IMG/VR virus record: IMGVR_UViG_3300024229_000651
Reading direction: 5' to 3' (one strand)
Source of the DNA: a virus
Lineage: Duplodnaviria > Caudoviricetes
Length of the DNA stretch: 64,000 nt
Shown: positions 1 to 64,000 of the stretch, in pieces
How the letters are laid out: every line of letters begins with the position of its first letter
Numbering within the stretch: the first letter of the stretch is position 1
Translations under genes and position numbers: made by a program
The notes under the pieces: model-generated
Told to the model about the DNA's origin: nothing
The model's database searches: none
The model's input: only the letters and a program-made list of their open reading frames with translations

Positions 1-2
1 TT

Positions 3-410
3 ATAAATAATGCATATGTACCAGATAACCAAGTTCGGTTGCTGTATTTGCTTTATGAACAGTGGGAACACAAGCCTAGACTTGTAGTTAACTGTGGTGC
101 AACGAGCAGCGATAGTATAACAAACTTTAGTCAAATGGGTTACAATGAAAATTGGACACCATACGTAAGTGATAAGGCAAGATTAGATTGGGCCAGTTTG
201 CAACTAGCGAATATGTTCAAACAGGGAAAGTGTAGAGTCAGTCTAATAAAGCCTGGGTTTGTTGACACTGATAGCACAGCAGTGTTCAAAGACTTTGCTG
301 AGGATTACATGATGACAGCTGACAGCGTAGCTGAACAGCTTGAATGGTTGATTGATCTTCCTAAACATGTACAAGTAAGAAATTTAAGTTTTGATGTGGG
401 AAATTTTTAA
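3..410 (+). CDS. Short-chain dehydrogenase/reductase (SDR), 5'-truncated by window edge
   Basis: The frame of ORF 39..410 stays open to position 3 (INNAYVPD..., SDR NNAG-like motif). It also has LIKPGFVDT (SDR xPGxxxT motif). Confidence 0.7.
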   Translation: MNNAYVPDNQVRLLYLLYEQWEHKPRLVVNCGATSSDSITNFSQMGYNENWTPYVSDKARLDWASLQLANMFKQGKCRVSLIKPGFVDTDSTAVFKDFAEDYMMTADSVAEQLEWLIDLPKHVQVRNLSFDVGNF

Positions 411-2089
411 TGGTTAGAAAAGTAGACGAAAGTCATAGAGAATTTAAAGCAAGAATGATCGACCCTGTGTCGGAATCGTTCTGTGGCGCTAAATGGTACA
501 ATGCTACTATATGGTTAGGACACGGCGGAACTACAAGTTGCCATCACCCACCGGCGCATCAAATTGATTTAGAAGACATCAAAGAAAATCCTAGTGCTAT
601 TCATAACAGTAGACACAAAAAGAAAATGCGTCAAATGATGCAGGAAGGTACTAGGCCTAAAGAATGTGAGTACTGTTGGAAGATAGAAGACATGGGCCAA
701 GACGCAGATGGCAACGAGCCTGTGTCTGATAGAGTATATAAAACAGTTATATATGAGGATAGGGATTTAGAGCATATTGCAGTATTAGATCCTAATGCTG
801 ATGTTAATCTAAAGACATGCGAAGTAGCATTTGACCGAACATGCCAGTTAGCATGTAGTTACTGTAATCCAGCATTTAGCAGCACATGGGTTAAGGATAT
901 CAGAACTAATGGCGGCTACCAAGGCATTAAGAGTGATGCTAGAGGACACTTCATAGACGATGCACCATATGCAGAGCCTTTTGATCAAGGAGAGGACAAT
1001 CCTTATGTGGATGCATTTTGGCGTTGGTGGCCCGAACTAAGCAAAGAGCTAGAAGAGATCAGAGTTACTGGTGGCGAGCCATTGATGACTCCTAGCATAT
1101 ACAAACTGTTCGACTGGTTCAAGGAAACAGATGAGCCGAATGCAGAGAACATGCGATTAGCTATTAATAGTAACTTAATGGCTAAGCCGGGGTTGTTGGA
1201 TAAGTTTATCGATGCGACTCAACACATAAATCATTTCCATGTATACACAAGTTGCGAGGCGTTCGGAGCTCAAGCTGAGTATATTAGGGATGGATTAGAT
1301 TGGGAAATATGGACTAGCCAATTCGAGCGTTTTGCTACAGAAGCAAGATACGAAGGTGTACACATGATGATGACTATCAATGCATTATGCTTAGATACTA
1401 TAACACAATTTTTAGATTGGACATTAAGTATGAAGCGTAAATACGGACATCATGTGCCCGGTATTAGTGTAAATATTTTACGTTTTCCCAGCTTCCAAAG
1501 CCCACTTACACTGCCAGACGACTTGCGTAAAATGTATCATGACGAACTTAGTGAATGGCTAGACGAAGTACGCAGTAAAGGTGAAAGAGACATGCATGGT
1601 GTAGAATTGCTCCAGGCATGGGAACAAGATCAAATTAGCAGATTAATAGAATACTTAGACGTTGTAAAAACTCCTCACAGAAATACAGCAGAGCAACACT
1701 TACTGCATCATGACTTCAAGGTGTTTTATGAACAGTACGACTCTCGACGTGGATTTGATTTTAGAAAAACATTCCCTAGATTAGCAAACTGGTACGACGG
1801 TGTCACTGTGTTAGACATAAGCGATGACCATGACATACAGGCTCCTGATAGCGTAGGCGTAACCAATACAATGTACGCTAAACGTATTGTAACAGAAGAC
1901 GGCGAAGTCAAAGTTGTAGAAATGAAAGTGCGTGGAAGACAAACTGGCGAGAGCCAAGATGACTACGACGATGACAAGTATGCTGATGAGATACAAGGAG
2001 TTAATCCTAATATTAAAAAACGGGCAGGTAGTAGCATCGGCTGGGATCCTGAGACTGACGGTCTCGGTGGAGTAGCTGTTGACGAATAA
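410..2089 (+). CDS. Radical SAM protein with N-terminal twitch-type Cys cluster (rSAM-1) and acidic C-terminal tail
   Basis: CQLACSYC (CxxxCxxC), VTGGEPL, N-terminal FCGAKW...SCHH...CEYCW. Confidence 0.9.
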   Translation: MVRKVDESHREFKARMIDPVSESFCGAKWYNATIWLGHGGTTSCHHPPAHQIDLEDIKENPSAIHNSRHKKKMRQMMQEGTRPKECEYCWKIEDMGQDADGNEPVSDRVYKTVIYEDRDLEHIAVLDPNADVNLKTCEVAFDRTCQLACSYCNPAFSSTWVKDIRTNGGYQGIKSDARGHFIDDAPYAEPFDQGEDNPYVDAFWRWWPELSKELEEIRVTGGEPLMTPSIYKLFDWFKETDEPNAENMRLAINSNLMAKPGLLDKFIDATQHINHFHVYTSCEAFGAQAEYIRDGLDWEIWTSQFERFATEARYEGVHMMMTINALCLDTITQFLDWTLSMKRKYGHHVPGISVNILRFPSFQSPLTLPDDLRKMYHDELSEWLDEVRSKGERDMHGVELLQAWEQDQISRLIEYLDVVKTPHRNTAEQHLLHHDFKVFYEQYDSRRGFDFRKTFPRLANWYDGVTVLDISDDHDIQAPDSVGVTNTMYAKRIVTEDGEVKVVEMKVRGRQTGESQDDYDDDKYADEIQGVNPNIKKRAGSSIGWDPETDGLGGVAVDE

Positions 2090-3039
2090 TGTACTATCAT
2101 ATATATTTGAGTGATCGACAAACTGGTTCCGTTGATCATAACGGAACTAATACTATACTAGGGAATGATACTAAGACAAGCAATGTAAAACTGACATGGA
2201 AGCTCTTAGAAAACGATACTGCAAAAGATTTTGCTAACATAACAAAATTAGTGTCTAATTCTACATCTAGAGTATTAGATTGGAATCATTATCATACAGG
2301 CGGCAGTCAGACTTTACCTACATTAGTAGATCAGCTCAATATTGATATAGATTCTTATCCGTTGCATGAAGATTTTAAAATTAATTTATTGTCTAGCAAA
2401 GAAGACCTGTACGATAAAACAAATAAAATTCATTATGCATTTGAAAAACTATTAGTAGAATCCGACCCCACCGCTCTCCAAAAAGAAATTTTAGAAAGAT
2501 TAAACAAGTTAGTGCACGAAATAGAGCATAATATAAGTAACTATTTCGACAATACATCTGACGATGAGCATTTTATTGTGTGTCGACACACATGTGATCA
2601 ATCGTCGACAATGTATAAAAAATTAACTGACGACGATTATAATAGATTTAAATTTCAAAATGAAACAGGAGACTTGTTCCTAGATTTTTTCACAGTGGGC
2701 AAAGATTTGGGGCATGCATTTATGTCCAACGATTTAGATCTAGTCAAAAATAAAGAAATTAAACAGCAAGAGTATATCACCGCAAGTGTGCAAATAAGCG
2801 TACTCAACGAAGATAGCCTTGGTACATACAACCCTGAAATAGAAAATCAACAACAACTTCTCTTTGAAGACTGGTGTACTAAAAATAATGTAGAGTCTTA
2901 CGGGTATAACTATAAAGAACCTAAATATAATTTAGGACGATGTCAGTTGGGCAGTCTTGTAAACGAAACTTATGATAGTTTTAGAAGCAAGCTGCATAGG
3001 TACCCTTATATAACTAATGTCGAACTGACTGAAACATAA
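2089..3039 (+). CDS. Hypothetical protein, paralog of 37560..38597
   Basis: Shares DHxGTNT, DLFxDxFTVGKD and YGYxxxEPxxxLGR motifs with 37560..38597. Overlaps the rSAM-1 stop (TAATG). Confidence 0.75.
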   Translation: MYYHIYLSDRQTGSVDHNGTNTILGNDTKTSNVKLTWKLLENDTAKDFANITKLVSNSTSRVLDWNHYHTGGSQTLPTLVDQLNIDIDSYPLHEDFKINLLSSKEDLYDKTNKIHYAFEKLLVESDPTALQKEILERLNKLVHEIEHNISNYFDNTSDDEHFIVCRHTCDQSSTMYKKLTDDDYNRFKFQNETGDLFLDFFTVGKDLGHAFMSNDLDLVKNKEIKQQEYITASVQISVLNEDSLGTYNPEIENQQQLLFEDWCTKNNVESYGYNYKEPKYNLGRCQLGSLVNETYDSFRSKLHRYPYITNVELTET

Positions 3040-3042
3040 ATA
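3035..3042 (+). promoter_or_regulatory. T4-late-like promoter (CATAAATA)
   Basis: Spans the upstream stop and the start of the gap, 28 nt before rSAM-2. Same ATAAATA core as the other sites. Confidence 0.5.
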
Positions 3043-3069
3043 ATTTATAAAGCGCATTACGGAGAAACA

Positions 3070-4476
3070 ATGTCTAACAAAATAAAACCTATATGGGAGC
3101 ATGGTGCAGTCAGTGTAGACTCACCGAATAAAGTTTTTTGTACAGCGCCTTGGACACATACTTATATAAGTCCACAAAGCGAAAGGCGCATGTGCTGCGC
3201 TAGTAGGGAAGAACACCAATTCCAAAAGCAATATATTGATGCTAGTAATGACGAGCGAACAGGTAAATTCAAAGAGTCAGGCACAATTGACGATTATAAA
3301 CCAGTTAGTTTAAAAGAACACTGGAATAGTCCTTACATGATGGATATACGAAAGAAACTAATGGCCGGCGAAGCTATACCCCAGTGTGATGTTTGCAACA
3401 ATAGCGTACTGAGTCAAAGCACATATAGACAATGGTTTACTGGATTTCTATTTCAAAATAAAATAGATCAGTGTTTCGACGAAACAAATGATGACGGATA
3501 TACAACTATGGACCCTATCAGTTTTGATTATAGGGTTAGCAATCTGTGTAACTTTAAGTGTCGTATGTGCGGCGAACAACTTAGTTCAGCGTGGGAAACA
3601 GAGAAGAGACAAAATGATCATTGGACTCCTGAGAGCCAGCCTTTCATGGTTCCAGAGAATAAAGAAATAATACAGAAGTTTCAAAAGGATGTAGTAGAGG
3701 AAGAATTTTGGGAAGCGATTAAGTCGGGCACTGTAGAAGAAATATACTGGGTCGGCGGCGAGCCATTGATGTACGATATACATTGGAAAAGCATGGCTAG
3801 GCTCGCTGAAGATGACACATTAAAACTTGTACATTTACGTTATAACAGTAATTTAAGCAGAGTAAGATTTGGTAAACATTATCTGTACGATTGGTTGCCA
3901 CAAGCAAAAGACTGGACTATGTGTGCAAGTATAGACGCTATCGGCAAGATAGGAGAACATATACGCACAGGACTAGACTGGGAGCAATGGGATAAAAACT
4001 TTAGAGAAGGGGTAGCACTACCCGGTGGCAACAACAAGATGCTATTAGACTTAACACTAACCGGTCCCGGATTATTTGGACTTCGAGACTACGTTAATTA
4101 CGCACTAGAGCTTGACGTTAAGATAGAAACTAAAAAAATGTTTGCATTCCATCCGGATATTGTGTTCAGCATGATGTCCTGGCCAAAACATATATTACAT
4201 AGGATAGTTAACAAGTTACTAGATGACTTGCGTCCTATTGTAACAGAAAAACAACAGACTGTGATACGAGAACTAGAAAGTATGCTACAGATGGAAACGT
4301 TTCAAGAGTCTTTCCCAGATATAGCAGAACAGCAATTCTTTAATGGCAGACAGTGGCAACGCACTATAGCAGGTATCAGAAATGACGGCGAGCAAGGCGA
4401 AGCAATAACTGTAGAAGAAATATACTCTGCTGATAAGGAGTTATACGAATGGTATACCAGGGAGGAACATTCGTGA
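3070..4476 (+). CDS. N-twitch radical SAM protein (rSAM-2)
   Basis: CNFKCRMC, VGGEPL, N-terminal FCTAPW...MCC...CDVC, SD GGAGA. Confidence 0.9.
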   Translation: MSNKIKPIWEHGAVSVDSPNKVFCTAPWTHTYISPQSERRMCCASREEHQFQKQYIDASNDERTGKFKESGTIDDYKPVSLKEHWNSPYMMDIRKKLMAGEAIPQCDVCNNSVLSQSTYRQWFTGFLFQNKIDQCFDETNDDGYTTMDPISFDYRVSNLCNFKCRMCGEQLSSAWETEKRQNDHWTPESQPFMVPENKEIIQKFQKDVVEEEFWEAIKSGTVEEIYWVGGEPLMYDIHWKSMARLAEDDTLKLVHLRYNSNLSRVRFGKHYLYDWLPQAKDWTMCASIDAIGKIGEHIRTGLDWEQWDKNFREGVALPGGNNKMLLDLTLTGPGLFGLRDYVNYALELDVKIETKKMFAFHPDIVFSMMSWPKHILHRIVNKLLDDLRPIVTEKQQTVIRELESMLQMETFQESFPDIAEQQFFNGRQWQRTIAGIRNDGEQGEAITVEEIYSADKELYEWYTREEHS

Positions 4477-5786
4477 ATGTAACAGCTCCTGACGGTTCCC
4501 ACTCACACTATCCGGTACACAGCCTCCCAGACCAATTTCTGTATAAGGCATCACAGACCGGGCATGTTGCTGTAGAACTACGTACAGAAACAAATGTAGA
4601 TCAATTTGTTTTAGTGCCCCACACAGGATTATTGAGAGCTATGTTAAACACATTCTCGGAAACTCCCCTGGTTCTCTCTTACAACAACTTTGAAGACATG
4701 GAAGAAGCCCTTGATAATCTACTTGATAATCCTCTCTGGGAGAACACAACTAAGATTAGAATAGTATTTGGATTGCCTGTTGTGTCCAGTGGGGATAACA
4801 ATCATTCAACGTTGAAATTAATTGTTAATAACATGATAACTTCTAGACATAAAAGCATATTACAGATAGGCTTTGTACAGGGTTGGGATATGTATAACAA
4901 TGATGTCAACTTTGCAAATGCTTACAAAGACACATTGGCTGAATTGTCTCCGGACGATTGTTACTTTTATTTGTGCAATACAGAATCATTACAGCAATTT
5001 CAAAAAGCAATACCAAGGAGCCACTGTGAATACTATTCTATATATCCTAGTAGAATAAACATTCTGCAAGTAGCGGAAACCCACCCTAAGTTCTTTAATC
5101 AGAGTAATAGAAATATTAACAAACGCAGAACAAGAAAAACTATGTGTTTGAATAATTCAAATAAGAGCCACAGAGAGAAAATTGTAAACATATTAAATGA
5201 TTACAACACAAACGATCATTACGTAACAATGCGGGAGAAACAACTATATCTGAAACCAGAAAGGATTCTAGGTGCACAGCCAGGAGGGGTTCACAGTCAT
5301 AATTTCTTAGCTCTCCAACAGGATTGTCCGCCATTAAGGTATATGGTCGATACATATACATATATTGCTACAGAAACATATAATGACAAAGAGCAAATAT
5401 CAGGATTAGCATGGCAAATAGGAGAAGCAGCAGGACAGCATTGGGAAGAATTGTTGACAGTAGCCGACTTCAGTGGCTGGTGGACTGAAAAAACATTTAA
5501 AGCAATATATTATGAATTACCGTTTATGGTTGTAGGAGTGCCTGACACTCTAAAAGGATTAAAATCCTTGGGGTTCGAGACCTTTCCTGAATTATTTGAT
5601 GAACGTTACGATAGTCCGAATACTATAGAAGTCAGGGATGGTATATACGAACGTAATATAGAAAAGATTATGTCCATGAGCCACAGTGAATTACACGACA
5701 TGTATTATAGCGATGCTATACAAGAAAAACTTAAACACAATAAACAACTATTTTATGGCTTGATTGAAAACGACCCGTTCAACTAA
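4473..5786 (+). CDS. Uncharacterised phage protein (TET-TEK-PF-GFxTF family), possibly glycosyltransferase-related
   Basis: C-terminal IATETY...WTEKTFKAIYYELPFMVVG...GFETFPELFDERYD is shared with 5802..7127 and 57154..58188. GTG start chosen from the GTGA overlap; the ORF track starts at 4449. Confidence 0.65.
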   Translation: MNVTAPDGSHSHYPVHSLPDQFLYKASQTGHVAVELRTETNVDQFVLVPHTGLLRAMLNTFSETPLVLSYNNFEDMEEALDNLLDNPLWENTTKIRIVFGLPVVSSGDNNHSTLKLIVNNMITSRHKSILQIGFVQGWDMYNNDVNFANAYKDTLAELSPDDCYFYLCNTESLQQFQKAIPRSHCEYYSIYPSRINILQVAETHPKFFNQSNRNINKRRTRKTMCLNNSNKSHREKIVNILNDYNTNDHYVTMREKQLYLKPERILGAQPGGVHSHNFLALQQDCPPLRYMVDTYTYIATETYNDKEQISGLAWQIGEAAGQHWEELLTVADFSGWWTEKTFKAIYYELPFMVVGVPDTLKGLKSLGFETFPELFDERYDSPNTIEVRDGIYERNIEKIMSMSHSELHDMYYSDAIQEKLKHNKQLFYGLIENDPFN

Positions 5787-5801
5787 AATAGAGATATCTA
5801 T

Positions 5802-7127
5802 ATGGAACAAACTCGCCTAATAATATTACATGATGACTCCAATAACTTCTCTGTGCATTCACGTGAAAGTAATTCTAGTCTTTTGTTGCGCAACGATGAT
5901 CACCTTTACGTAAGAAATATAGGACACTCTGGGTATAAATTTTCCTTTAATATTATATCAGTAAACGATATTGACTCGTTAAAAAAAATAATGATTAATA
6001 ATACGACTGTTGAAAACACACCTTTTTATATTAATTACATAATGGATTTAGGATTTCGTACATTTCCCGAATTTGACTGCGGTAGTGATGACTTGCTTAA
6101 CCTCACCGAACAACTAAAAGATACTCCTGGTTTCGAACGTTTAAAATGGAGATTCTCAAACAGTTGGGATATATACGGGCACAGAGAGCAACAAAGATCA
6201 CAGTGGTTCTTGAAACAAATAGTACATATATCACAGCAAAACATTATAATGGATCTTGCGAATTTTGACGTTGTAGACTTTTATAAAACGCTATTACCAA
6301 ATTCGCAAGTAAACTTTCATACATGCTTTGATGTTAGATGGCTGAGTGAAAATCTCAGCAGCGAGCCGTACATCAATAATAATGAAAATAAAACTAAACA
6401 TTTTCTCTGTTTGAACAGACTGTGGAAACCCCATCGAACAGACATATGGCACTACATAAATGAGCAGTCCTTAATGGATAAATTTCATTACAGCTATATA
6501 ACAGCAGGGATCTTTTTAGAAGAAGAGACAGAGAAACTATCTGCAGAAATTGATGCAGCCGGCTATTATCTCCCCATGTCTACTCAAGATACCCCGCCAC
6601 GTAATATAATTAATAACTGCTATGCATTTTTAAATACAGAAACATTTTTTTATAAGTATGACATAGACGCCCCTAAGTGGGGAGAAGGTGCTGTAGCAGG
6701 TATTGATCCTCCAGAAGGCTGGTTGTCTGATACTATGTTTGATCATGCTTATATAACGGAAAAATCATTTAAATCTGCTTATTGCGAATTGCCTATGTTA
6801 GTAGTAGGACTTCCTAATACACTAACAACATGGAAGCGTATGGGATTCGAGTCCTTTCCTGAATTTTTCGACGAGTCATATGATTCGGAGAATGACGACA
6901 ACAAACGTATGCAAATGGTACAGGATGAAATAGAAAAATTTTGTAATACAGACATAAAGGATATACACACACTATATTACTCGGATGCTGTACAACAAAA
7001 GTTGAAGCGAAATAAAAACAACTTGTATAGGATGATCAGAGAAAACCGCTCGTGGGAATGGGCAAAATTTAAATATTCGAAAGGCGTGAATCCACAAGTG
7101 GATGAAGTTTTCAATTCTGAATTTTGA
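5802..7127 (+). CDS. Uncharacterised phage protein, same family as 4473..5786
   Basis: FLCLNR...HR; LNTETF...ITEKSFKSAYCELPMLVVG...GFESFPEFFDESYD. Confidence 0.65.
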   Translation: MEQTRLIILHDDSNNFSVHSRESNSSLLLRNDDHLYVRNIGHSGYKFSFNIISVNDIDSLKKIMINNTTVENTPFYINYIMDLGFRTFPEFDCGSDDLLNLTEQLKDTPGFERLKWRFSNSWDIYGHREQQRSQWFLKQIVHISQQNIIMDLANFDVVDFYKTLLPNSQVNFHTCFDVRWLSENLSSEPYINNNENKTKHFLCLNRLWKPHRTDIWHYINEQSLMDKFHYSYITAGIFLEEETEKLSAEIDAAGYYLPMSTQDTPPRNIINNCYAFLNTETFFYKYDIDAPKWGEGAVAGIDPPEGWLSDTMFDHAYITEKSFKSAYCELPMLVVGLPNTLTTWKRMGFESFPEFFDESYDSENDDNKRMQMVQDEIEKFCNTDIKDIHTLYYSDAVQQKLKRNKNNLYRMIRENRSWEWAKFKYSKGVNPQVDEVFNSEF

Positions 7128-7146
7128 ATACAAGGAAAAATAGAAG

Positions 7147-7154
7147 GATAAATA
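7147..7154 (+). promoter_or_regulatory. T4-late-like promoter (GATAAATA)
   Basis: Intergenic, 44 nt upstream of the UDP-sugar dehydrogenase. Confidence 0.55.
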
Positions 7155-7197
7155 CAACGTAGATTACACTACAATACATACAAAAAATTAGGAGATA

Positions 7198-8490
7198 ATG
7201 ATGGCCTCAATCGGATTTATTGGCGTTGGTAAGTTAGGACAAGCCTGCGCTGAAATGGTCGCCGAGGTCCATGATGTTGTCGGGTATGATGTTAACCCAG
7301 TAGAGCCTGAAAACTTTACAATGGTTAATGAAATGGAAGATGCTGTAAAAGGACAAGACATTGTTTTTATTGCAGTACCTACTCCACATGACCCGCAGTA
7401 TGATGGAAAGGCACCTACCAGCCATTTACCAAATAAGGACTTTGATTATACAATAGTTAAAGACATTCTTAGTAAAGTAAATGCTGTCGCGACTCAAGAA
7501 CAATTAATAGTCCTTATATCAACAGTACTGCCTGGTACTGTAAGAAGAGAATTTGTTCCGTTAATAACAAATACGCGGTTTGTTTATAACCCCTATCTCA
7601 TTGCCATGGGCACTGTGAAGTGGGATATGGTAAACCCGGAAATGGTTATGATAGGAACAGAAGACGGAAGTGAAACTGGTGACGCTAAACAGTTACGTGA
7701 GTTTTACCAAACTATCATGCAAAATAATCCCAATTATATTATAGGTACATGGGATGAAGTCGAATGCATTAAAGTATTTTACAATACGTTTATTAGTGCC
7801 AAAGTCAGTCTAGTAAACATGATACAAGACGTTGCAGAAAAACAAGGTAACATAAACGCAGAAGTTGTTTGTGATGCGTTAGCTAATTCAGATAGACGCA
7901 TTATGGGACCTGGTTATATGAAGCCGGGTATGGGAGACGGAGGTGCTTGTCACCCACGTGATAACATTGCCTTACGTTGGATGGCTGAAGAACTTAACTT
8001 AGGTTATGACTTGTTTGATGCTGTAATGCTTAGTAGGGAAAAGCAAGCCGAGAATATGGCCAAACGATTGCTGGAGTTAGCCAGTGATCAACTGCCTATA
8101 ATTATTGTCGGTAAAGCATATAAACCGCTTGTCCCTTATGAAGCAGGATCGAGTAGTATGCTCGTTGGTCACTATATTGAAAATACCGATACAGCATTAT
8201 ATTACTACGACGAGCAGACAGGAGATATACCTCCGGCCGGTGTACTAGATTTGCCAGCTGTATATTTGTTAGCACATAATCCTAGTATTACATATGGTGA
8301 CCAATTAGACACAGTACCAAATTGGTATGGGGAACACACTACAACAGGCGAAGAGGCTAGTTTTATAACAACTGGTAACGGTTCTGAACTTAGTTTCGCT
8401 AAAGGCAGTGTTGTAGTAGACCCATGGCGTAAAACACCCGACCTTCCGGGGATACATGTTATACATTATGGTAATACCAGAGGCTGTTAA
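7198..8490 (+). CDS. ugd: UDP-glucose/GDP-mannose 6-dehydrogenase family
   Basis: GFIGVGKLG Rossmann motif, FIAVPTP, STVLPGT, IKVFYNTF, catalytic GGACHPRD. Confidence 0.9.
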   Translation: MMASIGFIGVGKLGQACAEMVAEVHDVVGYDVNPVEPENFTMVNEMEDAVKGQDIVFIAVPTPHDPQYDGKAPTSHLPNKDFDYTIVKDILSKVNAVATQEQLIVLISTVLPGTVRREFVPLITNTRFVYNPYLIAMGTVKWDMVNPEMVMIGTEDGSETGDAKQLREFYQTIMQNNPNYIIGTWDEVECIKVFYNTFISAKVSLVNMIQDVAEKQGNINAEVVCDALANSDRRIMGPGYMKPGMGDGGACHPRDNIALRWMAEELNLGYDLFDAVMLSREKQAENMAKRLLELASDQLPIIIVGKAYKPLVPYEAGSSSMLVGHYIENTDTALYYYDEQTGDIPPAGVLDLPAVYLLAHNPSITYGDQLDTVPNWYGEHTTTGEEASFITTGNGSELSFAKGSVVVDPWRKTPDLPGIHVIHYGNTRGC

Positions 8491-8492
8491 CT

Positions 8493-9197
8493 ATGGATAA
8501 AATCCATTCAGATAACTGGGCTAACTATGTGAAGTTTGTATCCAAATTAGTAGATCCTATAGACATGAACGGCAAAGTTTTGTTAGAGATCGCTCCTGGA
8601 GAATGCTCGTATTTCCGATTGTTTGCAGACAGCGGGCTTGCAAAATATATAGGTGTTGAACCTAATAACAGCTGGCTTCTGACTGCAAAGAAACGATTGG
8701 AATACGTTAATGCGGCCACGGAATACGAATTTGTTAATAGTACATACGAAGACTATAAACAAACGTGTCCTGTTGATATTATATACAGCAGTGGCCTAAT
8801 TTATCATCTTGCAAGCCCGTTACATTATTTGGAATACATAGCTAACTGTAATGCAGAGTATATAGTAATAGAGCACACGGGGAATATAGAAGAGGATTAT
8901 CCCCATGTGTTCGACGAGGCCGGCAACTTTAATAATGGGCACATAGGAACAGTGGTTGGCGAACGTGTTAATAATCCAGGCATGCGTTTAAGTGAAGCAC
9001 TAGACGATCCGAACCCAGACAATACTGCAATTGCTAGTAAAAAGGCTATCCCGTTAAATATGCATATTTCATGTCATATGATTGTATGGTGTATGGGGAA
9101 GTTGGGTTATAGGTTAGAAGCATATAGTAACATAGAGACAGGAGAGCGATCTAAAAGTGAAAACTGCGCTATGAGATTTAAACTGGAAAATATATGA
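8493..9197 (+). CDS. Class I SAM-dependent methyltransferase
   Basis: LLEIAPGEC motif I, YIGVEP, DIIYSSGLIYHL. Confidence 0.75.
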   Translation: MDKIHSDNWANYVKFVSKLVDPIDMNGKVLLEIAPGECSYFRLFADSGLAKYIGVEPNNSWLLTAKKRLEYVNAATEYEFVNSTYEDYKQTCPVDIIYSSGLIYHLASPLHYLEYIANCNAEYIVIEHTGNIEEDYPHVFDEAGNFNNGHIGTVVGERVNNPGMRLSEALDDPNPDNTAIASKKAIPLNMHISCHMIVWCMGKLGYRLEAYSNIETGERSKSENCAMRFKLENI

Positions 9198-9976
9198 ATA
9201 TAGATCAGCAAATATTAGATTATATAAACGCTACTTGGGGTGGCGATGAAAAAATGCGAGAGCTAAATGATCAGTATCGCTATACACCTCCTTACCCTAC
9301 ATTAGCACTTAATGATTTTGTACCCAAAGACGTGTCTCAAAAACTGTATGAAGAAAGTATGACTATTCCTGATGAAGACTGGACTACGTTTACTAGAGCT
9401 AACAGTTACATGGAAGAGTGTAAAACATTACGTAATGCGCCAGTAGCTAGGCAACTAGTTAGTGCTTTACACAGCGAGGAGTTTTTACTTTGGTTAAGAA
9501 AGGTATGTGATGTTCCGCATTTACTACCCGATCCTTATTTAACTGGAGCTGGGTATATGAAAAGTTATAAAGGCGACTCTTTAAAAATACACTCAGACTT
9601 TAACTGGAACGAGGAGTGCCAAACACACAGAGCATTAAGTTTAATACTTTATTTTACACCAGAATGGGATGAAAGCTGGCACGGTGATTTACAATTTTGG
9701 GATTTTGAAAAGAAAGGAAAAATTGTTAGTTATCCACCTAAGATGGGAAATGCAGTAATATGGAAATATCACAAACGTGGCTTCCATGGACACCCTAACC
9801 CAATTGAATGCCCCGAAGACAAATTTAGAGTAGGATTTAGAGTATTTTATTATATAGCAGATAGTAAGCATGACTGGCGTGATCCTCCGCACAAAAGTTT
9901 ATATTGGTACGACAATGATAAGAATCAACCTTATCATATAGAAACAGAATACGGCCACGGCAAGGTAAAAAAATAA
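9194..9976 (+). CDS. 2OG-Fe(II) oxygenase (prolyl-4-hydroxylase-like)
   Basis: IHSDFN (HxD), FHGHP distal His, RVGFRVFYY. Confidence 0.85.
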   Translation: MNIDQQILDYINATWGGDEKMRELNDQYRYTPPYPTLALNDFVPKDVSQKLYEESMTIPDEDWTTFTRANSYMEECKTLRNAPVARQLVSALHSEEFLLWLRKVCDVPHLLPDPYLTGAGYMKSYKGDSLKIHSDFNWNEECQTHRALSLILYFTPEWDESWHGDLQFWDFEKKGKIVSYPPKMGNAVIWKYHKRGFHGHPNPIECPEDKFRVGFRVFYYIADSKHDWRDPPHKSLYWYDNDKNQPYHIETEYGHGKVKK

Positions 9977-10962
9977 TGACAGAACCAACTAACTGGACGT
10001 TAGACAACGACTTTAAGCTCCCCGGCGTAGAACCTCATGAAGTAAAGGGTGGGTTTGCCATACAGGATCCTACTGTAACAGCAGCACTGAGCGAGCATTT
10101 ACAAGGCTATGATTGGGCAAAATTTTTAAAAAACGATGGCCGATTAGACGAACTGCAAAAAACTTACATCAACACTTTTACAAATTGGATAGAATCATCT
10201 GTAAATAATAATGTATTGTTAGGGGAGTTCAAACACGCAACAATAACAAACGGTACAAGCGAATCCTTCCAGATGTTTATGCAGAGACATAATCATCGAA
10301 CATTTAAGTTGAGGCGGGGAGAGTTTATGATGCATAAAATTACTGCAAATAACATGAATTTAGATTGGGCTTACCTTTGGGAAACTGAAGAGCAGGAAGG
10401 AATAATGCGTGAGCTTACTCCACACGATGCTGTAATACTAAGTTTGCCTTATAGTAACACCTGCAGTCTAGAATCGATGTATTCAGCAAAACAAATATTA
10501 ACTTGTTGTAATAACCTAAATATCCCAGTGTTGTTAGACCTAGCATATTTCGGAACAACAACAGACATTGAGTTAGACTTAAATGATCCTATTTACAACT
10601 GTGTAGAAGATGTTGTTTTCAGTTTAGGAAAAACGTTTCCGTTGATAGGGGCAAGACCGGGAATCAGGTTTCAGCGGACTGTTACTGATGATGCTGTTTA
10701 TTTTGCTAATCAACATGGCATTGTTAATAACTTTGCATGTGTTGCCGGGGTCTATGCTATGAATAATTTTTCAGCTGATTACACATATAACAAATATGCA
10801 AGCACTGCTGAAGCAGTAGCAAACGCATTAGATGCAACATTGTCTAAGAGTGTGTTGTTCGCAACTAGTCTTATGCCTAGATATGACAGTATAAAACGTG
10901 TAGAGCATGAACCCACGAGACTCTGCATAAGCAATTTAATTACAAGGATACAGAATGACTGA
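9976..10962 (+). CDS. PLP-dependent aminotransferase-like (fold type I) enzyme
   Basis: LLDLAY (DxAY) and FSLGKTFPLIGARPG (Schiff-base Lys motif). Confidence 0.7.
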   Translation: MTEPTNWTLDNDFKLPGVEPHEVKGGFAIQDPTVTAALSEHLQGYDWAKFLKNDGRLDELQKTYINTFTNWIESSVNNNVLLGEFKHATITNGTSESFQMFMQRHNHRTFKLRRGEFMMHKITANNMNLDWAYLWETEEQEGIMRELTPHDAVILSLPYSNTCSLESMYSAKQILTCCNNLNIPVLLDLAYFGTTTDIELDLNDPIYNCVEDVVFSLGKTFPLIGARPGIRFQRTVTDDAVYFANQHGIVNNFACVAGVYAMNNFSADYTYNKYASTAEAVANALDATLSKSVLFATSLMPRYDSIKRVEHEPTRLCISNLITRIQND

Positions 10963-12409
10963 CGATACAAACAACGGATCTAATGACGAAAAGCGTCAAC
11001 AGAATATGTTCGGCTACACTTATTGGGATTACGAGTACACAGACTTATTTACTACAGACTATCCTGAATGTGCGCTAATGTGGTCTCATATGAGCAACGA
11101 GCCGGGTGGCACTGTGCGGTCATGTTGCATTGCTACAAATCGTGTTATGGATGATCTAAATAGAGATTTTAATCTAGGTACAACTAATCCTGTAGAAATT
11201 TTAAGATCAAACAACATGGCACAGATGAGAAACAAACTACGCAGTAATCAATTAATTAAAAACTGTGAAACATGTTGGATTGACGAAGCTAACGGTAAAG
11301 AATCTAAACGTCAGAAATATAATCAATATTATAAAAATTGGTATGGTGACAACGGCATAGCATGGCCCGAAGAAGGCACAGAGTATGTAAAGTTGTTAGA
11401 TATGCAATTGATATTTGATAATACATGCAATTTAAAATGTAGAAGTTGTAATGCAAACTACAGTAGTAAGTGGGTTGAAGAAGCAAATGACAGAAAGGTT
11501 CCTTACTGGAAGACTGAGTCTGACATTGACATGATGGATATGGAAAACTCTAAGTTTTGGACAGAGTTTGACATATGGACAAAAGACTTGCAACGTCTAG
11601 AGATCATGGGCGGCGAACCTTTCTATGTAAAAGAGTTTAAAAACTTTGTGGACAAACTTGTAGAGTCCGGGAAGTCACGTGATATTGATTTATCTTTAAG
11701 TACTAACGGAACTATTGTAGATGAAATATTTTTAGATAAGATCGTACAAAACTTTAAACGTGTTTCGTTTAGTATTAGTATAGATGGCATAGGGAAAAGA
11801 TTTGAATATTTAAGGCACCCTGGCAATTGGGATTCAGTGAAGGAAAACTTAGACTATTTTTATAAATTGCATAATAGTGACTACCCTGTTACAATACAAA
11901 TAACACACACAGTAACTTCGCTGAATGTGATGTACATGCCAGAGTTTTACGATTTTTTCGATAAGACGTATCCCACATTTAAAATATGGAATAACATAGC
12001 ACACTTTCCGAAGTGGATAACTGCTAGTGTTCTTCCTGCATTTGCTAAAAAACAAATAACACAATTATTATCAGAACATGATTTTAAATCCTACGCTCAA
12101 GAAATAAATGCGGTAGTGAACTATATGAACACGCCTTTATACGATGAAGGAAGCAGTGTAGATGACAGCCTTAAAAGCAAATTTACACAAGATAAATTAG
12201 ATTTTTTCGATCAACGCAGTATAGAAAAGAAATGGGAAATACATAAAAACCAAATTGTGAGTGGAGATATATACAGAGATGAGAACTTTATTGACACATT
12301 CCCTGAGCTGTATGGCTTAGTTAAAGATTCGTTTGACTACGAAGCAGAGCTTAACGAAGTAAAAGAAAACGGCTGGAAAGTACACAGCACCAGAGACCTT
12401 GTTCAGTGA
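10955..12409 (+). CDS. N-twitch radical SAM protein (rSAM-3)
   Basis: CNLKCRSC, MGGEPF, N-terminal CALMW...SCC...CETCW. Confidence 0.9.
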   Translation: MTDDTNNGSNDEKRQQNMFGYTYWDYEYTDLFTTDYPECALMWSHMSNEPGGTVRSCCIATNRVMDDLNRDFNLGTTNPVEILRSNNMAQMRNKLRSNQLIKNCETCWIDEANGKESKRQKYNQYYKNWYGDNGIAWPEEGTEYVKLLDMQLIFDNTCNLKCRSCNANYSSKWVEEANDRKVPYWKTESDIDMMDMENSKFWTEFDIWTKDLQRLEIMGGEPFYVKEFKNFVDKLVESGKSRDIDLSLSTNGTIVDEIFLDKIVQNFKRVSFSISIDGIGKRFEYLRHPGNWDSVKENLDYFYKLHNSDYPVTIQITHTVTSLNVMYMPEFYDFFDKTYPTFKIWNNIAHFPKWITASVLPAFAKKQITQLLSEHDFKSYAQEINAVVNYMNTPLYDEGSSVDDSLKSKFTQDKLDFFDQRSIEKKWEIHKNQIVSGDIYRDENFIDTFPELYGLVKDSFDYEAELNEVKENGWKVHSTRDLVQ

Positions 12410-13728
12410 GCGAAACAGGCACCGATAAGTTATGCGGTTTACTGTGGGGATCGTTGTGTAACGAACCAGGCGGCACAGTGAGGTCGTGTTGTATCTCAAG
12501 AGAAAAGTTACATGATGCCAACAATAAAAACTTTAATCTTGCGACAACAAATCCACTGAATGTTTTAAAATCTACACAAGCTAAATGGTTAAGGAAAGAA
12601 CTGCTGGCAGGAAGAAAACCACCACAGTGCGATACATGCTGGATCGACGAAGCAAATGGCAAAGAATCCAAAAGACAAATGTACAACGGATTCTTTGATC
12701 AGTGGTATAAGAATCAAGGAACAGTTTGGTCAAACAATATACAAGAAGACGATATAAAACTAATCGATATCCAATTAATATTCGGCAACACATGCAATCT
12801 AAAATGCAGAAGTTGTAATCCTAACTATAGTAGTAAGTGGGTTGAGGAAGCTGCTGATAGGAATTTTGCAGAGCAGTTTGGCATTGACCGTGATGTAATA
12901 GACATGAATGATCCTGAGAATTCTAAATTTTGGACAGAGTTTGACGAATGGACTGCACACTTAGGCCGAATAGAAATAATGGGCGGTGAGCCTTTTTATG
13001 TAAAAGAATTTAGAAATTTCATAAACAAGCTAATAGATTCTGATAGGGCTCGGCATATTGAGCTTTCTTTAAGCACCAACGGCACAATACTTGACAAAGA
13101 ATTTTTAAATAAGATAATTAACAATTTTAAAGAAGTTGCGTTTAGTGTTAGCATTGACGGCATACATAGCAAGTTCGAGTACTTACGTAATCCTGCAAAG
13201 TGGAGTGAAGTAAAAGATAATCTAGATTACTTTTATAAAATACACACAGACGAAAATTACCCTGTAGTTATACAAATCACACATACTGTAACGGCACTGA
13301 ATATAATGAGCCTAGGAGAGTTCCATAATTATTTCGAGACACATTACCCTGAGTTCCACATATGGGATAATGTTGCACACTATCCTAAATGGTTAACACC
13401 TAGTGTGTTACCTAATTATGTTAAAAAACATATAACAGACAGTCTAGGAAAAACTAATTTTAATAATGCATCGGAGATTCAATCGATAATTAATTATATG
13501 AACACTGAATTATACACAGGCGAGACAGCACCACACGAAACTGTAGAAGTAAAATGGCAAACATTTAAAGATCAGACTGTTAGTGCAGATAAGTATAGAG
13601 GAGAAGATTTTAGAAATGTTTTCCCAGACTTGTGGGACTTAATACAACATGAATTCGATTACTCTGCAATACTTTCGAGTATAAACAATAACGGGTACCA
13701 TAGCTATGGCCCAGGGGAATTTTCATAA
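12406..13728 (+). CDS. N-twitch radical SAM protein (rSAM-4), close tandem paralog of rSAM-3
   Basis: CNLKCRSC, MGGEPF, NEPGGTVRSCC identical to rSAM-3. Confidence 0.9.
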   Translation: MSETGTDKLCGLLWGSLCNEPGGTVRSCCISREKLHDANNKNFNLATTNPLNVLKSTQAKWLRKELLAGRKPPQCDTCWIDEANGKESKRQMYNGFFDQWYKNQGTVWSNNIQEDDIKLIDIQLIFGNTCNLKCRSCNPNYSSKWVEEAADRNFAEQFGIDRDVIDMNDPENSKFWTEFDEWTAHLGRIEIMGGEPFYVKEFRNFINKLIDSDRARHIELSLSTNGTILDKEFLNKIINNFKEVAFSVSIDGIHSKFEYLRNPAKWSEVKDNLDYFYKIHTDENYPVVIQITHTVTALNIMSLGEFHNYFETHYPEFHIWDNVAHYPKWLTPSVLPNYVKKHITDSLGKTNFNNASEIQSIINYMNTELYTGETAPHETVEVKWQTFKDQTVSADKYRGEDFRNVFPDLWDLIQHEFDYSAILSSINNNGYHSYGPGEFS

Positions 13729-14972
13729 TGACAGACACATATTGCCCTTTACCTTGGCAGCATTTGGCAACACATCCTCATGGTGGAGTAACACTGTGCT
13801 GTATAAGCGATCATACAGATGGCTTAAACAGAGCAAGGAATTTTAAACAAGACTACGACGAGTTTTTAGATTTAAACAAGCAAGATATTAATAGCTTGAT
13901 GAACAGCGACTACTATAAAGAAGTTCGCACACAAATGTTAAATAATGAAAAGCCTAAAGCATGCATGAGATGTTATGATGAAGAAGCTAAGGGCATAAAG
14001 AGTAAGAGACAACATGAGAAAACAATATTTCCATCGTACGACAGCAATTATGCATCCAAACTTACTAATGCGGATGGGAGCATACCTATGGACCTTCGTT
14101 TTGTTGAGCTTCGTCTTGGCAACGTATGTAACGTTCGGTGCCGTACATGCAATCCTGCAAGCAGTAGTAAATGGCTTGAAGACTATAAAGACATTGTGGA
14201 GAAAGCTGACTTTGTCAACAAAGGTTACTTAGGACTTGACTTCCCTGGAGATTTTAAGTGGGCCGAAGACGATAACTTTTATGACGACTTATATGACTCT
14301 GCGCCTAATCTAGAAGTAATTTATATCAACGGCGGCGAGCCTACATTAATAAAACAGCATTGGACATATTTAAAAAAATTAGTTGCAAGTGGCAGAAGCA
14401 AGGATATTATACTATGGTATAACATTAACTGTACTATGCTTCCTCCTATAGCATTAGAACTTTGGCCTCACTTTAAAGAAGCAAGAATATGTTTAAGCAT
14501 TGATGACTTAGATGATAGGAATGCGTTTATAAGAACGAATACAAATTGGAACGCTGTATTAAAAACTATAGATACATTATTACCACTACAGGATAAATTA
14601 ACATTACGAATTACACAAACAGTGAGTGCTTATAATTATGCTACATTGCCTGAGTTTTTTAAATGGGCAGATAGCATTGGGGTAGAAGTTGATATGAACT
14701 TCGTGTATGATCCCGATTACCTAAGTCCTGGAGTTATACCTCCTAAGGCAAGAGAGTTGATACATACAGAATTTAGACAAGCATTAGGCAATGATCATAA
14801 ATTAAGCACGTTACTTAGTATGTTTAATAACGAAGACTGGGATGAATTAAAGTGGGAACAGTTTTGCCGCTTTAACGATTTACTAGACAATAACGATAAC
14901 AGCGAATGGAGAAGTACATTTACAAAGTTAGTAGATGTAGTAGATGCAAGTGGATATACTAGCATTTACTAG
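13728..14972 (+). CDS. N-twitch radical SAM protein (rSAM-5)
   Basis: CNVRCRTC, NGGEPT, YCPLPW...LCC...CMRCY. Confidence 0.9.
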   Translation: MTDTYCPLPWQHLATHPHGGVTLCCISDHTDGLNRARNFKQDYDEFLDLNKQDINSLMNSDYYKEVRTQMLNNEKPKACMRCYDEEAKGIKSKRQHEKTIFPSYDSNYASKLTNADGSIPMDLRFVELRLGNVCNVRCRTCNPASSSKWLEDYKDIVEKADFVNKGYLGLDFPGDFKWAEDDNFYDDLYDSAPNLEVIYINGGEPTLIKQHWTYLKKLVASGRSKDIILWYNINCTMLPPIALELWPHFKEARICLSIDDLDDRNAFIRTNTNWNAVLKTIDTLLPLQDKLTLRITQTVSAYNYATLPEFFKWADSIGVEVDMNFVYDPDYLSPGVIPPKARELIHTEFRQALGNDHKLSTLLSMFNNEDWDELKWEQFCRFNDLLDNNDNSEWRSTFTKLVDVVDASGYTSIY

Positions 14973-15714
14973 ACCCAAGTTAGTACTATTAAGATGTCTG
15001 ATGCACATCGGATTAGCTACGGCATTAGTTATTGGTCCAACTAATTATTTGTGGGTAAGTCTCGCTGTGTACGTTTGGTTTGCAAGTATAGGAAATAGTA
15101 TAGGGCAACATAGATACTTTGCGCACAAAACTTTTACGACAAGCAAGTTTTGGGAAAATATTCTATTAATAAGTGCAACATTAGCCAGCGTTAGTAGTGT
15201 GTTCGGATACATTGTTACACATAGGGAACACCATAAGTACACAGATGAAAACAAAGACCCGCATAGCCCGCACCACATGACATTGTGGCAAAGCTGGACT
15301 TTGGATTTAACAGACACAGGAAGATGGGACTTAAGAAATGCAAAGGATTGGATCAGGCACAACGGTGTAATGAATACTCATAAATATTTCTTTGCTTATA
15401 TATTGACCTATGTTATAATACTTGCTGTAATAGATCCCTTGTTAATAATCTATGCATATCTAGTTCCGGCAAGTCTGTGCGTGTTTGCAACCGGAGCATT
15501 TAATACATGGGGACACGGAAAAGGCTTAAAGTTTTTAGGCTATAGAACATGGAGCACAAACGACAAGAGCGTTAATCATCATTTAGTTAATCTCATAACA
15601 CTAGGAGAAGGATGGCACAATAACCATCATTCGAAACCAGGCAATTGGTACCAGGGTGAAAAGTGGTGGGAGTGGGATTTTAACGGACGGGTAATACAAT
15701 TAATAAAACACTGA
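14944..15714 (+). CDS. Membrane fatty acid desaturase (delta-9-like)
   Basis: His boxes HRYFAH, HREHH and HNNHH; hydrophobic segments; GEGWHNNHH. Confidence 0.9.
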   Translation: MQVDILAFTRPKLVLLRCLMHIGLATALVIGPTNYLWVSLAVYVWFASIGNSIGQHRYFAHKTFTTSKFWENILLISATLASVSSVFGYIVTHREHHKYTDENKDPHSPHHMTLWQSWTLDLTDTGRWDLRNAKDWIRHNGVMNTHKYFFAYILTYVIILAVIDPLLIIYAYLVPASLCVFATGAFNTWGHGKGLKFLGYRTWSTNDKSVNHHLVNLITLGEGWHNNHHSKPGNWYQGEKWWEWDFNGRVIQLIKH

Positions 15715-15722
15715 AATACAAT

Positions 15723-16916
15723 TTGAAAAGAAAGTTTACAGTTCATTTTGAATTAACTAGCACTTGTCAAGCCGCATGTCCTAACTGTGCAAGAAATGTA
15801 GGCGGGGTCGAGTTACCTTGGTTGGGGAAAACAGAACTAAGATTACCTGATGTCAAAAAAATACTACAAGGTACACAACTAGTAAAACAAAGCGATATAC
15901 TATACTGTGGTACACACGGTGACCCGGCTGCTGCTAAAGACCTATTGCCGATAATTGAATGGATACAAGATCAGCCGTACGAAGCAGGAAATAAAAGACG
16001 ACAACAGATTAATACAAACGGCGGTCTGCGTGATAAAGATTTTTGGAATAGATTAGGAAAACATTTTAATAAACAGCACGACCGCGGACACGTTGTATTC
16101 AGTATAGACGGATTAGAAGATACAAATCATATATACAGAAAAGGAGTCAGCTGGTCTCGTGTGTGGGAAAATTTAAATGCATACGTTAATGCAGGCGGCG
16201 AAGCAGTTTGGGACTATCTCGTGTTTGGTCATAACAAACATCAAGTCGATGAAGCTGAACGTATTGCTAAAAGCATGGGTATAACATTTGTAAAAAAAAG
16301 ACCGCACGGTTTCGATCAAACAGCAGGACAACTAGATAGCGAACAACATATGCACACATACGATACGAATGGAAACTATGAGTACAGTATTTCTAAGGAT
16401 ACTGATGTGGTATACTTTGAAGAAGAAGAAAACAGTAAGCCCGGTGCTAATTTGAGTCGTGTGCAGAATAGTGGTATAACACTTACAGAAAAAGAAAACA
16501 ACTATAGCAAAGAATCGAAAATACGATGTAAGAGTTTAAGTAGAGGAACAGACCGAACAGTTTTTAGTCAGGATATTTATGTCAAAAGTGACGGACATTT
16601 GTTGCCCTGTTGTCACATGGATGTGGTTACAACAACAAACTCTTATAATTTTGGCCATCAACAAATGAAAGATACTGTCGCCGGCATATATAACATGTTA
16701 GATGTAGTTAACAACGATATAGACAAGATGATCGAAAGCGATACATTTAAAAAAACATTTTTCGATACACAAATTTTAGAATCTGCCGAGGAAGGCAAAC
16801 CTATGTTTTGTGTTGATACTTGCGGCGGCAACACGCCAAGGGATATGTTATTCACGGCACATCAAGACAGTAACAATGCCACAGCAACTAAACTATCAAA
16901 ATTATTAGGATTATAA
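15723..16916 (+). CDS. Radical SAM protein with C-terminal SPASM/twitch Cys cluster (rSAM-6)
   Basis: CQAACPNC near the N-terminus, CGTHGDP, C-terminal RCKS...DGHLLPCC...FCVDTC; TTG start. Confidence 0.85.
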   Translation: MKRKFTVHFELTSTCQAACPNCARNVGGVELPWLGKTELRLPDVKKILQGTQLVKQSDILYCGTHGDPAAAKDLLPIIEWIQDQPYEAGNKRRQQINTNGGLRDKDFWNRLGKHFNKQHDRGHVVFSIDGLEDTNHIYRKGVSWSRVWENLNAYVNAGGEAVWDYLVFGHNKHQVDEAERIAKSMGITFVKKRPHGFDQTAGQLDSEQHMHTYDTNGNYEYSISKDTDVVYFEEEENSKPGANLSRVQNSGITLTEKENNYSKESKIRCKSLSRGTDRTVFSQDIYVKSDGHLLPCCHMDVVTTTNSYNFGHQQMKDTVAGIYNMLDVVNNDIDKMIESDTFKKTFFDTQILESAEEGKPMFCVDTCGGNTPRDMLFTAHQDSNNATATKLSKLLGL

Positions 16917-16917
16917 C

Positions 16918-18216
16918 ATGAGCGAAACAAACATAACACTACAGGAAATTAAGGAGCTAGCCGAAGGAGAAGCGTTCTGCATATTACCTTGGATACACAT
17001 GCATCCGTGGCCAGATGGTAGAGTATTCACTTGTTGTTTAAGCGAACACGATTCCCCGATTGGTAACCTAAATGAAATGGATCTCGACGAGTGTTATAAT
17101 AGCGACACTATGAAGCAGTTTAGATTAGACATGTTAAATAATAAGAAGGTGTCCAATTGTAACAGGTGTTACGAGTTAGAAGAGCTGGGACACGATACAT
17201 TGCGAAAAAGAAGCAATGGCGAGTTCGTACAGGAACGCTATAATCTACATGAGTCTAAAGCAGACGTTGTACAGCAAACAAACGAAGACGGCAGTGTAGA
17301 CAAAGTTAACCTCACATATGTAGATATTCGTTTTAGTAATATATGTAATATGCGATGCAGAACATGCGGACCAGACCTAAGCAGTCAGTGGTTCGAAGAT
17401 GCTGTTGACAGTAAGTATAATAGAACCCCAGAGCAAAAAATCCTACAAATACGGAAAGGTAATACAGCATTTATGGAGCAGTTCGACCCGTACTTGGATA
17501 CTGTTGAAAAAATATATTGGGCTGGCGGCGAACCACTCATAATGGATGAACACTGGTACATAATGAACAAACTTGTGGAGTTAGGCAAAGGTACTGCTGG
17601 AAGCCCGTTGAGAATTTTTTATAATACAAACTTTAGCAAATTAACATACAAAGACTTCGATGCTATAGAATTATGGAAGAATTTTGATAATCTCAGTATC
17701 GGTGCTAGTTTAGATGCGTCAGGCAAAAAAGCAGAATACTTGCGCAAGGGTACTAAATGGTCCGAGACTCTTGACAATAGATGGCGTGTTAGAGATGAAC
17801 TAAAACAACACGACTTCAATATCAGTTGTACAGTAAGTATGTTTAACGTGTTAGACGTATGTGATTTTTATAGAGAGATGTGTGACATAGGCTTTATAGA
17901 GCCTAAAGACTTTGGTGTAAACATTTTATTGGGTAAATCCATACACAGAGCAACTGTGTTACCTAAGCACATGAGAGAAGAAGCACAACGGCGAATAGAA
18001 GAAACCCTCGACTGGATTGACGGACAGGATCCTGTAGGTCGAGTGACAGATACATTTAAGAGTTTACATCAGTTCCTGGACGGCGATGATAGTGACAAGT
18101 TAGCAGACAGTATGGCCGAAGCAAAAGAAATGGATCGATTCAGAGACGAAACATTGTTTGACGTTTTTCCTGAGTTAGAAGAACTACGTCCTATTTACGA
18201 GGCAGCAGATGAGTAA
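16918..18216 (+). CDS. N-twitch radical SAM protein (rSAM-7)
   Basis: CNMRCRTC, AGGEPL, FCILPW...TCC...CNRCY. Confidence 0.9.
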   Translation: MSETNITLQEIKELAEGEAFCILPWIHMHPWPDGRVFTCCLSEHDSPIGNLNEMDLDECYNSDTMKQFRLDMLNNKKVSNCNRCYELEELGHDTLRKRSNGEFVQERYNLHESKADVVQQTNEDGSVDKVNLTYVDIRFSNICNMRCRTCGPDLSSQWFEDAVDSKYNRTPEQKILQIRKGNTAFMEQFDPYLDTVEKIYWAGGEPLIMDEHWYIMNKLVELGKGTAGSPLRIFYNTNFSKLTYKDFDAIELWKNFDNLSIGASLDASGKKAEYLRKGTKWSETLDNRWRVRDELKQHDFNISCTVSMFNVLDVCDFYREMCDIGFIEPKDFGVNILLGKSIHRATVLPKHMREEAQRRIEETLDWIDGQDPVGRVTDTFKSLHQFLDGDDSDKLADSMAEAKEMDRFRDETLFDVFPELEELRPIYEAADE

Positions 18217-19375
18217 CCTACCAGAACATTTTTGCATATTACCTTGGATCAATCAAGAAGCACGAACTAACGGAGAAATTGGTGTGTGCTGTGTTATGCA
18301 AGAGACTGTACCCGATATGAACTTAGCGGACGGAGCCACACTAAAGGACGCTTGGGATAGTAAGTGGTTAGCAGATTTAAAAGAAGACTTCTTAGCAGGA
18401 GAGAAACCTTCAGCATGTTACAACTGTTGGAACGAAGAGAAGGCTGGAATTGACAGTAAGCGTTTACGAGAGTTACGGAAGTTCCCACATCACTTAGAAG
18501 ATTTAGATCATCTTAAACCAAAGAGCATGGATTTAAAACTAGGTAATATATGTAACACCAAGTGCAGAATATGCACAGGGTTTGCAAGTAGTCAATGGGT
18601 TCCAGAAGAAATCGAACGTGACGGAGAAACAAATCAATTTGCACAACTTATGGGACGTCTAGGTCGTTGGCCAGAACTCAATGAGCAGTTTTGGGATGAT
18701 CTAGAAAGTCAGATCGAAGAAGTAGAAAGTCTAGAGTTTTTCGGAGGCGAGCCGTTTTTAATTAAACGACACTTCGAGATATTGCAAACACTTGCAGACA
18801 AAGGCAGAGCCAAAGACATTAGTTTAAGTTACAATACAAACGGTTCTATATTCCCTGAACAGCACATAGATCTGTTATCACAGTTCAAAGATGTGCAAGT
18901 GTTTTTCAGTATAGACGGTGTAGGCGAAAGATTTAATTACATACGCCACCCAGGCAAATTTGAAGATGTAATGGAAAACTATTATAAGTTTAGATCAGTG
19001 CCTAAGATACGAACAAACATTTTTTATACTGTAAGTTTGTTTAACATAATGTATATGGATGAATTATTAGAATACCAAAAAGAAAATGATATAGAAACAG
19101 AGATACATTTTAATATGGTATACGTACCACATCATATCAGTCCTAAAGCATTACCCGAAACTGCAAAAAAAGCTATAACAGAAAAATTTAAAGATCACAC
19201 AGATCATAGAATACAAAGCACACTAAATTTTATGAATCAAGAAGATTATGATGGGTACTTAGACGAACTAGTTAGACAGGTGCAATTCAGCGATAAGTAT
19301 AGAGATGAAAGCATAGCAAAAACGTTCCCTGAGCTTTATCAATATCTTAAGCCTTGGTTCGAGCCTAAACAATAA
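18209..19375 (+). CDS. N-twitch radical SAM protein (rSAM-8)
   Basis: CNTKCRIC, FGGEPF, FCILPW...VCC...CYNCW. Confidence 0.9.
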   Translation: MSNLPEHFCILPWINQEARTNGEIGVCCVMQETVPDMNLADGATLKDAWDSKWLADLKEDFLAGEKPSACYNCWNEEKAGIDSKRLRELRKFPHHLEDLDHLKPKSMDLKLGNICNTKCRICTGFASSQWVPEEIERDGETNQFAQLMGRLGRWPELNEQFWDDLESQIEEVESLEFFGGEPFLIKRHFEILQTLADKGRAKDISLSYNTNGSIFPEQHIDLLSQFKDVQVFFSIDGVGERFNYIRHPGKFEDVMENYYKFRSVPKIRTNIFYTVSLFNIMYMDELLEYQKENDIETEIHFNMVYVPHHISPKALPETAKKAITEKFKDHTDHRIQSTLNFMNQEDYDGYLDELVRQVQFSDKYRDESIAKTFPELYQYLKPWFEPKQ

Positions 19376-19399
19376 GTAGTAGCACACAAGGAGAAATAA

Positions 19400-20701
19400 A
19401 TGTCTTACAGTAAAACATTCTGTCCATACCCCTGGATACATGTGATGACACAACCTAGTAGTACAGTAAATTTTTGCTGTGTAGCGCAAGGGCAAATCAA
19501 GCGGGACGACGGAAGAGTATTCTACATGAAGTATGTAGATAAACTTGAAGATGTTTGGAACAATAATCATTACAGAATGATTAGAAGACAGATGATAGAA
19601 GGCGAAGAGGTCGAAGGCTGTAAACCTTGTTACGATTTAGAAAAAGTTGGAATACCAAGTTATAGAGAAAACTACATTAGGGACTGGATGGGCTTCCACC
19701 CAAAAGCAGACGAAGTAAAAGCTCGCATTGAAAAAAGTATAGACCAAGATTACTATGTAGACGAACCACCAATGTATTTAGATTTTAGACTAGGAACATT
19801 ATGTAACCTACGTTGTAGAATGTGCCAGAGTCAAAACAGTAGCGCAATATATAAAGAGATGCTAGACGAAGATATCTACGATGAAGACGAAAAACAATTT
19901 ATTATTGACCAAACACATTGGGGAGACTTTAGTGATTATACATTTAATTGGTACGACAGTCCTAGGTTCCTAGATGCCGTTGAACAATGGTTGCCACATG
20001 TTAACAAACTTTATTTTACAGGCGGTGAACCTACAATCATTCAACGTGTATATTGGATTATGGAAAAGTGTGTAGAGTTAGACATAGCAAAAGATATCGA
20101 GCTAGTGTTCAACAGTAACATGACAAACATACAACCAAAATTCTTAGAGATCTGTGGCAAGTTTAAACATGTACTAATGTGTATAAGCGTAGACGGTTTT
20201 GCTGAAACAAACGAGTACATCAGAGGCGGCAGTACATGGAGTGTTGTGGACAAGCATATCAGAGAATACTCAACGTCAGAAGTTGTAGGTAATATACTGT
20301 TTAGTCCCGTAGTACAAATATACAACCTGTTTCAAATAACAGACCTAGTAGACTACGCTGAGGAAATCACAAAAGAAAGCGGCAGACGAGTTAACTTGAG
20401 TTTCATTGTTAACAACTACCCAGAGTGCTTAGACATCAGAAACTTGCCTAAGTCAGCAAGATTAGCCGCACAGGAATATTTAATGTCATGGATGAACGAG
20501 AGCGAGTTTATTAAAGGTGACCCTGATGCTCTCAACACTGTAGTAGGACTGATTAACAGTTTAGACGATGAACATGTAAAGGACAATGCAGAAGAGCAAA
20601 TGGAAATATTCCAAAAATACACAGACTTATTAGATGACAAGCGTGATCAAGACATCAGTCAAGTGTCGCCCGAACTATGGAAACATATCAAATGGCGCTA
20701 G
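19400..20701 (+). CDS. N-twitch radical SAM protein (rSAM-9)
   Basis: CNLRCRMC, TGGEPT, FCPYPW...FCC...CKPCY. Confidence 0.9.
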   Translation: MSYSKTFCPYPWIHVMTQPSSTVNFCCVAQGQIKRDDGRVFYMKYVDKLEDVWNNNHYRMIRRQMIEGEEVEGCKPCYDLEKVGIPSYRENYIRDWMGFHPKADEVKARIEKSIDQDYYVDEPPMYLDFRLGTLCNLRCRMCQSQNSSAIYKEMLDEDIYDEDEKQFIIDQTHWGDFSDYTFNWYDSPRFLDAVEQWLPHVNKLYFTGGEPTIIQRVYWIMEKCVELDIAKDIELVFNSNMTNIQPKFLEICGKFKHVLMCISVDGFAETNEYIRGGSTWSVVDKHIREYSTSEVVGNILFSPVVQIYNLFQITDLVDYAEEITKESGRRVNLSFIVNNYPECLDIRNLPKSARLAAQEYLMSWMNESEFIKGDPDALNTVVGLINSLDDEHVKDNAEEQMEIFQKYTDLLDDKRDQDISQVSPELWKHIKWR

Positions 20702-21414
20702 AAGATAAAAAATATCTATATGCAGTAGGGTGTTCCCATTTTGCTGGAAGCGAGATTGACGGACCAGAGCAGTCTACACGAACGGCAAACAGTTTAAACA
20801 AAGCTATACCGGGTAGATTGGCAAAACATTTTAACCTTAACTATATAAACGTAGCAAAGCCTGCGGGCAGTAACGGGTTTATTTACAGGACTGTTATAGA
20901 AATTGTACAAGAGTGGATACACAAAGGACGAGACCCCTCGGAGCTATTTTTTGTGTTGGGATGGAGTACTGACGAGAGATATGAATTTACTTGGGAAGGC
21001 GAGCACTGGCATTGGGCAAACGGCAAAGATTCCTCTCTGATACACAAAGGTGGTATTGGCCCAGACTTTACTAATTGGTTCAAGGCACTGCAATTGTACA
21101 ATACCGACTTTATGTTCGGAGCACATAAAAAGTTACTAAATATAATAACATTGCACGAGTACCTCTCTAGTAGAAATATTCAATATGTGCAACTTGCAAG
21201 TTGCGGGAAAATAGATCCTTCAACGTGGGAAGACAATGAGTGTATATTACATGATTTTCCTTACCACACATATTTTGAGCCTACTGATAGTTTTATAGAT
21301 CAGTACTTAGATATGGAAGCTGAACATTTTACGCCGTGGCTACATGCAGATGCATACTTGCACAACAAGCATGCAGAGAAATTGATAAATTTTATCGAGA
21401 CTAATTATGAATAA
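20692..21414 (+). CDS. SGNH/GDSL-like hydrolase or acyltransferase
   Basis: AVGCSHFAG block I-like, NxAxxxGSN block II-like, C-terminal H. Start moved to MALED; the ORF track starts at 20677. Confidence 0.55.
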   Translation: MALEDKKYLYAVGCSHFAGSEIDGPEQSTRTANSLNKAIPGRLAKHFNLNYINVAKPAGSNGFIYRTVIEIVQEWIHKGRDPSELFFVLGWSTDERYEFTWEGEHWHWANGKDSSLIHKGGIGPDFTNWFKALQLYNTDFMFGAHKKLLNIITLHEYLSSRNIQYVQLASCGKIDPSTWEDNECILHDFPYHTYFEPTDSFIDQYLDMEAEHFTPWLHADAYLHNKHAEKLINFIETNYE

Positions 21415-21613
21415 AGATGACATGGGCGAATTAGGTCCAGCTGAAAAAGTTGTTGATATGGGTGACTTACACGGTAATCCAATACCAGAAGAAAAGCCTG
21501 GCACAGTACAAAAAATCACACAAGCAGACTTGGAACTTTCAGATGAAGAAGAAGAGATGCTTAAAAAGAAACTTGAACGAATTAGAAAATCGGATCCATT
21601 TATATACAGATGA
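21407..21613 (+). CDS. Small acidic hypothetical protein ending in KKLERIRKSDPFIYR
   Basis: Overlaps both neighbours (coupled on both sides) and lies directly upstream of the carbamoyltransferase. Confidence 0.65.
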   Translation: MNKDDMGELGPAEKVVDMGDLHGNPIPEEKPGTVQKITQADLELSDEEEEMLKKKLERIRKSDPFIYR

Positions 21614-23172
21614 GAATATTAGGAATAAGTTGTATGTTTCACGACGCTAGTGCATGCGTCATAGAAGACGGCCATATCATGTTTGCCGGTCACAGTGAGA
21701 GATACAGCAGAGACAAGAATGATCCTTTTTTAAATAAAGGCCTTATCCGTGATGCACTTAAACACGGTTTACCAGATGTTATTGTTCTGCATGAAAGTAC
21801 TAAGCTAAAAAACAAACGCAGACTGAAACAAATGAATTGGAGCAGTATAAAAGCTGCCTTAAGCGAGCCATCCGCTGAAGAATGGATAGAAAAGTTTTAC
21901 CCTGAACTTGCGGGAATTCCAGTTACTAACTGTCTACACCATGAAAGCCATGCTGCGGCAGGAGTATTTACTACTCCTGATGATTGGAGTGACGCAACTG
22001 TCATGACAATCGATGCTATTGGAGAATTCCAAACAGCAACAATATACAGATGGGAAACACACCGGGGAGGTGATACTAAATTAGATCTGATGCATGAGGT
22101 GTCTTATCCTAATAGTTTGGGGCTTTTTTATTCTGCTGTTACTGCTAAAGTCGGTCTAAAGCCTATGGAAGATGAATACATCTTAATGGGTATGGCTGCT
22201 TACGGTAAACCTCTATACAAAGACAAGATGAACAAAGAACTGTTTGCTATAGAAGATCCTTTTAGCTCGCCTAGAAGAGCATTAGAAACTATAGACATGA
22301 GCAAAGGACTACCCAAAAAGTTTATGCCTGTTGATATAATGCAGGACGAGTTAGAGCAAGTTAGATTTGATCTTGCAGCTAGTGCACAAGCTGTGTGCGA
22401 AGATCGAATATTAGCATACGCAACTCTAGCAAAAGAGTACTCACCTTTAAGCAAGCGGTTAGTGTTTATGGGTGGGTGCGCATTAAATTGTGTAGCGAAC
22501 AGTAGACTATATGAGCTGTTCGAAGATATACACATCATGCCTAATCCAGGCGATGCTGGTAGTAGTTTAGGTGCGGCGGCTATGTATTACTACTCCGTTA
22601 CAAAACAAAAAGTGAAGTGGGAAGGACCGTACCTAGGTTATAACATCGAAGGATCTTGGCCTAAAGAAAAGTTTTTAGAGAGCATGCGTAAAGGAGAGAT
22701 ATTCGGTATTGCTAATGGTAAAGCGGAATATGGTCCTCGGGCACTGGGCAACAGAAGTTTACTAGCTGACCCACGTGGCGATACTATCAAGGATAGAGTA
22801 AACGAAATAAAGCGTAGACAAAAGTTTAGACCATTTGCGCCAATCGTATTGGAAGAGCATGCAAACGATTGGTTCGAAATGCCTGGGGACAAACCTTCAA
22901 GTCCATACATGCAGTTTGTTGCAAAATGTAAAAGACCAGATGAAGTTCCTGCTATTGTGCATGGCGACGGCACTAGTCGAGTACAAACTGTTAACAGACA
23001 CGACCATCCAGAACTTTATCATGCAATGAGGCTTTGGCATACTGAATCAGGTTGCCCTATTGTATTAAACACTAGTTTGAACATTAAAGGTCAGCCAATA
23101 GTAAACACAGAGAAAGACGCAGAGGAATTCCAGAAGCACTACGGAGTTCCTGTGCATATAAGAGATGACTGA
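21610..23172 (+). CDS. Carbamoyltransferase (NodU/CmcH/TobZ family)
   Basis: HDASA, HSERYSR, HHESHA, GGCALNC, DAGSSLGAA, GPRALGNRS, RPFAP, VHGDGTSRVQTV, LNTSLN. Confidence 0.95.
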   Translation: MRILGISCMFHDASACVIEDGHIMFAGHSERYSRDKNDPFLNKGLIRDALKHGLPDVIVLHESTKLKNKRRLKQMNWSSIKAALSEPSAEEWIEKFYPELAGIPVTNCLHHESHAAAGVFTTPDDWSDATVMTIDAIGEFQTATIYRWETHRGGDTKLDLMHEVSYPNSLGLFYSAVTAKVGLKPMEDEYILMGMAAYGKPLYKDKMNKELFAIEDPFSSPRRALETIDMSKGLPKKFMPVDIMQDELEQVRFDLAASAQAVCEDRILAYATLAKEYSPLSKRLVFMGGCALNCVANSRLYELFEDIHIMPNPGDAGSSLGAAAMYYYSVTKQKVKWEGPYLGYNIEGSWPKEKFLESMRKGEIFGIANGKAEYGPRALGNRSLLADPRGDTIKDRVNEIKRRQKFRPFAPIVLEEHANDWFEMPGDKPSSPYMQFVAKCKRPDEVPAIVHGDGTSRVQTVNRHDHPELYHAMRLWHTESGCPIVLNTSLNIKGQPIVNTEKDAEEFQKHYGVPVHIRDD

Positions 23173-23434
23173 TTCTGATCGCAGTGCGGCTGATGATCTA
23201 GATGATCTAATGTACATATCTCTTAATCCGTGGCTGTATGATGATGCACTCACTAAAGAAGAATGTATGATGTGGAAACTAAAAAACACATGTCATGTGT
23301 GTGGTATATCAGTAAAATACCACAGAGACGATTGTGCTTTCAGTGCACCTCAGCTAAGTTTTGCAGCTATTAAAGCAGGCAATTACACTTTAGACACACG
23401 CAATTACACACTAACGAAAAATAAAAATGTATGA
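23165..23434 (+). CDS. Small hypothetical protein with Cys/His cluster
   Basis: CHVC...H...C; overlaps both neighbours. Confidence 0.5.
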   Translation: MTDSDRSAADDLDDLMYISLNPWLYDDALTKEECMMWKLKNTCHVCGISVKYHRDDCAFSAPQLSFAAIKAGNYTLDTRNYTLTKNKNV

Positions 23435-26400
23435 TATTTTTTATATTGGCAACAATACAGAACTAAAAGAAAAATACCCTTTTAGTAAACAGATAGATAA
23501 TGCGGATCGTATTAAATCTAATACAGCACTGTATTGGTTAGTAGAAAGTAATACGTCTATTACTGATTGGGAAATATTTGAATTCAAGCCTGATCAGTAC
23601 ACAGTAACATATGAACACAAATGGAAATGGAATGATGAGAATTACGGCGGGGTAGTTCTCGTTCCTAAAACAGGCGGGGCTGATACTGTTTTCCATAATA
23701 AGATTGTATGCAAAAAACAGTTTGATATTTTACTGCAAGAGACACCAGGGGAATACTTTGAGGACAACCCACACTCCAGCCACGTATGGTGTGTAGATCC
23801 TCAATATGTTTTAGGCGATGATATAAATTGGGCACCGGGGAATTTTGAACCAGACTTTATTCATAGCTTTCATTTACGTGGGCAACTTGAATTCAAGTAT
23901 CCAGAACTTGAAGGGGGAATCAAGTTGTACCCACGTGAGTGGTCTTCAGCACAATTTAAATACCATAAGTTCTTAGACACAACACTCGACTATCCTATTA
24001 TGTATGTAGCAGATGTCGACGACTATGCACAACGTGATATTCATAAAGACGATTACGTTTGGTTAATTGATAAAGAACATTGTATAAACCAGACAACAGT
24101 GGACTGGGTTCCCAATCCGTTTGAAAAAGAATTCGTGCACTGTTTTAAAATGCATTACCAGCTAAAAGAAAAATACCCTATGGCCATGGGCGGCATCAAG
24201 TTAGTTCCTACAAATTGGAAAGATGCTGAGTTAAAAATACATCCTGCGTGTCCTATAGAGGATGAAAGTTACGATGTATTTTATATAGACGATGACGAAT
24301 TCACTAGTGATACTTATAACGAGTATGCATCAAGGAGTAAGACTGACTGGTTTTGGGTCGTCGACAGAGACTTTACATTCAACGGCAAACTATTATTTGT
24401 GCCAGCGCAACACGAACAAGAGTATATACATGTGTTTAAAGTGCCTGGACATTTAGAAGAACGTTATCCAGCTGACGTAAAGGACTCATGGGATATAAGA
24501 TGCGGCGGCGTTAGACTAGTCAATAAACATTTTGATATGACCAAGCATAAGTTTCAGGAAGACATTGTTCCAATTAGATACGATATATTTTATGTAGACG
24601 ATTTAAACGATTATGCAACACCTGCAAGAAAAAGTAGAACAAAGATGTTTTGGCTTATAGACAGCGAACATCAAATTAATGAGGAGTTTAAATATGTACC
24701 ACAACGATATGACCAAAAATACATACAGGTATTCAAGTTTCCAGGTGACTTGGAACACAAGTACCCAAGAAACATTACAAATATCAGCGACAACAGAGCA
24801 GGAGGTATCAAACTTGTTCCTATCAATGGGAATGGCGAATCCAAATTCATCGACCAAAACCCAGTCGGCGGCAAAACGTACCCCATCCGATTTACTGACG
24901 ATGCAGATGAATCACTTACAGAAGATACTTGGATAGTACCTACAGCGTTTGAAGATGTTATTAGTAGTATACCATGGCAACCCAGTGTGTTTGAAAAGAA
25001 TACACAACACGTATTTGCTCATGGATTGTTACGCTGGATGCCTCTAGACTGGAACGGAGAAATTAGGGAACACGATTTTAGTCCAGTTATAATAGACATC
25101 ACATACGAAAAATTTAGTAGTTACCAAGAAGGACTAGAGCATAGCAAGTTTAACTGGTTTTGGGTAGTTAGTCCTCATGTCAGTGTACTAGAAGATTTCG
25201 ATTGGAACTTCCAACCTAATGTATTTGATGAAGGCAAAGCTCATGTCTGGCAAAAGCTAAACCCTATAACAAAAAAACAATACGACTATGGTGGTGTTGA
25301 GCTAAGGCACAAGCACGAAAAACGTGGGCGTCCTAAGTATGTTAGAGAACATGCATGTACACAAAACGTCTATCCTATATATGTATTAACAGCAAACGAT
25401 TATGCAAACGGATTAAAGTACGCATACGAACAACTGGCAAGCAAAACAGAAACAAATATGTTTTGGGTAGTCGACGCATTTGTAGATATAGATCAGCAGT
25501 TTGACTTCAGTTACTATCCTACGCAATATGATACTAGCGTGGTGCATGCTTGGCAACATGCTAGTACAAATAGATCAAGCGGTGTACGATTGCTACCGGT
25601 TGATATAGAAATTATTAACGACAAACAGATTGTAGAAAACAGTTTTGAAAAAATAAAGTTACTACCCGAAGTAGCAACAAAAGATCAAGTGTGGAGTGTG
25701 GTACATCTGACCAGTAACACTGTAGACGAAATTAACTCAGTACTTGATAAACATAGCGGTTACGTATGGACAGTTGATCCAGGTACTAACGTAGATCAAG
25801 ATACTATTGATAAAAGTTTTATACCACATGTAGATAATATACCATTTGTACACGTTTGGAAAGATGCTGACGGAGGATACGGTTCTTTAAAACTGTGGCC
25901 GACAAACTACGACACTAGTAGTTTAACAGATGAGCAAGTGTCTACTTCCAGCATAACAGACCAAGTTATAGTGGACACAGTAGCCGCACAACAAACGCAA
26001 TATCCAATATACTACTTGGATACATTAGACACATCAACGGGCTTACGTGACGTTTACGAGCGTCTAGCGAGCGATACTAGCAGTAGAATGTTCTGGGTAG
26101 TAGATGCACACACAACGGTCATGGATACGTTTGACTTTACGTTTAAGCCTTCGCAGTTTGATATGGACACAGTCCATGTCTGGCAACATGCAGGTGAGAC
26201 GAGAAATAGTGCTGTAAGATTATTACCTACCGCTACTGTGTTTAAAAACAACAAGCAAATTATCGACAACAGCTTCACAAAACTAAAACAAGTACCCCAG
26301 GTAGCGTCAAGAGATCCTGTATGGCCCGTAGTTAAACTAGAAGAGTTAACAACAAAAGAAATTACACATGTATTAAAACATGCAGAAACAAACTATGTAT

Positions 26401-29288
26401 GGACTGTTGAACCAGGGATAGAGTTAGACAGTGCATTAGTTGAACGCAGTTATGTGCCTGAATACTATCATAAAGATGCGGTTCATGTTTGGAAAAACAA
26501 AGGCACGGACGGTTACGGTGGGTTGCGTTTATGGCCTAGCGATTTTGACACAAGCAACCTGACAGACAAGAAGGTAGCAACGTGTAGTATACCTGGACAG
26601 TTTATATTGGACAGTGAAGCTGGTTCTCAAAAGCAATTCCCCGTGTACTACTTAACTAACAACGACTACGACAGAAGTTTAGTTGCTGTGTACAAAGAGC
26701 TTGCAGAAAATACAGACACACGAATGTTTTGGGTAGTTGAACCAAATGTACAAGTAAACGACGATTTCGATTTTAATTTTATGCCTTCCCAATTTGATAT
26801 GGATGTTGTACATGTTTGGGAACATTCAGGTAGCACACTCACTTCAGGTGTTAAACTAATTCCAACTAATATCGAATTCAAACATGATAAACAAATATTA
26901 GAGAATAACTACAACAAATTAAAAACAATTAACAGCACGGCATCACACGACGATAAGTGGCCGATAGTTACACTTAGTAAATTAAATGTAGACGAAGTGA
27001 TGTCAGCATTGTCTAAGAACAATAGCAGTGCATATGTGTGGACGCATGATGTTAACATTGATTTAGATCAATCTGTAATCGACGACAGTTACATACCTGA
27101 CTTCGCAAACAGAAACAATGTACATGTTTGGAAAAATAACGATACAGAAGGCTATGGCGGATTACGACTATGGCCTACAAATTATAATGTAAGCAGTCTT
27201 TCCGATGAGCAAGTACTCACATGTAGTATACCAGATCAGTTTATTCTAGACAGTACTGCTGGCTCACAAAAACTATATCCGGTATACCGTTTAACATCAC
27301 AAGACATTAAAAACGGTTTAAAGGAAACATACCAGCGTCTATCTGATCAAACAGAAACTAGAATGTTTTGGGTAGTAGATGCATTTGTAAACGTAAACGA
27401 GGACTTTGATTTTACATATGCTCCTTCACAGTTTGATACAGATGTTGTTCATGTATGGAAACATGCAAGTACAAGTAGACAAACAGGAGTGAGATTGATG
27501 CCAACAGATCTCCAATACGATTCTGATTTACAGATTAACGATAATAGTTTTGCTAAATTGAAAAAAATAGCAACTATAGCATCGCACGATCCTGTATGGC
27601 CTATAGAGAAATTTGAAACTGTGGATGTTGAAAACTTACGCAGTATGTTGGAAAAGCACAACTCTGCAGACTTTATATGGACCGTTGATCCTGATATCGA
27701 GTTAGACGAAACGATTGTGCATCAAAGTATTATTCCTCACTTGAATAATATAAATGTTGTTCACGTGTGGAAACGCACTGATAGCGAAGGGCTTGTTGTA
27801 GGACATGGCGGACTTAGACTGTGGCCTACGTGGTTCGATACAAGCAGTATAACAGATGATCAATTGATCACAAGCAGTGTACCAGACCAATTAATCTTGG
27901 ACAGCGTAGCAGGACCACAAAAACAATTCCCAATACTAGAACTAAACACTAGTACTGATGTAATAGAACAGATCAAACAGTTTGAAGAACAATGCGACAG
28001 TACAATGTATTGGTGCGTTGATCCAAATGTCACGTATGTAGACGATTGGAGTTTTGATTATATACCAACCAAGTGGGAAGAACATGTAGTTCACGTGTTC
28101 TTAGACAGCACAGACGAGCCTCGCAGTGTGAGACTGATACCGACTGGCACAGTAACGTCAGGGAATATAACAGTTAAACACATGGTTAATAACAGTTTTG
28201 ATGATCTAAAGGTAGTATATAGGCACGCCACACGCCCCACTGTATTGCCCGTGTACGGCTTTAATATAGAAAGTAGTATCAACACAGCGAGTACTAAGAG
28301 TTTAAAACAACAATTAGAACTGTTTTCTGAGCTTGCAGAAGGCAAGCCATTCTTCACACTCGATGACGATATCACTGTGATCGATGACTTTGACTATGCA
28401 CACACTGCACAGCTAGACAGTGTGGATAAAACGCATGTGTGGCAACGATTAAATCCACGTACTGGTAACACACACAGTTACGGAGGAATAAGACAGTGGC
28501 CCAATCCTCCTACATTAGCACTAAAAGAACTGACAACTGATCGTATCAAAATGAACAGAATGGATGGCCGAAAGCTACAGTACGTGAAACAGCCTGGTTG
28601 CAGTTTTAAAGAGTATTGTATTGTGATGTTGAGCTACCAAGAAGACATTGACCTTGTGGAACAGCGCATACAACGCATACAACAACAGACTGGTAGTGAC
28701 GTTATACATGTACGTGGTATCGAAGGCATATTCAATGCACACAAAGCTGCTGCAAGCAAAGTAAACAGCAGTATGTTTTGGGTTGTTGATGCTGATGCAC
28801 ACATTAAAGATGACTTCGACTTCAGCTATATACCTGATGCATATGATCACGAAGTAGTACATGTGTGGGCCAGTGAGAATCCAATCACAGGAATGGAATA
28901 CGGTTATGGTGGTGTTAAACTGTTTAACACACAACAGGTATTAGACGCTACCAGCTGGGGGCTTGACTTTACCACAGGACTTAGCAGTCGATTCAAAGCA
29001 ATGCCAGAAGTAAGTTGTGTCACACAGTTCAACACAGATGCACACAGCACATGGCGTAGTGCATTCCGTGAGTGTGTGAAGCTGTCAATGAACACTGATG
29101 ACGAAAGCAAGAAGAGATTAGAAGGATGGCTACACCCTGTGCCAAATGCTGACTTTAGACATTATGCTAAACTGGGTGCAGAACAAGGTGTAGCACATGC
29201 CAAACAGCATGCCAATAACAGTGCACAGTTAGCAAATATAAATGATTTCAATTGGCTATGGGAGAAGTATAACCGTGGCAGCGAATAG
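23427..29288 (+). CDS. 1953-aa repeat protein: about 17 degenerate GT-A-like units plus one complete C-terminal GT-A (GT2-like) domain
   Basis: Recurrent unit (Y/W)P...(F/V)W(V/T)V(D/E)...HVW...GG(V/L)(R/K)L. The last domain has GIFNAHKAAA...FWVVDAD (DxD) and YGYGGVKLF. Confidence 0.75.
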   Translation: MYDIFYIGNNTELKEKYPFSKQIDNADRIKSNTALYWLVESNTSITDWEIFEFKPDQYTVTYEHKWKWNDENYGGVVLVPKTGGADTVFHNKIVCKKQFDILLQETPGEYFEDNPHSSHVWCVDPQYVLGDDINWAPGNFEPDFIHSFHLRGQLEFKYPELEGGIKLYPREWSSAQFKYHKFLDTTLDYPIMYVADVDDYAQRDIHKDDYVWLIDKEHCINQTTVDWVPNPFEKEFVHCFKMHYQLKEKYPMAMGGIKLVPTNWKDAELKIHPACPIEDESYDVFYIDDDEFTSDTYNEYASRSKTDWFWVVDRDFTFNGKLLFVPAQHEQEYIHVFKVPGHLEERYPADVKDSWDIRCGGVRLVNKHFDMTKHKFQEDIVPIRYDIFYVDDLNDYATPARKSRTKMFWLIDSEHQINEEFKYVPQRYDQKYIQVFKFPGDLEHKYPRNITNISDNRAGGIKLVPINGNGESKFIDQNPVGGKTYPIRFTDDADESLTEDTWIVPTAFEDVISSIPWQPSVFEKNTQHVFAHGLLRWMPLDWNGEIREHDFSPVIIDITYEKFSSYQEGLEHSKFNWFWVVSPHVSVLEDFDWNFQPNVFDEGKAHVWQKLNPITKKQYDYGGVELRHKHEKRGRPKYVREHACTQNVYPIYVLTANDYANGLKYAYEQLASKTETNMFWVVDAFVDIDQQFDFSYYPTQYDTSVVHAWQHASTNRSSGVRLLPVDIEIINDKQIVENSFEKIKLLPEVATKDQVWSVVHLTSNTVDEINSVLDKHSGYVWTVDPGTNVDQDTIDKSFIPHVDNIPFVHVWKDADGGYGSLKLWPTNYDTSSLTDEQVSTSSITDQVIVDTVAAQQTQYPIYYLDTLDTSTGLRDVYERLASDTSSRMFWVVDAHTTVMDTFDFTFKPSQFDMDTVHVWQHAGETRNSAVRLLPTATVFKNNKQIIDNSFTKLKQVPQVASRDPVWPVVKLEELTTKEITHVLKHAETNYVWTVEPGIELDSALVERSYVPEYYHKDAVHVWKNKGTDGYGGLRLWPSDFDTSNLTDKKVATCSIPGQFILDSEAGSQKQFPVYYLTNNDYDRSLVAVYKELAENTDTRMFWVVEPNVQVNDDFDFNFMPSQFDMDVVHVWEHSGSTLTSGVKLIPTNIEFKHDKQILENNYNKLKTINSTASHDDKWPIVTLSKLNVDEVMSALSKNNSSAYVWTHDVNIDLDQSVIDDSYIPDFANRNNVHVWKNNDTEGYGGLRLWPTNYNVSSLSDEQVLTCSIPDQFILDSTAGSQKLYPVYRLTSQDIKNGLKETYQRLSDQTETRMFWVVDAFVNVNEDFDFTYAPSQFDTDVVHVWKHASTSRQTGVRLMPTDLQYDSDLQINDNSFAKLKKIATIASHDPVWPIEKFETVDVENLRSMLEKHNSADFIWTVDPDIELDETIVHQSIIPHLNNINVVHVWKRTDSEGLVVGHGGLRLWPTWFDTSSITDDQLITSSVPDQLILDSVAGPQKQFPILELNTSTDVIEQIKQFEEQCDSTMYWCVDPNVTYVDDWSFDYIPTKWEEHVVHVFLDSTDEPRSVRLIPTGTVTSGNITVKHMVNNSFDDLKVVYRHATRPTVLPVYGFNIESSINTASTKSLKQQLELFSELAEGKPFFTLDDDITVIDDFDYAHTAQLDSVDKTHVWQRLNPRTGNTHSYGGIRQWPNPPTLALKELTTDRIKMNRMDGRKLQYVKQPGCSFKEYCIVMLSYQEDIDLVEQRIQRIQQQTGSDVIHVRGIEGIFNAHKAAASKVNSSMFWVVDADAHIKDDFDFSYIPDAYDHEVVHVWASENPITGMEYGYGGVKLFNTQQVLDATSWGLDFTTGLSSRFKAMPEVSCVTQFNTDAHSTWRSAFRECVKLSMNTDDESKKRLEGWLHPVPNADFRHYAKLGAEQGVAHAKQHANNSAQLANINDFNWLWEKYNRGSE
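25458..28000 (+). repeat. Four-fold A/B dimer repeat (period 630, 636, 639 bp) inside the 1953-aa gene
   Basis: ATGTTYTGGGTAG (MFWV) starts at 25458, 26088, 26724 and 27363. Confidence 0.9.
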
Positions 29289-29949
29289 TTCACATGTACA
29301 GTTTGAAGACTGGAACAGTGTGTCGGATTGGTGTGATGAACTGATGTGCCTCACGCCCAGCTATGTGGACAGAATAAACAGCAGACTGTATCCCAAGGAT
29401 GCATTCACAATGGGGCAAATGGTCAGCAAAGCATGGATGGTGAACGTACTGAGTGCATTGCAATTACCACCAGCACAAGTAATAGCCATAGTGGGATGTT
29501 GGATAGGCAGTGCTGTGCCGCACCTCAGTCAGTTTGCCACACAACGCATATACGGCATAGACTGTGATGCAGAGAGCATTGAACTCAGTGAACAGTTTAA
29601 TCAGAGGTTGGTACAGGATAATTGGCGTTATAAGGGTGTGGTGTTGGACATTGATCACCAACAGACAAATGATCTACAGTTTGAAACAGGCGGAGAACTT
29701 ATTGATGTGAAGCCAGATTGGATTATCAATACCAGCTGTGAACACATGAGCAGTAATTGGTTTGACACTGCTGACAACAGCCAACTGATCATAATGCAGT
29801 CAAATAACAATCCACAGTATGAAGGCCATATCAACATTTGTGCAGACGTAGCAGAACTGCAACATAAATATCCATTAACACAGTGTTTATATGTGGGCAG
29901 CATAACAACTCCAGCATATACTCGTTTTATGCAGATAGGATACAAATAA
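29275..29949 (+). CDS. Class I SAM-methyltransferase-like protein
   Basis: IAIVGCWIG, IYGIDCD, DWIINTSCEH. GTG start after SD GGAGAA; the ORF track starts at 29242. Confidence 0.6.
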   Translation: MAANSSHVQFEDWNSVSDWCDELMCLTPSYVDRINSRLYPKDAFTMGQMVSKAWMVNVLSALQLPPAQVIAIVGCWIGSAVPHLSQFATQRIYGIDCDAESIELSEQFNQRLVQDNWRYKGVVLDIDHQQTNDLQFETGGELIDVKPDWIINTSCEHMSSNWFDTADNSQLIIMQSNNNPQYEGHINICADVAELQHKYPLTQCLYVGSITTPAYTRFMQIGYK

Positions 29950-30881
29950 TGAAAACCATAGTTGTTGTTTGCCAAACAAACACAGAAGGACAAGAGAATC
30001 GAATCTATGACGGTGGAGCACATGGCCCAACCAACGTTCGTTCAACAAAAGCAAAGGTGTTACCAGGCAAGAGTGACACGTATGATCATACTCACATAAA
30101 CAGAATGAAAGCCATGCTGGATCACGTGGGTGCTGAATACGACAGATTTCTGGCCATCACAAATGCCAACATACGAAAGATAGACACCAGCATTGAAGTG
30201 CTACCACTGCCCGAGGGTGATGAATACCTTGGTTGGTGGAGCAAGATGTACATGTACAATCCCAACCTCCGACTTAACGGCACAGTGATGTACATTGACC
30301 TAGACATGATGCCTGGCGAACTGTTCAACAACCTGTGGAGCGAATCACCTGAATATGATGTGCTGTGCCGCAGGGCTCCACACAAAGACGGCATGCGCAG
30401 AGAAAACTTCTTGCCCGGAGTTAATCGAGAAGGTGAACAGTGGGATTACCTCAGCTGGATATACAACACCAGTGTGATTAGATTCTGTCCTGATAAAATG
30501 AGCAGCTTGTGGCTGTGGTACCAACACAACATCCAACACAAAATGGACTTGGGTTTGAAAGGAGATGAACTGTTTGTGGCCAAGTGGCTGATAGACAACA
30601 GTGACTGGGTCAAACACGGAGAGTTTGATGTGCGCTACATGCCCAGTTACCCCAATTTGATACTGCGTCACTTCAGCGGCAACCCACTGTATGATCCACT
30701 GAACAAATCAGGAATTATGAATCCGCTGCCCATACACAAACGCACAGAAGTCACCACCAGTGAGAACATCATACCATGGCACAGACTCACAGCAGTCACA
30801 ATGGGCGGCGCATGGAAACCCTGGACCATAGCAGTCAACGACACGCACATTGCTGAACGCTATTACGGCGAAGAACTATAA
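29949..30881 (+). CDS. Glycosyltransferase-like protein (GT-A, GT8-like)
   Basis: GWWSKMYMY...VMYIDLD (DxD), YNTSVI, GDELFV, KPW. Start at the TAATG overlap. Confidence 0.65.
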   Translation: MKTIVVVCQTNTEGQENRIYDGGAHGPTNVRSTKAKVLPGKSDTYDHTHINRMKAMLDHVGAEYDRFLAITNANIRKIDTSIEVLPLPEGDEYLGWWSKMYMYNPNLRLNGTVMYIDLDMMPGELFNNLWSESPEYDVLCRRAPHKDGMRRENFLPGVNREGEQWDYLSWIYNTSVIRFCPDKMSSLWLWYQHNIQHKMDLGLKGDELFVAKWLIDNSDWVKHGEFDVRYMPSYPNLILRHFSGNPLYDPLNKSGIMNPLPIHKRTEVTTSENIIPWHRLTAVTMGGAWKPWTIAVNDTHIAERYYGEEL

Positions 30882-30883
30882 CA

Positions 30884-31369
30884 ATGACTCCGTTGGTGTT
30901 GAGCAAACGTTTTGTGAAGCAGTTGGGCATGGTCACAGCCAACTTGCCCAGCACAGGACACACCAGTACTGGCGTTCACCCAATGAACTGGCACAGTACC
31001 AGTTATGATATACCCAGCAGTTTGTTGTATGCCATGCCCGCAGTAGCCCCGCAGAAACTGTGTTTGAGAAGCAACTTCACAGTGAGTGTGTACAGTTTGG
31101 CACCACAACACAGCAGTCACAAACAGTGCAGCAGTGAACACAGTCAGTATTGGTTAAACACCAGCGACAGAGAAATAACAGTGCAGTACACAGATCCCAG
31201 AACAATAACAGAACACACCATACTGTGGCAACCCTACACCAGCTTTATACTCAGCAGTGAACACCCACACAGTGTGTTGAATCACAACGATACTGGTGTG
31301 AATTGGTTGTGTGTGCACACTGGAATGAGCTGGCAGGACACAGCAAAGCATTATCAGCATCAGTGGTAG
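30884..31369 (+). CDS. Cupin/double-stranded beta-helix-like hypothetical protein
   Basis: LAPQHSSH...YWLN...ILWQPYTSFILSSEHPHSVLN resembles cupin/AspH-type strands. Confidence 0.4.
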   Translation: MTPLVLSKRFVKQLGMVTANLPSTGHTSTGVHPMNWHSTSYDIPSSLLYAMPAVAPQKLCLRSNFTVSVYSLAPQHSSHKQCSSEHSQYWLNTSDREITVQYTDPRTITEHTILWQPYTSFILSSEHPHSVLNHNDTGVNWLCVHTGMSWQDTAKHYQHQW

Positions 31370-31385
31370 GAGGGGGCCCACTTCA

Positions 31386-31418
31386 GAGCGAAGCGACCCG
31401 CGGCGCAAAACGCAAAAA
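31386..31418 (+). repeat. Left arm of perfect 33-bp inverted repeat
   Basis: GAGCGAAGCGACCCGCGGCGCAAAACGCAAAAA is the exact reverse complement of 34289..34321. Confidence 0.95.
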
Positions 31419-31420
31419 TT

Positions 31421-31879
31421 TTATATCAACTGTAATGCACCACAGTAGTCAGGATATGTCCTATACGTGTCAACACATATCAGTCTGTGAGGAGGTTCAC
31501 ACACTGCACCGTGACGAGTTTGACTGTTCAATAAGAACCAATGATGAGGCTGCAACACTAGTTCTACACCATCCACACTCACAGTTATAGGCTTTGATTC
31601 ACAGTTTAACACACAGTGGCTTAAACGCATTCTATCGCCAACATCATTGAAAACGTCCCTATGCGTGGGTAACACAGTTCTAGTAACAGTTTCCACAGTG
31701 ACCTTAACATCAGACTGAACAGCATAATAACTGCAAAATGCATCAGTGAGTGTGCTGTTGTAATGCACAGTGTGATACATGTTTAACCTGAGATGTGGTG
31801 AGTTCAGTTCACACCATGCTAATATACTCTGACATTCTGCTTGCAGGTGTGAGGGAATACTGTATTGAGTTAAGTGCAT
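31421..31879 (-). CDS. 2OG-Fe(II)/cupin-like protein
   Basis: LPTHRD (HxD)...WFLLNSQTRHGA (distal His). Confidence 0.55.
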   Translation of the reverse strand: MHLTQYSIPSHLQAECQSILAWCELNSPHLRLNMYHTVHYNSTLTDAFCSYYAVQSDVKVTVETVTRTVLPTHRDVFNDVGDRMRLSHCVLNCESKPITVSVDGVELVLQPHHWFLLNSQTRHGAVCEPPHRLICVDTYRTYPDYCGALQLI

Positions 31880-32265
31880 ACAGTTACTTATGTGAAAGGT
31901 GTATACAAACTACAAAAAAATTGTGCGTAAAAATTTTTCAAATGGGGGTAGGGTGGTGGCTGGAACTATATGTATACTAGAGGAGGTATACAGTGACAGA
32001 AAAATTTGGGGCTACCGATGACCTACAGCCAAAAACTTCAATCATTTCAAGCACTTAGCCGGTACCCCATGGTAATTATTGGAATTTTTATTTTTTTTTA
32101 TTTTTTCAGTTTTTTCTGTTGACTGCACTGCCACAGTGTGCGCAACTTGGGGTCGCTGTGTATGTATGGTATACACTTACCACACTGGGTACCACACAGT
32201 GCTATCCTCTCACTACAGTGTGTGAAGTCACTGGTGGTAACGGCTTTGCATATGCATATGATCAT

Positions 32266-32457
32266 CTACTTGAAGTAACGCAGCACTAACAGGATCAGCA
32301 CCAGCACACCTAACACATAACTCAGCGGCCAGTATAACATGATCCATAACAGTAATGCAATACCCACCACAGCAGGCAGTAAGCTGACTAGGCTTAATGT
32401 GAGCTTGACTATCACATAAGCAAACAACAGTAACAGTGCTACAGTTAACAGTTCCAT
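32266..32457 (-). CDS. Small hydrophobic membrane protein
   Basis: 63 aa, almost entirely hydrophobic, abuts 32458..32958. Confidence 0.6.
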   Translation of the reverse strand: MELLTVALLLLFAYVIVKLTLSLVSLLPAVVGIALLLWIMLYWPLSYVLGVLVLILLVLRYFK

Positions 32458-32958
32458 CTATACATCACACTGTGTAAAGTAGTCACTGAGTTCACTGTAC
32501 TGTAGTGTCTCGCCTGTCACCATGACATAACTGTTGGTGTGACTGTTACGCTCACCATCGCGGCCCATTGTGAAAGTTTCAGTTTGGCTTTGGATCTCAG
32601 AACGCATGTAGCCCATGTCACCGTTAAGTGTAACACGAGTGGCGCACCACAGTAACGATTCACTGTCGAAGGTTAACACATATGGGCTATCCCATTCCTC
32701 ACACACATCAGTATGATCATCCTGGATCATCCAGTCAATGATGTACTCTTCGAACATTTCCGAGCGGCTTTCGATGAGGCATCTCAGCGTGGGGATGCCG
32801 TCCACAGCAATCTTATCAATGCTGCGGCGGCTGAGGTTCTCCACAACGTAGGTGGCACCGCCCTTCATCTTCCAATATTGAGGACATGAACCCTCGCCAT
32901 CCCAGTCGTGGGCGCCGTAGTTTTCGCGATGCTGTGTGAGGATAACCAACTTGCTCAT
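32458..32958 (-). CDS. Hypothetical early phage protein
   Basis: Directly downstream of early promoter P1; TQHRENYGAHDWDG...QYWKMKGG. Confidence 0.7.
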   Translation of the reverse strand: MSKLVILTQHRENYGAHDWDGEGSCPQYWKMKGGATYVVENLSRRSIDKIAVDGIPTLRCLIESRSEMFEEYIIDWMIQDDHTDVCEEWDSPYVLTFDSESLLWCATRVTLNGDMGYMRSEIQSQTETFTMGRDGERNSHTNSYVMVTGETLQYSELSDYFTQCDV

Positions 32959-32993
32959 ATGCTCTACTCTTGTTGCGCTAGTGTATGTGTTAC

Positions 32994-33022
32994 ATTATAC
33001 CGGATTTTGTGGTACAAGTCAA
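32994..33022 (-). promoter_or_regulatory. Sigma70 early promoter P1
   Basis: TTGACT-N17-TATAAT on the - strand, preceded by AAAAAAGG. Confidence 0.85.
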
Positions 33023-33028
33023 CCTTTT

Positions 33029-33289
33029 TTACTGTGCTGCCAACATGCTGAGTGGTACATTGTACCGCTGTCCACCATTCATGCGCACAATGGCCTTCTT
33101 GATGTTCACCTTCTGCACCACACCAGGTGTACGCTTGGTCTTCTGCACAACCCATACAGTGTCACCAACACTGATGCTGCGCTTGCTGTTCTCAGTCTTC
33201 TGATTGATGCAGAACTGTGTGAGCAAACTGAGCTGCTCATTGTCCAGGTTCGCCGCTAGGATTGCACTTTGGATACTGTGTAAACTCAT
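33029..33289 (-). CDS. Hypothetical early protein with SH3/KOW-like C-terminus
   Basis: ISVGDTVWVV...GVVQKVNIKKAIV; follows P2. Confidence 0.65.
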   Translation of the reverse strand: MSLHSIQSAILAANLDNEQLSLLTQFCINQKTENSKRSISVGDTVWVVQKTKRTPGVVQKVNIKKAIVRMNGGQRYNVPLSMLAAQ

Positions 33290-33323
33290 ATTTTTCTGCT
33301 CTTTGATTGTTTAATATGTGTAT

Positions 33324-33352
33324 ATTATACTGGATTTTGCGGCACAAGTCAA
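33324..33352 (-). promoter_or_regulatory. Sigma70 early promoter P2
   Basis: TTGACT-N17-TATAAT. Confidence 0.85.
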
Positions 33353-33357
33353 CCTTT

Positions 33358-33693
33358 TTAGCTGACTGCAGCAAAGGTGTTTATCACATCACCGTCCACG
33401 TCAAAGCTCACATAGTCATAACCCTGCATGCCCTGCTCACTGTAACTGGCTTCACCCACAATGCCAAGATCACTCAGTAGGTTATTAACACCCTTCACAA
33501 ACCCCGAATCTGTGTATATCAATCCGCTGGCTTCCACATCCCAAGTATCCTCATCAAAGTATACTCTCAGCTCACCATATTCACTACTAGTGTCAACATG
33601 TGATAACTCCACGCTGGTCACACGAACAGCACGTTTCTCACTAGTATACAAACCCTTACCATCTGTGTGTAACACTGCGTTCAACTTGATCAT
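33358..33693 (-). CDS. Hypothetical early phage protein
   Basis: Follows P3; SYSEQGMQGYDYVSFDV. Confidence 0.7.
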   Translation of the reverse strand: MIKLNAVLHTDGKGLYTSEKRAVRVTSVELSHVDTSSEYGELRVYFDEDTWDVEASGLIYTDSGFVKGVNNLLSDLGIVGEASYSEQGMQGYDYVSFDVDGDVINTFAAVS

Positions 33694-33728
33694 ATGTAGT
33701 AGTAACCTTTTGCTTAACTATGTATACT

Positions 33729-33756
33729 ATTATACTGATATCTAGACAGAAGTCAA
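33729..33756 (-). promoter_or_regulatory. Sigma70 early promoter P3
   Basis: TTGACT-N16-TATAAT. Confidence 0.75.
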
Positions 33757-34000
33757 CCATTATTTCTGGTAGAAAAAAGCCATATATTTCATGGTGTTAC
33801 ACACTGTACAGTCACAATGTGGCATTATAGAAGTTTCCGCTGCAGCGAAATAGTTGGAGATACCATGCACACACTGTAACTGCATGATTTTGCTACAGTT
33901 TTTCAAAATTTGATTTGTTCCGGTATAGACGCTAAGTTTTCTGCACTGTGAGACACCCACAAAATACCCACACTGGGCGAATATTCTCCGAAAAACCACA

Positions 34001-34030
34001 CAATTCTGCACAATTCTACACTTTTCTACA
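34001..34030. repeat. Three imperfect tandem decamers
   Basis: CAATTCTGCA CAATTCTACA CTTTTCTACA in non-coding DNA. Confidence 0.6.
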
Positions 34031-34288
34031 CCCTGCACGGTGCATAGTGCAGCAGTATTGTGGTATGTCTCAGTATGGTTCTGTGCTGTATACACATTGT
34101 GTTACTGTGTACTGCGTGGTGTGTAGTGCTGTGTATAATATCCACCTAAAACTGTTCACACAGTGATATTAATGTTATTGCCTTTGTATTGTTCAAGCAG
34201 TCTGTATCTACGTATGTACAATAACACATTGTGATCAGTCACGCCTCTGCTCACATTACCGTAGCTTAACTGTGAGGGTAGTGGGTAT

Positions 34289-34321
34289 TTTTTGCGTTTT
34301 GCGCCGCGGGTCGCTTCGCTC
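34289..34321 (-). repeat. Right arm of perfect 33-bp inverted repeat
   Basis: TTTTTGCGTTTTGCGCCGCGGGTCGCTTCGCTC. Confidence 0.95.
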
Positions 34322-35393
34322 ATAAAGGGGTCACCTGGTTGCTCAATTGGTTGTATGCAGTATCATTAAGCTCACACCATGCACTGTTTAACTGTATTCT
34401 TTCAGTGGGTTTGCTGCTCAGTGTTGGCACACTTGTGTTCAGTTCAGTACTTATATGTGGGAACAGTTGTTGAGTTGGTGTGTGATGATGGTATGTGGTT
34501 AACTGCACATTATCGGGCAAAGTTTGTTGTGTCAGAGTGCTCAGTATGGGATAGTCACTGTACAGTTTGAATTGATGATCAATCCAGTTGCGCATCTGTT
34601 GACTGTGTGTGTTGGTATAACTGTGTTGCTTTACTAACTGAATCAGCTGTTCAACTTCACTTGGTTTCAACACAGCACTGAGATGATTGATCCAACTGTG
34701 CATTCGTTCTGTGGGGTTTCGCAAGCCTATTAACAGCTGCACACTGTGAAAGTTTCTGCTGAGTGCATTCACAAAGGTGATTAATTTGTGCTGTCTGTGC
34801 GGCACACTGTGAATCAGTTGAGCAGTTGTGGTGTGATGTTTCACAGTGTACTGCTGTTCATTGGTGAACATTCCGCCGTTTGTGAGTGTGGGTGCAAACG
34901 CCACTATGGGTAAATCACTTAATGTGTCATCACAGTCTCCCCACAATAATGTGTTTGGTTCAACACTGTGAGGGTAGTTCAACTCTGTGCTCAGCCAGGG
35001 TATGTGTTGTTGACAGTTGTGTGTCACACTGTAATGCTGAGGATTTATATCCAGTGTGTGGTTGTTCAGTCTGTTTAACCATAACTGTATCACACTGTCA
35101 ATGTGGGGATTTTCTGTTTGACTGTGTAATGGATGCCCTGTGGTGCTATGTGCATACAGTCTGTTCACTGAAGGATCTTCTTTGATGTTGTTGGCCAACA
35201 TGTAAATGCTGCCAGTTAGTGGATGGTTATGTGGTAACTTTCTGCTGAGTACCCACTGTAATAGCTGTATTTGACTGCGAGGAATGTTCATCTGAGTGCT
35301 CACACCAAACTGATTGTTGTGCAACAACAGATTGAACAGATAGGTGGTGCTGGTTCGTGTGGGGCCTAGATGCAGTATCAACTGTTTTTTCAT
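34320..35393 (-). CDS. Sulfotransferase-like protein (P-loop fold), His/Gln/Thr-rich
   Basis: ILHLGPTRTSTTYL (5'-PSB-like) and IGLRNPTERMHS (3'-PB-like). Confidence 0.6.
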   Translation of the reverse strand: MKKQLILHLGPTRTSTTYLFNLLLHNNQFGVSTQMNIPRSQIQLLQWVLSRKLPHNHPLTGSIYMLANNIKEDPSVNRLYAHSTTGHPLHSQTENPHIDSVIQLWLNRLNNHTLDINPQHYSVTHNCQQHIPWLSTELNYPHSVEPNTLLWGDCDDTLSDLPIVAFAPTLTNGGMFTNEQQYTVKHHTTTAQLIHSVPHRQHKLITFVNALSRNFHSVQLLIGLRNPTERMHSWINHLSAVLKPSEVEQLIQLVKQHSYTNTHSQQMRNWIDHQFKLYSDYPILSTLTQQTLPDNVQLTTYHHHTPTQQLFPHISTELNTSVPTLSSKPTERIQLNSAWCELNDTAYNQLSNQVTPL

Positions 35394-35401
35394 TATAACT
35401 G

Positions 35402-35409
35402 TATTTATA
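35402..35409 (-). promoter_or_regulatory. T4 late promoter consensus TATAAATA
   Basis: Exact match 9 nt upstream of 34320..35393. Confidence 0.65.
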
Positions 35410-35415
35410 TGCCAT

Positions 35416-35448
35416 AAAAAAATGCAGACGCTGAATAGCGGTCTGCAT
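35416..35448 (-). terminator. Rho-independent terminator
   Basis: ATGCAGAC/GTCTGCAT stem plus inner GCT/AGC, followed by a U-run on the - strand, downstream of 35481..36182. Confidence 0.7.
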
Positions 35449-35480
35449 CTGAATCCTTTCTACACTTGCAACATTTGTTC

Positions 35481-36182
35481 TTATGGTTTTTCCAGTACAA
35501 TATTATTTATCAAACTGTTAACACTGTGAGCCAGTTGAACCAATTCAGTTGACAGTAGATGGTATTGATCTCCCACTGAACCATCCTCAATTGACTGTAA
35601 ATGATCAGCTATCATAGCCACACTGTGTGGGTTCCACTGTGTGTTAATTGTGGATTTTGCCCAACCGTAACACTGGCTGTGGTAACCTGACGTGTAGTCG
35701 TTTTCAGTGGAGAGATGTGCTTTCACATGGTTTATGCCTGGGTGTAGCAGTTGCCGTATGGGTCCTGCACCACCTAACACTATGGTTTTTCCTTGTGGTA
35801 ATGCCTGTTGCCACTCCGATTGAATTTTCTCACACCATTCTGTGTGCTGTTGTGGAGTGTAATCTTTGAACTTGTTGTGTAGTCGTTCGTGGTAACTGTG
35901 TGGGTCAGATGATGTTATCCATATACCATCCAGGCATTCTATCTCAGTGTTTAAGAAGATTCTGTAAGGACAAGTGGCGAACACAACCACACAATCATGC
36001 TGTTCGTGGGTCTGAGTTATGATGGTTTTACTCACATTCAAGCAGGTTGCTGGCTGGCAGTAATTGGTAACTGTGTGTCCGTGGCTGTTCAGTGCTTTAC
36101 AAAATTCACTGGGTGAGCTTGCGCTTCGAGGTCCTCTTGTCCAATCCCATGCCCAACTGTCGCCGTATACACCTATATTCAC
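35481..36182 (-). CDS. SGNH/GDSL-like protein
   Basis: N-terminal IGVYGDSWA (GDS block I); C-terminal DQYHL. Confidence 0.55.
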   Translation of the reverse strand: MNIGVYGDSWAWDWTRGPRSASSPSEFCKALNSHGHTVTNYCQPATCLNVSKTIITQTHEQHDCVVVFATCPYRIFLNTEIECLDGIWITSSDPHSYHERLHNKFKDYTPQQHTEWCEKIQSEWQQALPQGKTIVLGGAGPIRQLLHPGINHVKAHLSTENDYTSGYHSQCYGWAKSTINTQWNPHSVAMIADHLQSIEDGSVGDQYHLLSTELVQLAHSVNSLINNIVLEKP

Positions 36183-37567
36183 TGTGCATATTTCCGTATG
36201 TTGTTATAACTTTTTGTGACTTCTGCTAGTAGTTTTCTATTAAGTGGCGGCTGCTGATGAGGTAACAAAGGCCAATCAGCATTGGCTAATGATTTTTTAC
36301 CGAAATTATTTAAACTGTTCATATCATCGGGCATAATTTCGGAGAAAACACTTTTTACATACTGTTTGTCGTGTAGTCGATCAGTATCATATATTACCAA
36401 CTCACAGTTGGATGGCAGTGCACCCTTATCTAGTAATCGATCAAAGTGGCAATAACTTGCGTGAGTCATACACCACAAGTAATAGTATCTAATTTCGTCT
36501 CTGAGAGCATCAGTTATTTTGTTCCTATGCACGTTCATGAGACTGGTTATGCGTATGTCGTTCAGTTCAGCGTACTCTATATCTCTTAAAAGTTTTTCTA
36601 AGTCTTTTGTTTTTAAGATTTTGCTTTGCTTGATACGATTTATAATTTTTGTGTGGAATACTCTGCTGTCCAGACCTAATTGGCTTGTGTATCTTGCTTC
36701 AGGATCTCGCATGCCGATTACTAGTTTTACGTTGTCGTATTGACTGGATAAGCAATGTACTTGATCTAATAGTTGCTGTTGTTCAGCCGGAAGCCAATTT
36801 TCTAAATAGTCATCAATGCTGGCTTGCCCATTTTGTGTGTCTACATTAAATCTTGTGCTGCACAAATAAGCATCACCTGTTGCAATTGTTTTAACACTGT
36901 CGTCGTTACTGAAATCGAAACTCACACCTAAGTCACGCAATACTCCTCGCCAACTTGGCATTAACCTCAACTCCCACAGTTCTCTTTGTTCCCAATCACC
37001 ATCTACTTCAGGAGTAGGACTCTTGAGCGCATGAAAAATACTGTTGTTGCGAGACTGTATCTTGTCTTCAGAAAGGTGAGAAGTGGTGTGCGGCAATACA
37101 TGATGAAAGGCCGACATCACCGGAGCCATTCTTGCAAATGACTGTACTATATTAGATTGCACAGGCGGCAGTGTGTTAATCCACTGTTCCATTTTGGGCC
37201 ACGTGCCTAATTGGCTTTGGGTAGCCAACCTGTTTCTATAAAGTTGTTCAAATTCGATATATTTTTCTTTGTCTAGTACACCACCACGCATGCCTGTAGC
37301 AGACAACAGACTTCGTTGCCCAGCCAAATACATAGGAGGATCTTCTTTTGTCACTATGTTTAATGTAAACAACATAGCATCGAGCAGTTGTTTTTCTTGG
37401 TCGCTGGAGGGTATTGTGTTCCTAACTTTGTATATAAAGTCTAACCAGTCTTGACTGTGATTTACTTTTACAGTTTTATTATACAGTTGATTATCAATAA
37501 TAGTATCCCAAAGCCACGTAGTACCTGTTCTTGCAGGGCCCAGATGTAACATTAAGTTTCTATTCAT
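36179..37567 (-). CDS. Sulfotransferase-like protein, paralog of 34320..35393
   Basis: MLHLGPARTGTTWL and IGMRDPEARYTS. Confidence 0.65.
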   Translation of the reverse strand: MNRNLMLHLGPARTGTTWLWDTIIDNQLYNKTVKVNHSQDWLDFIYKVRNTIPSSDQEKQLLDAMLFTLNIVTKEDPPMYLAGQRSLLSATGMRGGVLDKEKYIEFEQLYRNRLATQSQLGTWPKMEQWINTLPPVQSNIVQSFARMAPVMSAFHHVLPHTTSHLSEDKIQSRNNSIFHALKSPTPEVDGDWEQRELWELRLMPSWRGVLRDLGVSFDFSNDDSVKTIATGDAYLCSTRFNVDTQNGQASIDDYLENWLPAEQQQLLDQVHCLSSQYDNVKLVIGMRDPEARYTSQLGLDSRVFHTKIINRIKQSKILKTKDLEKLLRDIEYAELNDIRITSLMNVHRNKITDALRDEIRYYYLWCMTHASYCHFDRLLDKGALPSNCELVIYDTDRLHDKQYVKSVFSEIMPDDMNSLNNFGKKSLANADWPLLPHQQPPLNRKLLAEVTKSYNNIRKYAQ

Positions 37568-38597
37568 CGATAAGTTCTACTTTGGAACAAAAAGGATACT
37601 GTTGTAAGAAGTCTTTTAGGCTTTGGTATGTGTGGTTTAGTAGTTTTCCTACTGGTGCTCTGCCCAGTCTATGTTGAGGCTCATTAATATCGTAACCGTA
37701 CTTGCTAACGCCTATGCTGTTCGCCCACCCTTTATATAAATCATACGTGCTTATAGGTGGATCAGGTCTGTCTAGTTTACTGGTGTAGTCCCACATGTCG
37801 TCAAAGTCGTGTGGCTTACCAAAGAACATTTCACTGCAAGCAAATGCAGTACTGCCGCTTATCACAGTTTGGCTTTTTACTTCCTGTTTGCGTATCAACT
37901 CAGCATCTTTTGTGGAGTATGCTGCTTGCATGTCTTTGCCAACAGTAAAGTAGTCACTGAACAAGTCCCCATTCAGCGTGTTCTGTGAGAAACATTTATA
38001 TATTTCGTCAGTGCATTCAGGGAATAGATGCCTTACATGATCACTGCTGTGACGTATCACTGTGAAGCAGTCAGCCATCCATCGCTTACTGTCCACAGTC
38101 TTTTCTAGTTCGTGCACCAACTTGTTCAATCTTTCTAACACTATGAACAGTTGAGGCTCTGCGGTGAGTTGGACATGGTTGTCTTCTAGCACACTCTCAA
38201 ATGCAAAGTGTATTCTGTTCAGTCGATTAAGAAACTCCTCTGCAGATAGTTCATAATTCACTTTGTAACTGTCATCGAAGTCAATATAATTGTGTTCAAC
38301 ACACCAGTCCATATCACTGTGTAGTTGCTGTATATATTCTAATGCAGCATCGTCAGTTTTATAAACATTCTGATAATGATTCCAGCTGACCCAGCGTTTT
38401 GGGCTAGTGTTACTTTCGTCGCAATCATCCACAGCAAAAATCATTTGTGTGCTTTCCACAAATGCTTTGCCTGCAGCGCTGTTGATTATTTCCCATTCTA
38501 GATAAGTGTTGCTGATCCTTTCTTGCACAAAAGTGTTTGTGCCAGTGTGGTCAGTTTCGCCTATGGGGTCTGCACTAAAATAAACTCTGTACTTCAT
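37560..38597 (-). CDS. Hypothetical protein, paralog of 2089..3039
   Basis: DHTGTNT, DLFSDYFTVGKD, YGYDINEPQHRLGR. Confidence 0.75.
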   Translation of the reverse strand: MKYRVYFSADPIGETDHTGTNTFVQERISNTYLEWEIINSAAGKAFVESTQMIFAVDDCDESNTSPKRWVSWNHYQNVYKTDDAALEYIQQLHSDMDWCVEHNYIDFDDSYKVNYELSAEEFLNRLNRIHFAFESVLEDNHVQLTAEPQLFIVLERLNKLVHELEKTVDSKRWMADCFTVIRHSSDHVRHLFPECTDEIYKCFSQNTLNGDLFSDYFTVGKDMQAAYSTKDAELIRKQEVKSQTVISGSTAFACSEMFFGKPHDFDDMWDYTSKLDRPDPPISTYDLYKGWANSIGVSKYGYDINEPQHRLGRAPVGKLLNHTYQSLKDFLQQYPFCSKVELIDE

Positions 38598-38603
38598 GTA
38601 CAG

Positions 38604-38611
38604 TATTTATC
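38604..38611 (-). promoter_or_regulatory. T4-late-like promoter GATAAATA
   Basis: Intergenic, 7 nt upstream of 37560..38597. Confidence 0.6.
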
Positions 38612-38615
38612 GGTG

Positions 38616-38792
38616 TTATTTGTTTAGTACGACAGTAACTGAATTGGGTTCGTCTAAGAGAGGTTCACCGGTCTTATAAAGGAAGTCAAACATGGATGAT
38701 GCTCCATGTCTGACCCCTATTTTAAAACTAGTATAACCAGCTCCAACAATTACCATACTTAAAATTATAAAATGATATATGTTGTATTCCAT
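38616..38792 (-). CDS. Small membrane protein (58 aa, below ORF-track cutoff)
   Basis: Hand translation MEYNIYHFIILSMVIVGAGYTSFKIGVRHG...VLNK; fills the intergenic gap. Confidence 0.6.
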   Translation of the reverse strand: MEYNIYHFIILSMVIVGAGYTSFKIGVRHGASSMFDFLYKTGEPLLDEPNSVTVVLNK

Positions 38793-38805
38793 TGTTAATT
38801 ACCTA

Positions 38806-40920
38806 TTAATAACTAAGTTCGTCTAAGTCATATCCTAGTGAATTTAAGCCTGCAATGATTTGATTTGCATAAAATGTTGCATTGCCTGCCGCCTGTACAT
38901 CGTTAATTAAGAATGTTTGAGCTTCATTGAAATCACTCAATCCTGCTGTACCTGAATAGCTACCAGTACCATTGTATACAGCTTGAGTCATTTGCTTAAA
39001 GCCTGAGAAGGAGTTTGGTCCAGTGTTAATCTGGAACAAGATTGATCTATAATAGTCAGTACCTTCTGCGCTGTTTGATGTTGAAACTGCACTTCTTAAT
39101 GCTGAAATATCACCAGACAACGTACCGTTTGGCGTTGCTGGGTAACTGCCAACAGCCGCATACGGTGAGTTCTCATCTGCAAACACCAAGTTAATAACTC
39201 TAGTTGCATTTGCACTGCCCATTGTGGCTAATTGATCAAACACTCTTTCTGTGCTTATTGATGTAATAGTTACCGCTGCATTGTATGCTGCGCTGTCGTT
39301 ATCATAGAACGGCTCTAGTGCTGTTCTCAACACACCATCTCTCATTGTTTCTAATGGACTTAGTGTGCTGTCCATGCTACCACTGCTGTCAAAGAAGATA
39401 TTGATTTCTGTCGTCTCGTCAATCTCTTGTGTGGTTGGAGCATATGTTGTGCTGTAGTCGAAGAAGTATATAGCACTGTCATCATCAAAGTTATAGATAC
39501 CTGGTGTAAAGTCTTTTTGGTACACCTCTACATTACCTGATGTTTGGTTAGTTAATATGTTTGCAGACCCGTCCTTCAATGTCCAACCTGTTGTGCTAAC
39601 TGCGTTCCACTCGTCGTTTCTGACCATGTATACAGTTGTAGCAGGAATATTCCAGCTTACTGTACCGTTGTTAATATCAGTAACCATAGGATTGCCGTCT
39701 AAGTAACTAGGTAAGTTCTGTAGTTCTACATAGCTGCTACCGCTTGACGTAATTGCTGTGCCGTTACTTGACGATACAATAGTGTTATTACTTGTGCCGC
39801 TAATAACAGGATCTGGTGCAACGTATGTGCCAATGCCACCTATTCCAGTTATGCCACCGCCCATAGAAACATATGTCTTAGAAGCAGCTGCCTCTAACAG
39901 TACAGTACATGTGATTGTAGCAGTACCCGAAGTTGCTCCATCAGCATTAACATACGCAGTTACATTCGATGCTTCTTCATATATCTTTCTGTATTCACTT
40001 GAAAACTTGTCCGACTGAGTTAGGTCTGCTTCACTTGCACCAAACAGATTGTCTGTGGAAGCGGAACTACTACTTCGTTTTTGTACTGAAAGATTTGAAA
40101 ATTCTGTTGTACCGTGCGGTCCTACTCTCATTACAAGTGCTAATTTACTCGCGCCTGAAGCAATAGTAGTGTTTGTTGAATATGACCCTGTGTTCGGATA
40201 ACTGATTGATGTCGGAGTTAAACCGTTTTGCGGATGCACACTTAGTTGTACTATTTGAAGTATTGGATCCACTTGCCCAGTATGAGTGCTGGCAGTGCCA
40301 ACCTCATCTATATCTACTGAAATATCATATATGTCTCCTGCAGAGACATCGAACATTGTACCGTATACGTTTGCGTTACCAAAGTAATCAGCGGCTATGT
40401 TAGCATGTCCTACTACAAACTTGCCTGTAGTTGGTTCTGTTATACCGTAACTACCATAGTAACTGATGTTTCCTGTGGCAGCACTGGAGTTAGTCCAGTC
40501 ACTTAAACTTACATTGGCACCGATATCTGGATTGGAGTTCGCACTCCCGGATCCGTCTCCGATACTTATGCTGGTGCTGTTTGTTGCATTGACCCACGAG
40601 CTTGGTATGTCTACTGTAATGGAATAGATCATACTGTTAGCTGGCGCCTCAAATAATGCTACGTTACCATCGGTATATGATACTTCAGTAGTCACAATGT
40701 TTAAAACACCTTCGCCGTATGTATAGTCCAATTGGGCTTTAGTGATTAAGGAGTCAGCCACGGTTGCATTAGCACCATGAACTTGCACTTCCGTATATCC
40801 ATTGTATGTAGCAACACGGAAATTACCGTCTTGGTGTTCGGCTTCTAGTCTGGGGCCTTTCTTACCAAAGCCAACTAGCTTTCCTAAACCTTTTTGTGCA
40901 AAGTTGAATATGTCTGCCAT
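38806..40920 (-). CDS. Probable virion structural/adhesin protein with C-terminal vWA-like domain
   Basis: Rich in Ser/Thr/Gly/Asn; IFFDSSGSM (MIDAS DxSxS); late promoter upstream. Confidence 0.55.
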   Translation of the reverse strand: MADIFNFAQKGLGKLVGFGKKGPRLEAEHQDGNFRVATYNGYTEVQVHGANATVADSLITKAQLDYTYGEGVLNIVTTEVSYTDGNVALFEAPANSMIYSITVDIPSSWVNATNSTSISIGDGSGSANSNPDIGANVSLSDWTNSSAATGNISYYGSYGITEPTTGKFVVGHANIAADYFGNANVYGTMFDVSAGDIYDISVDIDEVGTASTHTGQVDPILQIVQLSVHPQNGLTPTSISYPNTGSYSTNTTIASGASKLALVMRVGPHGTTEFSNLSVQKRSSSSASTDNLFGASEADLTQSDKFSSEYRKIYEEASNVTAYVNADGATSGTATITCTVLLEAAASKTYVSMGGGITGIGGIGTYVAPDPVISGTSNNTIVSSSNGTAITSSGSSYVELQNLPSYLDGNPMVTDINNGTVSWNIPATTVYMVRNDEWNAVSTTGWTLKDGSANILTNQTSGNVEVYQKDFTPGIYNFDDDSAIYFFDYSTTYAPTTQEIDETTEINIFFDSSGSMDSTLSPLETMRDGVLRTALEPFYDNDSAAYNAAVTITSISTERVFDQLATMGSANATRVINLVFADENSPYAAVGSYPATPNGTLSGDISALRSAVSTSNSAEGTDYYRSILFQINTGPNSFSGFKQMTQAVYNGTGSYSGTAGLSDFNEAQTFLINDVQAAGNATFYANQIIAGLNSLGYDLDELSY

Positions 40921-40957
40921 GTTATTAAGTTCCTATTAGGGTTAGTTATATAACATG

Positions 40958-40965
40958 TATTTATC
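40958..40965 (-). promoter_or_regulatory. T4-late-like promoter GATAAATA
   Basis: Intergenic, 38 nt upstream of 38806..40920. Confidence 0.6.
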
Positions 40966-41004
40966 TTGTTTTGGATAATGTCCAGGGGTTACCAATCGGA
41001 AAAA

Positions 41005-41190
41005 CTAGGACCGATTTCGCTTGGGTAACACTTTGCCCACTGTTTGCTCAAATGCTGTCCCGGCTGCTTTTGTGAGCGCATCAATGTAAGCAGTATAGAG
41101 TGTAGAAGCAAACTCTTTTTGTTTATCTGAGGGTATAAACAAGTCCTGTGCTTCATCGGGACTTAGCTCTAACTCAACTTTAATTTTCAT
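41005..41190 (-). CDS. Small hypothetical protein
   Basis: MKIKVELELSPDEAQ start follows SD GGAG; the ORF track starts at 41238. Confidence 0.55.
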   Translation of the reverse strand: MKIKVELELSPDEAQDLFIPSDKQKEFASTLYTAYIDALTKAAGTAFEQTVGKVLPKRNRS

Positions 41191-41341
41191 TTGAATCTCC
41201 CTCAGAATCTTTAAGTAAGTCCCAGTATGCCTGTTCATTGTCCCAATGACTTCTGCTTTTAATCATGTGGGGGTGTTGGATACGTTCTTTGCGTTCACGT
41301 TCCTTCTTCTTATCTTCAGTGTCGTCCCACTCGTTTTTCAT
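41180..41341 (-). CDS. Small charged hypothetical protein
   Basis: MKNEWDDTEDKKKERE...; the ORF track starts at 41386. Confidence 0.45.
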   Translation of the reverse strand: MKNEWDDTEDKKKERERKERIQHPHMIKSRSHWDNEQAYWDLLKDSEGDSNEN

Positions 41342-41357
41342 AGCATCAACCCTGATC

Positions 41358-41567
41358 TTAGTATGATGTGGGAGGCTGTGCAACAAAGTCCAAGCCTACT
41401 CTACTAGCTCTAAACTCTTGCAGTTTGCTATCCCATTGCATGTTGAGGTCCATGCCTCCCATGTCCACAGTCATGTACTGACCTGAAGCATAAGCCTTAA
41501 CCTCACCTTCCACGACTCTTCCATTATCTTCGCAAAGAATCTCAACTGGCTTATAGTAACCTATCAT
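41358..41567 (-). CDS. Small hypothetical protein
   Basis: ATGA overlap with the ligase stop. Confidence 0.6.
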   Translation of the reverse strand: MIGYYKPVEILCEDNGRVVEGEVKAYASGQYMTVDMGGMDLNMQWDSKLQEFRASRVGLDFVAQPPTSY

Positions 41568-42832
41568 AGTTTTTCTCCTGGCACAAAGCCTCTAAATGTT
41601 TTAAAACGTGGGAATCTTAAACTGTATGCTGAGTTGTCTTGACTGATTGTAACAGCATCAGCTCGTATTTCAACTAATTGTCCGATAGCAGAATCTTTCA
41701 CAGCCCATACATCTTTACGCATGTCATCGGTAAGCCCACTGCCCACGTTAAGGTGAAAGAACTTTCCGTCGTCTTCACCTTCAACAACCAACGCACCTAA
41801 CATGTCAGCATTCTTACCAGTACCTTCTTCTACACCCACTACTTCGAGTGTTACCTCAATGAAGGGCTTGATCTTCAACCATGCATGACTTCGCTTGCAA
41901 TGGTACAAAGCATCCACAGGCTTTACCATAAGACCCTCGTAACCTTCGTCTAACGCACGTTTATTCATATCAGCAAATTGTGTACGTCCGTTGTCTGTGT
42001 CTAAGTCTACAAGAGTGGCATCCACTACACGGATTGTATCGTCGAGCAACTCTGTTAATGCTTCTAGTCTGTGCCTACGAATACCTGCATTCTCTTTGCT
42101 TACGCCTGCATGGAATTCGTCAATACTGATAAAGTCAAACAGTGCTAAGTATGCATCTTGTGTTTGAGCACCTTCCTTCCTATGCACCTGTTTCATAAGG
42201 GCCTGGAAGTTCTCGCTCATTACTTCTCCGTCGAAAACAATACCATTGAACTCTGTCTTGCTAAGGGCCTCTTCAATATGTGGGAAGTTGGAAAGTAGTT
42301 TCCCGTTGCGGCTATATAGTGTTGCGCAGCCATTTTGCACAATAGCAATAACACGCACACCATCATACTTGTATTCAACGAAGCATTTTCCTGCAATCTT
42401 CTTTTCATGTTTAGCTCCATCGTGCGCTAACATACAACCGAACAATGGAATAGTGTCCTTTTGTACTTTGTTAAACAGTTTAGCACCAGTACCACAGCGT
42501 AGGTCTTTGATAAGAATTCTACGATACCAATCGTTCCATTGTTCGATTGTGCTGTTGTCTGCCATTGTTTGAATAGCATCTCTTGCGGCATATCCTGTGA
42601 GCTCTCTTTTAACTAACTCATCAGCTAACGATTTGAAGTCGTCCCAACTAACCCCAGGACCTATAGTGTCTGTGGTAGGCACTTGTTTTACACCAAACGT
42701 TACAAGCGGATCGATGCACATAGTAGCACCTTCGATAAACTCAGCATTGTCGATGTTGTCTTTGAGTATTACTTGCTTTGCTAGAATGCTATTGTCTGCC
42801 TCTAGTGCCTGTATGATATTCCACGGATTCAT
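41564..42832 (-). CDS. lig: ATP-dependent DNA ligase
   Basis: EYKYDGVR (motif I KxDG), FDGE, FD, EGLMVK, WLKIK, VGSG, SLRFPRF. Confidence 0.95.
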   Translation of the reverse strand: MNPWNIIQALEADNSILAKQVILKDNIDNAEFIEGATMCIDPLVTFGVKQVPTTDTIGPGVSWDDFKSLADELVKRELTGYAARDAIQTMADNSTIEQWNDWYRRILIKDLRCGTGAKLFNKVQKDTIPLFGCMLAHDGAKHEKKIAGKCFVEYKYDGVRVIAIVQNGCATLYSRNGKLLSNFPHIEEALSKTEFNGIVFDGEVMSENFQALMKQVHRKEGAQTQDAYLALFDFISIDEFHAGVSKENAGIRRHRLEALTELLDDTIRVVDATLVDLDTDNGRTQFADMNKRALDEGYEGLMVKPVDALYHCKRSHAWLKIKPFIEVTLEVVGVEEGTGKNADMLGALVVEGEDDGKFFHLNVGSGLTDDMRKDVWAVKDSAIGQLVEIRADAVTISQDNSAYSLRFPRFKTFRGFVPGEKL

Positions 42833-43335
42833 TAAATGTTGCTCCAGCTGATAGTAGGACGAGTATCGCCCTTACCGTTCCAATCGATAGTGCAACCACA
42901 TTCCTCAATAATAGGAAGAATTGCTTTTAAATTCTTTACACCTGTCTTGTCACCATTAAAGCAGAATGTGCTGTCGTGCTGTGCTTCAGGAGTAAGGCAA
43001 GTAAACCCACCCACACTGTGGTCCAAGTCACGTTCGTCACCATCGTAACCTTCCATGTAGTAACCTTCACCATCGCACCGTTCGCATTCGAACCACTCAC
43101 CGGCTTCGTCTTCTTCGCCCATTTCGCCATGGCAACCCATGCAAGTTTCTTCTTCTAACTCTGCCTCACAATCCTGGCTGTGGTTAAACAACACCTTATC
43201 TAAATTAATTTCAGTGCCGTCTTCAAACTCGTCAGGTAATTCGTTCCATGCACAACTTTGGCAACAAGGCATGTTCCAGCCCACAAACCAACCTTCTTCA
43301 CGCAGGCGCTCCTGCATCTTTCTAAACCCGTTCAT
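42832..43335 (-). CDS. Cys-rich hypothetical protein with DnaJ-type CxxCxG Zn-finger insert
   Basis: CCQSCAW; CMGCHG...CERCDGEG. Start moved to MNGFRK. Confidence 0.6.
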   Translation of the reverse strand: MNGFRKMQERLREEGWFVGWNMPCCQSCAWNELPDEFEDGTEINLDKVLFNHSQDCEAELEEETCMGCHGEMGEEDEAGEWFECERCDGEGYYMEGYDGDERDLDHSVGGFTCLTPEAQHDSTFCFNGDKTGVKNLKAILPIIEECGCTIDWNGKGDTRPTISWSNI

Positions 43336-43702
43336 TGCGATACTCCAACTCGTTCTGCATAGCAGTTTTGATTGCTTCGTTGATACTTGATACATTTTCC
43401 AATACTGCCTGAATATGATCGGTATCCATATCGCACAATCTTTTGTAAGTTAAAGGTTGATCACCTTTAATACCATACGTACCCCAAACACATTCCTCAC
43501 GTACTAGATCATGCGGATCATCTAGTGTGACAGTTATGTATTCTTCGTCACCATTAGCACTACAACGAATGTATTGAAGACCGCCGTCTATCATATACTC
43601 TTTGCCATTTGCATCCACGTGAGTAACATAGTCGTGCACATGTCGGCTACGAATAATTGTACCGTCAGGTGTTTTTAATGCGTTAGAAATTAAGTTGTTC
43701 AT
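43322..43702 (-). CDS. Hypothetical phage protein
   Basis: SRHVHDY...MIDGGLQYIR, WGTYG. Start moved to MNNLIS. Confidence 0.65.
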   Translation of the reverse strand: MNNLISNALKTPDGTIIRSRHVHDYVTHVDANGKEYMIDGGLQYIRCSANGDEEYITVTLDDPHDLVREECVWGTYGIKGDQPLTYKRLCDMDTDHIQAVLENVSSINEAIKTAMQNELEYRNERV

Positions 43703-43710
43703 AGTATCAA

Positions 43711-43929
43711 TCACCACCCTGATGTCCAATGCTTATATTCTTCCTTACAATGAAACGCACCACATATACATTCGCCTGGTTGCAGTTCTTCATTAGGATC
43801 AATGTGTCCTGCAGGATCGTCATTGAAAAATGACCAAGCAAACTCTTCTGCTTGATCATCTGACATACCCAGTGCAATCGCTTGCTCAAACTTGTCTTCG
43901 AGCAAAGTTTCGTTGTAGTGGTTGCTCAT
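43711..43929 (-). CDS. Small hypothetical protein
   Basis: In the co-oriented early gene run; CICG..C..EY.HWTSG. Confidence 0.55.
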   Translation of the reverse strand: MSNHYNETLLEDKFEQAIALGMSDDQAEEFAWSFFNDDPAGHIDPNEELQPGECICGAFHCKEEYKHWTSGW

Positions 43930-43932
43930 CGC

Positions 43933-44277
43933 CTACGCTCCAGTGTGAGCGGCAATAGCAGCATGAACGGCCTCAACTGCCTGAGACTTAAAGCCTCCAA
44001 TATGCCAATTGTAGTCAGCACCACTTCGACTGCGCATGCCACCATCATAATCTTTCCAGTCGTAGACTGTAGCAAACACAGTTTCTACTTCGCCGAAGTC
44101 CTCAACTTCAAAACAAAGTTCCCACTCAGTGCTTACTTTTTCATCACCACTGGGAGTATCGTGATGAGGAGCACCAAAAACTTCAACTAGGGTGTCAAAG
44201 TCTACATCAATATACCCTTGTAGCGAAGACATGTTCTGGCGACCTTGGTCAACATTAAGAATTTTCATTACTAGCAT
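43933..44277 (-). CDS. Hypothetical phage protein
   Basis: SLQGYI...LVEVFG.P...TVYDWK...WHIGG. Confidence 0.65.
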   Translation of the reverse strand: MLVMKILNVDQGRQNMSSLQGYIDVDFDTLVEVFGAPHHDTPSGDEKVSTEWELCFEVEDFGEVETVFATVYDWKDYDGGMRSRSGADYNWHIGGFKSQAVEAVHAAIAAHTGA

Positions 44278-44510
44278 CCTCCATTTTCAAAATTTATAAC
44301 TTCGCGACCTTCTGCAAACAGCATCAGCTCTGTGGCCACTACACGAGCCTCGTCACGAGTGAGCTGAACCTTGTTAAACATTTCCCCAGTGAAGTCAACT
44401 GCTTCGACTTTACGCTGAGTGATTTGAATACAAGTACCGCGGTCGCCCCCACCAAAAAAACGTGTTTGACTGATATCTGTTGTGGGGACGTTGCGTAGAT
44501 CTGTTGACAT
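44271..44510 (-). CDS. Hypothetical early protein
   Basis: Directly downstream of P4. Confidence 0.65.
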   Translation of the reverse strand: MSTDLRNVPTTDISQTRFFGGGDRGTCIQITQRKVEAVDFTGEMFNKVQLTRDEARVVATELMLFAEGREVINFENGGC

Positions 44511-44542
44511 ATTTTCTGCTCTTTATTGTTTAATATGTATAT

Positions 44543-44571
44543 ATTATACCGGAAAAAGTGGCTAAAGTCAA
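44543..44571 (-). promoter_or_regulatory. Sigma70 early promoter P4
   Basis: TTGACT-N17-TATAAT. Confidence 0.85.
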
Positions 44572-44576
44572 CCTTT

Positions 44577-44984
44577 TTATGCCGACCAATATGACTCACT
44601 AAGTGGGCTCATGTAGTAAGGCTCGTTGATTGAAGCGGTGTGAGTGATCTCTTTGCCACTGCCAGGGCATATGCCTGTTGTGGTGATCATGGGTTCGATG
44701 AGAGCATACTCTTCTGAGTGCATTACACGATACCGAGCACGATCAGTGAGGTTACTCTTCTTTGCGTCACGAGCGGCGTTGTAGTTGCGAGCAGTGTAGT
44801 CCGGCTTACCTTGTGCTTCAACTTCAGCAACTTCGTCCAGTGCTTTTTGGTAGTACTTCACAGTGCGAGTGATACCAGCTTTGGCAGCACCTTCAGAAGC
44901 ATAACGATTTGATTCCCAACTTCTGCGTGAAGGCTCACGGTAAATTGAGTTGTTTTCAGTGTTAACGATTAAATATGAACCCAT
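44577..44984 (-). CDS. Hypothetical early protein
   Basis: Directly downstream of P5. Confidence 0.7.
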   Translation of the reverse strand: MGSYLIVNTENNSIYREPSRRSWESNRYASEGAAKAGITRTVKYYQKALDEVAEVEAQGKPDYTARNYNAARDAKKSNLTDRARYRVMHSEEYALIEPMITTTGICPGSGKEITHTASINEPYYMSPLSESYWSA

Positions 44985-45017
44985 CTTTTTCTACTCTCTT
45001 TTTTAAACTATGCATAT

Positions 45018-45046
45018 ATTATACCAGAAATACTGGCAGAAGTCAA
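45018..45046 (-). promoter_or_regulatory. Sigma70 early promoter P5
   Basis: TTGACT-N17-TATAAT. Confidence 0.85.
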
Positions 45047-45051
45047 CCTTT

Positions 45052-45339
45052 TTAGGCGTATGAATCGTTCTTTTTTAAGAACCAACGCTCTAAGATAGGA
45101 CCGCCTTCGTCCTCATCTACAATGATATAAGCCACGGTCTTCTTCACATTGGCAAATCGCCATCCGCTCATGCCAGCAATACCTTCGCCGCCAACCCATA
45201 CTTTATGTGGGTAGTTAAGGGCAAATCCAACAGGAGCACCTTCGTAAGTCTCGTCGTTGACACTGTACTCGAAGTAATTGCCTGTGTCCTTCTCAACGAA
45301 GCAACCGATTGGATCTTTGGTGTATGTGTAATATGCCAT
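45052..45339 (-). CDS. Hypothetical early protein
   Basis: Directly downstream of P6. Confidence 0.7.
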   Translation of the reverse strand: MAYYTYTKDPIGCFVEKDTGNYFEYSVNDETYEGAPVGFALNYPHKVWVGGEGIAGMSGWRFANVKKTVAYIIVDEDEGGPILERWFLKKNDSYA

Positions 45340-45371
45340 ATGCTCTGCCCTTTGCCCTAACTATGTATACT

Positions 45372-45399
45372 ATTATACTGGTTTTTGGGCAAAAGTCAA
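45372..45399 (-). promoter_or_regulatory. Sigma70 early promoter P6
   Basis: TTGACT-N16-TATAAT. Confidence 0.75.
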
Positions 45400-45427
45400 C
45401 CTTTTTGCCAGAAAAAATGGTAAGAAT

Positions 45428-45481
45428 TGTAAGTGCTTGTTTTTAATGAAGAAAAAATTCTAATAAAAACAAGCACTTACA
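45428..45481. repeat. 18-bp perfect inverted repeat with 18-nt spacer
   Basis: TGTAAGTGCTTGTTTTTA (45428-45445) / TAAAAACAAGCACTTACA (45464-45481). Confidence 0.9.
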
Positions 45482-45500
45482 CACTTTGCTACAATCAGTC

Positions 45501-45522
45501 AAAAAAAAGCCCCCGAAGGGGC
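45501..45522 (-). terminator. Rho-independent terminator with UUCG loop
   Basis: GCCCC-TTCG-GGGGC-TTTTTTTT on the - strand, just after the 45529 stop. Confidence 0.9.
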
Positions 45523-45528
45523 AGTAGG

Positions 45529-45807
45529 TTAAAAATCACAGATCTTGTTTGCCAGCTCGTTACGGGCATCCCTTTCTGCCAGCTGTCGGTTAGCATATAA
45601 CCTTGCTTCAAATTCAGAACGTCCCATCTTTAAAGCAGCTTCAGTGTGGCTTTTGAGGAATCGTTCTCGTTCATTGTGGTAATCCTGTTCCATTTCATCC
45701 AGCAAATCGTCTAGGTTGCTTATCATGTTGTCAAATGCAGCATCGCTCTCATAGTATGCTTGATCACGTTGTGCTTTACGTGCGGTGAAATCAATTACAT
45801 TACTCAT
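45529..45807 (-). CDS. Hypothetical protein
   Basis: MSNVIDFTARK start after SD TAAGGAG; the ORF track starts at 45909. Confidence 0.65.
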   Translation of the reverse strand: MSNVIDFTARKAQRDQAYYESDAAFDNMISNLDDLLDEMEQDYHNERERFLKSHTEAALKMGRSEFEARLYANRQLAERDARNELANKICDF

Positions 45808-45817
45808 GTTATGCTCC

Positions 45818-46159
45818 TTATGCTGCAATCGCTGATTTTTTGATACTGTAAATAATGCCCTGCTTGCTGGCTTTGCGCTGCCATCCCTGACTTTCCAGAT
45901 AATCCACATAGTCAGTGTATTTGGCTACGTCCTGGATGTTACGGTTAAACACTTTGATACTTGCAAGCGTTTTACGGTAATTAAGTTTGGTTTCGCTATC
46001 AAAGTGCAACATGCTTAATACTTGCTCTGCACGTTCTAGTCTTAGTTGCAATTCTGCACTAAAGTGCGTTTTGTTTGCAGCGTTAGTGGTCTCTGCATTA
46101 AGTGCTGCAAAGTATTTTTGTTGAGCTGTTTCTGCTTCTACTGTGTTGATAAATTTCAT
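45818..46159 (-). CDS. Hypothetical protein
   Basis: SD AGGAG; downstream of promoter P7. Confidence 0.65.
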   Translation of the reverse strand: MKFINTVEAETAQQKYFAALNAETTNAANKTHFSAELQLRLERAEQVLSMLHFDSETKLNYRKTLASIKVFNRNIQDVAKYTDYVDYLESQGWQRKASKQGIIYSIKKSAIAA

Positions 46160-46375
46160 ATATTTTCTCCTGGCCTATTTCTGAGGCGGATTGTTTAAAA
46201 TTAATGTTTTAGGTTTGTGGATTGCGTTTTTAGTTATGTGTGTATACTAGCATGCATTTTGTAAGTGCAATACTTGCTACACAAAACAGTGTTGGTTGCT
46301 AGCCTTCTGTGTGCTAGTCGTTTGCCCTCTACTGTGCCCTAGCTTTAGGTTCTAGGTAACCTTATTACAGTGTTT

Positions 46376-46404
46376 ATAATAGCAAAAGACACTAGATAAG
46401 TCAA
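46376..46404 (-). promoter_or_regulatory. Sigma70 promoter P7
   Basis: TTGACT-N17-TATTAT. Confidence 0.6.
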
Positions 46405-46419
46405 ATTTATGATGTGTTG

Positions 46420-46432
46420 TAAGTGCTTGATT
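46420..46432 (-). promoter_or_regulatory. IHF-consensus-like site
   Basis: AATCAAGCACTTA on the - strand matches WATCAANNNNTTR exactly. Confidence 0.5.
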
Positions 46433-46479
46433 TTATTGAAATTTTAAAAATAATGCAGATATTTGCACTAAAATACTGG

Positions 46480-46992
46480 TTAAAATATGAATTTTTCCCA
46501 GCTGGGATGCTTGATATGCACAGACATAGCGGTCTTGTTCTTTACTAGATCATAGTAACTTGGTGGGACAGGTTTCCTTGACGGCAAAGGAGTCAGGTCA
46601 TTTCCCTTATCACTGTTACACGGCTGACATGCTGTAACTACATTTTCAAAGGAAGTGTCTCCGCCTTTACTTACCGGAAGTACATGGTCTATGGTAGCAG
46701 TGCTGTAGGATAGATCTATATCACAATACTGGCATTTAAAACTGTCTCGTAGAAATACATTGTACTTGGAAAATCTAACTTTGGTGTTTTTCCTTACGTA
46801 TGTCTTTATCATTATCACGGCAGGAACTTTAGTTTCCCACGTGGGACTGCTGACCATCCATTCGTCATACCATTCTAGTACATGTACTTTGTCGAGCACC
46901 ATATACTTAACAGACTCTTGCCAACTAATTGCGCTAAGTGGAAGCACTGAGTAAGGTTTACCGTCTGCATTCAATACCAATGTGTCGCTCAC
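46480..46992 (-). CDS. HNH endonuclease (McrA-like)
   Basis: RDSFKCQYC, TIDHVLPVSKGG, NVVTACQPCN. Confidence 0.9.
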   Translation of the reverse strand: MSDTLVLNADGKPYSVLPLSAISWQESVKYMVLDKVHVLEWYDEWMVSSPTWETKVPAVIMIKTYVRKNTKVRFSKYNVFLRDSFKCQYCDIDLSYSTATIDHVLPVSKGGDTSFENVVTACQPCNSDKGNDLTPLPSRKPVPPSYYDLVKNKTAMSVHIKHPSWEKFIF

Positions 46993-47021
46993 GACAAACT
47001 CCTATTATCTAATAGTTTTAT

Positions 47022-48095
47022 TTACGCAAAGTCTGTGTAATTCTCTTTAAAACTGATTTCGAAACGGTCAGCAAGTTCTTTCATAAAGGTGCCACTACTA
47101 TGACTAGCGTCTCTACCAACTTCGTTGAATATGTCGGGACACCATTCTCTTTCAACAATCAATCCTTTCCTTTGATAATATTTGTAGGCATCATTGGGAT
47201 TTTCAGTATCATTGGCTAATATAGCTTGGGGTATCTTATAACTAGACTTCTCGTCTATTTGTTGAACCAGTGACTCATCATCGAACCCAGCCATTCGATC
47301 ATTGACATACTCTACTATCGGTACATTGTGCGCCCGGCATAATAAAATTAGGTATTCTCGCTTAATTAAAAACTCTGTTACTATATGCATTTCACTTTTC
47401 GCAAAGTGACCTTTAGCTACCAGTTTAACGTCTAGCGGCAGATCGTCTCTGGGGTCAGCAGGCGAAATCGGAAAAACATCTTTCGACAGTTTGTTCCCTG
47501 GAATACCATCGATAATTGTGGACATAATATCTTCCTCGACTCGACTAGCATTGTCTGATACTATTAATGTTCTATATAAATCGGGCCACCATACTGCTAC
47601 TGCCTTAGGTATGTACCCTTTATCGAAAAACGCTCTAGCAACCCATATGCAATAATCCACGCCTTGCCCACCAGAGCCTAAATTCCAATTAGGCAGGTTT
47701 AAAGCATTCGCTACACGTTGCGGCCAGGCTTCATGGTCTCTAACTCCTACACCAAATGTATGACTGCACCCTAGGCTCATTAGCCCGGGCATGCTTTTTT
47801 CAAAGTTGTCAGGTGTTCTAAAGTTTCTGTTGTTTGTGGTGTACAACATCTCGTCTGGATCGTTGTATGGCCTATGGGAATGCTGGTTTGATCTTATTTT
47901 TAATAAGTGTTGGTTACTTTCTCTACTCCAGTATTTTGGGTGATCCGACGGAACATATTGTACTTGATGGAAGCCATTAGGTAGTTTTTTTACAATGCCG
48001 TTACCACCTTCAATCCCATCGTGGTAGTCCATTAACCTCGGTAGCCTTGTTTGTGGGCCAATTGGTGGTATATGATTAAAGTTTGGTGAGGACAT
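47022..48095 (-). CDS. SGNH/GDSL-like protein
   Basis: LGCSHTFGVGV...WP...NLGSGG; C-terminal RDASHS. Confidence 0.55.
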   Translation of the reverse strand: MSSPNFNHIPPIGPQTRLPRLMDYHDGIEGGNGIVKKLPNGFHQVQYVPSDHPKYWSRESNQHLLKIRSNQHSHRPYNDPDEMLYTTNNRNFRTPDNFEKSMPGLMSLGCSHTFGVGVRDHEAWPQRVANALNLPNWNLGSGGQGVDYCIWVARAFFDKGYIPKAVAVWWPDLYRTLIVSDNASRVEEDIMSTIIDGIPGNKLSKDVFPISPADPRDDLPLDVKLVAKGHFAKSEMHIVTEFLIKREYLILLCRAHNVPIVEYVNDRMAGFDDESLVQQIDEKSSYKIPQAILANDTENPNDAYKYYQRKGLIVEREWCPDIFNEVGRDASHSSGTFMKELADRFEISFKENYTDFA

Positions 48096-48096
48096 G

Positions 48097-48471
48097 TTAA
48101 TCTAGATCTTTAGCAAATTTTTCTACACTGGAGTCAGACAGTTTAAGCCACATAGCATCGTCCCCATTGAATAGATATAGAAATTTCTTATCTAGGTAGT
48201 AAGGCCACTGCATTTTTTCATGCAGTTTGATTAATAGAGATTTTTGTAGACCGGAATCTCCTAACATAAATTTATACGCCTCATATCTTTTTGATAGTAC
48301 TTTGAAGCCTGTTGACGTTAATCTCAGACCTGACACAGTTGTGTCAGTATGTTGTAGATTTTTAAACATCATATAGCAGACCTCTTTGACTGTGAGAGGG
48401 GCCAATGCTTGGGTGTCTTGTTTTATTGCGCTACAAATTTGATATTGTATACTATTCTGCAATGTCGCCAT
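48097..48471 (-). CDS. Hypothetical phage protein
   Basis: In operon; GLRLT..GF, MQWPYY. Confidence 0.6.
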
Positions 48472-48766
48472 TGATCTTATTTTCTATAATCTCAACGCCT
48501 TCAGTTAATCTTACTACAGTAAACTCTTTTGTATTAAAAGTTTTGTTTAGCTTTTCTGCAAGATTAAATGCATGGCCACTATTGCTAAAGGACACCTTTT
48601 TATATTTAGGTCCAGGGTAAGATACTAATTTGTTGAGTGTGCGTAAATTAATTGGATTACCTTGGTAAAAGACGCTGTAGATAGCATCAGCTGCAAGAAT
48701 TTGCTCTGCTCTGTATGTATCTTTATAAACTGCTTCTAACAGTATCGTGGGCTTTGGTCTACTCAT
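48452..48766 (-). CDS. Hypothetical phage protein
   Basis: [21 protein letters not shown]; late-like promoter upstream. Confidence 0.7.
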
Positions 48767-48789
48767 GAGTGTATAGTCTCCTATACACT

Positions 48790-48797
48790 TATTTATC
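48790..48797 (-). promoter_or_regulatory. T4-late-like promoter GATAAATA
   Basis: Intergenic, 24 nt upstream of 48452..48766. Confidence 0.6.
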
Positions 48798-48827
48798 TAA
48801 AAAACAGTTAAAGCAAGTTTTAATAAA

Positions 48828-49064
48828 TCAAACAATATCTTTTTCTTTTAGAATTGCCATGAACTGTGTATACCCTCCAATGCTTTCTCCGTCTACAACA
48901 ATCTGGGGGAATGTTTTTGCGTTAGGGAATTGCTCTAGAAGTTCGTCTCTATTATAGTCCACATCTAGTTTCTTGACCGTATAATCGAGGTCACAAGACT
49001 GTGCTGCGTACTCTGCTGCGTCACAGTAAGGGCACTGTGGCTTGCTATATATTGTTACTTTCAT
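48828..49064 (-). CDS. grx: Glutaredoxin
   Basis: CPYC, TFPQI, IGG. Confidence 0.95.
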   Translation of the reverse strand: MKVTIYSKPQCPYCDAAEYAAQSCDLDYTVKKLDVDYNRDELLEQFPNAKTFPQIVVDGESIGGYTQFMAILKEKDIV

Positions 49065-49186
49065 TTATTTTTCCTCTTTCTTTGATACCGCAGTTTATGC
49101 ATAAGGTGCCTAGTATCTCGTGCCAGAACCAGCCAACTTGAAAAGTGTCTCTATTACATTTACTACAGTATCTATTTATTTTAGGC

Positions 49187-49378
49187 TTATTCACTAGTGA
49201 AGTTTCCGCCGCTAAAAACTACCTCACTATCTTCTTTAGGGTCTGTTGACTTTATAGTAGCGACTTCTTTGAGCACTTCATTTAAAAATGTTGTGCTCAA
49301 CTCTACTGTAGGAACACCAGCATCAATGAGCTTTTCAATATGTACTTGTAGTTTTTCTACGGCAGACATCTCAGACAT
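49187..49378 (-). CDS. Small hypothetical protein
   Basis: Overlaps the upstream gene in the co-oriented run. Confidence 0.55.
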   Translation of the reverse strand: MSEMSAVEKLQVHIEKLIDAGVPTVELSTTFLNEVLKEVATIKSTDPKEDSEVVFSGGNFTSE

Positions 49379-49904
49379 CTTGGATCTCGAGCATTGTTCT
49401 CTTCTGCTTATTCAATTGCTTTAGCCGTTGCTTTACTTCTATTTTAGATTTAAATGGACCTTCGTAGCCGTATTGTAATAACGTGCTAACTTTAGGACAG
49501 TTACCGCTCTTCCAACCTTTTTCAAAGTTAATGCAGTACCAACCAGCAGCATAAAACACTGTGCTAGATTCTGTTTTTGCAAACAACGGAATGTCTGCCA
49601 TATAGTACTCAGACTCTTTGTCTACAGGAACAGGATTGGGATAGTCTACTGCATACCCCTTGATATAAAATGTACTAGGTTGCGTAATATCAATAGTGGT
49701 TTCATCATCAAAAACAAAACTATTGTTAAAGAAATCTTTAACGTCTTCGCTGTTATCAAACAGTATAGTTTCTGTTTTGTCCAAATAAGTATACTTGTCT
49801 TGCACAGTTCTATGCAGGATTCCCACGTGCCGCTCATCGTCGTTTACAATCCAAGCATCCTCGCTGATCTTTTGCAACTGTACTTGATCTTTAAATTTAA
49901 TCAT
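49371..49904 (-). CDS. Hypothetical phage protein
   Basis: YAAGWYCI...CPKVSTL..Y.YEGPFK. Confidence 0.65.
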   Translation of the reverse strand: MIKFKDQVQLQKISEDAWIVNDDERHVGILHRTVQDKYTYLDKTETILFDNSEDVKDFFNNSFVFDDETTIDITQPSTFYIKGYAVDYPNPVPVDKESEYYMADIPLFAKTESSTVFYAAGWYCINFEKGWKSGNCPKVSTLLQYGYEGPFKSKIEVKQRLKQLNKQKRTMLEIQDV

Positions 49905-50091
49905 TTCGACTTTCTCCTTTCACTAAAATTCTAGGTTCGCTTGTACCAAATTGTCTGGCATAAACAGTTTTACCACCGTCTGGTGATTCGTAAATGTAAG
50001 GAACCTTTCCCTGAGTTCCGTATCTTCGTTGATAGTTTGGATTTTTCAACTTCTCAAACATCTCATCAATGTTACTGTCTAACTCGCCCAC
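49897..50091 (-). CDS. Small hypothetical phage protein
   Basis: YIYESPDGGKTVYAR. Confidence 0.6.
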   Translation of the reverse strand: MGELDSNIDEMFEKLKNPNYQRRYGTQGKVPYIYESPDGGKTVYARQFGTSEPRILVKGESRND

Positions 50092-51064
50092 CCAACATCT
50101 CCGAATACTGTGATGCGCTCTCGCCCATTCGCTGCAAGTTCCACTTACCGCAGAACTTCATAAAGTGCAGTCCGATAGTACCTACAGCATCCTTTGCTGA
50201 TTGTTCTTCTATAGCAAGTTTGCATCGTGTCTTTACTTCTTCTGGTTGCAACGTGAGGTCAATCAATATACGATTACGTTCGAAGTCATCCTTAACACGA
50301 TGTTCTACATCTTCGTGGTCTACCCAACGTTGTAACATAAAGTTATTGTAGTCAAACCCAGCATTCTTTCTATCTGCAAATGCCTCTGCAATACCAATCT
50401 TATTCTTACTGCCTTTCTTCCTAGCACCAGGGTACGCACTGAACACGTTGTCAGTCGCATCACCACGCACACACTTCTCAAACAGAATATACTCAGGATC
50501 GCCTAATACCTTGTCTTCTCCTGTCTTCTTGTCTTTAACTATCTTACCTGTTTTGAGATCTTTAAACCCTTCAAGACTAACAACTTGATCAGTAGTGCCG
50601 TTATACTGCGTTACATTGGGAGCAATGAGCTGATAAAAGTCGCTGTCAGTACTAATAATGTAATGATTATCGTCTGGCTTCTGTTGGATCCAAGATGCTA
50701 TCAAATCATCTGCTTCTGCTGTAGGACAGTGTAGCACGGAGCAATTAGTCCTGTCCTTAAAGAACTGTACCATATCGTCGTATGCTTCAAAGTACATTTC
50801 ATCGTCTTCCTGCTCGCGGACACTACGCTTGTCTGCAACTACTTTACGGTTTGCTTTGTAAGGTGTAAAAAAGTCCTTACGCCAGCTACGGCCTTCTAAA
50901 CATAGTACGATATGATCACCATCGAACTCTCTCCAACACTTGTTTAAACTGTTAAACATGATATGCATAGCCATGCCAATTTTAGTATCAATGTCCTGAC
51001 CACGCCCACCTACATGCTTTGCTCGCATAAACATGTTTAAGCCGTCAACTAACAAGTAATTCAT
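50072..51064 (-). CDS. rnh: T4-type RNase H / 5'-3' exonuclease (FEN family)
   Basis: LLVDGLN, EADDLIA, ISTDSDFYQL, GDATDNV. Confidence 0.9.
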   Translation of the reverse strand: MNYLLVDGLNMFMRAKHVGGRGQDIDTKIGMAMHIMFNSLNKCWREFDGDHIVLCLEGRSWRKDFFTPYKANRKVVADKRSVREQEDDEMYFEAYDDMVQFFKDRTNCSVLHCPTAEADDLIASWIQQKPDDNHYIISTDSDFYQLIAPNVTQYNGTTDQVVSLEGFKDLKTGKIVKDKKTGEDKVLGDPEYILFEKCVRGDATDNVFSAYPGARKKGSKNKIGIAEAFADRKNAGFDYNNFMLQRWVDHEDVEHRVKDDFERNRILIDLTLQPEEVKTRCKLAIEEQSAKDAVGTIGLHFMKFCGKWNLQRMGESASQYSEMLGGRVRQ

Positions 51065-51073
51065 ACAAATATC

Positions 51074-51313
51074 CTATATTTCATTAATGATATCATCGAA
51101 CGGACTATCTTCTGTCCATTGCTTAGTGACTATTTTACGCTCTTTTGCGGCAATAGTCAAGTCTTTTATGAGATCAATATTCATGGTAGAAAATTGTTTT
51201 AGCAATTGTAGTAGTTCATCGTCAGTTAAATCATCCACAAATGTTTTGATGCTAGGAGAAAGTATCTCTTTGACGTACTTGGCTAGCTTGGTTTCAGCTG
51301 TCGTCTGAGTCAT
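51074..51313 (-). CDS. Small hypothetical protein
   Basis: In the co-oriented run. Confidence 0.55.
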   Translation of the reverse strand: MTQTTAETKLAKYVKEILSPSIKTFVDDLTDDELLQLLKQFSTMNIDLIKDLTIAAKERKIVTKQWTEDSPFDDIINEI

Positions 51314-51815
51314 CGTCTTTGTTCCTATAACGGATTACGTCACCATTCTTACCATATCCACCTTCCAAACCAAAGTCCATGTCAGCTTGTTCTTGTAATA
51401 ACACAGTCCTGCATACATCGTTAAACCACAGATTAACAATGTCTTCGTCGCTTTTACCCTTGTATCCTGTGTCCATTAACATTTTAACAAATTCGTCGTT
51501 CCAGTCTAGTTCCATGAATCCTTGTTTAGGATCTTCTGGATTCACGTCAACGTTTTTAACGTCAACCCAAGGCTCGTGTTTTAAATTAGCAGATGTTTTA
51601 TGATACTCGCTTTGTGTGATATCCTCATGCTTTAATTCAATCTCGAGTTTTGCTAATTTAGCACTAACATCATCTTCTGCATTTATCTCTGCCAGTCTGA
51701 GTTCTAAGTCCTTACCGTCATAGTAGTACTCTGCTTCAGCTGTTTGTCGTGTCTTTCCTGATAGTCCCCAGCTCGCCGGTAGTAATTTAAACGGTATTAG
51801 TTTTTTATGTTTCAT
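51294..51815 (-). CDS. Hypothetical phage protein
   Basis: EPWVDV...GFMELDWNDEFV..L...GY. Confidence 0.65.
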   Translation of the reverse strand: MKHKKLIPFKLLPASWGLSGKTRQTAEAEYYYDGKDLELRLAEINAEDDVSAKLAKLEIELKHEDITQSEYHKTSANLKHEPWVDVKNVDVNPEDPKQGFMELDWNDEFVKMLMDTGYKGKSDEDIVNLWFNDVCRTVLLQEQADMDFGLEGGYGKNGDVIRYRNKDDDSDDS

Positions 51816-51816
51816 A

Positions 51817-52704
51817 TTATTTTCCTATTGCGTTGCCATATATGTGTACGTGTACTCGGCTTGTGTAATTGTATCCACGTTGTATTGCTTCATCGGCTAT
51901 ACTTGCTTCTGTTTGTACCAAGCCTTCGAATGTACCGCCGACACCCATAATCCATACTGGGAAGTTACATCCTGCTTCTCTGAATAGTTTGGTATTTTCT
52001 TCTACTTCTCTCCAACTTTCATCAGTGCCATTTACTACAAATTTTAGTTGACCACGACTAGAGACTTCGGCATACTTACCTACCACTTCAGGCTGAATAG
52101 CCTTTTTAGATTTCTCACCAGCAGTGCTCCACAGTTTAGGACTGATACTCCAATACCATTCTTTGCCTTCACATCTAGTATAACAACGATTAATATAATC
52201 AGCAAACTCGTCAGTGATAGGTCTAGTACCATTTGTTTCTACAGTAACAAAGTTGGGCATATTATCTCTTTTAGCAAACTCGTCTAACACACCAATCATA
52301 CCTGGCTGTGTGTTCTTTAACATAGGCTCGCCACCTGTAAACACCATGTGCGTTTCTTGTAATGTTGCAGGATGAATAAAGCTACCGTGCGGCAGAAGGG
52401 CTGTAAGCTCGTCTACTGCATCCTTTACACTACGATCGGTAATGAGATGCTTAAACTTCTTACTCCACGTATACGAACTATCACATCCTTTGTCAAACAC
52501 AGGAAGATCAAACACATTATCGATGTGCGTGATATCAATTTTCTCATATGGTAAGTCGTATGTGCTAGGGTCAGTAGGATCTGTTTGACCAAAGCCATTG
52601 CATTGTAAATTACACAAAAAGAATCTCATCCACAGGCTAGGTATGCCTACATACTGCCCTTCTCCTTGTGCTGAATAAAATGTTTCGCTGTACTTTAAGT
52701 TCAT
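51817..52704 (-). CDS. queE: 7-carboxy-7-deazaguanine synthase (radical SAM)
   Basis: YSETFYSAQGEGQYVGIPSLWMR, CNLQC...CDS, FTGGEP, VETNGT, SISPK, RVH; near folE. Confidence 0.85.
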   Translation of the reverse strand: MNLKYSETFYSAQGEGQYVGIPSLWMRFFLCNLQCNGFGQTDPTDPSTYDLPYEKIDITHIDNVFDLPVFDKGCDSSYTWSKKFKHLITDRSVKDAVDELTALLPHGSFIHPATLQETHMVFTGGEPMLKNTQPGMIGVLDEFAKRDNMPNFVTVETNGTRPITDEFADYINRCYTRCEGKEWYWSISPKLWSTAGEKSKKAIQPEVVGKYAEVSSRGQLKFVVNGTDESWREVEENTKLFREAGCNFPVWIMGVGGTFEGLVQTEASIADEAIQRGYNYTSRVHVHIYGNAIGK

Positions 52705-52967
52705 ATGTCTATGCCCTTTAACTTGAGATACACCATCTCATCTGGTGTAGCCCATTCTGTTCTGTTCAAGTGGTGTCTGGGGAATTGCGGCGGGTCTATT
52801 TTCATTTTCCTAGTTCTAGTGTAACCTACTCTAAACCAAATTAACGACTTATTAAAAGTAGACCTTCTTGGAAAAAGTACAAAGGTTTTCTTCCAATCAC
52901 TGTATATTAGGTTATCTGCAGAATAAATATAGTCTACAGCATTACCGCTCTCACCCGGAATGGGCAC
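52701..52967 (-). CDS. Hypothetical protein
   Basis: WKKTFVLFPRR; overlaps the queE start. Confidence 0.55.
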   Translation of the reverse strand: MPIPGESGNAVDYIYSADNLIYSDWKKTFVLFPRRSTFNKSLIWFRVGYTRTRKMKIDPPQFPRHHLNRTEWATPDEMVYLKLKGIDI

Positions 52968-53503
52968 TACATACCCATCCGTTCTTTTGTTTCTAAGTAT
53001 TCATCGTAGTCTAAGTCTTGGCGTGTGCGCTCAATATCAACTAACACATTGGGTATATTTCTTATTAGAGCACTGTTAACTAATGTTTCTATATCAGTTA
53101 GACTATGCTCTCCCCGTTCATGTAAGTCGATTATTCTTAGACAACAAACTCTCAATGCTAGGTTTACTAGTGTTGTAAAGGATTGTTTGTGCGGATAGTA
53201 CTGAAGCGAAGCTGCTAGTAGTTTCATATACGGAACTTGATGCAGCCTAGTAATTTCTATTACAACATCAAATTCATCTTTACCCACATTTATCAAGTCA
53301 AGTAACTGATCGTCTGGTGCTCCAGGTAACGTGGTATTTTCTGCATAAAAACTAATAGCATCCACAATGTCTTGCCTGTCCATCGATGGATAAAGTTCAT
53401 ACAATTTTTCAAATGTTGCCCCACTTGCAATCTTATCACAAATGCCATCGACTGGGACAAGCCCGTTTGTTACAACGAATGTGTTCTGTCTTTTCTCGAT
53501 CAT
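52967..53503 (-). CDS. DUF433-like HTH domain protein
   Basis: VPVDGICDKIASGATFEKLYELYPSMDRQDIVDAISFY. Confidence 0.6.
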   Translation of the reverse strand: MIEKRQNTFVVTNGLVPVDGICDKIASGATFEKLYELYPSMDRQDIVDAISFYAENTTLPGAPDDQLLDLINVGKDEFDVVIEITRLHQVPYMKLLAASLQYYPHKQSFTTLVNLALRVCCLRIIDLHERGEHSLTDIETLVNSALIRNIPNVLVDIERTRQDLDYDEYLETKERMGM

Positions 53504-53513
53504 TGTTAGTGCC

Positions 53514-54191
53514 TTATTTAGATGAGTTTACAATGTTCATGAATTCAGCACGAACGTCTGGTTCGTTCTTAAAGCAACCTCCTAGCTTGCTAGTGATTGT
53601 TGAGGAGCCTGTGTCCTCGACACCTCGACTCTTAACGCAATAATGTTGTGCATCAACAATAACTCCAATATTGGGCGTATCTAATATATACGACAATGCA
53701 TGATAAACTTGTTCAGTTAATCTTTCTTGGATTTGTGGACGTTTAGCAAAATATTCAACAACTCTGTTAAGTTTACTAAGTCCTAGCACTCTTTCATTTG
53801 GGATGTAGCCCACTGTAGCAACACCATCAATTACAACAAAGTGATGCTCGCAGTTTGATTGAACATTAATGTTACGCTCAATAACCATTTCGTCGTACTT
53901 CATTTTATTGTCTACTGCTGTACACTTTGGGAATGCTTCGTAGTCAAGTCCCCAAAAGATTTCGTTAACATACATCTTTGCCACACGCTTAGGTGTGTCC
54001 ATAAGACTGTCATCTGAAAGGTCTAGCCCCATGACGTTCATGATGTTTTTAAAGTGTTCTTCGATTAGATCAATTTTATCTGTACGAGAAAACCCGTTGT
54101 TATCAACTGGTGTTTCAACACCCATCTTTACTAGATGTTCGTGTACTCTGCGACCCAGATCTGGGTCAGTTTTAGTCTTATTATAAGCCAT
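53514..54191 (-). CDS. folE: GTP cyclohydrolase I
   Basis: DTPKRVAKMY, SNCEHHF, GLSKLNR, RPQIQERLT, HYCVKSRGV. Confidence 0.97.
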   Translation of the reverse strand: MAYNKTKTDPDLGRRVHEHLVKMGVETPVDNNGFSRTDKIDLIEEHFKNIMNVMGLDLSDDSLMDTPKRVAKMYVNEIFWGLDYEAFPKCTAVDNKMKYDEMVIERNINVQSNCEHHFVVIDGVATVGYIPNERVLGLSKLNRVVEYFAKRPQIQERLTEQVYHALSYILDTPNIGVIVDAQHYCVKSRGVEDTGSSTITSKLGGCFKNEPDVRAEFMNIVNSSK

Positions 54192-54256
54192 TCGATTCTC
54201 CTTCCTAACGCGGATTTAAATTTTTGAATTGTGTTGCTACCTTTGTGTAGCATTTA

Positions 54257-54264
54257 TATTTATC
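54257..54264 (-). promoter_or_regulatory. T4-late-like promoter GATAAATA upstream of folE
   Basis: Same motif as the other sites; followed by a 65-nt leader. Confidence 0.5.
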
Positions 54265-54469
54265 AACTGTCAAGTTTGATAATACCATTTTCCCAATTTT
54301 CTACTACATCCTCAGCATAGTGGATGCTTTTATTGAGCAATGTACGTGTCTCTTTCATAACACCATCCTCGAACAAGTCGACGACATAAGTCATGTCAGG
54401 GCCTTTAGTACCATCGCTGATATATTTAACTTTTCTTATTTTTGCAATACGTTCCATTACTTCCACCAT
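54263..54469 (-). CDS. Small hypothetical protein
   Basis: HYAEDVVENWENG. Confidence 0.55.
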   Translation of the reverse strand: MVEVMERIAKIRKVKYISDGTKGPDMTYVVDLFEDGVMKETRTLLNKSIHYAEDVVENWENGIIKLDS

Positions 54470-54921
54470 TCCTCATAAGGAAAAACGATCCAATTGTTAT
54501 CCTCAAGTTCAATTTCTTCTGCATAATAGTCTACACCATCGAACGAACTTGATTGCTTGTTAAATATTGTAGCATATCTGATGTCAGAATACAAGCTATT
54601 ATTTTTATTAATAGCTTCAGATATACCAGACAGAGTGCTACCAGTGTCGTTGATATCATCGATAACAAGAATATCTGTGTTACTATGATTGCTTAAAATA
54701 CTTTGTAGTTGTTCAGCATCTTCGAAATCACCATCCCTTGTTTGCCAGTTGAATCCTTCGAACGGAACGTTTAAATAGTGACTGAGCATTACACCGGGTA
54801 TATATCCTCCTCTACCAGGCCCAATTACTACACCTGGATTAAACGAGTCCAAGGAAATCATACGCACCAAATCAGCAAGGTATGATTCTAAATCATCCCA
54901 TGTATAAAATTTCTTCATCAC
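54457..54921 (-). CDS. Type I phosphoribosyltransferase (Gpt-like)
   Basis: GPGRGGYIPG, ILVIDDINDTGST (PRPP-binding loop), WIVFPYE. Confidence 0.9.
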   Translation of the reverse strand: MMKKFYTWDDLESYLADLVRMISLDSFNPGVVIGPGRGGYIPGVMLSHYLNVPFEGFNWQTRDGDFEDAEQLQSILSNHSNTDILVIDDINDTGSTLSGISEAINKNNSLYSDIRYATIFNKQSSSFDGVDYYAEEIELEDNNWIVFPYEEWWK

Positions 54922-55901
54922 GTTTTCCTTTTAGATTTTGCAGATTGCCATTTGATCTCATCTCTGATAATATCTTCAATAGACATAGCAGGACTCCATC
55001 CTAATACTTTAGCGGCTTTGCTATTATCTGCAAAAGTACCTACCATATCACCCGGTCGCCTAGGCGTAATAGATGTATCAATCTCTGTGTCTAGTTCTTT
55101 TGCAACCAGATCAACAAGTTGTTTTGTGCTGACAGGATTGCTACTACCAATGTTTAATGTAGTTGAATCGCCACCGTCACTCAAGTAGTTAACAGCGGAT
55201 TGGAACGCTCTTGCAACGTCACTCACGTGGGTATAGTCACGAATGTTTGTTCCGTCTACAGTGTCGTAGTCGTCGCCGTTAATCTCAAACCCTTCGTTCT
55301 CCATAGCTTTTCGTGTAAGTATGGGAAGAACATGAACAAGCGGATCTTTTTGATAACCGTATCGGCCATTAGCACTGCCTGCAACATTAAACAGTCTCAA
55401 GTTAACAAAGTTAAAATCGTTTGCCGTTGCATAGTCTTGGATAATTTGCTCACAGATCATTTTTGATCTGCCATATGGATTGATTGGACTTAGGCTATCG
55501 TCTTCTTTGAACATACCATTGTCTTGTTGGCTTGTACCGTATACACTACTACTTGATGCAAATATAAAGTTCTTTACACCAGCGTCAGCGCAGTTATTAA
55601 GCAAGTTGATTGTTTGATAGACATTTTGTGTGTACGTGGTCGCCGGGTCCTTCATACTAGCTGGTACACTGTTATTTGCCGCTATATGAATAACTACATC
55701 AGGTTTAAGTAACTTTAATATACCGTTAACTTGTTTGTTATCAACCTCAAACGGGTATTGGGTTACACCTTCTAATGTGCGTTTGCTTTTATCAATGTTA
55801 ACAACATTGTATCCGCTGTCTGATAACAATCGACAAACGTTACTTCCAATAAAGCCGCTGCCTCCCGTTACAACCACAGATTTTTCTGTTATGTTATTCA
55901 C
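54918..55901 (-). CDS. galE: UDP-glucose 4-epimerase-like extended SDR
   Basis: VTGGSGFIG, FASSSSVYG, YGRSK, RLFNVAG, RDYTHV. GTG start; the ORF track starts at 55940. Confidence 0.9.
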   Translation of the reverse strand: MNNITEKSVVVTGGSGFIGSNVCRLLSDSGYNVVNIDKSKRTLEGVTQYPFEVDNKQVNGILKLLKPDVVIHIAANNSVPASMKDPATTYTQNVYQTINLLNNCADAGVKNFIFASSSSVYGTSQQDNGMFKEDDSLSPINPYGRSKMICEQIIQDYATANDFNFVNLRLFNVAGSANGRYGYQKDPLVHVLPILTRKAMENEGFEINGDDYDTVDGTNIRDYTHVSDVARAFQSAVNYLSDGGDSTTLNIGSSNPVSTKQLVDLVAKELDTEIDTSITPRRPGDMVGTFADNSKAAKVLGWSPAMSIEDIIRDEIKWQSAKSKRKT

Positions 55902-56952
55902 TTGTGTGTCCTCTAATAATTGTGTACAGTTTCTCACCACTGAAAAACTCTTTTCTTAAATTGCTTTCCAAATCTTGTATTCGATTATCTCGTTCGTAAC
56001 TAGGAGTAAGAACTGCTTGTATGTATTCAACTATCTTATCCTTGTGGTTCAAATAGCTGTCCCAATCCTCTGTCCATGCACTTGGATATTTAAAGTAGTC
56101 ATCGTACATCTCTGTATAACTAAGTCTGTCTGGAACAATAGGTTGAGCACCTACAATGGCTCCTTCGTAACAACTGATGCCTAATGTTTCTTGTGTGTTA
56201 GCACTGAACACTGCTTTGGCTTTACCAAGTAGATCATGATACTCGTCTTTGGTTAGCGTTTGTTCCTGACAAACAATAAAGTCTGTGTCTGGAAAGCTGT
56301 TAGCTAAGTCTTTGAAAATATCAACTTGTTTTTCAGGTGCGACCCGATGAGGGAATAGTACAATATCTTCTTTGTCGGCAGAAGTATGTGTGTCTAATAA
56401 TCCCTTCATGTACTCCATTGGCCAACCCACTTTGTGAATTTTATTTAAATCCACATCTGGGAATGCCTCTAAAAATAATTCTATATGAAAGTCGGTAGCA
56501 TAAAAATTATCATCGAAGGCATTGAACATTGCAAGTTCTGTGTGTCTGCACCATGGAGCGTTACCTATCAGCCTTCCTAAAAAGTCTGCTGGGTCATAAC
56601 TACCGGCATGCCACATGCCTCCGATTTTAATTTTTACATCAAGTAATTCAGCCATATACTTTAATTGAAGAACTGTAGGGTTCCAAGCATCAGTGTATAA
56701 GAAGTAGTCTCCGTCTTGTACAGTACCGTCTGCAAACATCTGGCTAATTGTTTTCAGTTGCTCGCTTTTCCAGTAATTAGTTCCACTGAAGTTTAAAAAT
56801 GCTCCCGGAGTTGTGTCTTGAGGAGCATCAGCTGGTCCCTCTATAACATGTACCTCTAGCCCAGCATCACGCATTTGCTGAGGCAAATGCTTTTTCCACT
56901 GCGCAGTGTATCTTGTTTCTACAGGTTCTATTTCAACTAAGTATACTTTCAT
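55894..56952 (-). CDS. GT-B (GT4-like) glycosyltransferase
   Basis: FPHRVAPEKQ, QETLGISCYEG (E-x7-E), PIVPDRLSYTE. Confidence 0.8.
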   Translation of the reverse strand: MKVYLVEIEPVETRYTAQWKKHLPQQMRDAGLEVHVIEGPADAPQDTTPGAFLNFSGTNYWKSEQLKTISQMFADGTVQDGDYFLYTDAWNPTVLQLKYMAELLDVKIKIGGMWHAGSYDPADFLGRLIGNAPWCRHTELAMFNAFDDNFYATDFHIELFLEAFPDVDLNKIHKVGWPMEYMKGLLDTHTSADKEDIVLFPHRVAPEKQVDIFKDLANSFPDTDFIVCQEQTLTKDEYHDLLGKAKAVFSANTQETLGISCYEGAIVGAQPIVPDRLSYTEMYDDYFKYPSAWTEDWDSYLNHKDKIVEYIQAVLTPSYERDNRIQDLESNLRKEFFSGEKLYTIIRGHTSE

Positions 56953-56954
56953 AA

Positions 56955-57137
56955 TTACATGCTGTTCTTTTTATCTTGAATTTCTGCACGTCTAGTCTTA
57001 GCTAGTTTACCTAAATCGCCTAATGCTTTACGAGCACGAGCTGATGCAGCTTTCACACCCTTTGATTCGAATTTTTCACTCTCCTCTAAGTATGTTTCCA
57101 TTGCCGCTTTGATTTGTAAATGTGTTTCTGAACTCAT
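56955..57137 (-). CDS. Histone H1-like (Hc1-type) small basic DNA-binding protein
   Basis: KGVKAASARARKALGDLGKLAKTRR resembles the Hc1-family KGNKAAGxRARK motif. Confidence 0.7.
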   Translation of the reverse strand: MSSETHLQIKAAMETYLEESEKFESKGVKAASARARKALGDLGKLAKTRRAEIQDKKNSM

Positions 57138-57153
57138 AGTTCTCTCCTTAGTG

Positions 57154-58188
57154 TTATTCCGTATTTGATACGGATTCGATTATGGCACCATAATTTTTTT
57201 GATATTCCATTAGGGTGTCGTAATTATGTTGTAATATTTCTGCAGTTTCTAGTGAATACATATCGATATGCATTTGTTTAATGGACAGTCCTTTTAGCTG
57301 TTCCAGCACATGATTCATTCTCTTGTCGTCATCGAGCGAATCGTATCTTTCGTCAAATATGTGTGGGAAGGTTTTAAATCCCATTTTGCGTAACTCTTTC
57401 AATGAATTTTTATTACCGATAAGTAAGAAAGGTCTCTTATTATATATGCTTCGGAATATCTTCTCACTGAAAAATACTGGTTCCCAATGCGCTAATTGTG
57501 CACAATGAAACTGATCATGGAAATAAAATGTTTCAGGGACCAAGTCGAAGTAAGTTCTATCGTAAATATCAAAAAACTCTTTCCCTGGATCTTGAAAGGT
57601 TCTGCGCTCCATTACAGTTTTGTGTCCCTCAGCAGACTTTGGAACTTTGTCGTGAAACCATGGATGTAACTCTTCCTTAAAGTCGTTTATCCATGTCCAT
57701 TCGCAACTGTCAATGAGATTATTTTCGTAGATATAATTCATTGCTTCGATACGATGGTCTCTTGGCTCTCCGCACAAGTATGTGAATAACTTTTCTCTGT
57801 GGGTATTGTTTCGTAATACCTCATATTGTGCATGGTAATCAGTTGTGTTTGTGACAAGTACGGATGCCCAAATTGGATAGTATGCTACAGTTAGTCTACT
57901 ACTTGGGTTGTTTTCTTTGCACCACATATCGTATAGATCTTGGACATTAACATTACCCCACCATAGTGTTACTAAACTGGGGTCAACGGATGCAATACTG
58001 CACTGCTCGTATATAACAGTAAACAAGTCCATGCCACGAGAAGTGTGAGTAGATTGCCTATCCGGATCTATAAAAAGCCCGCCCTCAGTGATTAAGTCCA
58101 TTGAGATAGTCTCGCCAGCTGGCATCAGGGCTAACTCTTCGTGCAAAGTTTCGCCTGGGTAACCTGAATACAGCTGGATATGATTCAT
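57154..58188 (-). CDS. Third member of the TET-TEK-PF-GFxTF family
   Basis: LVPETF...FSEKIFRSIYNKRPFLLIG...GFKTFPHIFDERYD. Confidence 0.65.
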   Translation of the reverse strand: MNHIQLYSGYPGETLHEELALMPAGETISMDLITEGGLFIDPDRQSTHTSRGMDLFTVIYEQCSIASVDPSLVTLWWGNVNVQDLYDMWCKENNPSSRLTVAYYPIWASVLVTNTTDYHAQYEVLRNNTHREKLFTYLCGEPRDHRIEAMNYIYENNLIDSCEWTWINDFKEELHPWFHDKVPKSAEGHKTVMERRTFQDPGKEFFDIYDRTYFDLVPETFYFHDQFHCAQLAHWEPVFFSEKIFRSIYNKRPFLLIGNKNSLKELRKMGFKTFPHIFDERYDSLDDDKRMNHVLEQLKGLSIKQMHIDMYSLETAEILQHNYDTLMEYQKNYGAIIESVSNTE

Positions 58189-58556
58189 TCCTGATACTCT
58201 ATTTCACAACCATTTTCGTTGTCTTCTGCAACAGATATCTTTAGCCAGCGGTCTGGGTACTTGGCTTGTACATGCTCCGCTAAATCATCTGCGATCATTT
58301 CACAGCTCTTGTAATCCAACTGCAATGTGTCTTGTGTGTACAGTCTTTCCATCCAGCGTTTAAACTGAATAAACTCCACGTCTCTGTCATTGTGGAACAC
58401 TTCAAGCCAAACTTTAAAATGGAATATATGTCGGTGGGGATATCCTAAAAAAGATACGTCATCCCAATCGCCTGTTGCTAGATTGGGATCAGTATCAGCG
58501 CCTGGATACTTGTGTACACCTTCCTTTTGAAACGTTACCCAAATACTTCTCATCAA
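58185..58556 (-). CDS. T-fold QueD paralog, DpdL-like
   Basis: HKYP...LGYPHRHIFHF; lacks the QueD CxxxHGH motif; SCEMIA...EDNENG; inside the deazaguanine cluster. Confidence 0.65.
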   Translation of the reverse strand: MMRSIWVTFQKEGVHKYPGADTDPNLATGDWDDVSFLGYPHRHIFHFKVWLEVFHNDRDVEFIQFKRWMERLYTQDTLQLDYKSCEMIADDLAEHVQAKYPDRWLKISVAEDNENGCEIEYQE

Positions 58557-58626
58557 TCGTCCTCAGTTTTTATTACTATCCAAACTACTAGTATACTAAA
58601 CAATATTCCTGCAAATGCATATTCCA

Positions 58627-59103
58627 TTACGCATCACTACCAAACGTATCGATATACTCTGCTAGGTCTTTGATGTCATCCTCTGACAACATACCTGCTT
58701 GCCCCCACATAAGTGCACTCTGTGCCCCTACTGTTTCTCCTGCTTTGTAACTACGTAAACGATCTACGATATATTCCACAGTCTGTCCTGCAAGCATGGG
58801 ACCAACTCCGCCTTGCCCACGTGCTCCGTGACAAGCACCACAAGAAGCATATTTTGCTTGCCCGGGCATAACATCAGCAGATGCTAATTGCACTCCGGCG
58901 CTTACAACATAGGCACTTGCTGACCCAGTAAAGTTTGCAGGTTCAGCAGATACGTGAACTACACCGAAGCCTTTGATTCTTTCTTCGATGCCTGCTAGTT
59001 GTTCTTTTGTAGTATCAGTACGTTTTGCTGCGAACACAGCTTGCTCGCCACAGCCGCCAATGAACAGTGTTGCTGCTAAGATTGTTGTTGTTAATAGTTT
59101 CAT
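58627..59103 (-). CDS. Monoheme cytochrome c (c553/c4-like) with lipoprotein-like signal
   Basis: MKLLTT...LFIGGC lipobox-like; CGACHG (CxxCH); GPMLAGQ; ALM axial Met. Confidence 0.85.
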   Translation of the reverse strand: MKLLTTTILAATLFIGGCGEQAVFAAKRTDTTKEQLAGIEERIKGFGVVHVSAEPANFTGSASAYVVSAGVQLASADVMPGQAKYASCGACHGARGQGGVGPMLAGQTVEYIVDRLRSYKAGETVGAQSALMWGQAGMLSEDDIKDLAEYIDTFGSDA

Positions 59104-59333
59104 GTGTTATCTCCGTCAAAATATTTAACATCACTTTTATTAAAAGGTTTATTATCGTCGCCTTTGACCAAAGAAACTAGTCGGGCGATCTCGTCTTTAA
59201 CCTTGAGTTTGGTTTTCTTAAGAAAGTTTACTCGCATATCACCTTCATAGTTTTCACTTGCAAGCTCAATTTGACTATCAAGTCTTTTGTGTTTTGTTTT
59301 AAGAACTTCAATTCTATCTTTCATTGTAGTCAT
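59100..59333 (-). CDS. DUF465/YdcH-like coiled-coil protein
   Basis: RIEVLKTKHKRLDSQI...LKKTKLKVKDEIARL. Confidence 0.7.
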   Translation of the reverse strand: MTTMKDRIEVLKTKHKRLDSQIELASENYEGDMRVNFLKKTKLKVKDEIARLVSLVKGDDNKPFNKSDVKYFDGDNT

Positions 59334-59511
59334 CTTCTTCTCCTCCTAAGCACTTTCTGTCTTCAGGTTCAATTGGATTATCGTAATAATCGTGCGTTCC
59401 TGCTCTGTACCTTGCTTTCTTTTCGCTGACTAGAACACAACTCATATATGCCATCCATCCCATGCCCGCAAGAAAAATCAAACTGAATATAGTTTGTATT
59501 ACTTCAATCAT
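59314..59511 (-). CDS. Small single-TM protein
   Basis: Hydrophobic N-terminus; overlaps neighbours. Confidence 0.55.
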   Translation of the reverse strand: MIEVIQTIFSLIFLAGMGWMAYMSCVLVSEKKARYRAGTHDYYDNPIEPEDRKCLGGEEDDYNER

Positions 59512-59629
59512 CGGATAGCTCTGCCGTTGTGTTATAAAGACCTTTCATACTTTCGATAACTGCAATAATCTCTTCGACTTCGTCAGCATCATCTTTAGTA
59601 TCAATTTCTATTTCAATTTTAATTTTCAT
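59504..59629 (-). CDS. 41-aa hypothetical protein (below ORF-track cutoff)
   Basis: Hand translation MKIKIEIEIDTKDDADEVEEII...; directly follows promoter P8. Confidence 0.55.
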   Translation of the reverse strand: MKIKIEIEIDTKDDADEVEEIIAVIESMKGLYNTTAELSDD

Positions 59630-59635
59630 AATAAT

Positions 59636-59664
59636 ATTATACTGTATATAGGATCAATAGTCAA
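59636..59664 (-). promoter_or_regulatory. Sigma70 promoter P8
   Basis: TTGACT-N17-TATAAT. Confidence 0.75.
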
Positions 59665-60100
59665 CCATTTTATTTGGCGTATCACCCCTTTGCTCCCTCA
59701 AATTCACCTTTTCCAAACTAAGTTTATCCTTCAAACTCAATACATATGCACTCGCAGCAAGTATAGCAATACCTGTTGTTTCATAAAGTATAAATTCAGG
59801 CTCAGTTCCTTTAGTTGTTAATACAATCATTCTAGTCAGTGCTGTGATTGCAATAATGATAGGTAGTGTGACTGGTATTCTATGATCTTTATAAAATGCA
59901 CCAACCATACCTAATATTTCTGCGTAAATAAACAATAGGAATAAGTCGGCCAATGCCATCTTTCCGCTTGTTGTGAACATATGCAAAATATCAAACCCAG
60001 CTGCCCATACTGTACCTGCTACAATAAACAATAGCAATGCTTTTTCCATATGCATAATAATTCTATGGACAGAGTTCTTATATTTTCTACTGAATGACAT
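59654..60100 (-). CDS. psiE: Phosphate-starvation-inducible PsiE family membrane protein
   Basis: LADLFLLFIYAEILGMV..FYK.HRIPVTLPIIIAITALTR. Confidence 0.85.
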   Translation of the reverse strand: MSFSRKYKNSVHRIIMHMEKALLLFIVAGTVWAAGFDILHMFTTSGKMALADLFLLFIYAEILGMVGAFYKDHRIPVTLPIIIAITALTRMIVLTTKGTEPEFILYETTGIAILAASAYVLSLKDKLSLEKVNLREQRGDTPNKMVDY

Positions 60101-60630
60101 TACTCTATTACCTCGTCGCCCACATATTCAGTCCAATCGGTGTACTTGGATCTGTCTTTGAGGTCGTGTAAACTGTGGCACCAAACACCTGTGTTTGTTC
60201 CTTTGAATGATTTATCATCTAGTTTGAGTGTTGTATTGTAGTTAAACAATTTGATATTCGGAAGTCGAACAGCAATCATAGGGATAAATTTATTGTAGTC
60301 AGTCCAGCCGTTATCGTGAAACCATTCGTGATTAGCATAGGAGCTGTCGAAATCAAGTGTGACCCATACATCAGCGTCTAACAGTTGCGTAATAATGTAA
60401 TCCCATTCTGCCCACGAGTTCGAATCATCTTGTGGCTGAAATGAGTCAGCACATCCTAAGTACACATGATCAATTTTGTTGTTTAGACATCTTGCTAAAA
60501 TCTCCTTAACATTTTGTCTACCAATAACAAACAACGTTTTTTTGCCATACAGAGGAGTATGCTCAACTTCAGTACCAATAAAGAACTTTGGATCGTCTCC
60601 AAAGTTGGTCCTACCTTCTACTGTTGCCAT
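60100..60630 (-). CDS. Hypothetical protein coupled to the TGT-like operon
   Basis: FIGTEVEHTP.YGKKTLFV, TGVWCH; overlaps both neighbours. Confidence 0.65.
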   Translation of the reverse strand: MATVEGRTNFGDDPKFFIGTEVEHTPLYGKKTLFVIGRQNVKEILARCLNNKIDHVYLGCADSFQPQDDSNSWAEWDYIITQLLDADVWVTLDFDSSYANHEWFHDNGWTDYNKFIPMIAVRLPNIKLFNYNTTLKLDDKSFKGTNTGVWCHSLHDLKDRSKYTDWTEYVGDEVIE

Positions 60631-61508
60631 GTTAAATATGTCCTGTTCTTGTCTATGCTTGTTGTTCTGTTGTTAAATGCAGTACCGGCTTCTGTAGTAG
60701 GATACTCGGCGCCCCACATATCGTCAACGTTAATGATATTCTTTTGTACTAATAAGTTTGCCTTAACCATACTGTTATAAAACGTTTTTGTTCTCGGACT
60801 AGGAAAATCCGTTCTAATCGATTTCCATAGAAACGGAGCAAAGTCTACATCACCGTGCTTCTCTGCACACATTAAATAGTGACCATTGTTATTAAGTATG
60901 TCGGCAGTAAAATACTTTATATGACTCGACAAGTCGACAACTACATCATACTGATCAGATAGATTATGTTCTCGCCTAGCACCTTTATCATCCCACCAGT
61001 CAGAGTATGCTTTACCTGTTACTGTAACATTACGTAATCTGCTTTTGTTATTGTACTCTAACACTTCATATATTACTCTTGCTAAGAAGCCTGTGCCTAT
61101 CATTAGCAATGACCTATTACCTAATTTACCAATTATGTCTGCAATGTTTACAGCACATGCCACAGGCTCTAGTATATATTTAGGCATTGCCGCTGGAACA
61201 ACAACAAATTCTCCGTCTCTAACATTATAGTAGTCTGCAAATGCAGGCTCTCCTCTAGTGGCTACAATGTCGCCTACCTTTGCAGTACTTACATTTTTGC
61301 CAACAGACATAACTTCGCCTAGCCCTTCATGCCCGTGCATGTTATCAGGCAACATGTTCATGTCACCATTAAACATGGCTACGTCACTACTGCATATACC
61401 TGTGTATATAGACTTAACTACTATTTGGTCTTCGGTGTGTTCAGGTTTATCCCACTCGATATGAGATATTGTCTTATCGCTGTTCACTTTAATTAAATTA
61501 CATTTCAT
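60618..61508 (-). CDS. Medium-chain (Zn-ADH/GroES-like) dehydrogenase
   Basis: TGICSSD, GHEGLGEV, LEPVACA, GTGFL. Confidence 0.8.
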   Translation of the reverse strand: MKCNLIKVNSDKTISHIEWDKPEHTEDQIVVKSIYTGICSSDVAMFNGDMNMLPDNMHGHEGLGEVMSVGKNVSTAKVGDIVATRGEPAFADYYNVRDGEFVVVPAAMPKYILEPVACAVNIADIIGKLGNRSLLMIGTGFLARVIYEVLEYNNKSRLRNVTVTGKAYSDWWDDKGARREHNLSDQYDVVVDLSSHIKYFTADILNNNGHYLMCAEKHGDVDFAPFLWKSIRTDFPSPRTKTFYNSMVKANLLVQKNIINVDDMWGAEYPTTEAGTAFNNRTTSIDKNRTYLTWQQ

Positions 61509-62379
61509 TTTCGTGGTACCTTTCTAGCTGACTATGTATCCATAGATCCATATCAATGTGGTCTTGGTAACTATCTTTCTCTGAACGTGCTATCATTCTT
61601 CCGTATGCGTCATTAGGGCATAACCCAAACCGCCATTCGTATGTGCTGTCTTCTGTGTATACTTTTACACTCTGATCATCAATGCCAGTCTTCCATCCTG
61701 CTTTTATTGTAACAGGCACATTGTTCCAAGTCCAATGCTCTTCGGCATAGTCACACACATCATATACACCTTCTGCATTTACATTACCGTAGTTTGTTGA
61801 TAATAATTCTTCTAGTTCCCACTGTCTTGTTTTAGTATGGCTCACAAAAGACATCTCTGTTAACGGAACAATTTTACTTAGGTTACAATATAAGTGTGGG
61901 AACAAATCTAAAGCCACTCCACCCCATGCAAGTTTTTTATTTGTGAACCAACTACCCGGACTAGGAACACGATTTGCATTCAACCATGATACTTCAATCT
62001 TGGTTGGTCTTATACTCTTATTCAACAGATCGTCTAGTGCGCCGTATGATGTTCGATATAGATTATTTTTACACATGATGTACTTTGTATCAGTGTATCT
62101 ATTCTGCAGGCGTGTTAATGCTTCCACACTGGGTAAACCAGGCTTTTCAATAAACACAGTTTTGCAATACATACCAACTTTTTCGGCAATAGGAAGGTGT
62201 GTAAAATTAGGCGTACAAATAACAGCAACATCAAATTCTCCACGAACATCGTCGACGTTGTTATAATTTGCTGTAACAACTTGCTGATCCACAGTTGTGA
62301 CTGTGTACCCTAACTGAGTTAACTCAGGTAAGTAAACGTTAGACCCTATACCCCCTAGACCAACAAGTAATGCTCTCAT
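61498..62379 (-). CDS. Gfo/Idh/MocA family oxidoreductase
   Basis: LVGLGGIG, ICTPNFTH, IEKPG, GGVALDLFPH. Confidence 0.85.
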   Translation of the reverse strand: MRALLVGLGGIGSNVYLPELTQLGYTVTTVDQQVVTANYNNVDDVRGEFDVAVICTPNFTHLPIAEKVGMYCKTVFIEKPGLPSVEALTRLQNRYTDTKYIMCKNNLYRTSYGALDDLLNKSIRPTKIEVSWLNANRVPSPGSWFTNKKLAWGGVALDLFPHLYCNLSKIVPLTEMSFVSHTKTRQWELEELLSTNYGNVNAEGVYDVCDYAEEHWTWNNVPVTIKAGWKTGIDDQSVKVYTEDSTYEWRFGLCPNDAYGRMIARSEKDSYQDHIDMDLWIHSQLERYHENEM

Positions 62380-63911
62380 AGTTCTCCTACTAGCTCTCCG
62401 AGTGCCTCTTCTTGAATAGCATCAAACTCTCCTTCGACTTGTTGCTCTACTTCCTCATCGAAGAACATACTAGCAGCACTAGTCTTAAATGCAGTATCAT
62501 GATCTTTGTGTTTGTTATTGCTAACGTCATTTAGGAATTCATGCGCATCATCTAACAATTGGTGAGGATTGTCGCTTTGGAATAACTCTTCAACAAACGT
62601 GTTAAACATCAGTAAGTTTCTAGGAGTGTATAAACTCTCTTGATTGAGTTTCTTACCCTTCTTCTGCCAGCTTCTCCAATCCAACTTGTAGTTTTCAAAC
62701 TCAATAGTTGCTAGACTATTTGCTTCCTGTACTGCTCTAATATGCATGTAAACATTGTGTGCCATCAGCATACCATACGTAAAACTATCCCAAGAAGTTT
62801 TACCTTCTTTGTTGATCTTGTTTAACATACCGGGAGCATACCAATTAACATCACCAGTTACAAGCCTACTACCAATCTCACTCTCCCACGGGAAAGGATT
62901 AGCAGACAAGTTACCAGGACTAAAGTGTGAGTTCGCTTTATTGTCGAAGCACTTCTCCATTATGTAACTCATTTGTTCACTGGTAATTTTATTACGTGTG
63001 TATACTAATCCATTAGCACTACTGATATATGGACTAGCACAATCAAAACTAACTGTGATGTTTGGATTAACATGCTCTCTGAGTTGTCGTTGCACACTTG
63101 TAAGCATAACTGCCCACTCTAGTTTACTTGTACCCAAGAAGTGAATCCAATCTCGATCCTGTAGTTTTTCATCATCACGTAAAGTAATGATACGTTTCAG
63201 TGCCATGTGCATGTCACGGATATTATTACCACCCATGCCCCAGCCTTCTGTGTCGTAGTCCTTAACTTTTTGATACCATTCTTCTGCATCTTCCCAATAG
63301 GTTCCTTGCAGTACATTCAAGAACTTTGTCTTGCCTTGTCTATGATCCATAAACCAATCTAAGTTGTATGCAGTACACTTCAAGCACTCATCAAAGTTCT
63401 GTAGTCCAGTCTTCTCTCTAAAGCCCGGCTTACATGCCCAGCTAGGAACATCAAACGTCATACTCCAGTCTGCTGTGTGTTCTAGCCAGTTAAGGATCTT
63501 GCCCCTAACTTTGTCAGCATCGCCTTTGTATCCAACATCGCCAGGCTTCTCAAAGAAGTTTTCCCAGTCAAACTTAATAACACCTTTACCAATCTGGAAA
63601 CCACCTGAATCCCCTACGATAGTTGTGTTAGCTCTGTCTCTATGTTGTATGATGTGTTCCATTACCTTACTCTTCTCTATGTCCAAGTAAGCATGTCCAG
63701 CACTATACAACCCTTTGTTATAGTAGTAGTAACCCTTCTCTTTGTCCAAGAAGTTCATGCCCTCAAAGCCATGTTCGAAGCCTTTGGGTACTCGACCGTC
63801 CGGAATATATCCATCCACACTGTTGCATCTGCCTAGTAGCTCTGTCATAAAGCCACTAATAGCTGGGAGGAAAGTTGCGTAATCGCTATGCTTGGAGGAT
63901 AGATCTCTCAT
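62376..63911 (-). CDS. TGT-fold transglycosylase, DpdA-like
   Basis: GDSGGFQIGKG (TGT catalytic Asp motif), MTFDVP, LNVLQG, HFLG, HN near the C-terminus. Confidence 0.7.
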   Translation of the reverse strand: MRDLSSKHSDYATFLPAISGFMTELLGRCNSVDGYIPDGRVPKGFEHGFEGMNFLDKEKGYYYYNKGLYSAGHAYLDIEKSKVMEHIIQHRDRANTTIVGDSGGFQIGKGVIKFDWENFFEKPGDVGYKGDADKVRGKILNWLEHTADWSMTFDVPSWACKPGFREKTGLQNFDECLKCTAYNLDWFMDHRQGKTKFLNVLQGTYWEDAEEWYQKVKDYDTEGWGMGGNNIRDMHMALKRIITLRDDEKLQDRDWIHFLGTSKLEWAVMLTSVQRQLREHVNPNITVSFDCASPYISSANGLVYTRNKITSEQMSYIMEKCFDNKANSHFSPGNLSANPFPWESEIGSRLVTGDVNWYAPGMLNKINKEGKTSWDSFTYGMLMAHNVYMHIRAVQEANSLATIEFENYKLDWRSWQKKGKKLNQESLYTPRNLLMFNTFVEELFQSDNPHQLLDDAHEFLNDVSNNKHKDHDTAFKTSAASMFFDEEVEQQVEGEFDAIQEEALGELVGEL

Positions 63912-63912
63912 C

Positions 63913-63999
63913 TTAACTCCTAGCCGGTAGTAAGTATGTGTAGTTGCCTAAGCCACTGTCTACAGTTAGTTGAAGTAAGCCTTGATTATTAAAGCTCAT
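63913..63999 (-). CDS. C-terminal fragment of an upstream gene (possibly sliding-clamp-like), truncated by window edge
   Basis: Hand translation ...MSFNNQGLLQLTVDSGLGNYTYLLPARS*; function guess is weak. Confidence 0.35.
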   Translation of the reverse strand: MSFNNQGLLQLTVDSGLGNYTYLLPARS

Positions 64000-64000
64000 A

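What the first reader, a model, noticed from the sequence alone, without database searches (positions are those of the whole stretch)
28000..36300. Localised TpA depletion with CpA/TpG gain over about 8 kb around the strand switch
Seen (approximate hand counts per 300 nt): 34621-34920 has TA about 8, CA+TG about 71, CG about 6. 31021-31320 has TA about 13. Control 12001-12300 has TA about 27, CA+TG about 39, CG about 7. The bias affects genes on both strands and non-coding DNA, and fades in through the 3' end of the repeat gene. It also skews proteins toward His/Gln/Thr/Val (e.g. 34320..35393). CpG is unchanged, so this is not methyl-C decay. Inference: strand-symmetric A-to-G change in TA context, from a TA-preferring adenine deaminase or error-prone polymerase near an origin or genome end. 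Alternatively, selection against a TA-containing target (restriction, TA-inserting transposase) in first-exposed DNA.
Basis: partly seen in the sequence, partly recalled or inferred. Interest (0 to 1): 0.72.

Follow-up and report, generated by a model that had tools for sequence, protein, structure and literature searches.

The report
Conserved CA/TG-rich hypervariable phage island
An 8-kb stretch of a 340-kb marine T4-like phage holds an extreme excess of CA/TG dinucleotides that six related lineages keep at the same place, and it is also where nearly all strain variation sits; an ongoing local bias is therefore maintaining it, not a past burst of A-to-G mutation or a foreign insert.

Summary
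Three details need correcting. CpG is also depleted (odds ratio 0.46 against 0.79). AC/GT also rises. TpA depletion is confined to coding DNA, mainly codon junctions.

The block runs from about 28.4 to 36.1 kb, with a CA/TG odds ratio of 1.68 (peaks 2.0) against 1.18±0.08 elsewhere. About half of the excess survives correction for amino-acid and codon usage.

It lies where two gene blocks of an uncultured ~340-kb marine T4-like jumbo phage converge. It surrounds an early-gene cassette with three near-consensus sigma-70 promoters. An invariant inverted 25-nt element bounds the cassette.

The same graded, two-peaked island occurs at the same place in five further lineages, although their block genes have diverged to 30-84% amino-acid identity. 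It is also the diversity hot spot: 83 of 87 variable sites among 99.9%-identical strains fall in it. Silent divergence from a 96%-identical relative is 4-8 times higher there.

The youngest variants run CA/TG→TA (6 against 0), opposite to the proposed deaminase. Horizontal import is also rejected. My best reading (about 0.4) is a fixation bias linked to recombination or short-patch repair in a hyperplastic region. Direct selection on the DNA or on the mRNA remains open. The scan holds no similar note on other DNA.

The parts
28400..36100 (.). Compositional island: CA/TG odds ratio 1.5-2.0, AC/GT 1.3, CpG 0.46, TA 0.76, G+C 44% against 39%
   Evidence: Sliding-window odds ratios. The excess persists after amino-acid and codon correction.
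31000..35000 (.). Core divergence hot spot: 6-13% nucleotide divergence from relative L016, against about 1% in the flanks; substitutions are clustered
   Evidence: Pairwise profile. dS is 0.09-0.26 against 0.025-0.05, and non-coding divergence 0.11 against 0.014. There are 125 adjacent substituted pairs against 35 expected.
23427..29288 (+).
   Evidence: ORF list, 400-nt profile, and the same fade-in in L031 and L032.
29242..29949 (+). 235-aa gene, with only weak methyltransferase-like hits
   Evidence: NCBIfam E = 0.02, far below the curated cut-off. It is 81-84% identical in L031 and L032.
29949..30881 (+). 310-aa gene, glycosyltransferase-like
   Evidence: phrog_1962, E = 6e-5. It is 50-68% identical in relatives.
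30884..31369 (+). 161-aa gene, the last gene of the + block; left peak of CA/TG
31386..31410 (+). Left copy of the invariant 25-nt CpG-rich element GAGCGAAGCGACCCGCGGCGCAAAA, directly after the stop codon of the 161-aa gene
   Evidence: Inverted repeat I1. Exact copies occur in every lineage, including the most distant, L033.
31421..31879 (-). 152-aa gene, the most polymorphic: 27 protein variants in its 90% cluster, dN/dS 0.76
32266..33693 (-). Early-gene cassette (63, 166, 86 and 111 aa), each unit behind a repeated promoter
   Evidence: ORFs, repeat family D1. The 166-aa protein folds confidently but has no known fold.
32994..33022 (-). Sigma-70-type promoter TTGACT-17-TATAAT, copy 1
   Evidence: Matches 11 of 12 consensus positions.
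33324..33352 (-). Sigma-70-type promoter, copy 2
   Evidence: Matches 11 of 12.
33729..33756 (-). Sigma-70-type promoter, copy 3
   Evidence: Matches 11 of 12.
34297..34321 (-). Right copy of the invariant 25-nt element, inverted, directly after the stop codon of the 357-aa gene
34320..35393 (-). 357-aa gene (N-terminal motif LHLGPxRTxTT shared with the 462-aa neighbour); right and highest CA/TG peak (2.0), TA 0.43-0.52, CpG 0.11-0.29; only 51-54% identical in relatives
35481..36182 (-). 233-aa gene, the right edge of the island

Best explanation
The stretch is the hyperplastic junction of a ~340-kb marine T4-like jumbo phage. Two long gene blocks converge on a small early-gene cassette bounded by an invariant inverted 25-nt element. 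Co-circulating variants and sister lineages exchange DNA here far more than elsewhere.

I propose that the CA/TG-rich, TA- and CpG-poor state is kept up by a fixation bias tied to that exchange. Heteroduplex DNA forms around the cassette and is corrected in very short patches. The correction favours CA/TG (and AC/GT) over TA, CG and A/T runs. This resembles GC-biased gene conversion or Vsr-type very-short-patch repair, but with dinucleotide specificity. The bias would be strongest in the genes flanking the cassette, where crossovers must resolve, and would decay with distance.

Shown here: the island, its conservation, its graded two-peak shape, its overlap with the diversity and divergence hot spot, and young mutations eroding it.

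Inferred, not shown: that recombination is the cause, and that repair bias rather than direct selection is the fixing force.
For: 1. The island is an equilibrium state, not a relic. The same profile occurs at the same genes in L016, L031, L003, L002/L032 and L017, and more weakly in L033. In those lineages the block genes are only 30-84% identical in amino acids while the flanks are 89-93% identical.
2. The shape is graded and two-peaked. It fades in over 2-3 kb inside one giant gene, peaks in the last gene on each side just outside the 25-nt arms, and dips in the cassette. The window, L031 and L032 all show this.
3. It coincides with the variation. Of 87 variable sites among up to 20 near-identical contigs, 83 fall in the block, which is 42% of the length compared (p = 2e-26). 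None lies between 36.0 and 43.5 kb. Four further samples show the same pattern.
4. dS and non-coding divergence from L016 are 4-8 times those of the flanks.
5. Haplotypes look shuffled: Rmin is 13 among 11 haplotypes, and many minor alleles equal the L016 allele, down to single positions inside patches.
6. Young derived variants erode the bias. CA/TG to TA transitions number 6 against 0 in reverse (p = 0.03); events creating TA number 7 against 2 destroying it. Derived W-to-S alleles tend to be the common ones (9:5 against 5:9, not significant).
7. G+C is raised by 5-10 points, as at biased-conversion hot spots.
8. From my own recollection of the T4 literature, not checked here: T4-type recombination repairs heteroduplex mismatches in very short patches (endonuclease VII). 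T4-type hyperplastic regions are documented exchange points (PMC2839356, PMC4122927).
Against: - No known repair bias yields this dinucleotide pattern. Classical GC-biased conversion has no context dependence and would favour CpG, which is depleted here.
- The edges of the island (28.4-31 kb and 35-36.1 kb) are as biased as the core, yet diverge from L016 only slightly more than the flanks (dS 0.035-0.049).
- TA is not depleted in the block's non-coding DNA. A purely DNA-level process should not spare it, unless promoters and A/T tracts there are constrained.
- Haplotype phase comes from metagenome assemblies, which can be chimeric. Rmin may therefore be inflated.
- The allele-frequency tests rest on 22-28 events.
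Confidence: 0.4

Rival explanations
1. Direct selection on a double-strand DNA property of this locus. Possible targets are DNA that pairs readily (GT/CA-rich sequence favoured by RecA-type recombinases, which would aid cassette swapping), avoidance of A/T tracts and TA/CG-containing protein or nuclease targets, or a particular density of the phage's guanine modification, since here G is flanked mostly by T.
For: - A fixation bias is required, and the pattern is nearly strand-symmetric.
- The sequence becomes alternating in strong/weak and purine/pyrimidine terms, with shorter S/W runs (1.68 against 1.95) and longer amino/keto runs.
- Odd-centred palindromes of the CAC-N-GTG type exceed first-order Markov expectation: 204 against 144±11, while a control region shows no excess.
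- RecA prefers TGG/GT-rich DNA and (TG/CA)n tracts stimulate recombination (PMC3763553, PMC5948810, PMC1177943).
Against: - No single motif explains the bias.
- No 10-11-nt periodicity is present.
- Even palindromes are not depleted.
- Chi, CRP-like and LexA-like spaced motifs are not enriched.
- Another promoter-repeat region of small genes at 43-50 kb shows no such bias.
- Second-order selection for recombinogenic DNA is weak in theory.
- Nothing is known of the modification pattern.
Confidence: 0.25
2. Selection on mRNA against UpA and CpG, for example against an endoribonuclease or for stability near 3' ends. CpA/UpG would rise as the only remaining pyrimidine-purine junctions, as in RNA viruses and vertebrate mRNAs.
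For: - TA depletion is confined to coding DNA. It is strongest at silent 3-1 and 2-3 codon positions, and TA is normal in the block's non-coding DNA.
- Both peaks lie in the last gene before the conserved 25-nt element, which follows a stop codon on the sense strand on both sides.
- The CpG/UpA-low, CpA/UpG-high signature is well known in RNA (PMC3829696, PMC3985648).
Against: - The bias grades in within a single gene over 2-3 kb.
- The CA/TG gain (+65 per kb) is twice the TA plus CG loss (-34 per kb), and AC/GT also rises.
- CA/TG enrichment and CpG depletion persist in non-coding DNA.
- To my knowledge no CpG-sensing RNA pathway has been described in bacteria.
- The complementary words are enriched almost equally on the sense strand.
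Confidence: 0.12
3. Regionally targeted mutagenesis, the first reader's idea in broad form: a deaminase, an error-prone polymerase or template switching acts preferentially here, and its spectrum creates CA/TG.
For: - Silent and non-coding divergence is 4-8 times higher in the core.
- Substitutions come as multi-nucleotide patches.
- A few patches match nearby direct or inverted copies of 12-13 nt, for example at 34808-34811 and 33805.
- One rare allele turns CAAACTACA into CAGTGTGCA.
- Odd palindromes are in excess.
Against: - Young single-base variants run the other way (6 against 0).
- Most patches have no nearby donor.
- Multi-nucleotide codon differences sit at residues that vary in every lineage, and some equal the codon of a distant relative. 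They therefore look like old alleles or multiple hits, not single events.
- The island's edges are biased without being hypervariable.
- TA loss covers at most about 40% of the gain.
Confidence: 0.1
4. A horizontally acquired block, or a cassette pool that carries the composition of a foreign donor.
For: - Composition is atypical.
- The right edge in the window falls near a gene boundary at 36.18 kb.
- Gene content of the cassette differs between lineages.
Against: - The block is present at the same place in all six lineages.
- The edges are graded, not sharp.
- The block has diverged to saturation yet keeps the bias, so amelioration is being opposed.
- To my knowledge no genome has a genome-wide CA/TG odds ratio near 1.7-2.0.
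- No similar DNA was found in 50,697 phage records or in IMG/VR.
Confidence: 0.04

Closest known systems
Hyperplastic regions of T4-type phages with PeSL promoter/stem-loop cassettes (Arbiol et al. 2010, PMC2839356; Comeau et al. 2014, PMC4122927)
   Same: - Small non-core early genes lie between conserved blocks.
- Each gene sits behind a repeated near-consensus sigma-70 promoter (three copies, 11 of 12 matches).
- Cassette content differs between close relatives.
- The locus is the main site of divergence.
   Different: - Neither paper's text mentions a dinucleotide or composition anomaly.
- Here the island extends 2-3 kb into flanking larger genes.
- It is bounded by an invariant inverted 25-nt element rather than by tandem PeSLs.
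- Another region of small genes in the same window, with a promoter-repeat copy, lacks the bias.
GC-biased gene conversion at recombination hot spots (for example PMC4510005, PMC12290510)
   Same: - G+C rises locally.
- The effect decays with distance from a centre.
- It opposes an AT-biased mutation input.
- It distorts silent sites and amino-acid content alike.
   Different: - Classical gBGC is blind to context and favours CpG.
- Here the favoured states are CA/TG and AC/GT, and CpG is halved.
- I found no paper describing gBGC in phages.
Very-short-patch (Vsr) repair shaping oligonucleotide frequencies in enterobacteria (CTAG scarcity; discussed in PMC5337935)
   Same: A context-specific mismatch-repair bias that changes short-word frequencies, including loss of TA-containing words (CTAG is 0.40x here).
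   Different: Vsr acts genome-wide and depends on Dcm sites. Here the effect is local, and no Vsr-like protein was detected in the block.
CpG/UpA suppression with CpA/UpG excess in RNA viruses and cytoplasmic mRNAs (PMC3829696, PMC3985648)
   Same: The same four dinucleotides move in the same directions, and the effect is strongest at codon junctions.
   Different: That signature is transcript- or genome-wide and occurs in eukaryotic hosts. Here it is an 8-kb graded island in a DNA phage, with extra AC/GT gain and CA/TG enrichment in non-coding DNA.
Repeat-induced point mutation in fungi (RIPCAL, PMC2621366)
   Same: A local, strand-symmetric dinucleotide distortion that affects coding and non-coding DNA.
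   Different: The direction is the exact opposite: RIP turns CpA/TpG into TpA. RIP also targets repeats and destroys genes, whereas here the genes stay intact and conserved.

Membership tests
T4-type hyperplastic region with PeSL cassettes | A cluster of small, non-core ORFs between conserved gene blocks | tested here: met
   ORFs of 63-166 aa at 31.4-33.7 kb have no Pfam, PHROG or NCBIfam family. The flanks are 89-93% identical in relatives.
T4-type hyperplastic region with PeSL cassettes | Repeated near-consensus sigma-70 early promoters, each paired with a stem-loop, flanking the ORFs | tested here: inconclusive
   Three promoters match 11 of 12 positions within a 44-nt repeat family. No paired stem-loop was shown. 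The 25-nt arms fold no better than shuffled sequence.
T4-type hyperplastic region with PeSL cassettes | Gene gain, loss or replacement between close relatives at the cassette | tested here: met
   L016 has a 203-nt insertion and a 69-aa gene where the window has the 86-aa gene. L032 and L017 carry 231-aa and 114-aa genes instead.
GC-biased gene conversion tract | A local rise of G+C that coincides with a recombination hot spot | tested here: inconclusive
   G+C is 44-50% against 38-39%. Rmin is 13 among 11 haplotypes, but phase comes from metagenome assemblies.
GC-biased gene conversion tract | Derived W-to-S alleles segregate at higher frequency than S-to-W alleles | tested here: inconclusive
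   Common derived alleles are 9 W-to-S against 5 S-to-W; rare ones are 5 against 9. Fisher p = 0.26.
GC-biased gene conversion tract | The bias does not depend on neighbouring bases (CpG is not disfavoured) | tested here: not met
   Dinucleotide specificity is strong, and the CpG odds ratio is halved.
   TA-to-CA/TG transitions number 0 against 6 in the reverse direction, among variants polarised with L016.
   TA falls by 27 per kb while CA/TG rises by 65 per kb. CpG, AA/TT and AC/GT change too.
Horizontally acquired genomic island | Patchy presence among relatives | tested here: not met
   The block is present at the same genes in all six lineages examined.
Horizontally acquired genomic island | Sharp borders with mobility genes or att-like direct repeats | tested here: not met
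   The border fades over 2-3 kb inside one gene. No integrase or transposase is present. The only repeats are the inverted 25-nt arms inside the island.
RNA-level CpG/UpA suppression | The effect follows transcripts and is absent from untranscribed or non-coding DNA | tested here: inconclusive
   TA depletion is coding-only. CpG depletion and CA/TG excess persist in non-coding DNA, and the bias grades in within one gene. No transcript map was available.

The most novel reading that the evidence does not exclude
The invariant inverted 25-nt elements mark a dedicated diversification locus. Breaks or strand exchange begin at or between them. Heteroduplex then spreads a few kb outwards and is resolved by a phage short-patch repair activity with a dinucleotide-specific bias. 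The phage thereby both shuffles its early (possibly anti-host) and glycan-tailoring genes and writes a CA/TG signature into the DNA. This would be context-specific biased gene conversion in a bacterial virus, and such hot spots could then be read directly from sequence composition.
Probability: 0.25. Interest if true: 0.85.

Novelty: new variant of a known kind. Interest (0 to 1): 0.66.

Why it matters
Local composition is routinely read as a sign of foreign origin, or of mutation bias alone. Here the anomaly is extreme (a CA/TG odds ratio of up to 2.0, which to my knowledge no whole genome reaches). It is position-specific and conserved across lineages that have otherwise diverged to saturation. 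It also sits exactly where these phages vary.

If a recombination-linked fixation bias causes it, this would extend biased-conversion-type evolution to phages and give it a dinucleotide specificity not described before. It would offer a sequence-only marker for diversification hot spots in uncultured phage genomes. It would also warn against calling such islands horizontal transfers.

If selection on the DNA or the mRNA causes it, it points to an unknown host or phage factor that reads TA, CG or A/T tracts at one locus only.

Either way the question is testable with the deep time-series metagenomes that already hold this phage.

Tried and rejected
- **Close DNA or protein relatives in cultured phages or IMG/VR for block genes:** none found. 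The single metagenome scan added only one near-identical contig.
- **Whole-genome view:** no genome is held for this window or for the contigs behind the loci. I could not ask whether other such islands exist in the remaining ~276 kb.
they share only a 36-residue N-terminal motif and a weak 22%-identical stretch, too distant for DNA-level polarisation. Tandem Repeats Finder found no usable DNA repeats in the 1953-aa gene.
- **A single motif:** CACAGTG/CACTGTG is about 8-fold enriched, but the enrichment extends to all CA/TG-rich words rather than one motif. Its strand preference follows the coding strand. Chi, TGTGA-N6-TCACA and CTGT-N8-ACAG are not enriched.
- **Restriction-type avoidance:** 4-mer and 6-mer palindromes are not depleted beyond Markov expectation.
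- **Helical periodicity of CA/TG or AA/TT:** none beyond controls.
- **Templated origin of the multi-nucleotide patches:** most have no donor within ±400 nt.
- **Polarising window/L016 differences with L031:** this gave 17 CA/TG destroyers against 7 creators. I discard it, because a saturated outgroup drawn from the same biased composition mis-polarises towards exactly that result.
- **The 25-nt arms as an intrinsic terminator or stable hairpin:** folding energy is no better than that of shuffles.
- **T4 late-promoter word TATAAATA:** only 2 copies in 64 kb, so nothing can be built on the one upstream of the 357-aa gene.
- **Function of the cassette's 166-aa protein:** the model is confident (pLDDT 86), with no match in PDB and only unnamed proteins in AlphaFold DB; the ESM Atlas gave nothing.
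- **Read laying:** only contigs were available, so there are no allele frequencies, read starts or termini. Contigs break at the arms simply because the perfectly repeated part of the arms is longer than the assembler's word length; this is no evidence of inversion.
- **Earlier notes of this scan:** none describes a similar island on other DNA.

Full report
**1. Checking the observation**

In 1-kb windows the strand-symmetrised CA/TG odds ratio is 1.18 ± 0.08 (maximum 1.38) outside the region. Between about 28.4 and 36.1 kb it is 1.68 (range 1.50-1.85), and 400-nt windows reach 1.9-2.0 at 34.4-35.0 kb. TA falls from 86 to 60 per kb (p = 2e-15).

Three details are wrong or incomplete:
- CpG is depleted too. 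It falls from 30.4 to 22.5 per kb (p = 9e-5), and its odds ratio from 0.79 to 0.46. The raw counts looked equal only because G+C is higher in the block.
- AC/GT rises from 1.08 to 1.32, and AA/TT shows the largest loss (-49 per kb). The sequence drifts towards alternating (CA)n/(TG)n-like text. The TA loss (-27 per kb) could feed at most about 40% of the CA/TG gain (+65 per kb).
- In the 1.2 kb of non-coding DNA inside the block, CA/TG is high (1.45) and CpG low (0.59), but TA is normal (1.01).

Within genes the bias is strongest at silent positions. At the codon 3-1 junction the TA odds ratio is 0.46 against 1.12 outside, and CA is 1.82 against 1.17.

Of the CA+TG excess in block genes (213 against 140 per kb), about 20% comes from amino-acid composition, 30% from codon usage and 50% from codon context. 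The enriched words are almost equally enriched with their reverse complements on the sense strand. The force therefore acts on double-stranded sequence, with only a mild extra C-richness of the sense strand.

**2. What the locus is**

Earlier notes of this scan, together with contig lengths of 339-346 kb, identify an uncultured marine T4-like jumbo phage.

- On the + strand, a long sugar-tailoring gene block ends with a 1953-aa repeat protein, a 235-aa gene, a 310-aa glycosyltransferase-like gene and a 161-aa gene.
- On the - strand, a long block ends with a 233-aa gene and a 357-aa gene.
- Between them lies a cassette of small genes (111, 86, 166, 63 and 152 aa). Three of these units sit behind a repeated promoter, TTGACT-17-TATAAT, that matches 11 of 12 consensus positions.
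- The cassette is bracketed by an inverted repeat. Its 25-nt core, GAGCGAAGCGACCCGCGGCGCAAAA, follows the stop codon of the 161-aa gene on one side and of the 357-aa gene on the other.

This is the layout of a T4-type hyperplastic region with promoter cassettes (PMC2839356, PMC4122927).

**3. Relatives**

Homologues of the 357-aa and 310-aa proteins led to contigs from other samples. They comprise up to 19 near-identical contigs (99.8-99.95%), one relative about 96.5% identical (L016), and four to five more distant lineages (L031, L003, L002/L032, L017, L033).

All of them carry the island at the same genes, with the same shape. It fades in over 2-3 kb inside the giant gene, peaks in the last gene on each side of the cassette, and dips inside the cassette. 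CpG reaches 0.13-0.4 and TA 0.43-0.6. In the most distant lineage (L033) the island is weaker, at 1.4-1.5.

In these lineages the flanking genes are 89-93% identical in protein to the window's, but the block genes only 30-84%. The block has therefore turned over to saturation while keeping its composition. This excludes both a one-off mutational burst and an un-ameliorated foreign insert. The bias is being maintained.

The 25-nt element is letter-perfect in every lineage, although it carries six of the island's scarce CpGs.

**4. The island is also the variation hot spot**

- Among up to 20 near-identical contigs, 83 of 87 variable sites between 24.6 and 42.9 kb lie in the block (52 of 56 events; p = 1e-15 to 2e-26). 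No variable site lies between 36.0 and 43.5 kb.
- Contigs from four further samples repeat this pattern.
- The 152-aa and 357-aa proteins have 27 and 21 variants in their 90% clusters. The 704-aa flank protein has 6.
- Against L016, divergence is about 1% in the flanks and 6-13% at 31.0-35.0 kb. dS is 0.09-0.26 against 0.025-0.05, and non-coding divergence 0.11 against 0.014. The excess is therefore not just relaxed protein constraint.
- Many full-length assemblies break inside the block.

In the core the differences are clustered: 125 adjacent substituted pairs against 35 expected. Codon alignments show that these patches sit at residues that differ in every lineage. Some equal the codon of a distant relative. 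They therefore look like old alleles or repeated hits rather than single mutational events.

Haplotypes appear shuffled: Rmin is 13 among 11 haplotypes, and minor alleles often equal the L016 allele. Metagenome consensus assemblies can create false phase, so this figure is an upper bound.

**5. Mutation or fixation?**

I polarised the polymorphisms of the near-identical clade with L016 and kept events where the common allele equals the outgroup. This left 22 young derived events.
- Single transitions run CA/TG to TA six times and TA to CA/TG never (p = 0.03).
- Seven events create a TA and two destroy one.
- Eight events destroy a CA/TG and three create one.
- Derived W-to-S alleles tend to be the common ones and S-to-W the rare ones (9:5 against 5:9; not significant).

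The numbers are small, but they point one way. Ordinary AT-biased mutation erodes the island, and something at the level of fixation restores it.

A second polarisation, with the distant L031 as outgroup, gave the same direction. I discard it because a compositionally biased, saturated outgroup produces that result by itself.

**6. Mechanism**

The facts to be explained are:
- a double-strand, dinucleotide-specific bias;
- a graded profile with two peaks flanking the variable cassette;
- raised G+C;
- overlap with the exchange and diversity hot spot;
- maintenance against mutation.

The most economical reading is a recombination-linked fixation bias. Heteroduplex forms where cassettes are swapped and is corrected in short patches, with a preference that favours CA/TG and AC/GT. 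This is analogous to GC-biased gene conversion or Vsr-type repair, but with a new context specificity. I give it about 0.4. That recombination causes the bias, and that repair is the fixing force, are both inferences.

Against this reading:
- CpG is disfavoured.
- The island's edges are biased without being hypervariable.
- TA is spared in non-coding DNA.

The rivals are:
- direct selection on a DNA property, such as pairing-prone GT-rich DNA, avoidance of A/T tracts or of TA/CG targets, or modification density (0.25). An excess of odd palindromes beyond dinucleotide expectation (204 against 144±11) shows some higher-order structure;
- selection on mRNA against UpA and CpG (0.12). This fits the coding-only TA loss but not the within-gene gradient or the non-coding CA/TG excess;
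- regional mutagenesis (0.10);
- foreign origin (0.04).

**7. Comparison with what is known, and verdict**

The locus qualifies as a T4-type hyperplastic region, apart from the untested stem-loop part of PeSLs. The PeSL paper I text-searched (PMC4122927) contains neither "dinucleotide" nor "composition"; I did not text-search PMC2839356. Another region of small genes with a promoter-repeat copy in this same window lacks the bias.

It fails a defining feature of classical gBGC (context independence), of deaminase-type hypermutation (direction and mass balance) and of a genomic island (patchiness and sharp borders). Its dinucleotide signature equals that of CpG/UpA-suppressed RNAs and is the mirror image of fungal RIP.

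I rate it a new variant of a known kind. It is a hyperplastic region that carries a conserved, extreme compositional signature and invariant inverted boundary elements. The signature's cause is open but testable with existing deep metagenomes.

Noticed in passing
window 31386-31410 (+) and 34297-34321 (-); also L016, L031, L033 (two copies each) and L002, L003, L017, L032: A 25-nt CpG-rich element, GAGCGAAGCGACCCGCGGCGCAAAA, is letter-perfect in every lineage. Neighbouring genes fall to 30% amino-acid identity. It always starts directly after a stop codon on the sense strand, as an inverted pair around the early cassette. It holds the GCGAAGC mini-hairpin word and a CCGCGG palindrome, but folds no better than shuffled sequence.
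   Followed up: partly
window 31421-31879 (-): The 152-aa protein has 27 sequence variants within one 90% cluster, differing at up to 9 of 152 residues among phages that are otherwise 99.9% identical. Its dN/dS against L016 is 0.76. It may be a protein under diversifying selection.
   Followed up: partly
window 34320-35393 (-) and 36179-37567 (-): The 357-aa and 462-aa proteins share an N-terminal motif, LHLGPxRTxTT, that resembles the PAPS-binding loop of sulfotransferases. The resemblance is from my memory. Pfam and NCBIfam give no family.
   Followed up: no
window 35400-35440 (-) and 35402-35409 (-): A strong hairpin followed by a T run lies after the 233-aa gene. One of only two TATAAATA words in the 64-kb window lies just upstream of the 357-aa gene. 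That gene may therefore be a separate transcription unit.
   Followed up: no
window about 44.5 kb: A further copy of the cassette promoter repeat (similar to 33306-33360) lies about 524 nt beyond 44000, as seen from a contig laid across it. The region of small genes there shows no CA/TG excess.
   Followed up: no
window 31389-34318; Logan contigs of four samples: In k=31 assemblies the cassette comes out as a separate 2,930-nt contig that ends in both arms. Several ~340-kb assemblies start or end inside the block. This is expected from the repeat and from strain mixtures. Cassette orientation therefore remains untested by short reads.
   Followed up: partly
L016:8653-9590, against window 33020-33360: The 96%-identical relative has a 203-nt insertion and a 69-aa gene where the window has the 86-aa gene. 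L032 and L017 carry 231-aa and 114-aa genes instead. This is cassette turnover between close lineages.
   Followed up: partly
window 28000-35200, both strands: Because TAA and TAG are scarce, the island holds many antisense ORFs of 84-122 aa (for example 28575-28934, 29655-30023 and 30345-30671 on the - strand). These are probably by-products of composition rather than genes.
   Followed up: no

Follow-up and report, generated by a model that had tools for sequence, protein, structure and literature searches.

A GT4-type glycosyltransferase is an integral part of a DpdL-type 7-deazaguanine DNA modification module in a large marine phage

Cui, Hutinet et al. described the 7-deazaguanine (DG) system of Cellulophaga phage phiST, which consists of FolE, QueD, QueE, DpdL and DpdA3 and leads to 100% dDG (NAR 2023, PMC10516641). 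In phiST, DpdL was put forward as a decarboxylase of 7-carboxy-7-deazaguanine (CDG). Expression of dpdA and dpdL from ACP17 yielded no dDG, and those authors suggested that other enzymes may be needed (PMC10516641). In Pseudomonas phage PA5oct, a deazaguanine system was noted by Iyer et al. (2021), and the DNA withstands restriction enzymes cutting at G-containing sites, with a resistance pattern suggestive of a modified G (PMC12191111). Virus-encoded glycosyltransferases (GTs) are known to build glycans on 5hmC (bioRxiv 10.1101/2023.12.21.572611). The premise of the initial annotation that known phage deazaguanines are not glycosylated agrees with the literature search, in which no report of a glycosylated deazaguanine in DNA came up. 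Among DpdL phages, plain dDG has been measured in phiST alone, and this phage carries no GT.

The window of 64,000 nucleotides analyzed here (IMG/VR record IMGVR_UViG_3300024229_000651) belongs to a large marine phage related to PA5oct and contains a DpdL-type 7-deazaguanine DNA modification module on the minus strand between positions 51817 and 63911 (Table 1). All ten genes listed by the initial annotation are found where it had placed them, tightly packed or overlapping, with intergenic gaps of mostly -47 to +16 bases. Comparison with 165 related viral loci, 84 anchored on the DpdA-like gene and 81 anchored on the GT, reveals a conserved core of the DpdA-like enzyme, a 176-aa protein, DpdL, the GT4 enzyme, FolE, the phosphoribosyltransferase (PRTase) and QueE, often together with GalE.

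Table 1. Genes of the deazaguanine module and its inserts
Feature	Coordinates	Strand	Basis or mark
DpdA-like DNA-guanine transglycosylase (putative), 511 aa, P0001	62376..63911	-	TGT fold, motifs
Gfo/Idh/MocA NAD(P) oxidoreductase, 293 aa, accessory	61498..62379	-	PF01408
Zn-dependent MDR dehydrogenase, 296 aa, accessory	60618..61508	-	ADH_N
176-aa core protein, P0002	60100..60630	-	conserved in related loci
PsiE, two small ORFs, c-type cytochrome: inserts	58627..60100	-	PF06146, PF00034
DpdL, 123 aa, P0003, QueD-like T-fold paralog	58185..58556	-	LxxxHRHxF signature
344-aa viral protein, P0004, accessory, possibly second glycosyltransferase	57154..58188	-	weak GT10 lead
GT4-type retaining GT-B glycosyltransferase, 352 aa, P0005, core	55894..56952	-	structure model, EX7E
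GalE, UDP-glucose 4-epimerase, 340 aa	54918..55940	-	TIGR01179
Gpt-like purine phosphoribosyltransferase, 154 aa	54457..54921	-	PF00156, NF006613
FolE, GTP cyclohydrolase I, 225 aa	53514..54191	-	PF01227, NF006824
QueE-like radical SAM enzyme, 295 aa, presumed 7-carboxy-7-deazaguanine synthase	51817..52704	-	phrog_2076

FolE matches PF01227 with 206 bits and NF006824 with 316 bits (cut-off, 202). The QueE-like protein belongs to phrog_2076 (E 1.7e-50), shows the SAQGEG motif and 36% identity with QueE of PA5oct, and keeps C31, C35 and C74 in 35 of 36 homologs; its matches to the QueE NCBIfam models are weak and under the cut-off. The 123-aa gene is a member of the published DpdL family, with the sequence LGYPHRHIF fitting the signature, a match to phrog_17812 (E 1.3e-32), and identities of 53% with DpdL of ACP17 and 32.5% with gp040 of phiST. 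The PRTase matches PF00156 (46.5 bits) and the xanthine PRTase model NF006613 (E 8e-11) and occurs in 38 of the 84 and 52 of the 81 related loci as well as in PA5oct and BUCT-ZZ01. No match to QueC, QueF or the PTPS/QueD family was found in the module ORFs or in 20 minus-strand ORFs between 31.4 and 48.8 kb. The initial annotation had noted the lack of queC, queF and canonical queD; this stands for the scanned ORFs, but the QueD gap is confined to the window, as all five related genomes contain a PTPS-family (QueD-like) gene tens of kilobases from the module. QueC is missing from all five, and with a QueD-like gene located elsewhere this indicates that the pathway ends at CDG or 7-deazaguanine. 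The proposal of a module for a CDG- or DG-derived base is thereby borne out, with FolE, QueE, DpdL and a TGT-fold enzyme all present.

The 511-aa protein shows no match in Pfam, PHROG or NCBIfam, and the Pfam TGT family is found in none of the five related genomes; the protein is recognized as a member of the TGT fold only because of its structure and motifs. In its AlphaFold model (pLDDT 82), the best 50 Foldseek matches in the PDB are all TGTs (E 6.5e-9), and VIA-align gives Z scores of 18.9 for ArcTGT, 18.1 for QTRT2, 17.6 for TGT and 16.2 for DpdA (7ui4), compared to at most 11.5 for generic TIM barrels. The TIM-barrel fold is thus common to this protein, the bacterial DNA preQ0 insertase DpdA and the tRNA-guanine transglycosylases (Z 16 to 19), and the DSGG, QG, GG, LGxG and FDC motifs follow in the same order, kept here as D101SGG, VLQG200, GWGMGG223, LGTS259 and FDC289. 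In contrast to the bacterial enzymes, the protein contains no CxCxxC zinc motif, is longer by ∼130 residues and gives no PF01702 signal. The bacterial partners DpdB and DpdC are not seen, and instead of preQ0 the enzyme probably uses CDG, DG or a compound derived from them. With more than 7,000 metagenomic homologs, the protein probably represents a large unnamed DpdA clade, as judged from the model.

The GT model (pLDDT 86.5) is most similar to sucrose-phosphate synthase, BshA and GlgM (VIA Z 24; Foldseek E 2e-10), whereas the T4 DNA alpha-glucosyltransferase ranks below these small-molecule and glycan enzymes as a distant relative (Z 16.7). The EX7E motif (E255..E263) is conserved, and judged by its sequence the enzyme looks active. 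PF00534 is matched by 9 of 20 GT family members (best E 8e-12), while the enzyme itself falls under the Pfam cut-off, with 16.1 versus 26.4 bits. The fold does not reveal the acceptor. Like the T4 alpha- and beta-glucosyltransferases and the 5hmC GTs, it is a GT-B enzyme encoded beside base-modification genes, and, as in 5hmC systems, a longer glycan could arise from the action of several GT-like genes. The target differs, being a purine analogue without a hydroxymethyl handle, and no hydroxymethylase is present among the ORFs scanned (the module and the minus strand from 31.4 to 48.8 kb). The tRNA-queuosine mannosyltransferase QTMAN/GTDC1, likewise of the GT-B/GT4 type, adds a hexose to a 7-deazaguanine derivative. 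Its acceptor, the cyclopentenediol of queuosine, cannot be made in the present phage; QTMAN_N (PF12038) is matched by none of the 20 GT family members at an E value of 0.1 or better, and QTMAN is not among the best 30 Swiss-Prot structural matches.

The GT belongs to the module proper and is not a chance neighbor. It is present in 67 of the 84 DpdA-anchored loci, and the 81 GT-anchored loci contain DpdL in 76 cases and the DpdA-like gene in 74. GalE (TIGR01179, 279 bits; cut-off, 262) overlaps the GT gene by 47 bases and follows it in 13 of the 84 and 76 of the 81 loci. A match spanning 78% or more of the GT occurs in 18 records of cultured phages, and in each of them DpdL lies no more than 3 kb away, with shuffled gene orders and DpdA partners from at least three groups unrelated by BLAST. 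Among 50,697 phage records, close GT homologs adjoin DpdL exclusively, and in PA5oct, ACP17, Phosso and BUCT-ZZ01 the GT abuts or overlaps DpdL or the DpdA-like gene. Five DpdL phages, phiST among them, lack the GT: a homolog is absent from the entire genome of each.

The module resembles that of phiST in FolE, QueE, DpdL with its signature, the lack of QueC and a presumed DNA inserter of the TGT superfamily. The inserter is unlike the 259-aa DpdA3 of phiST, with no recognizable sequence kinship (hhalign probability of 23% and no BLAST match), and GT4, the 176-aa protein, GalE and the PRTase are all missing from phiST. In ACP17, the GT and 176-aa genes lie in the operon of dpdA and dpdL, which fits the published failure of those two genes to produce dDG. 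PA5oct (Wroclawvirus) encodes in EST35_0316-0322 homologs of the DpdA-like protein (38% identity), the GT (46%), DpdL (59%), the PRTase and QueE, followed by RNase H. Gfo, MDR, GalE and the 344-aa protein are missing there, and no homolog of the 176-aa protein is detectable.

Deazaguanine and sugar genes had been described as interleaved, which holds for the conserved GT and the frequent GalE; the rest are rare accessories and unrelated inserts. The Gfo/Idh/MocA protein (PF01408, 34.7 bits; GLGGIG as GxGxxG, EKP) finds its best PDB match in the UDP-sugar 3-dehydrogenase WbpB (E 2.6e-4) and occurs in 10 of the 84 loci, always paired with MDR immediately after the DpdA-like gene. The MDR enzyme (ADH_N, 44 bits) shows the zinc ligands C39, H59 and E60 and the Rossmann motif GTGFLA, and in the PDB it comes closest to ketose, xylitol and threonine dehydrogenases, in the N-terminal domain only. 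The 344-aa protein matches no Pfam, PHROG or NCBIfam family; an Atlas search yields viral clusters only, with a weak GT10 lead (0.79), and further viral clusters contain its domain in fusion with an epimerase or a methyltransferase. It occurs in 3 of the 84 and 4 of the 81 loci. The family matches of these three proteins are weak. All three, the last as a second GT-like gene, are optional extras, while PsiE (0 of 84 loci), cytochrome c (3 of 84) and the small ORFs are insertions outside the module and without counterpart in most relatives.

By their family assignments, FolE converts GTP to dihydroneopterin triphosphate, CPH4 is formed by a QueD-like enzyme whose gene lies outside the window, and QueE produces CDG; preQ0 is not made, as the relatives lack QueC. 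DpdL may then convert CDG to 7-deazaguanine, as proposed for phiST, and the zinc-less TGT-fold enzyme may swap guanine in the phage DNA for the deazaguanine, with D290 as the putative nucleophile and D101 as the acid/base. The PRTase could return the released guanine via GMP to GTP, feeding FolE. UDP-hexose from GalE would be supplied to the retaining GT4, which would most likely transfer the hexose to the deazaguanine, either as the free base before insertion or in the DNA afterwards. Since 7-deazaguanine carries no hydroxyl group, the product of the GT would have to be an N- or C-glycoside, unless the base is something other than plain DG. In the present phage, Gfo/Idh/MocA, MDR and the second GT-like protein would oxidize, epimerize or extend the sugar. 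A deazaguanine in the phage DNA is highly probable, and a sugar on it is plausible from the gene context, if slightly short of an even call; redox tailoring of that sugar is somewhat unlikely. The explanation as a whole, a deazaguanine module whose core GT4 places a hexose on the base, stands evenly balanced. A GT traveling consistently with deazaguanine genes, and accompanied in this phage by four further enzymes of the sugar type, suggests that the DNA contains a sugar-bearing purine not described so far.

An unlikely reading, though the foremost competitor, is plain 7-deazaguanine as in phiST. The sugar enzymes, GT and GalE included, would then act on other targets, for instance virion proteins, host envelope glycans or a different base, and would lie here only because early or DNA-metabolism genes occupy this region. 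phiST reaches its full dDG level without any GT, the GT fold best fits small-molecule and glycan enzymes, and the module admits unrelated genes, as PsiE and cytochrome c show. The exclusive position of close GT homologs beside DpdL and the abutting or overlapping genes in four phages argue against this reading, and inherited synteny does not explain rearranged orders with three unrelated DpdA clades.

Two improbable routes place the chemistry elsewhere. The PRTase might make a CDG or DG nucleotide that the phage polymerase incorporates, leaving the TGT-fold enzyme to tRNA or repair and the GT to the nucleotide level; TubC and ToyH catalyze such a base-to-nucleotide step in tubercidin and toyocamycin biosynthesis. 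The PRTase is frequent in the module, a DNA polymerase lies just upstream in relatives, and free ADG nucleoside has been reported in cells infected by Campylobacter phage CP220 (PMC10516641), but a DpdA-family enzyme is present in every known deazaguanine phage, read in the field as post-replicative exchange. Moreover, the PRTase is missing in ACP17 and many loci, and the enzyme that it resembles most at the family level acts in guanine/xanthine salvage. Still less probable is a GT that glycosylates a pterin instead of a deazapurine, with FolE, the PTPS-like T-fold protein, the dehydrogenases and GT4 yielding a pteridine glycoside as in the tetrahydrobiopterin glucosyltransferase pathway of cyanobacteria. 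Pterin side-chain pathways indeed comprise FolE, a T-fold enzyme and reductases, and the structural matches include tetrahydrobiopterin glucosyltransferases (5zer, Z 20.5; 9v0l), yet dozens of other GT4 enzymes match at least as well. QueE and the TGT-fold enzyme belong to the core without a role in such a pathway, and the dehydrogenases are missing from most of the 84 loci.

The 176-aa gene was overlooked in the initial annotation, although it is a core member of the module. Its product shows no match in Pfam, PHROG or NCBIfam and no PDB profile match. The gene is present in 76 of the 84 and 69 of the 81 related loci, usually right after the DpdA-like gene, and in ACP17. Alignment of 15 metagenomic homologs, 40 to 83% identical to the protein, shows 32 invariant residues, 17 of which remain once the 132-aa homolog of ACP17 joins the alignment.

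The minus strand from position 51817 to 63911 carries a run of genes almost without gaps, in which neighbors mostly lie −47 to +16 bases apart, and this run very likely constitutes a deazaguanine DNA-modification module. The gene list that the initial annotation gave for this region was confirmed: family scans recover most of the genes, the DpdA-like protein P0001 is identified by structure and motifs, and DpdL is identified by motif and homology. By family assignment, the module encodes FolE, a QueE-like protein, a member of the DpdL family, an enzyme with a tRNA-guanine transglycosylase (TGT) fold, a GT4-type glycosyltransferase (GT), GalE, and a purine phosphoribosyltransferase (PRTase).

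Genes of the deazaguanine module, their positions, and the basis of each assignment
Feature	Position	Strand	Basis
DpdA-like protein (P0001, 511 aa)	62376-63911	-	AlphaFold model, fold match and motifs
Gfo/Idh/MocA protein	61498-62379	-	family scan
MDR dehydrogenase	60618-61508	-	family scan
176-aa protein	60100-60630	-	
PsiE, c-type cytochrome, small ORFs	58627-60100	-	family scan; insertions
DpdL, 123 aa	58185-58556	-	motif and homology
344-aa protein	57154-58188	-	purely viral family, weak GT10 lead
GT	55894-56952	-	weak Glycos_transf_1 match
GalE-type epimerase	54918-55940	-	above TIGR01179 equivalog cutoff
Gpt-like PRTase	54457-54921	-	family scan
FolE	53514-54191	-	family scan
QueE-like radical SAM protein	51817-52704	-	family scan

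The epimerase scores 279.2 bits with TIGR01179, for which the cutoff is 262.3. The QueE-like protein matches phrog_2076 (E value of 1.7e-50) and reaches 35 bits with the NCBIfam QueE models against a cutoff of 240. Its three cysteines (C31-x3-C35-x38-C74), kept in 35 of 36 homologs, show an unusual spacing and not the compact CxxxCxxC arrangement. None of 84 related loci has PsiE and only 3 have the c-type cytochrome, so both are treated as insertions and not as parts of the module. PsiE is a membrane protein, and the insert, completed by the cytochrome and two small ORFs, sits in the middle of the module. No match emerged when the region was searched by megablast against a collection of 50,697 phage records. 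Downstream on the minus strand lie genes for an ATP-dependent DNA ligase and an HNH homing-type endonuclease (41564-42832 and 46480-46992), and an RNase H/5'-3' exonuclease is encoded at 50072-51064, the same as in the Pseudomonas jumbo phage PA5oct.

P0001 has no match in Pfam, PHROG, or NCBIfam, and its family profile retrieves nothing from the PDB by sequence; PF01702 is missing from P0001 and, at E values of ≤10, from five related genomes as well. The AlphaFold model (pLDDT of 82 and pTM of 0.83) shows a TGT-type (β/α)8 barrel both with Foldseek and with VIA, an aligner independent of Foldseek. The best 50 Foldseek matches in the PDB are all tRNA-guanine transglycosylases (E value of 6.5e-9). 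VIA gives Z scores of 18.9 for the archaeosine TGT (ArcTGT), 18.1 for QTRT2, 17.6 for bacterial TGT, 16.2 for the DNA preQ0 insertase DpdA (7ui4), and 13.2 for Cap10, with generic TIM barrels at ≤11.5. The TGT motifs occur in the correct order (D101SGG, VLQG200, GWGMGG223, LGTS259, and F289-D-C), and the catalytic aspartates D101 and D290 show no variation across 18 homologs. E. coli TGT and the protein of phage BCSR5 have a CxCxxC zinc motif, which is not found in P0001 or in the proteins of PA5oct, the Acidovorax phage ACP17, and phage X1. From the predicted model, its fold matches, and the TGT motifs, we read P0001 as a probable member of the TGT/DpdA superfamily belonging to a large, unnamed, zinc-less clade, and the TGT/DpdA-like gene of the initial annotation is borne out by the fold and the ordered catalytic motifs.

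Relationships to named enzymes are distant at the sequence level. An hhalign comparison of the P0001 family with E. coli TGT gives a probability of only 19%, though the motifs are aligned, and the likeness to ACP17 DpdA appears only at the profile level (68% probability). No recognizable sequence relationship was found to DpdA3, known from Campylobacter and from the Cellulophaga phage phiST (gp042): the hhalign probability is 22.7% and the BLAST E value 0.65, and the structural match in BFVD is weak (E value of 5e-3). The P0001 family comprises at least 7,097 relatives at an E value of ≤0.001 among 8,000 candidates scored, and this size, with more than 7,000 metagenome relatives, is a measure of how common the system is. 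Cultured members are found in PA5oct-like Pseudomonas jumbo phages (38% identity), the Sinorhizobium phage Phosso, and a Vibrio jumbo phage, all of them annotated as hypothetical proteins.

The composition of the module was followed in two sets of related loci. For the first, 80 IMG/VR loci were fetched on relatives of P0001 and searched with the window proteins, with counts taken over 84 loci, many of them on truncated contigs. The usual order here is the DpdA-like gene, the 176-aa protein, DpdL, the GT, sometimes GalE, FolE, the PRTase, QueE, a 173-aa protein, and RNase H. The 176-aa protein and DpdL are each present in 76 of the 84 loci and the GT in 67, followed by FolE (47/84), the PRTase (38/84), QueE (35/84), and GalE (13/84). 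The Gfo/Idh/MocA and MDR genes occur in 10 of the 84, always as a pair directly after the DpdA-like gene, and the 344-aa protein occurs in 3. The second set, 81 loci anchored on the GT of the cyanophage BUCT-ZZ01, contains GalE directly after the GT in 76 loci, DpdL likewise in 76, the P0001 family in 74, the 176-aa protein in 69, FolE in 61, and the PRTase in 52. By these counts, both the GT and the 176-aa protein belong to the core of the module, GalE often accompanies the GT, and Gfo/Idh/MocA, MDR, and the 344-aa protein are accessories of low frequency; the window holds the most sugar-rich version among the loci seen. The co-occurrence of GT4 and galE with dpdA, raised in the initial annotation, is thus seen for the GT in 67 of 84 loci fetched on P0001 relatives and for the P0001 family in 74 of 81 anchored on the GT, with GalE ranging from 13 of 84 to 76 of 81. 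For the 176-aa protein, a PDB profile search was empty, and an Atlas search gave weak leads only, to fragments of glycoside hydrolase barrels.

The GT (P0005) was modeled with a pLDDT of 86.5 and shows a GT-B fold of two Rossmann domains. Its nearest structures are retaining GT4 enzymes, namely, sucrose-phosphate synthase, BshA, GlgM, and PimB' (VIA Z scores of 21 to 25; Foldseek E value of 2e-10), and Z scores of 20.5 and 16.7 were obtained with tetrahydrobiopterin glucosyltransferase and T4 DNA α-glucosyltransferase, respectively. The EX7E motif is formed by E255-x7-E263 in the C-terminal domain, with both glutamates invariant in a set of 14 homologs; in a wider set, E263 never varies and E255 hardly does. 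Among 7 phage GTs compared, 6 carry the motif. P0005 scores 16.1 bits with PF00534 against a gathering score of 26.4, and 9 of 20 family members match this family, the best with an E value of 8e-12. The predicted fold says that the enzyme would use a nucleotide sugar and leaves the acceptor unspecified. A relationship to the queuosine glycosyltransferases of the QTMAN/GTDC1 type was considered and rejected: PF12038 is found in none of the members of the wider homolog set at an E value of ≤0.1, and the best structural matches in Swiss-Prot do not include QTMAN.

The link of this GT to deazaguanine genes extends to other phages. All 18 of the 50,697 phage records that match at least 78% of the GT length have DpdL within 3 kb. 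The arrangements differ between PA5oct (DpdA-like, GT, DpdL), ACP17 (176-aa homolog, DpdA, GT, DpdL, QueE), X1 (GT, DpdA, DpdL, QueE), BCSR5 (DpdL, four other genes, GT, DpdA), BUCT-ZZ01 (DpdA, DpdL, GT), and Phosso (DpdL, GT, an unnamed gene, FolE, with a DpdA-like gene ∼170 kb away). The GTs of these phages are clearly homologous, and BLAST leaves their DpdA partners in three or more unconnected groups. The linkage of the GT thus outlasts both rearrangement and a change of DpdA partner, which argues for a shared function, so that the association would be functional and not merely inherited. In the 469-kb genome of Phosso, DpdL, GT, FolE, and QueE are clustered and the DpdA-like gene (PV764938.1, 323228-324730) is distant; a 177-aa "glycosylase" preceding DpdL in this phage was compared with the 176-aa core protein and is not homologous. 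No GT homolog was found anywhere in the genomes of five DpdL phages, phiST included. DpdL modules therefore form two classes, with and without a GT, and the base chemistry is known only from the GT-less class: DNA analysis among DpdL phages is limited to phiST, which has plain 7-deazaguanine deoxynucleoside (dDG; m/z 267.109) at 302,000 per million nucleotides (PMC10516641).

The DpdL of the window contains the motif LGYPHRHIF, starting at residue 37, which fits exactly the signature LxxxHRHxF that Cui et al. (PMC10516641) gave for DpdL proteins, among them ACP17 DpdL and phiST gp040, and that replaces the QueD motif CxxxHGH. A comparison of 8 DpdL proteins shows the motif in 7. In tblastn searches, the protein shows 53% identity with ACP17 DpdL (E value of 2e-38) and 32.5% with phiST gp040 (E value of 4e-7). 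A crude hhalign comparison with QueD gives a partial match only (42% probability), and the T-fold assignment therefore rests on homology to the published DpdL proteins. A role as decarboxylase of 7-carboxy-7-deazaguanine (CDG) is a proposal, also from Cui et al. (PMC10516641). In the Vibrio phage Bakedbeans, DpdL is the C-terminal part of a 383-residue ORF (gp176, at 11215-12366 of the fetched locus) preceded by ∼260 unassigned N-terminal residues, possibly as a fusion to a further enzyme of the pathway.

The initial annotation had noted the lack of queC, queF, and a canonical queD in the window. Family scans of the module ORFs and of 20 minus-strand ORFs at 31.4 to 48.8 kb agree in finding no QueC, QueF, or PTPS/QueD. 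For QueD, this probably reflects the ends of the window and not an absence from the phage, since all five related genomes or large contigs searched, including the complete PA5oct genome and a 353-kb contig rated 99% complete, contain a PTPS/QueD-family gene tens of kilobases from the module. The same five contain neither QueC nor a TGT detectable by Pfam. With FolE and QueE in the window, PTPS genes in 5/5 relatives, and QueC in 0/5, the pathway is predicted to end at CDG or its DpdL product. PA5oct carries two PTPS-family genes (169215-171944), one with the QueD motif CxxxHGH and the other with CxxxHGY; four environmental relatives carry PTPS genes of the CxxxHGY type only.

Among the accessory enzymes, Gfo/Idh/MocA keeps its GxGxxG and EKP motifs, with the UDP-sugar 3-dehydrogenase WbpB as its best solved relative (E value of 2.6e-4), and MDR keeps the catalytic zinc ligands and resembles ketose, xylitol, and threonine dehydrogenases over the N-terminal domain only. 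Along with the 344-aa protein, these features are tentatively consistent with enzymes that tailor a sugar and carry out a second transfer. The fold of the 344-aa protein also turns up in other viral proteins, where it is joined to a GalE-type epimerase (705 residues) or an MTS methyltransferase (571 residues), and phrog_540, which is matched by GalE, has ∼285 extra N-terminal positions.

In the proposed mechanism, CDG would be made and then converted by DpdL, and the TGT-fold enzyme would exchange guanine in DNA for the DpdL product. The PRTase would return the released guanine toward GTP and FolE, and the GT, fed by GalE, would add a hexose to the deazaguanine before or after insertion. Of the glycosylated deazaguanine base put forward in the initial annotation, the deazaguanine part is very likely, by fold and by families, and the sugar is plausible from gene context alone. 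7-Deazaguanine (DG) has no hydroxyl group, so a sugar would have to be joined as an N- or C-glycoside unless the base of the GT phages is something other than plain DG, and a glycosylated deazapurine would need new chemistry. The fullest reading is offered tentatively, as a possibility short of an expectation: in phages of this lineage, guanine would be replaced by a glycosylated 7-deazaguanine whose sugar, in this phage, would be oxidized or epimerized by Gfo/Idh/MocA and MDR and extended by a second GT-like protein. As part of that same tentative reading, the bond could be N- or C-glycosidic, or the sugar could be carried on a side chain left intact by DpdL.

Full-text literature searches yielded no account of DNA with a glycosylated deazaguanine. 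To our knowledge, every 7-deazaguanine known in DNA is free of sugar, and we know of DNA glycosylation only on hydroxylated pyrimidines, such as 5-hydroxymethylcytosine. If true, the proposed base would be the first known case of a purine analogue in DNA that bears a sugar, and a novel means of escape from restriction and CRISPR. In PA5oct, a deazaguanine system was noted by Iyer et al. in 2021, and the DNA of this phage, a therapy candidate, resists enzymes cutting at G-containing sites (PMC12191111). The expression of ACP17 dpdA and dpdL alone in E. coli yielded no dDG, and those authors suggested that unknown enzymes are perhaps needed (PMC10516641). Both results fit a richer pathway, and one containing the GT may explain the failed expression. 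The proposal is testable now, with PA5oct, ACP17, X1, BCSR5, BUCT-ZZ01, and Phosso in culture.

The lineage bearing the module is very abundant in marine, freshwater, and soil environments. At least 20 seawater sequencing runs, metatranscriptome libraries included, contain exact matches to the phage sequence itself, with a flat contig depth that is no measure of transcription. Separate short contigs from several seawater runs have only 31 to 34 bases, with one mismatch, in common with the window at 50869-50902, 56955-56985, and 63112-63143, which may represent a short repeat element or a strain related to this phage.
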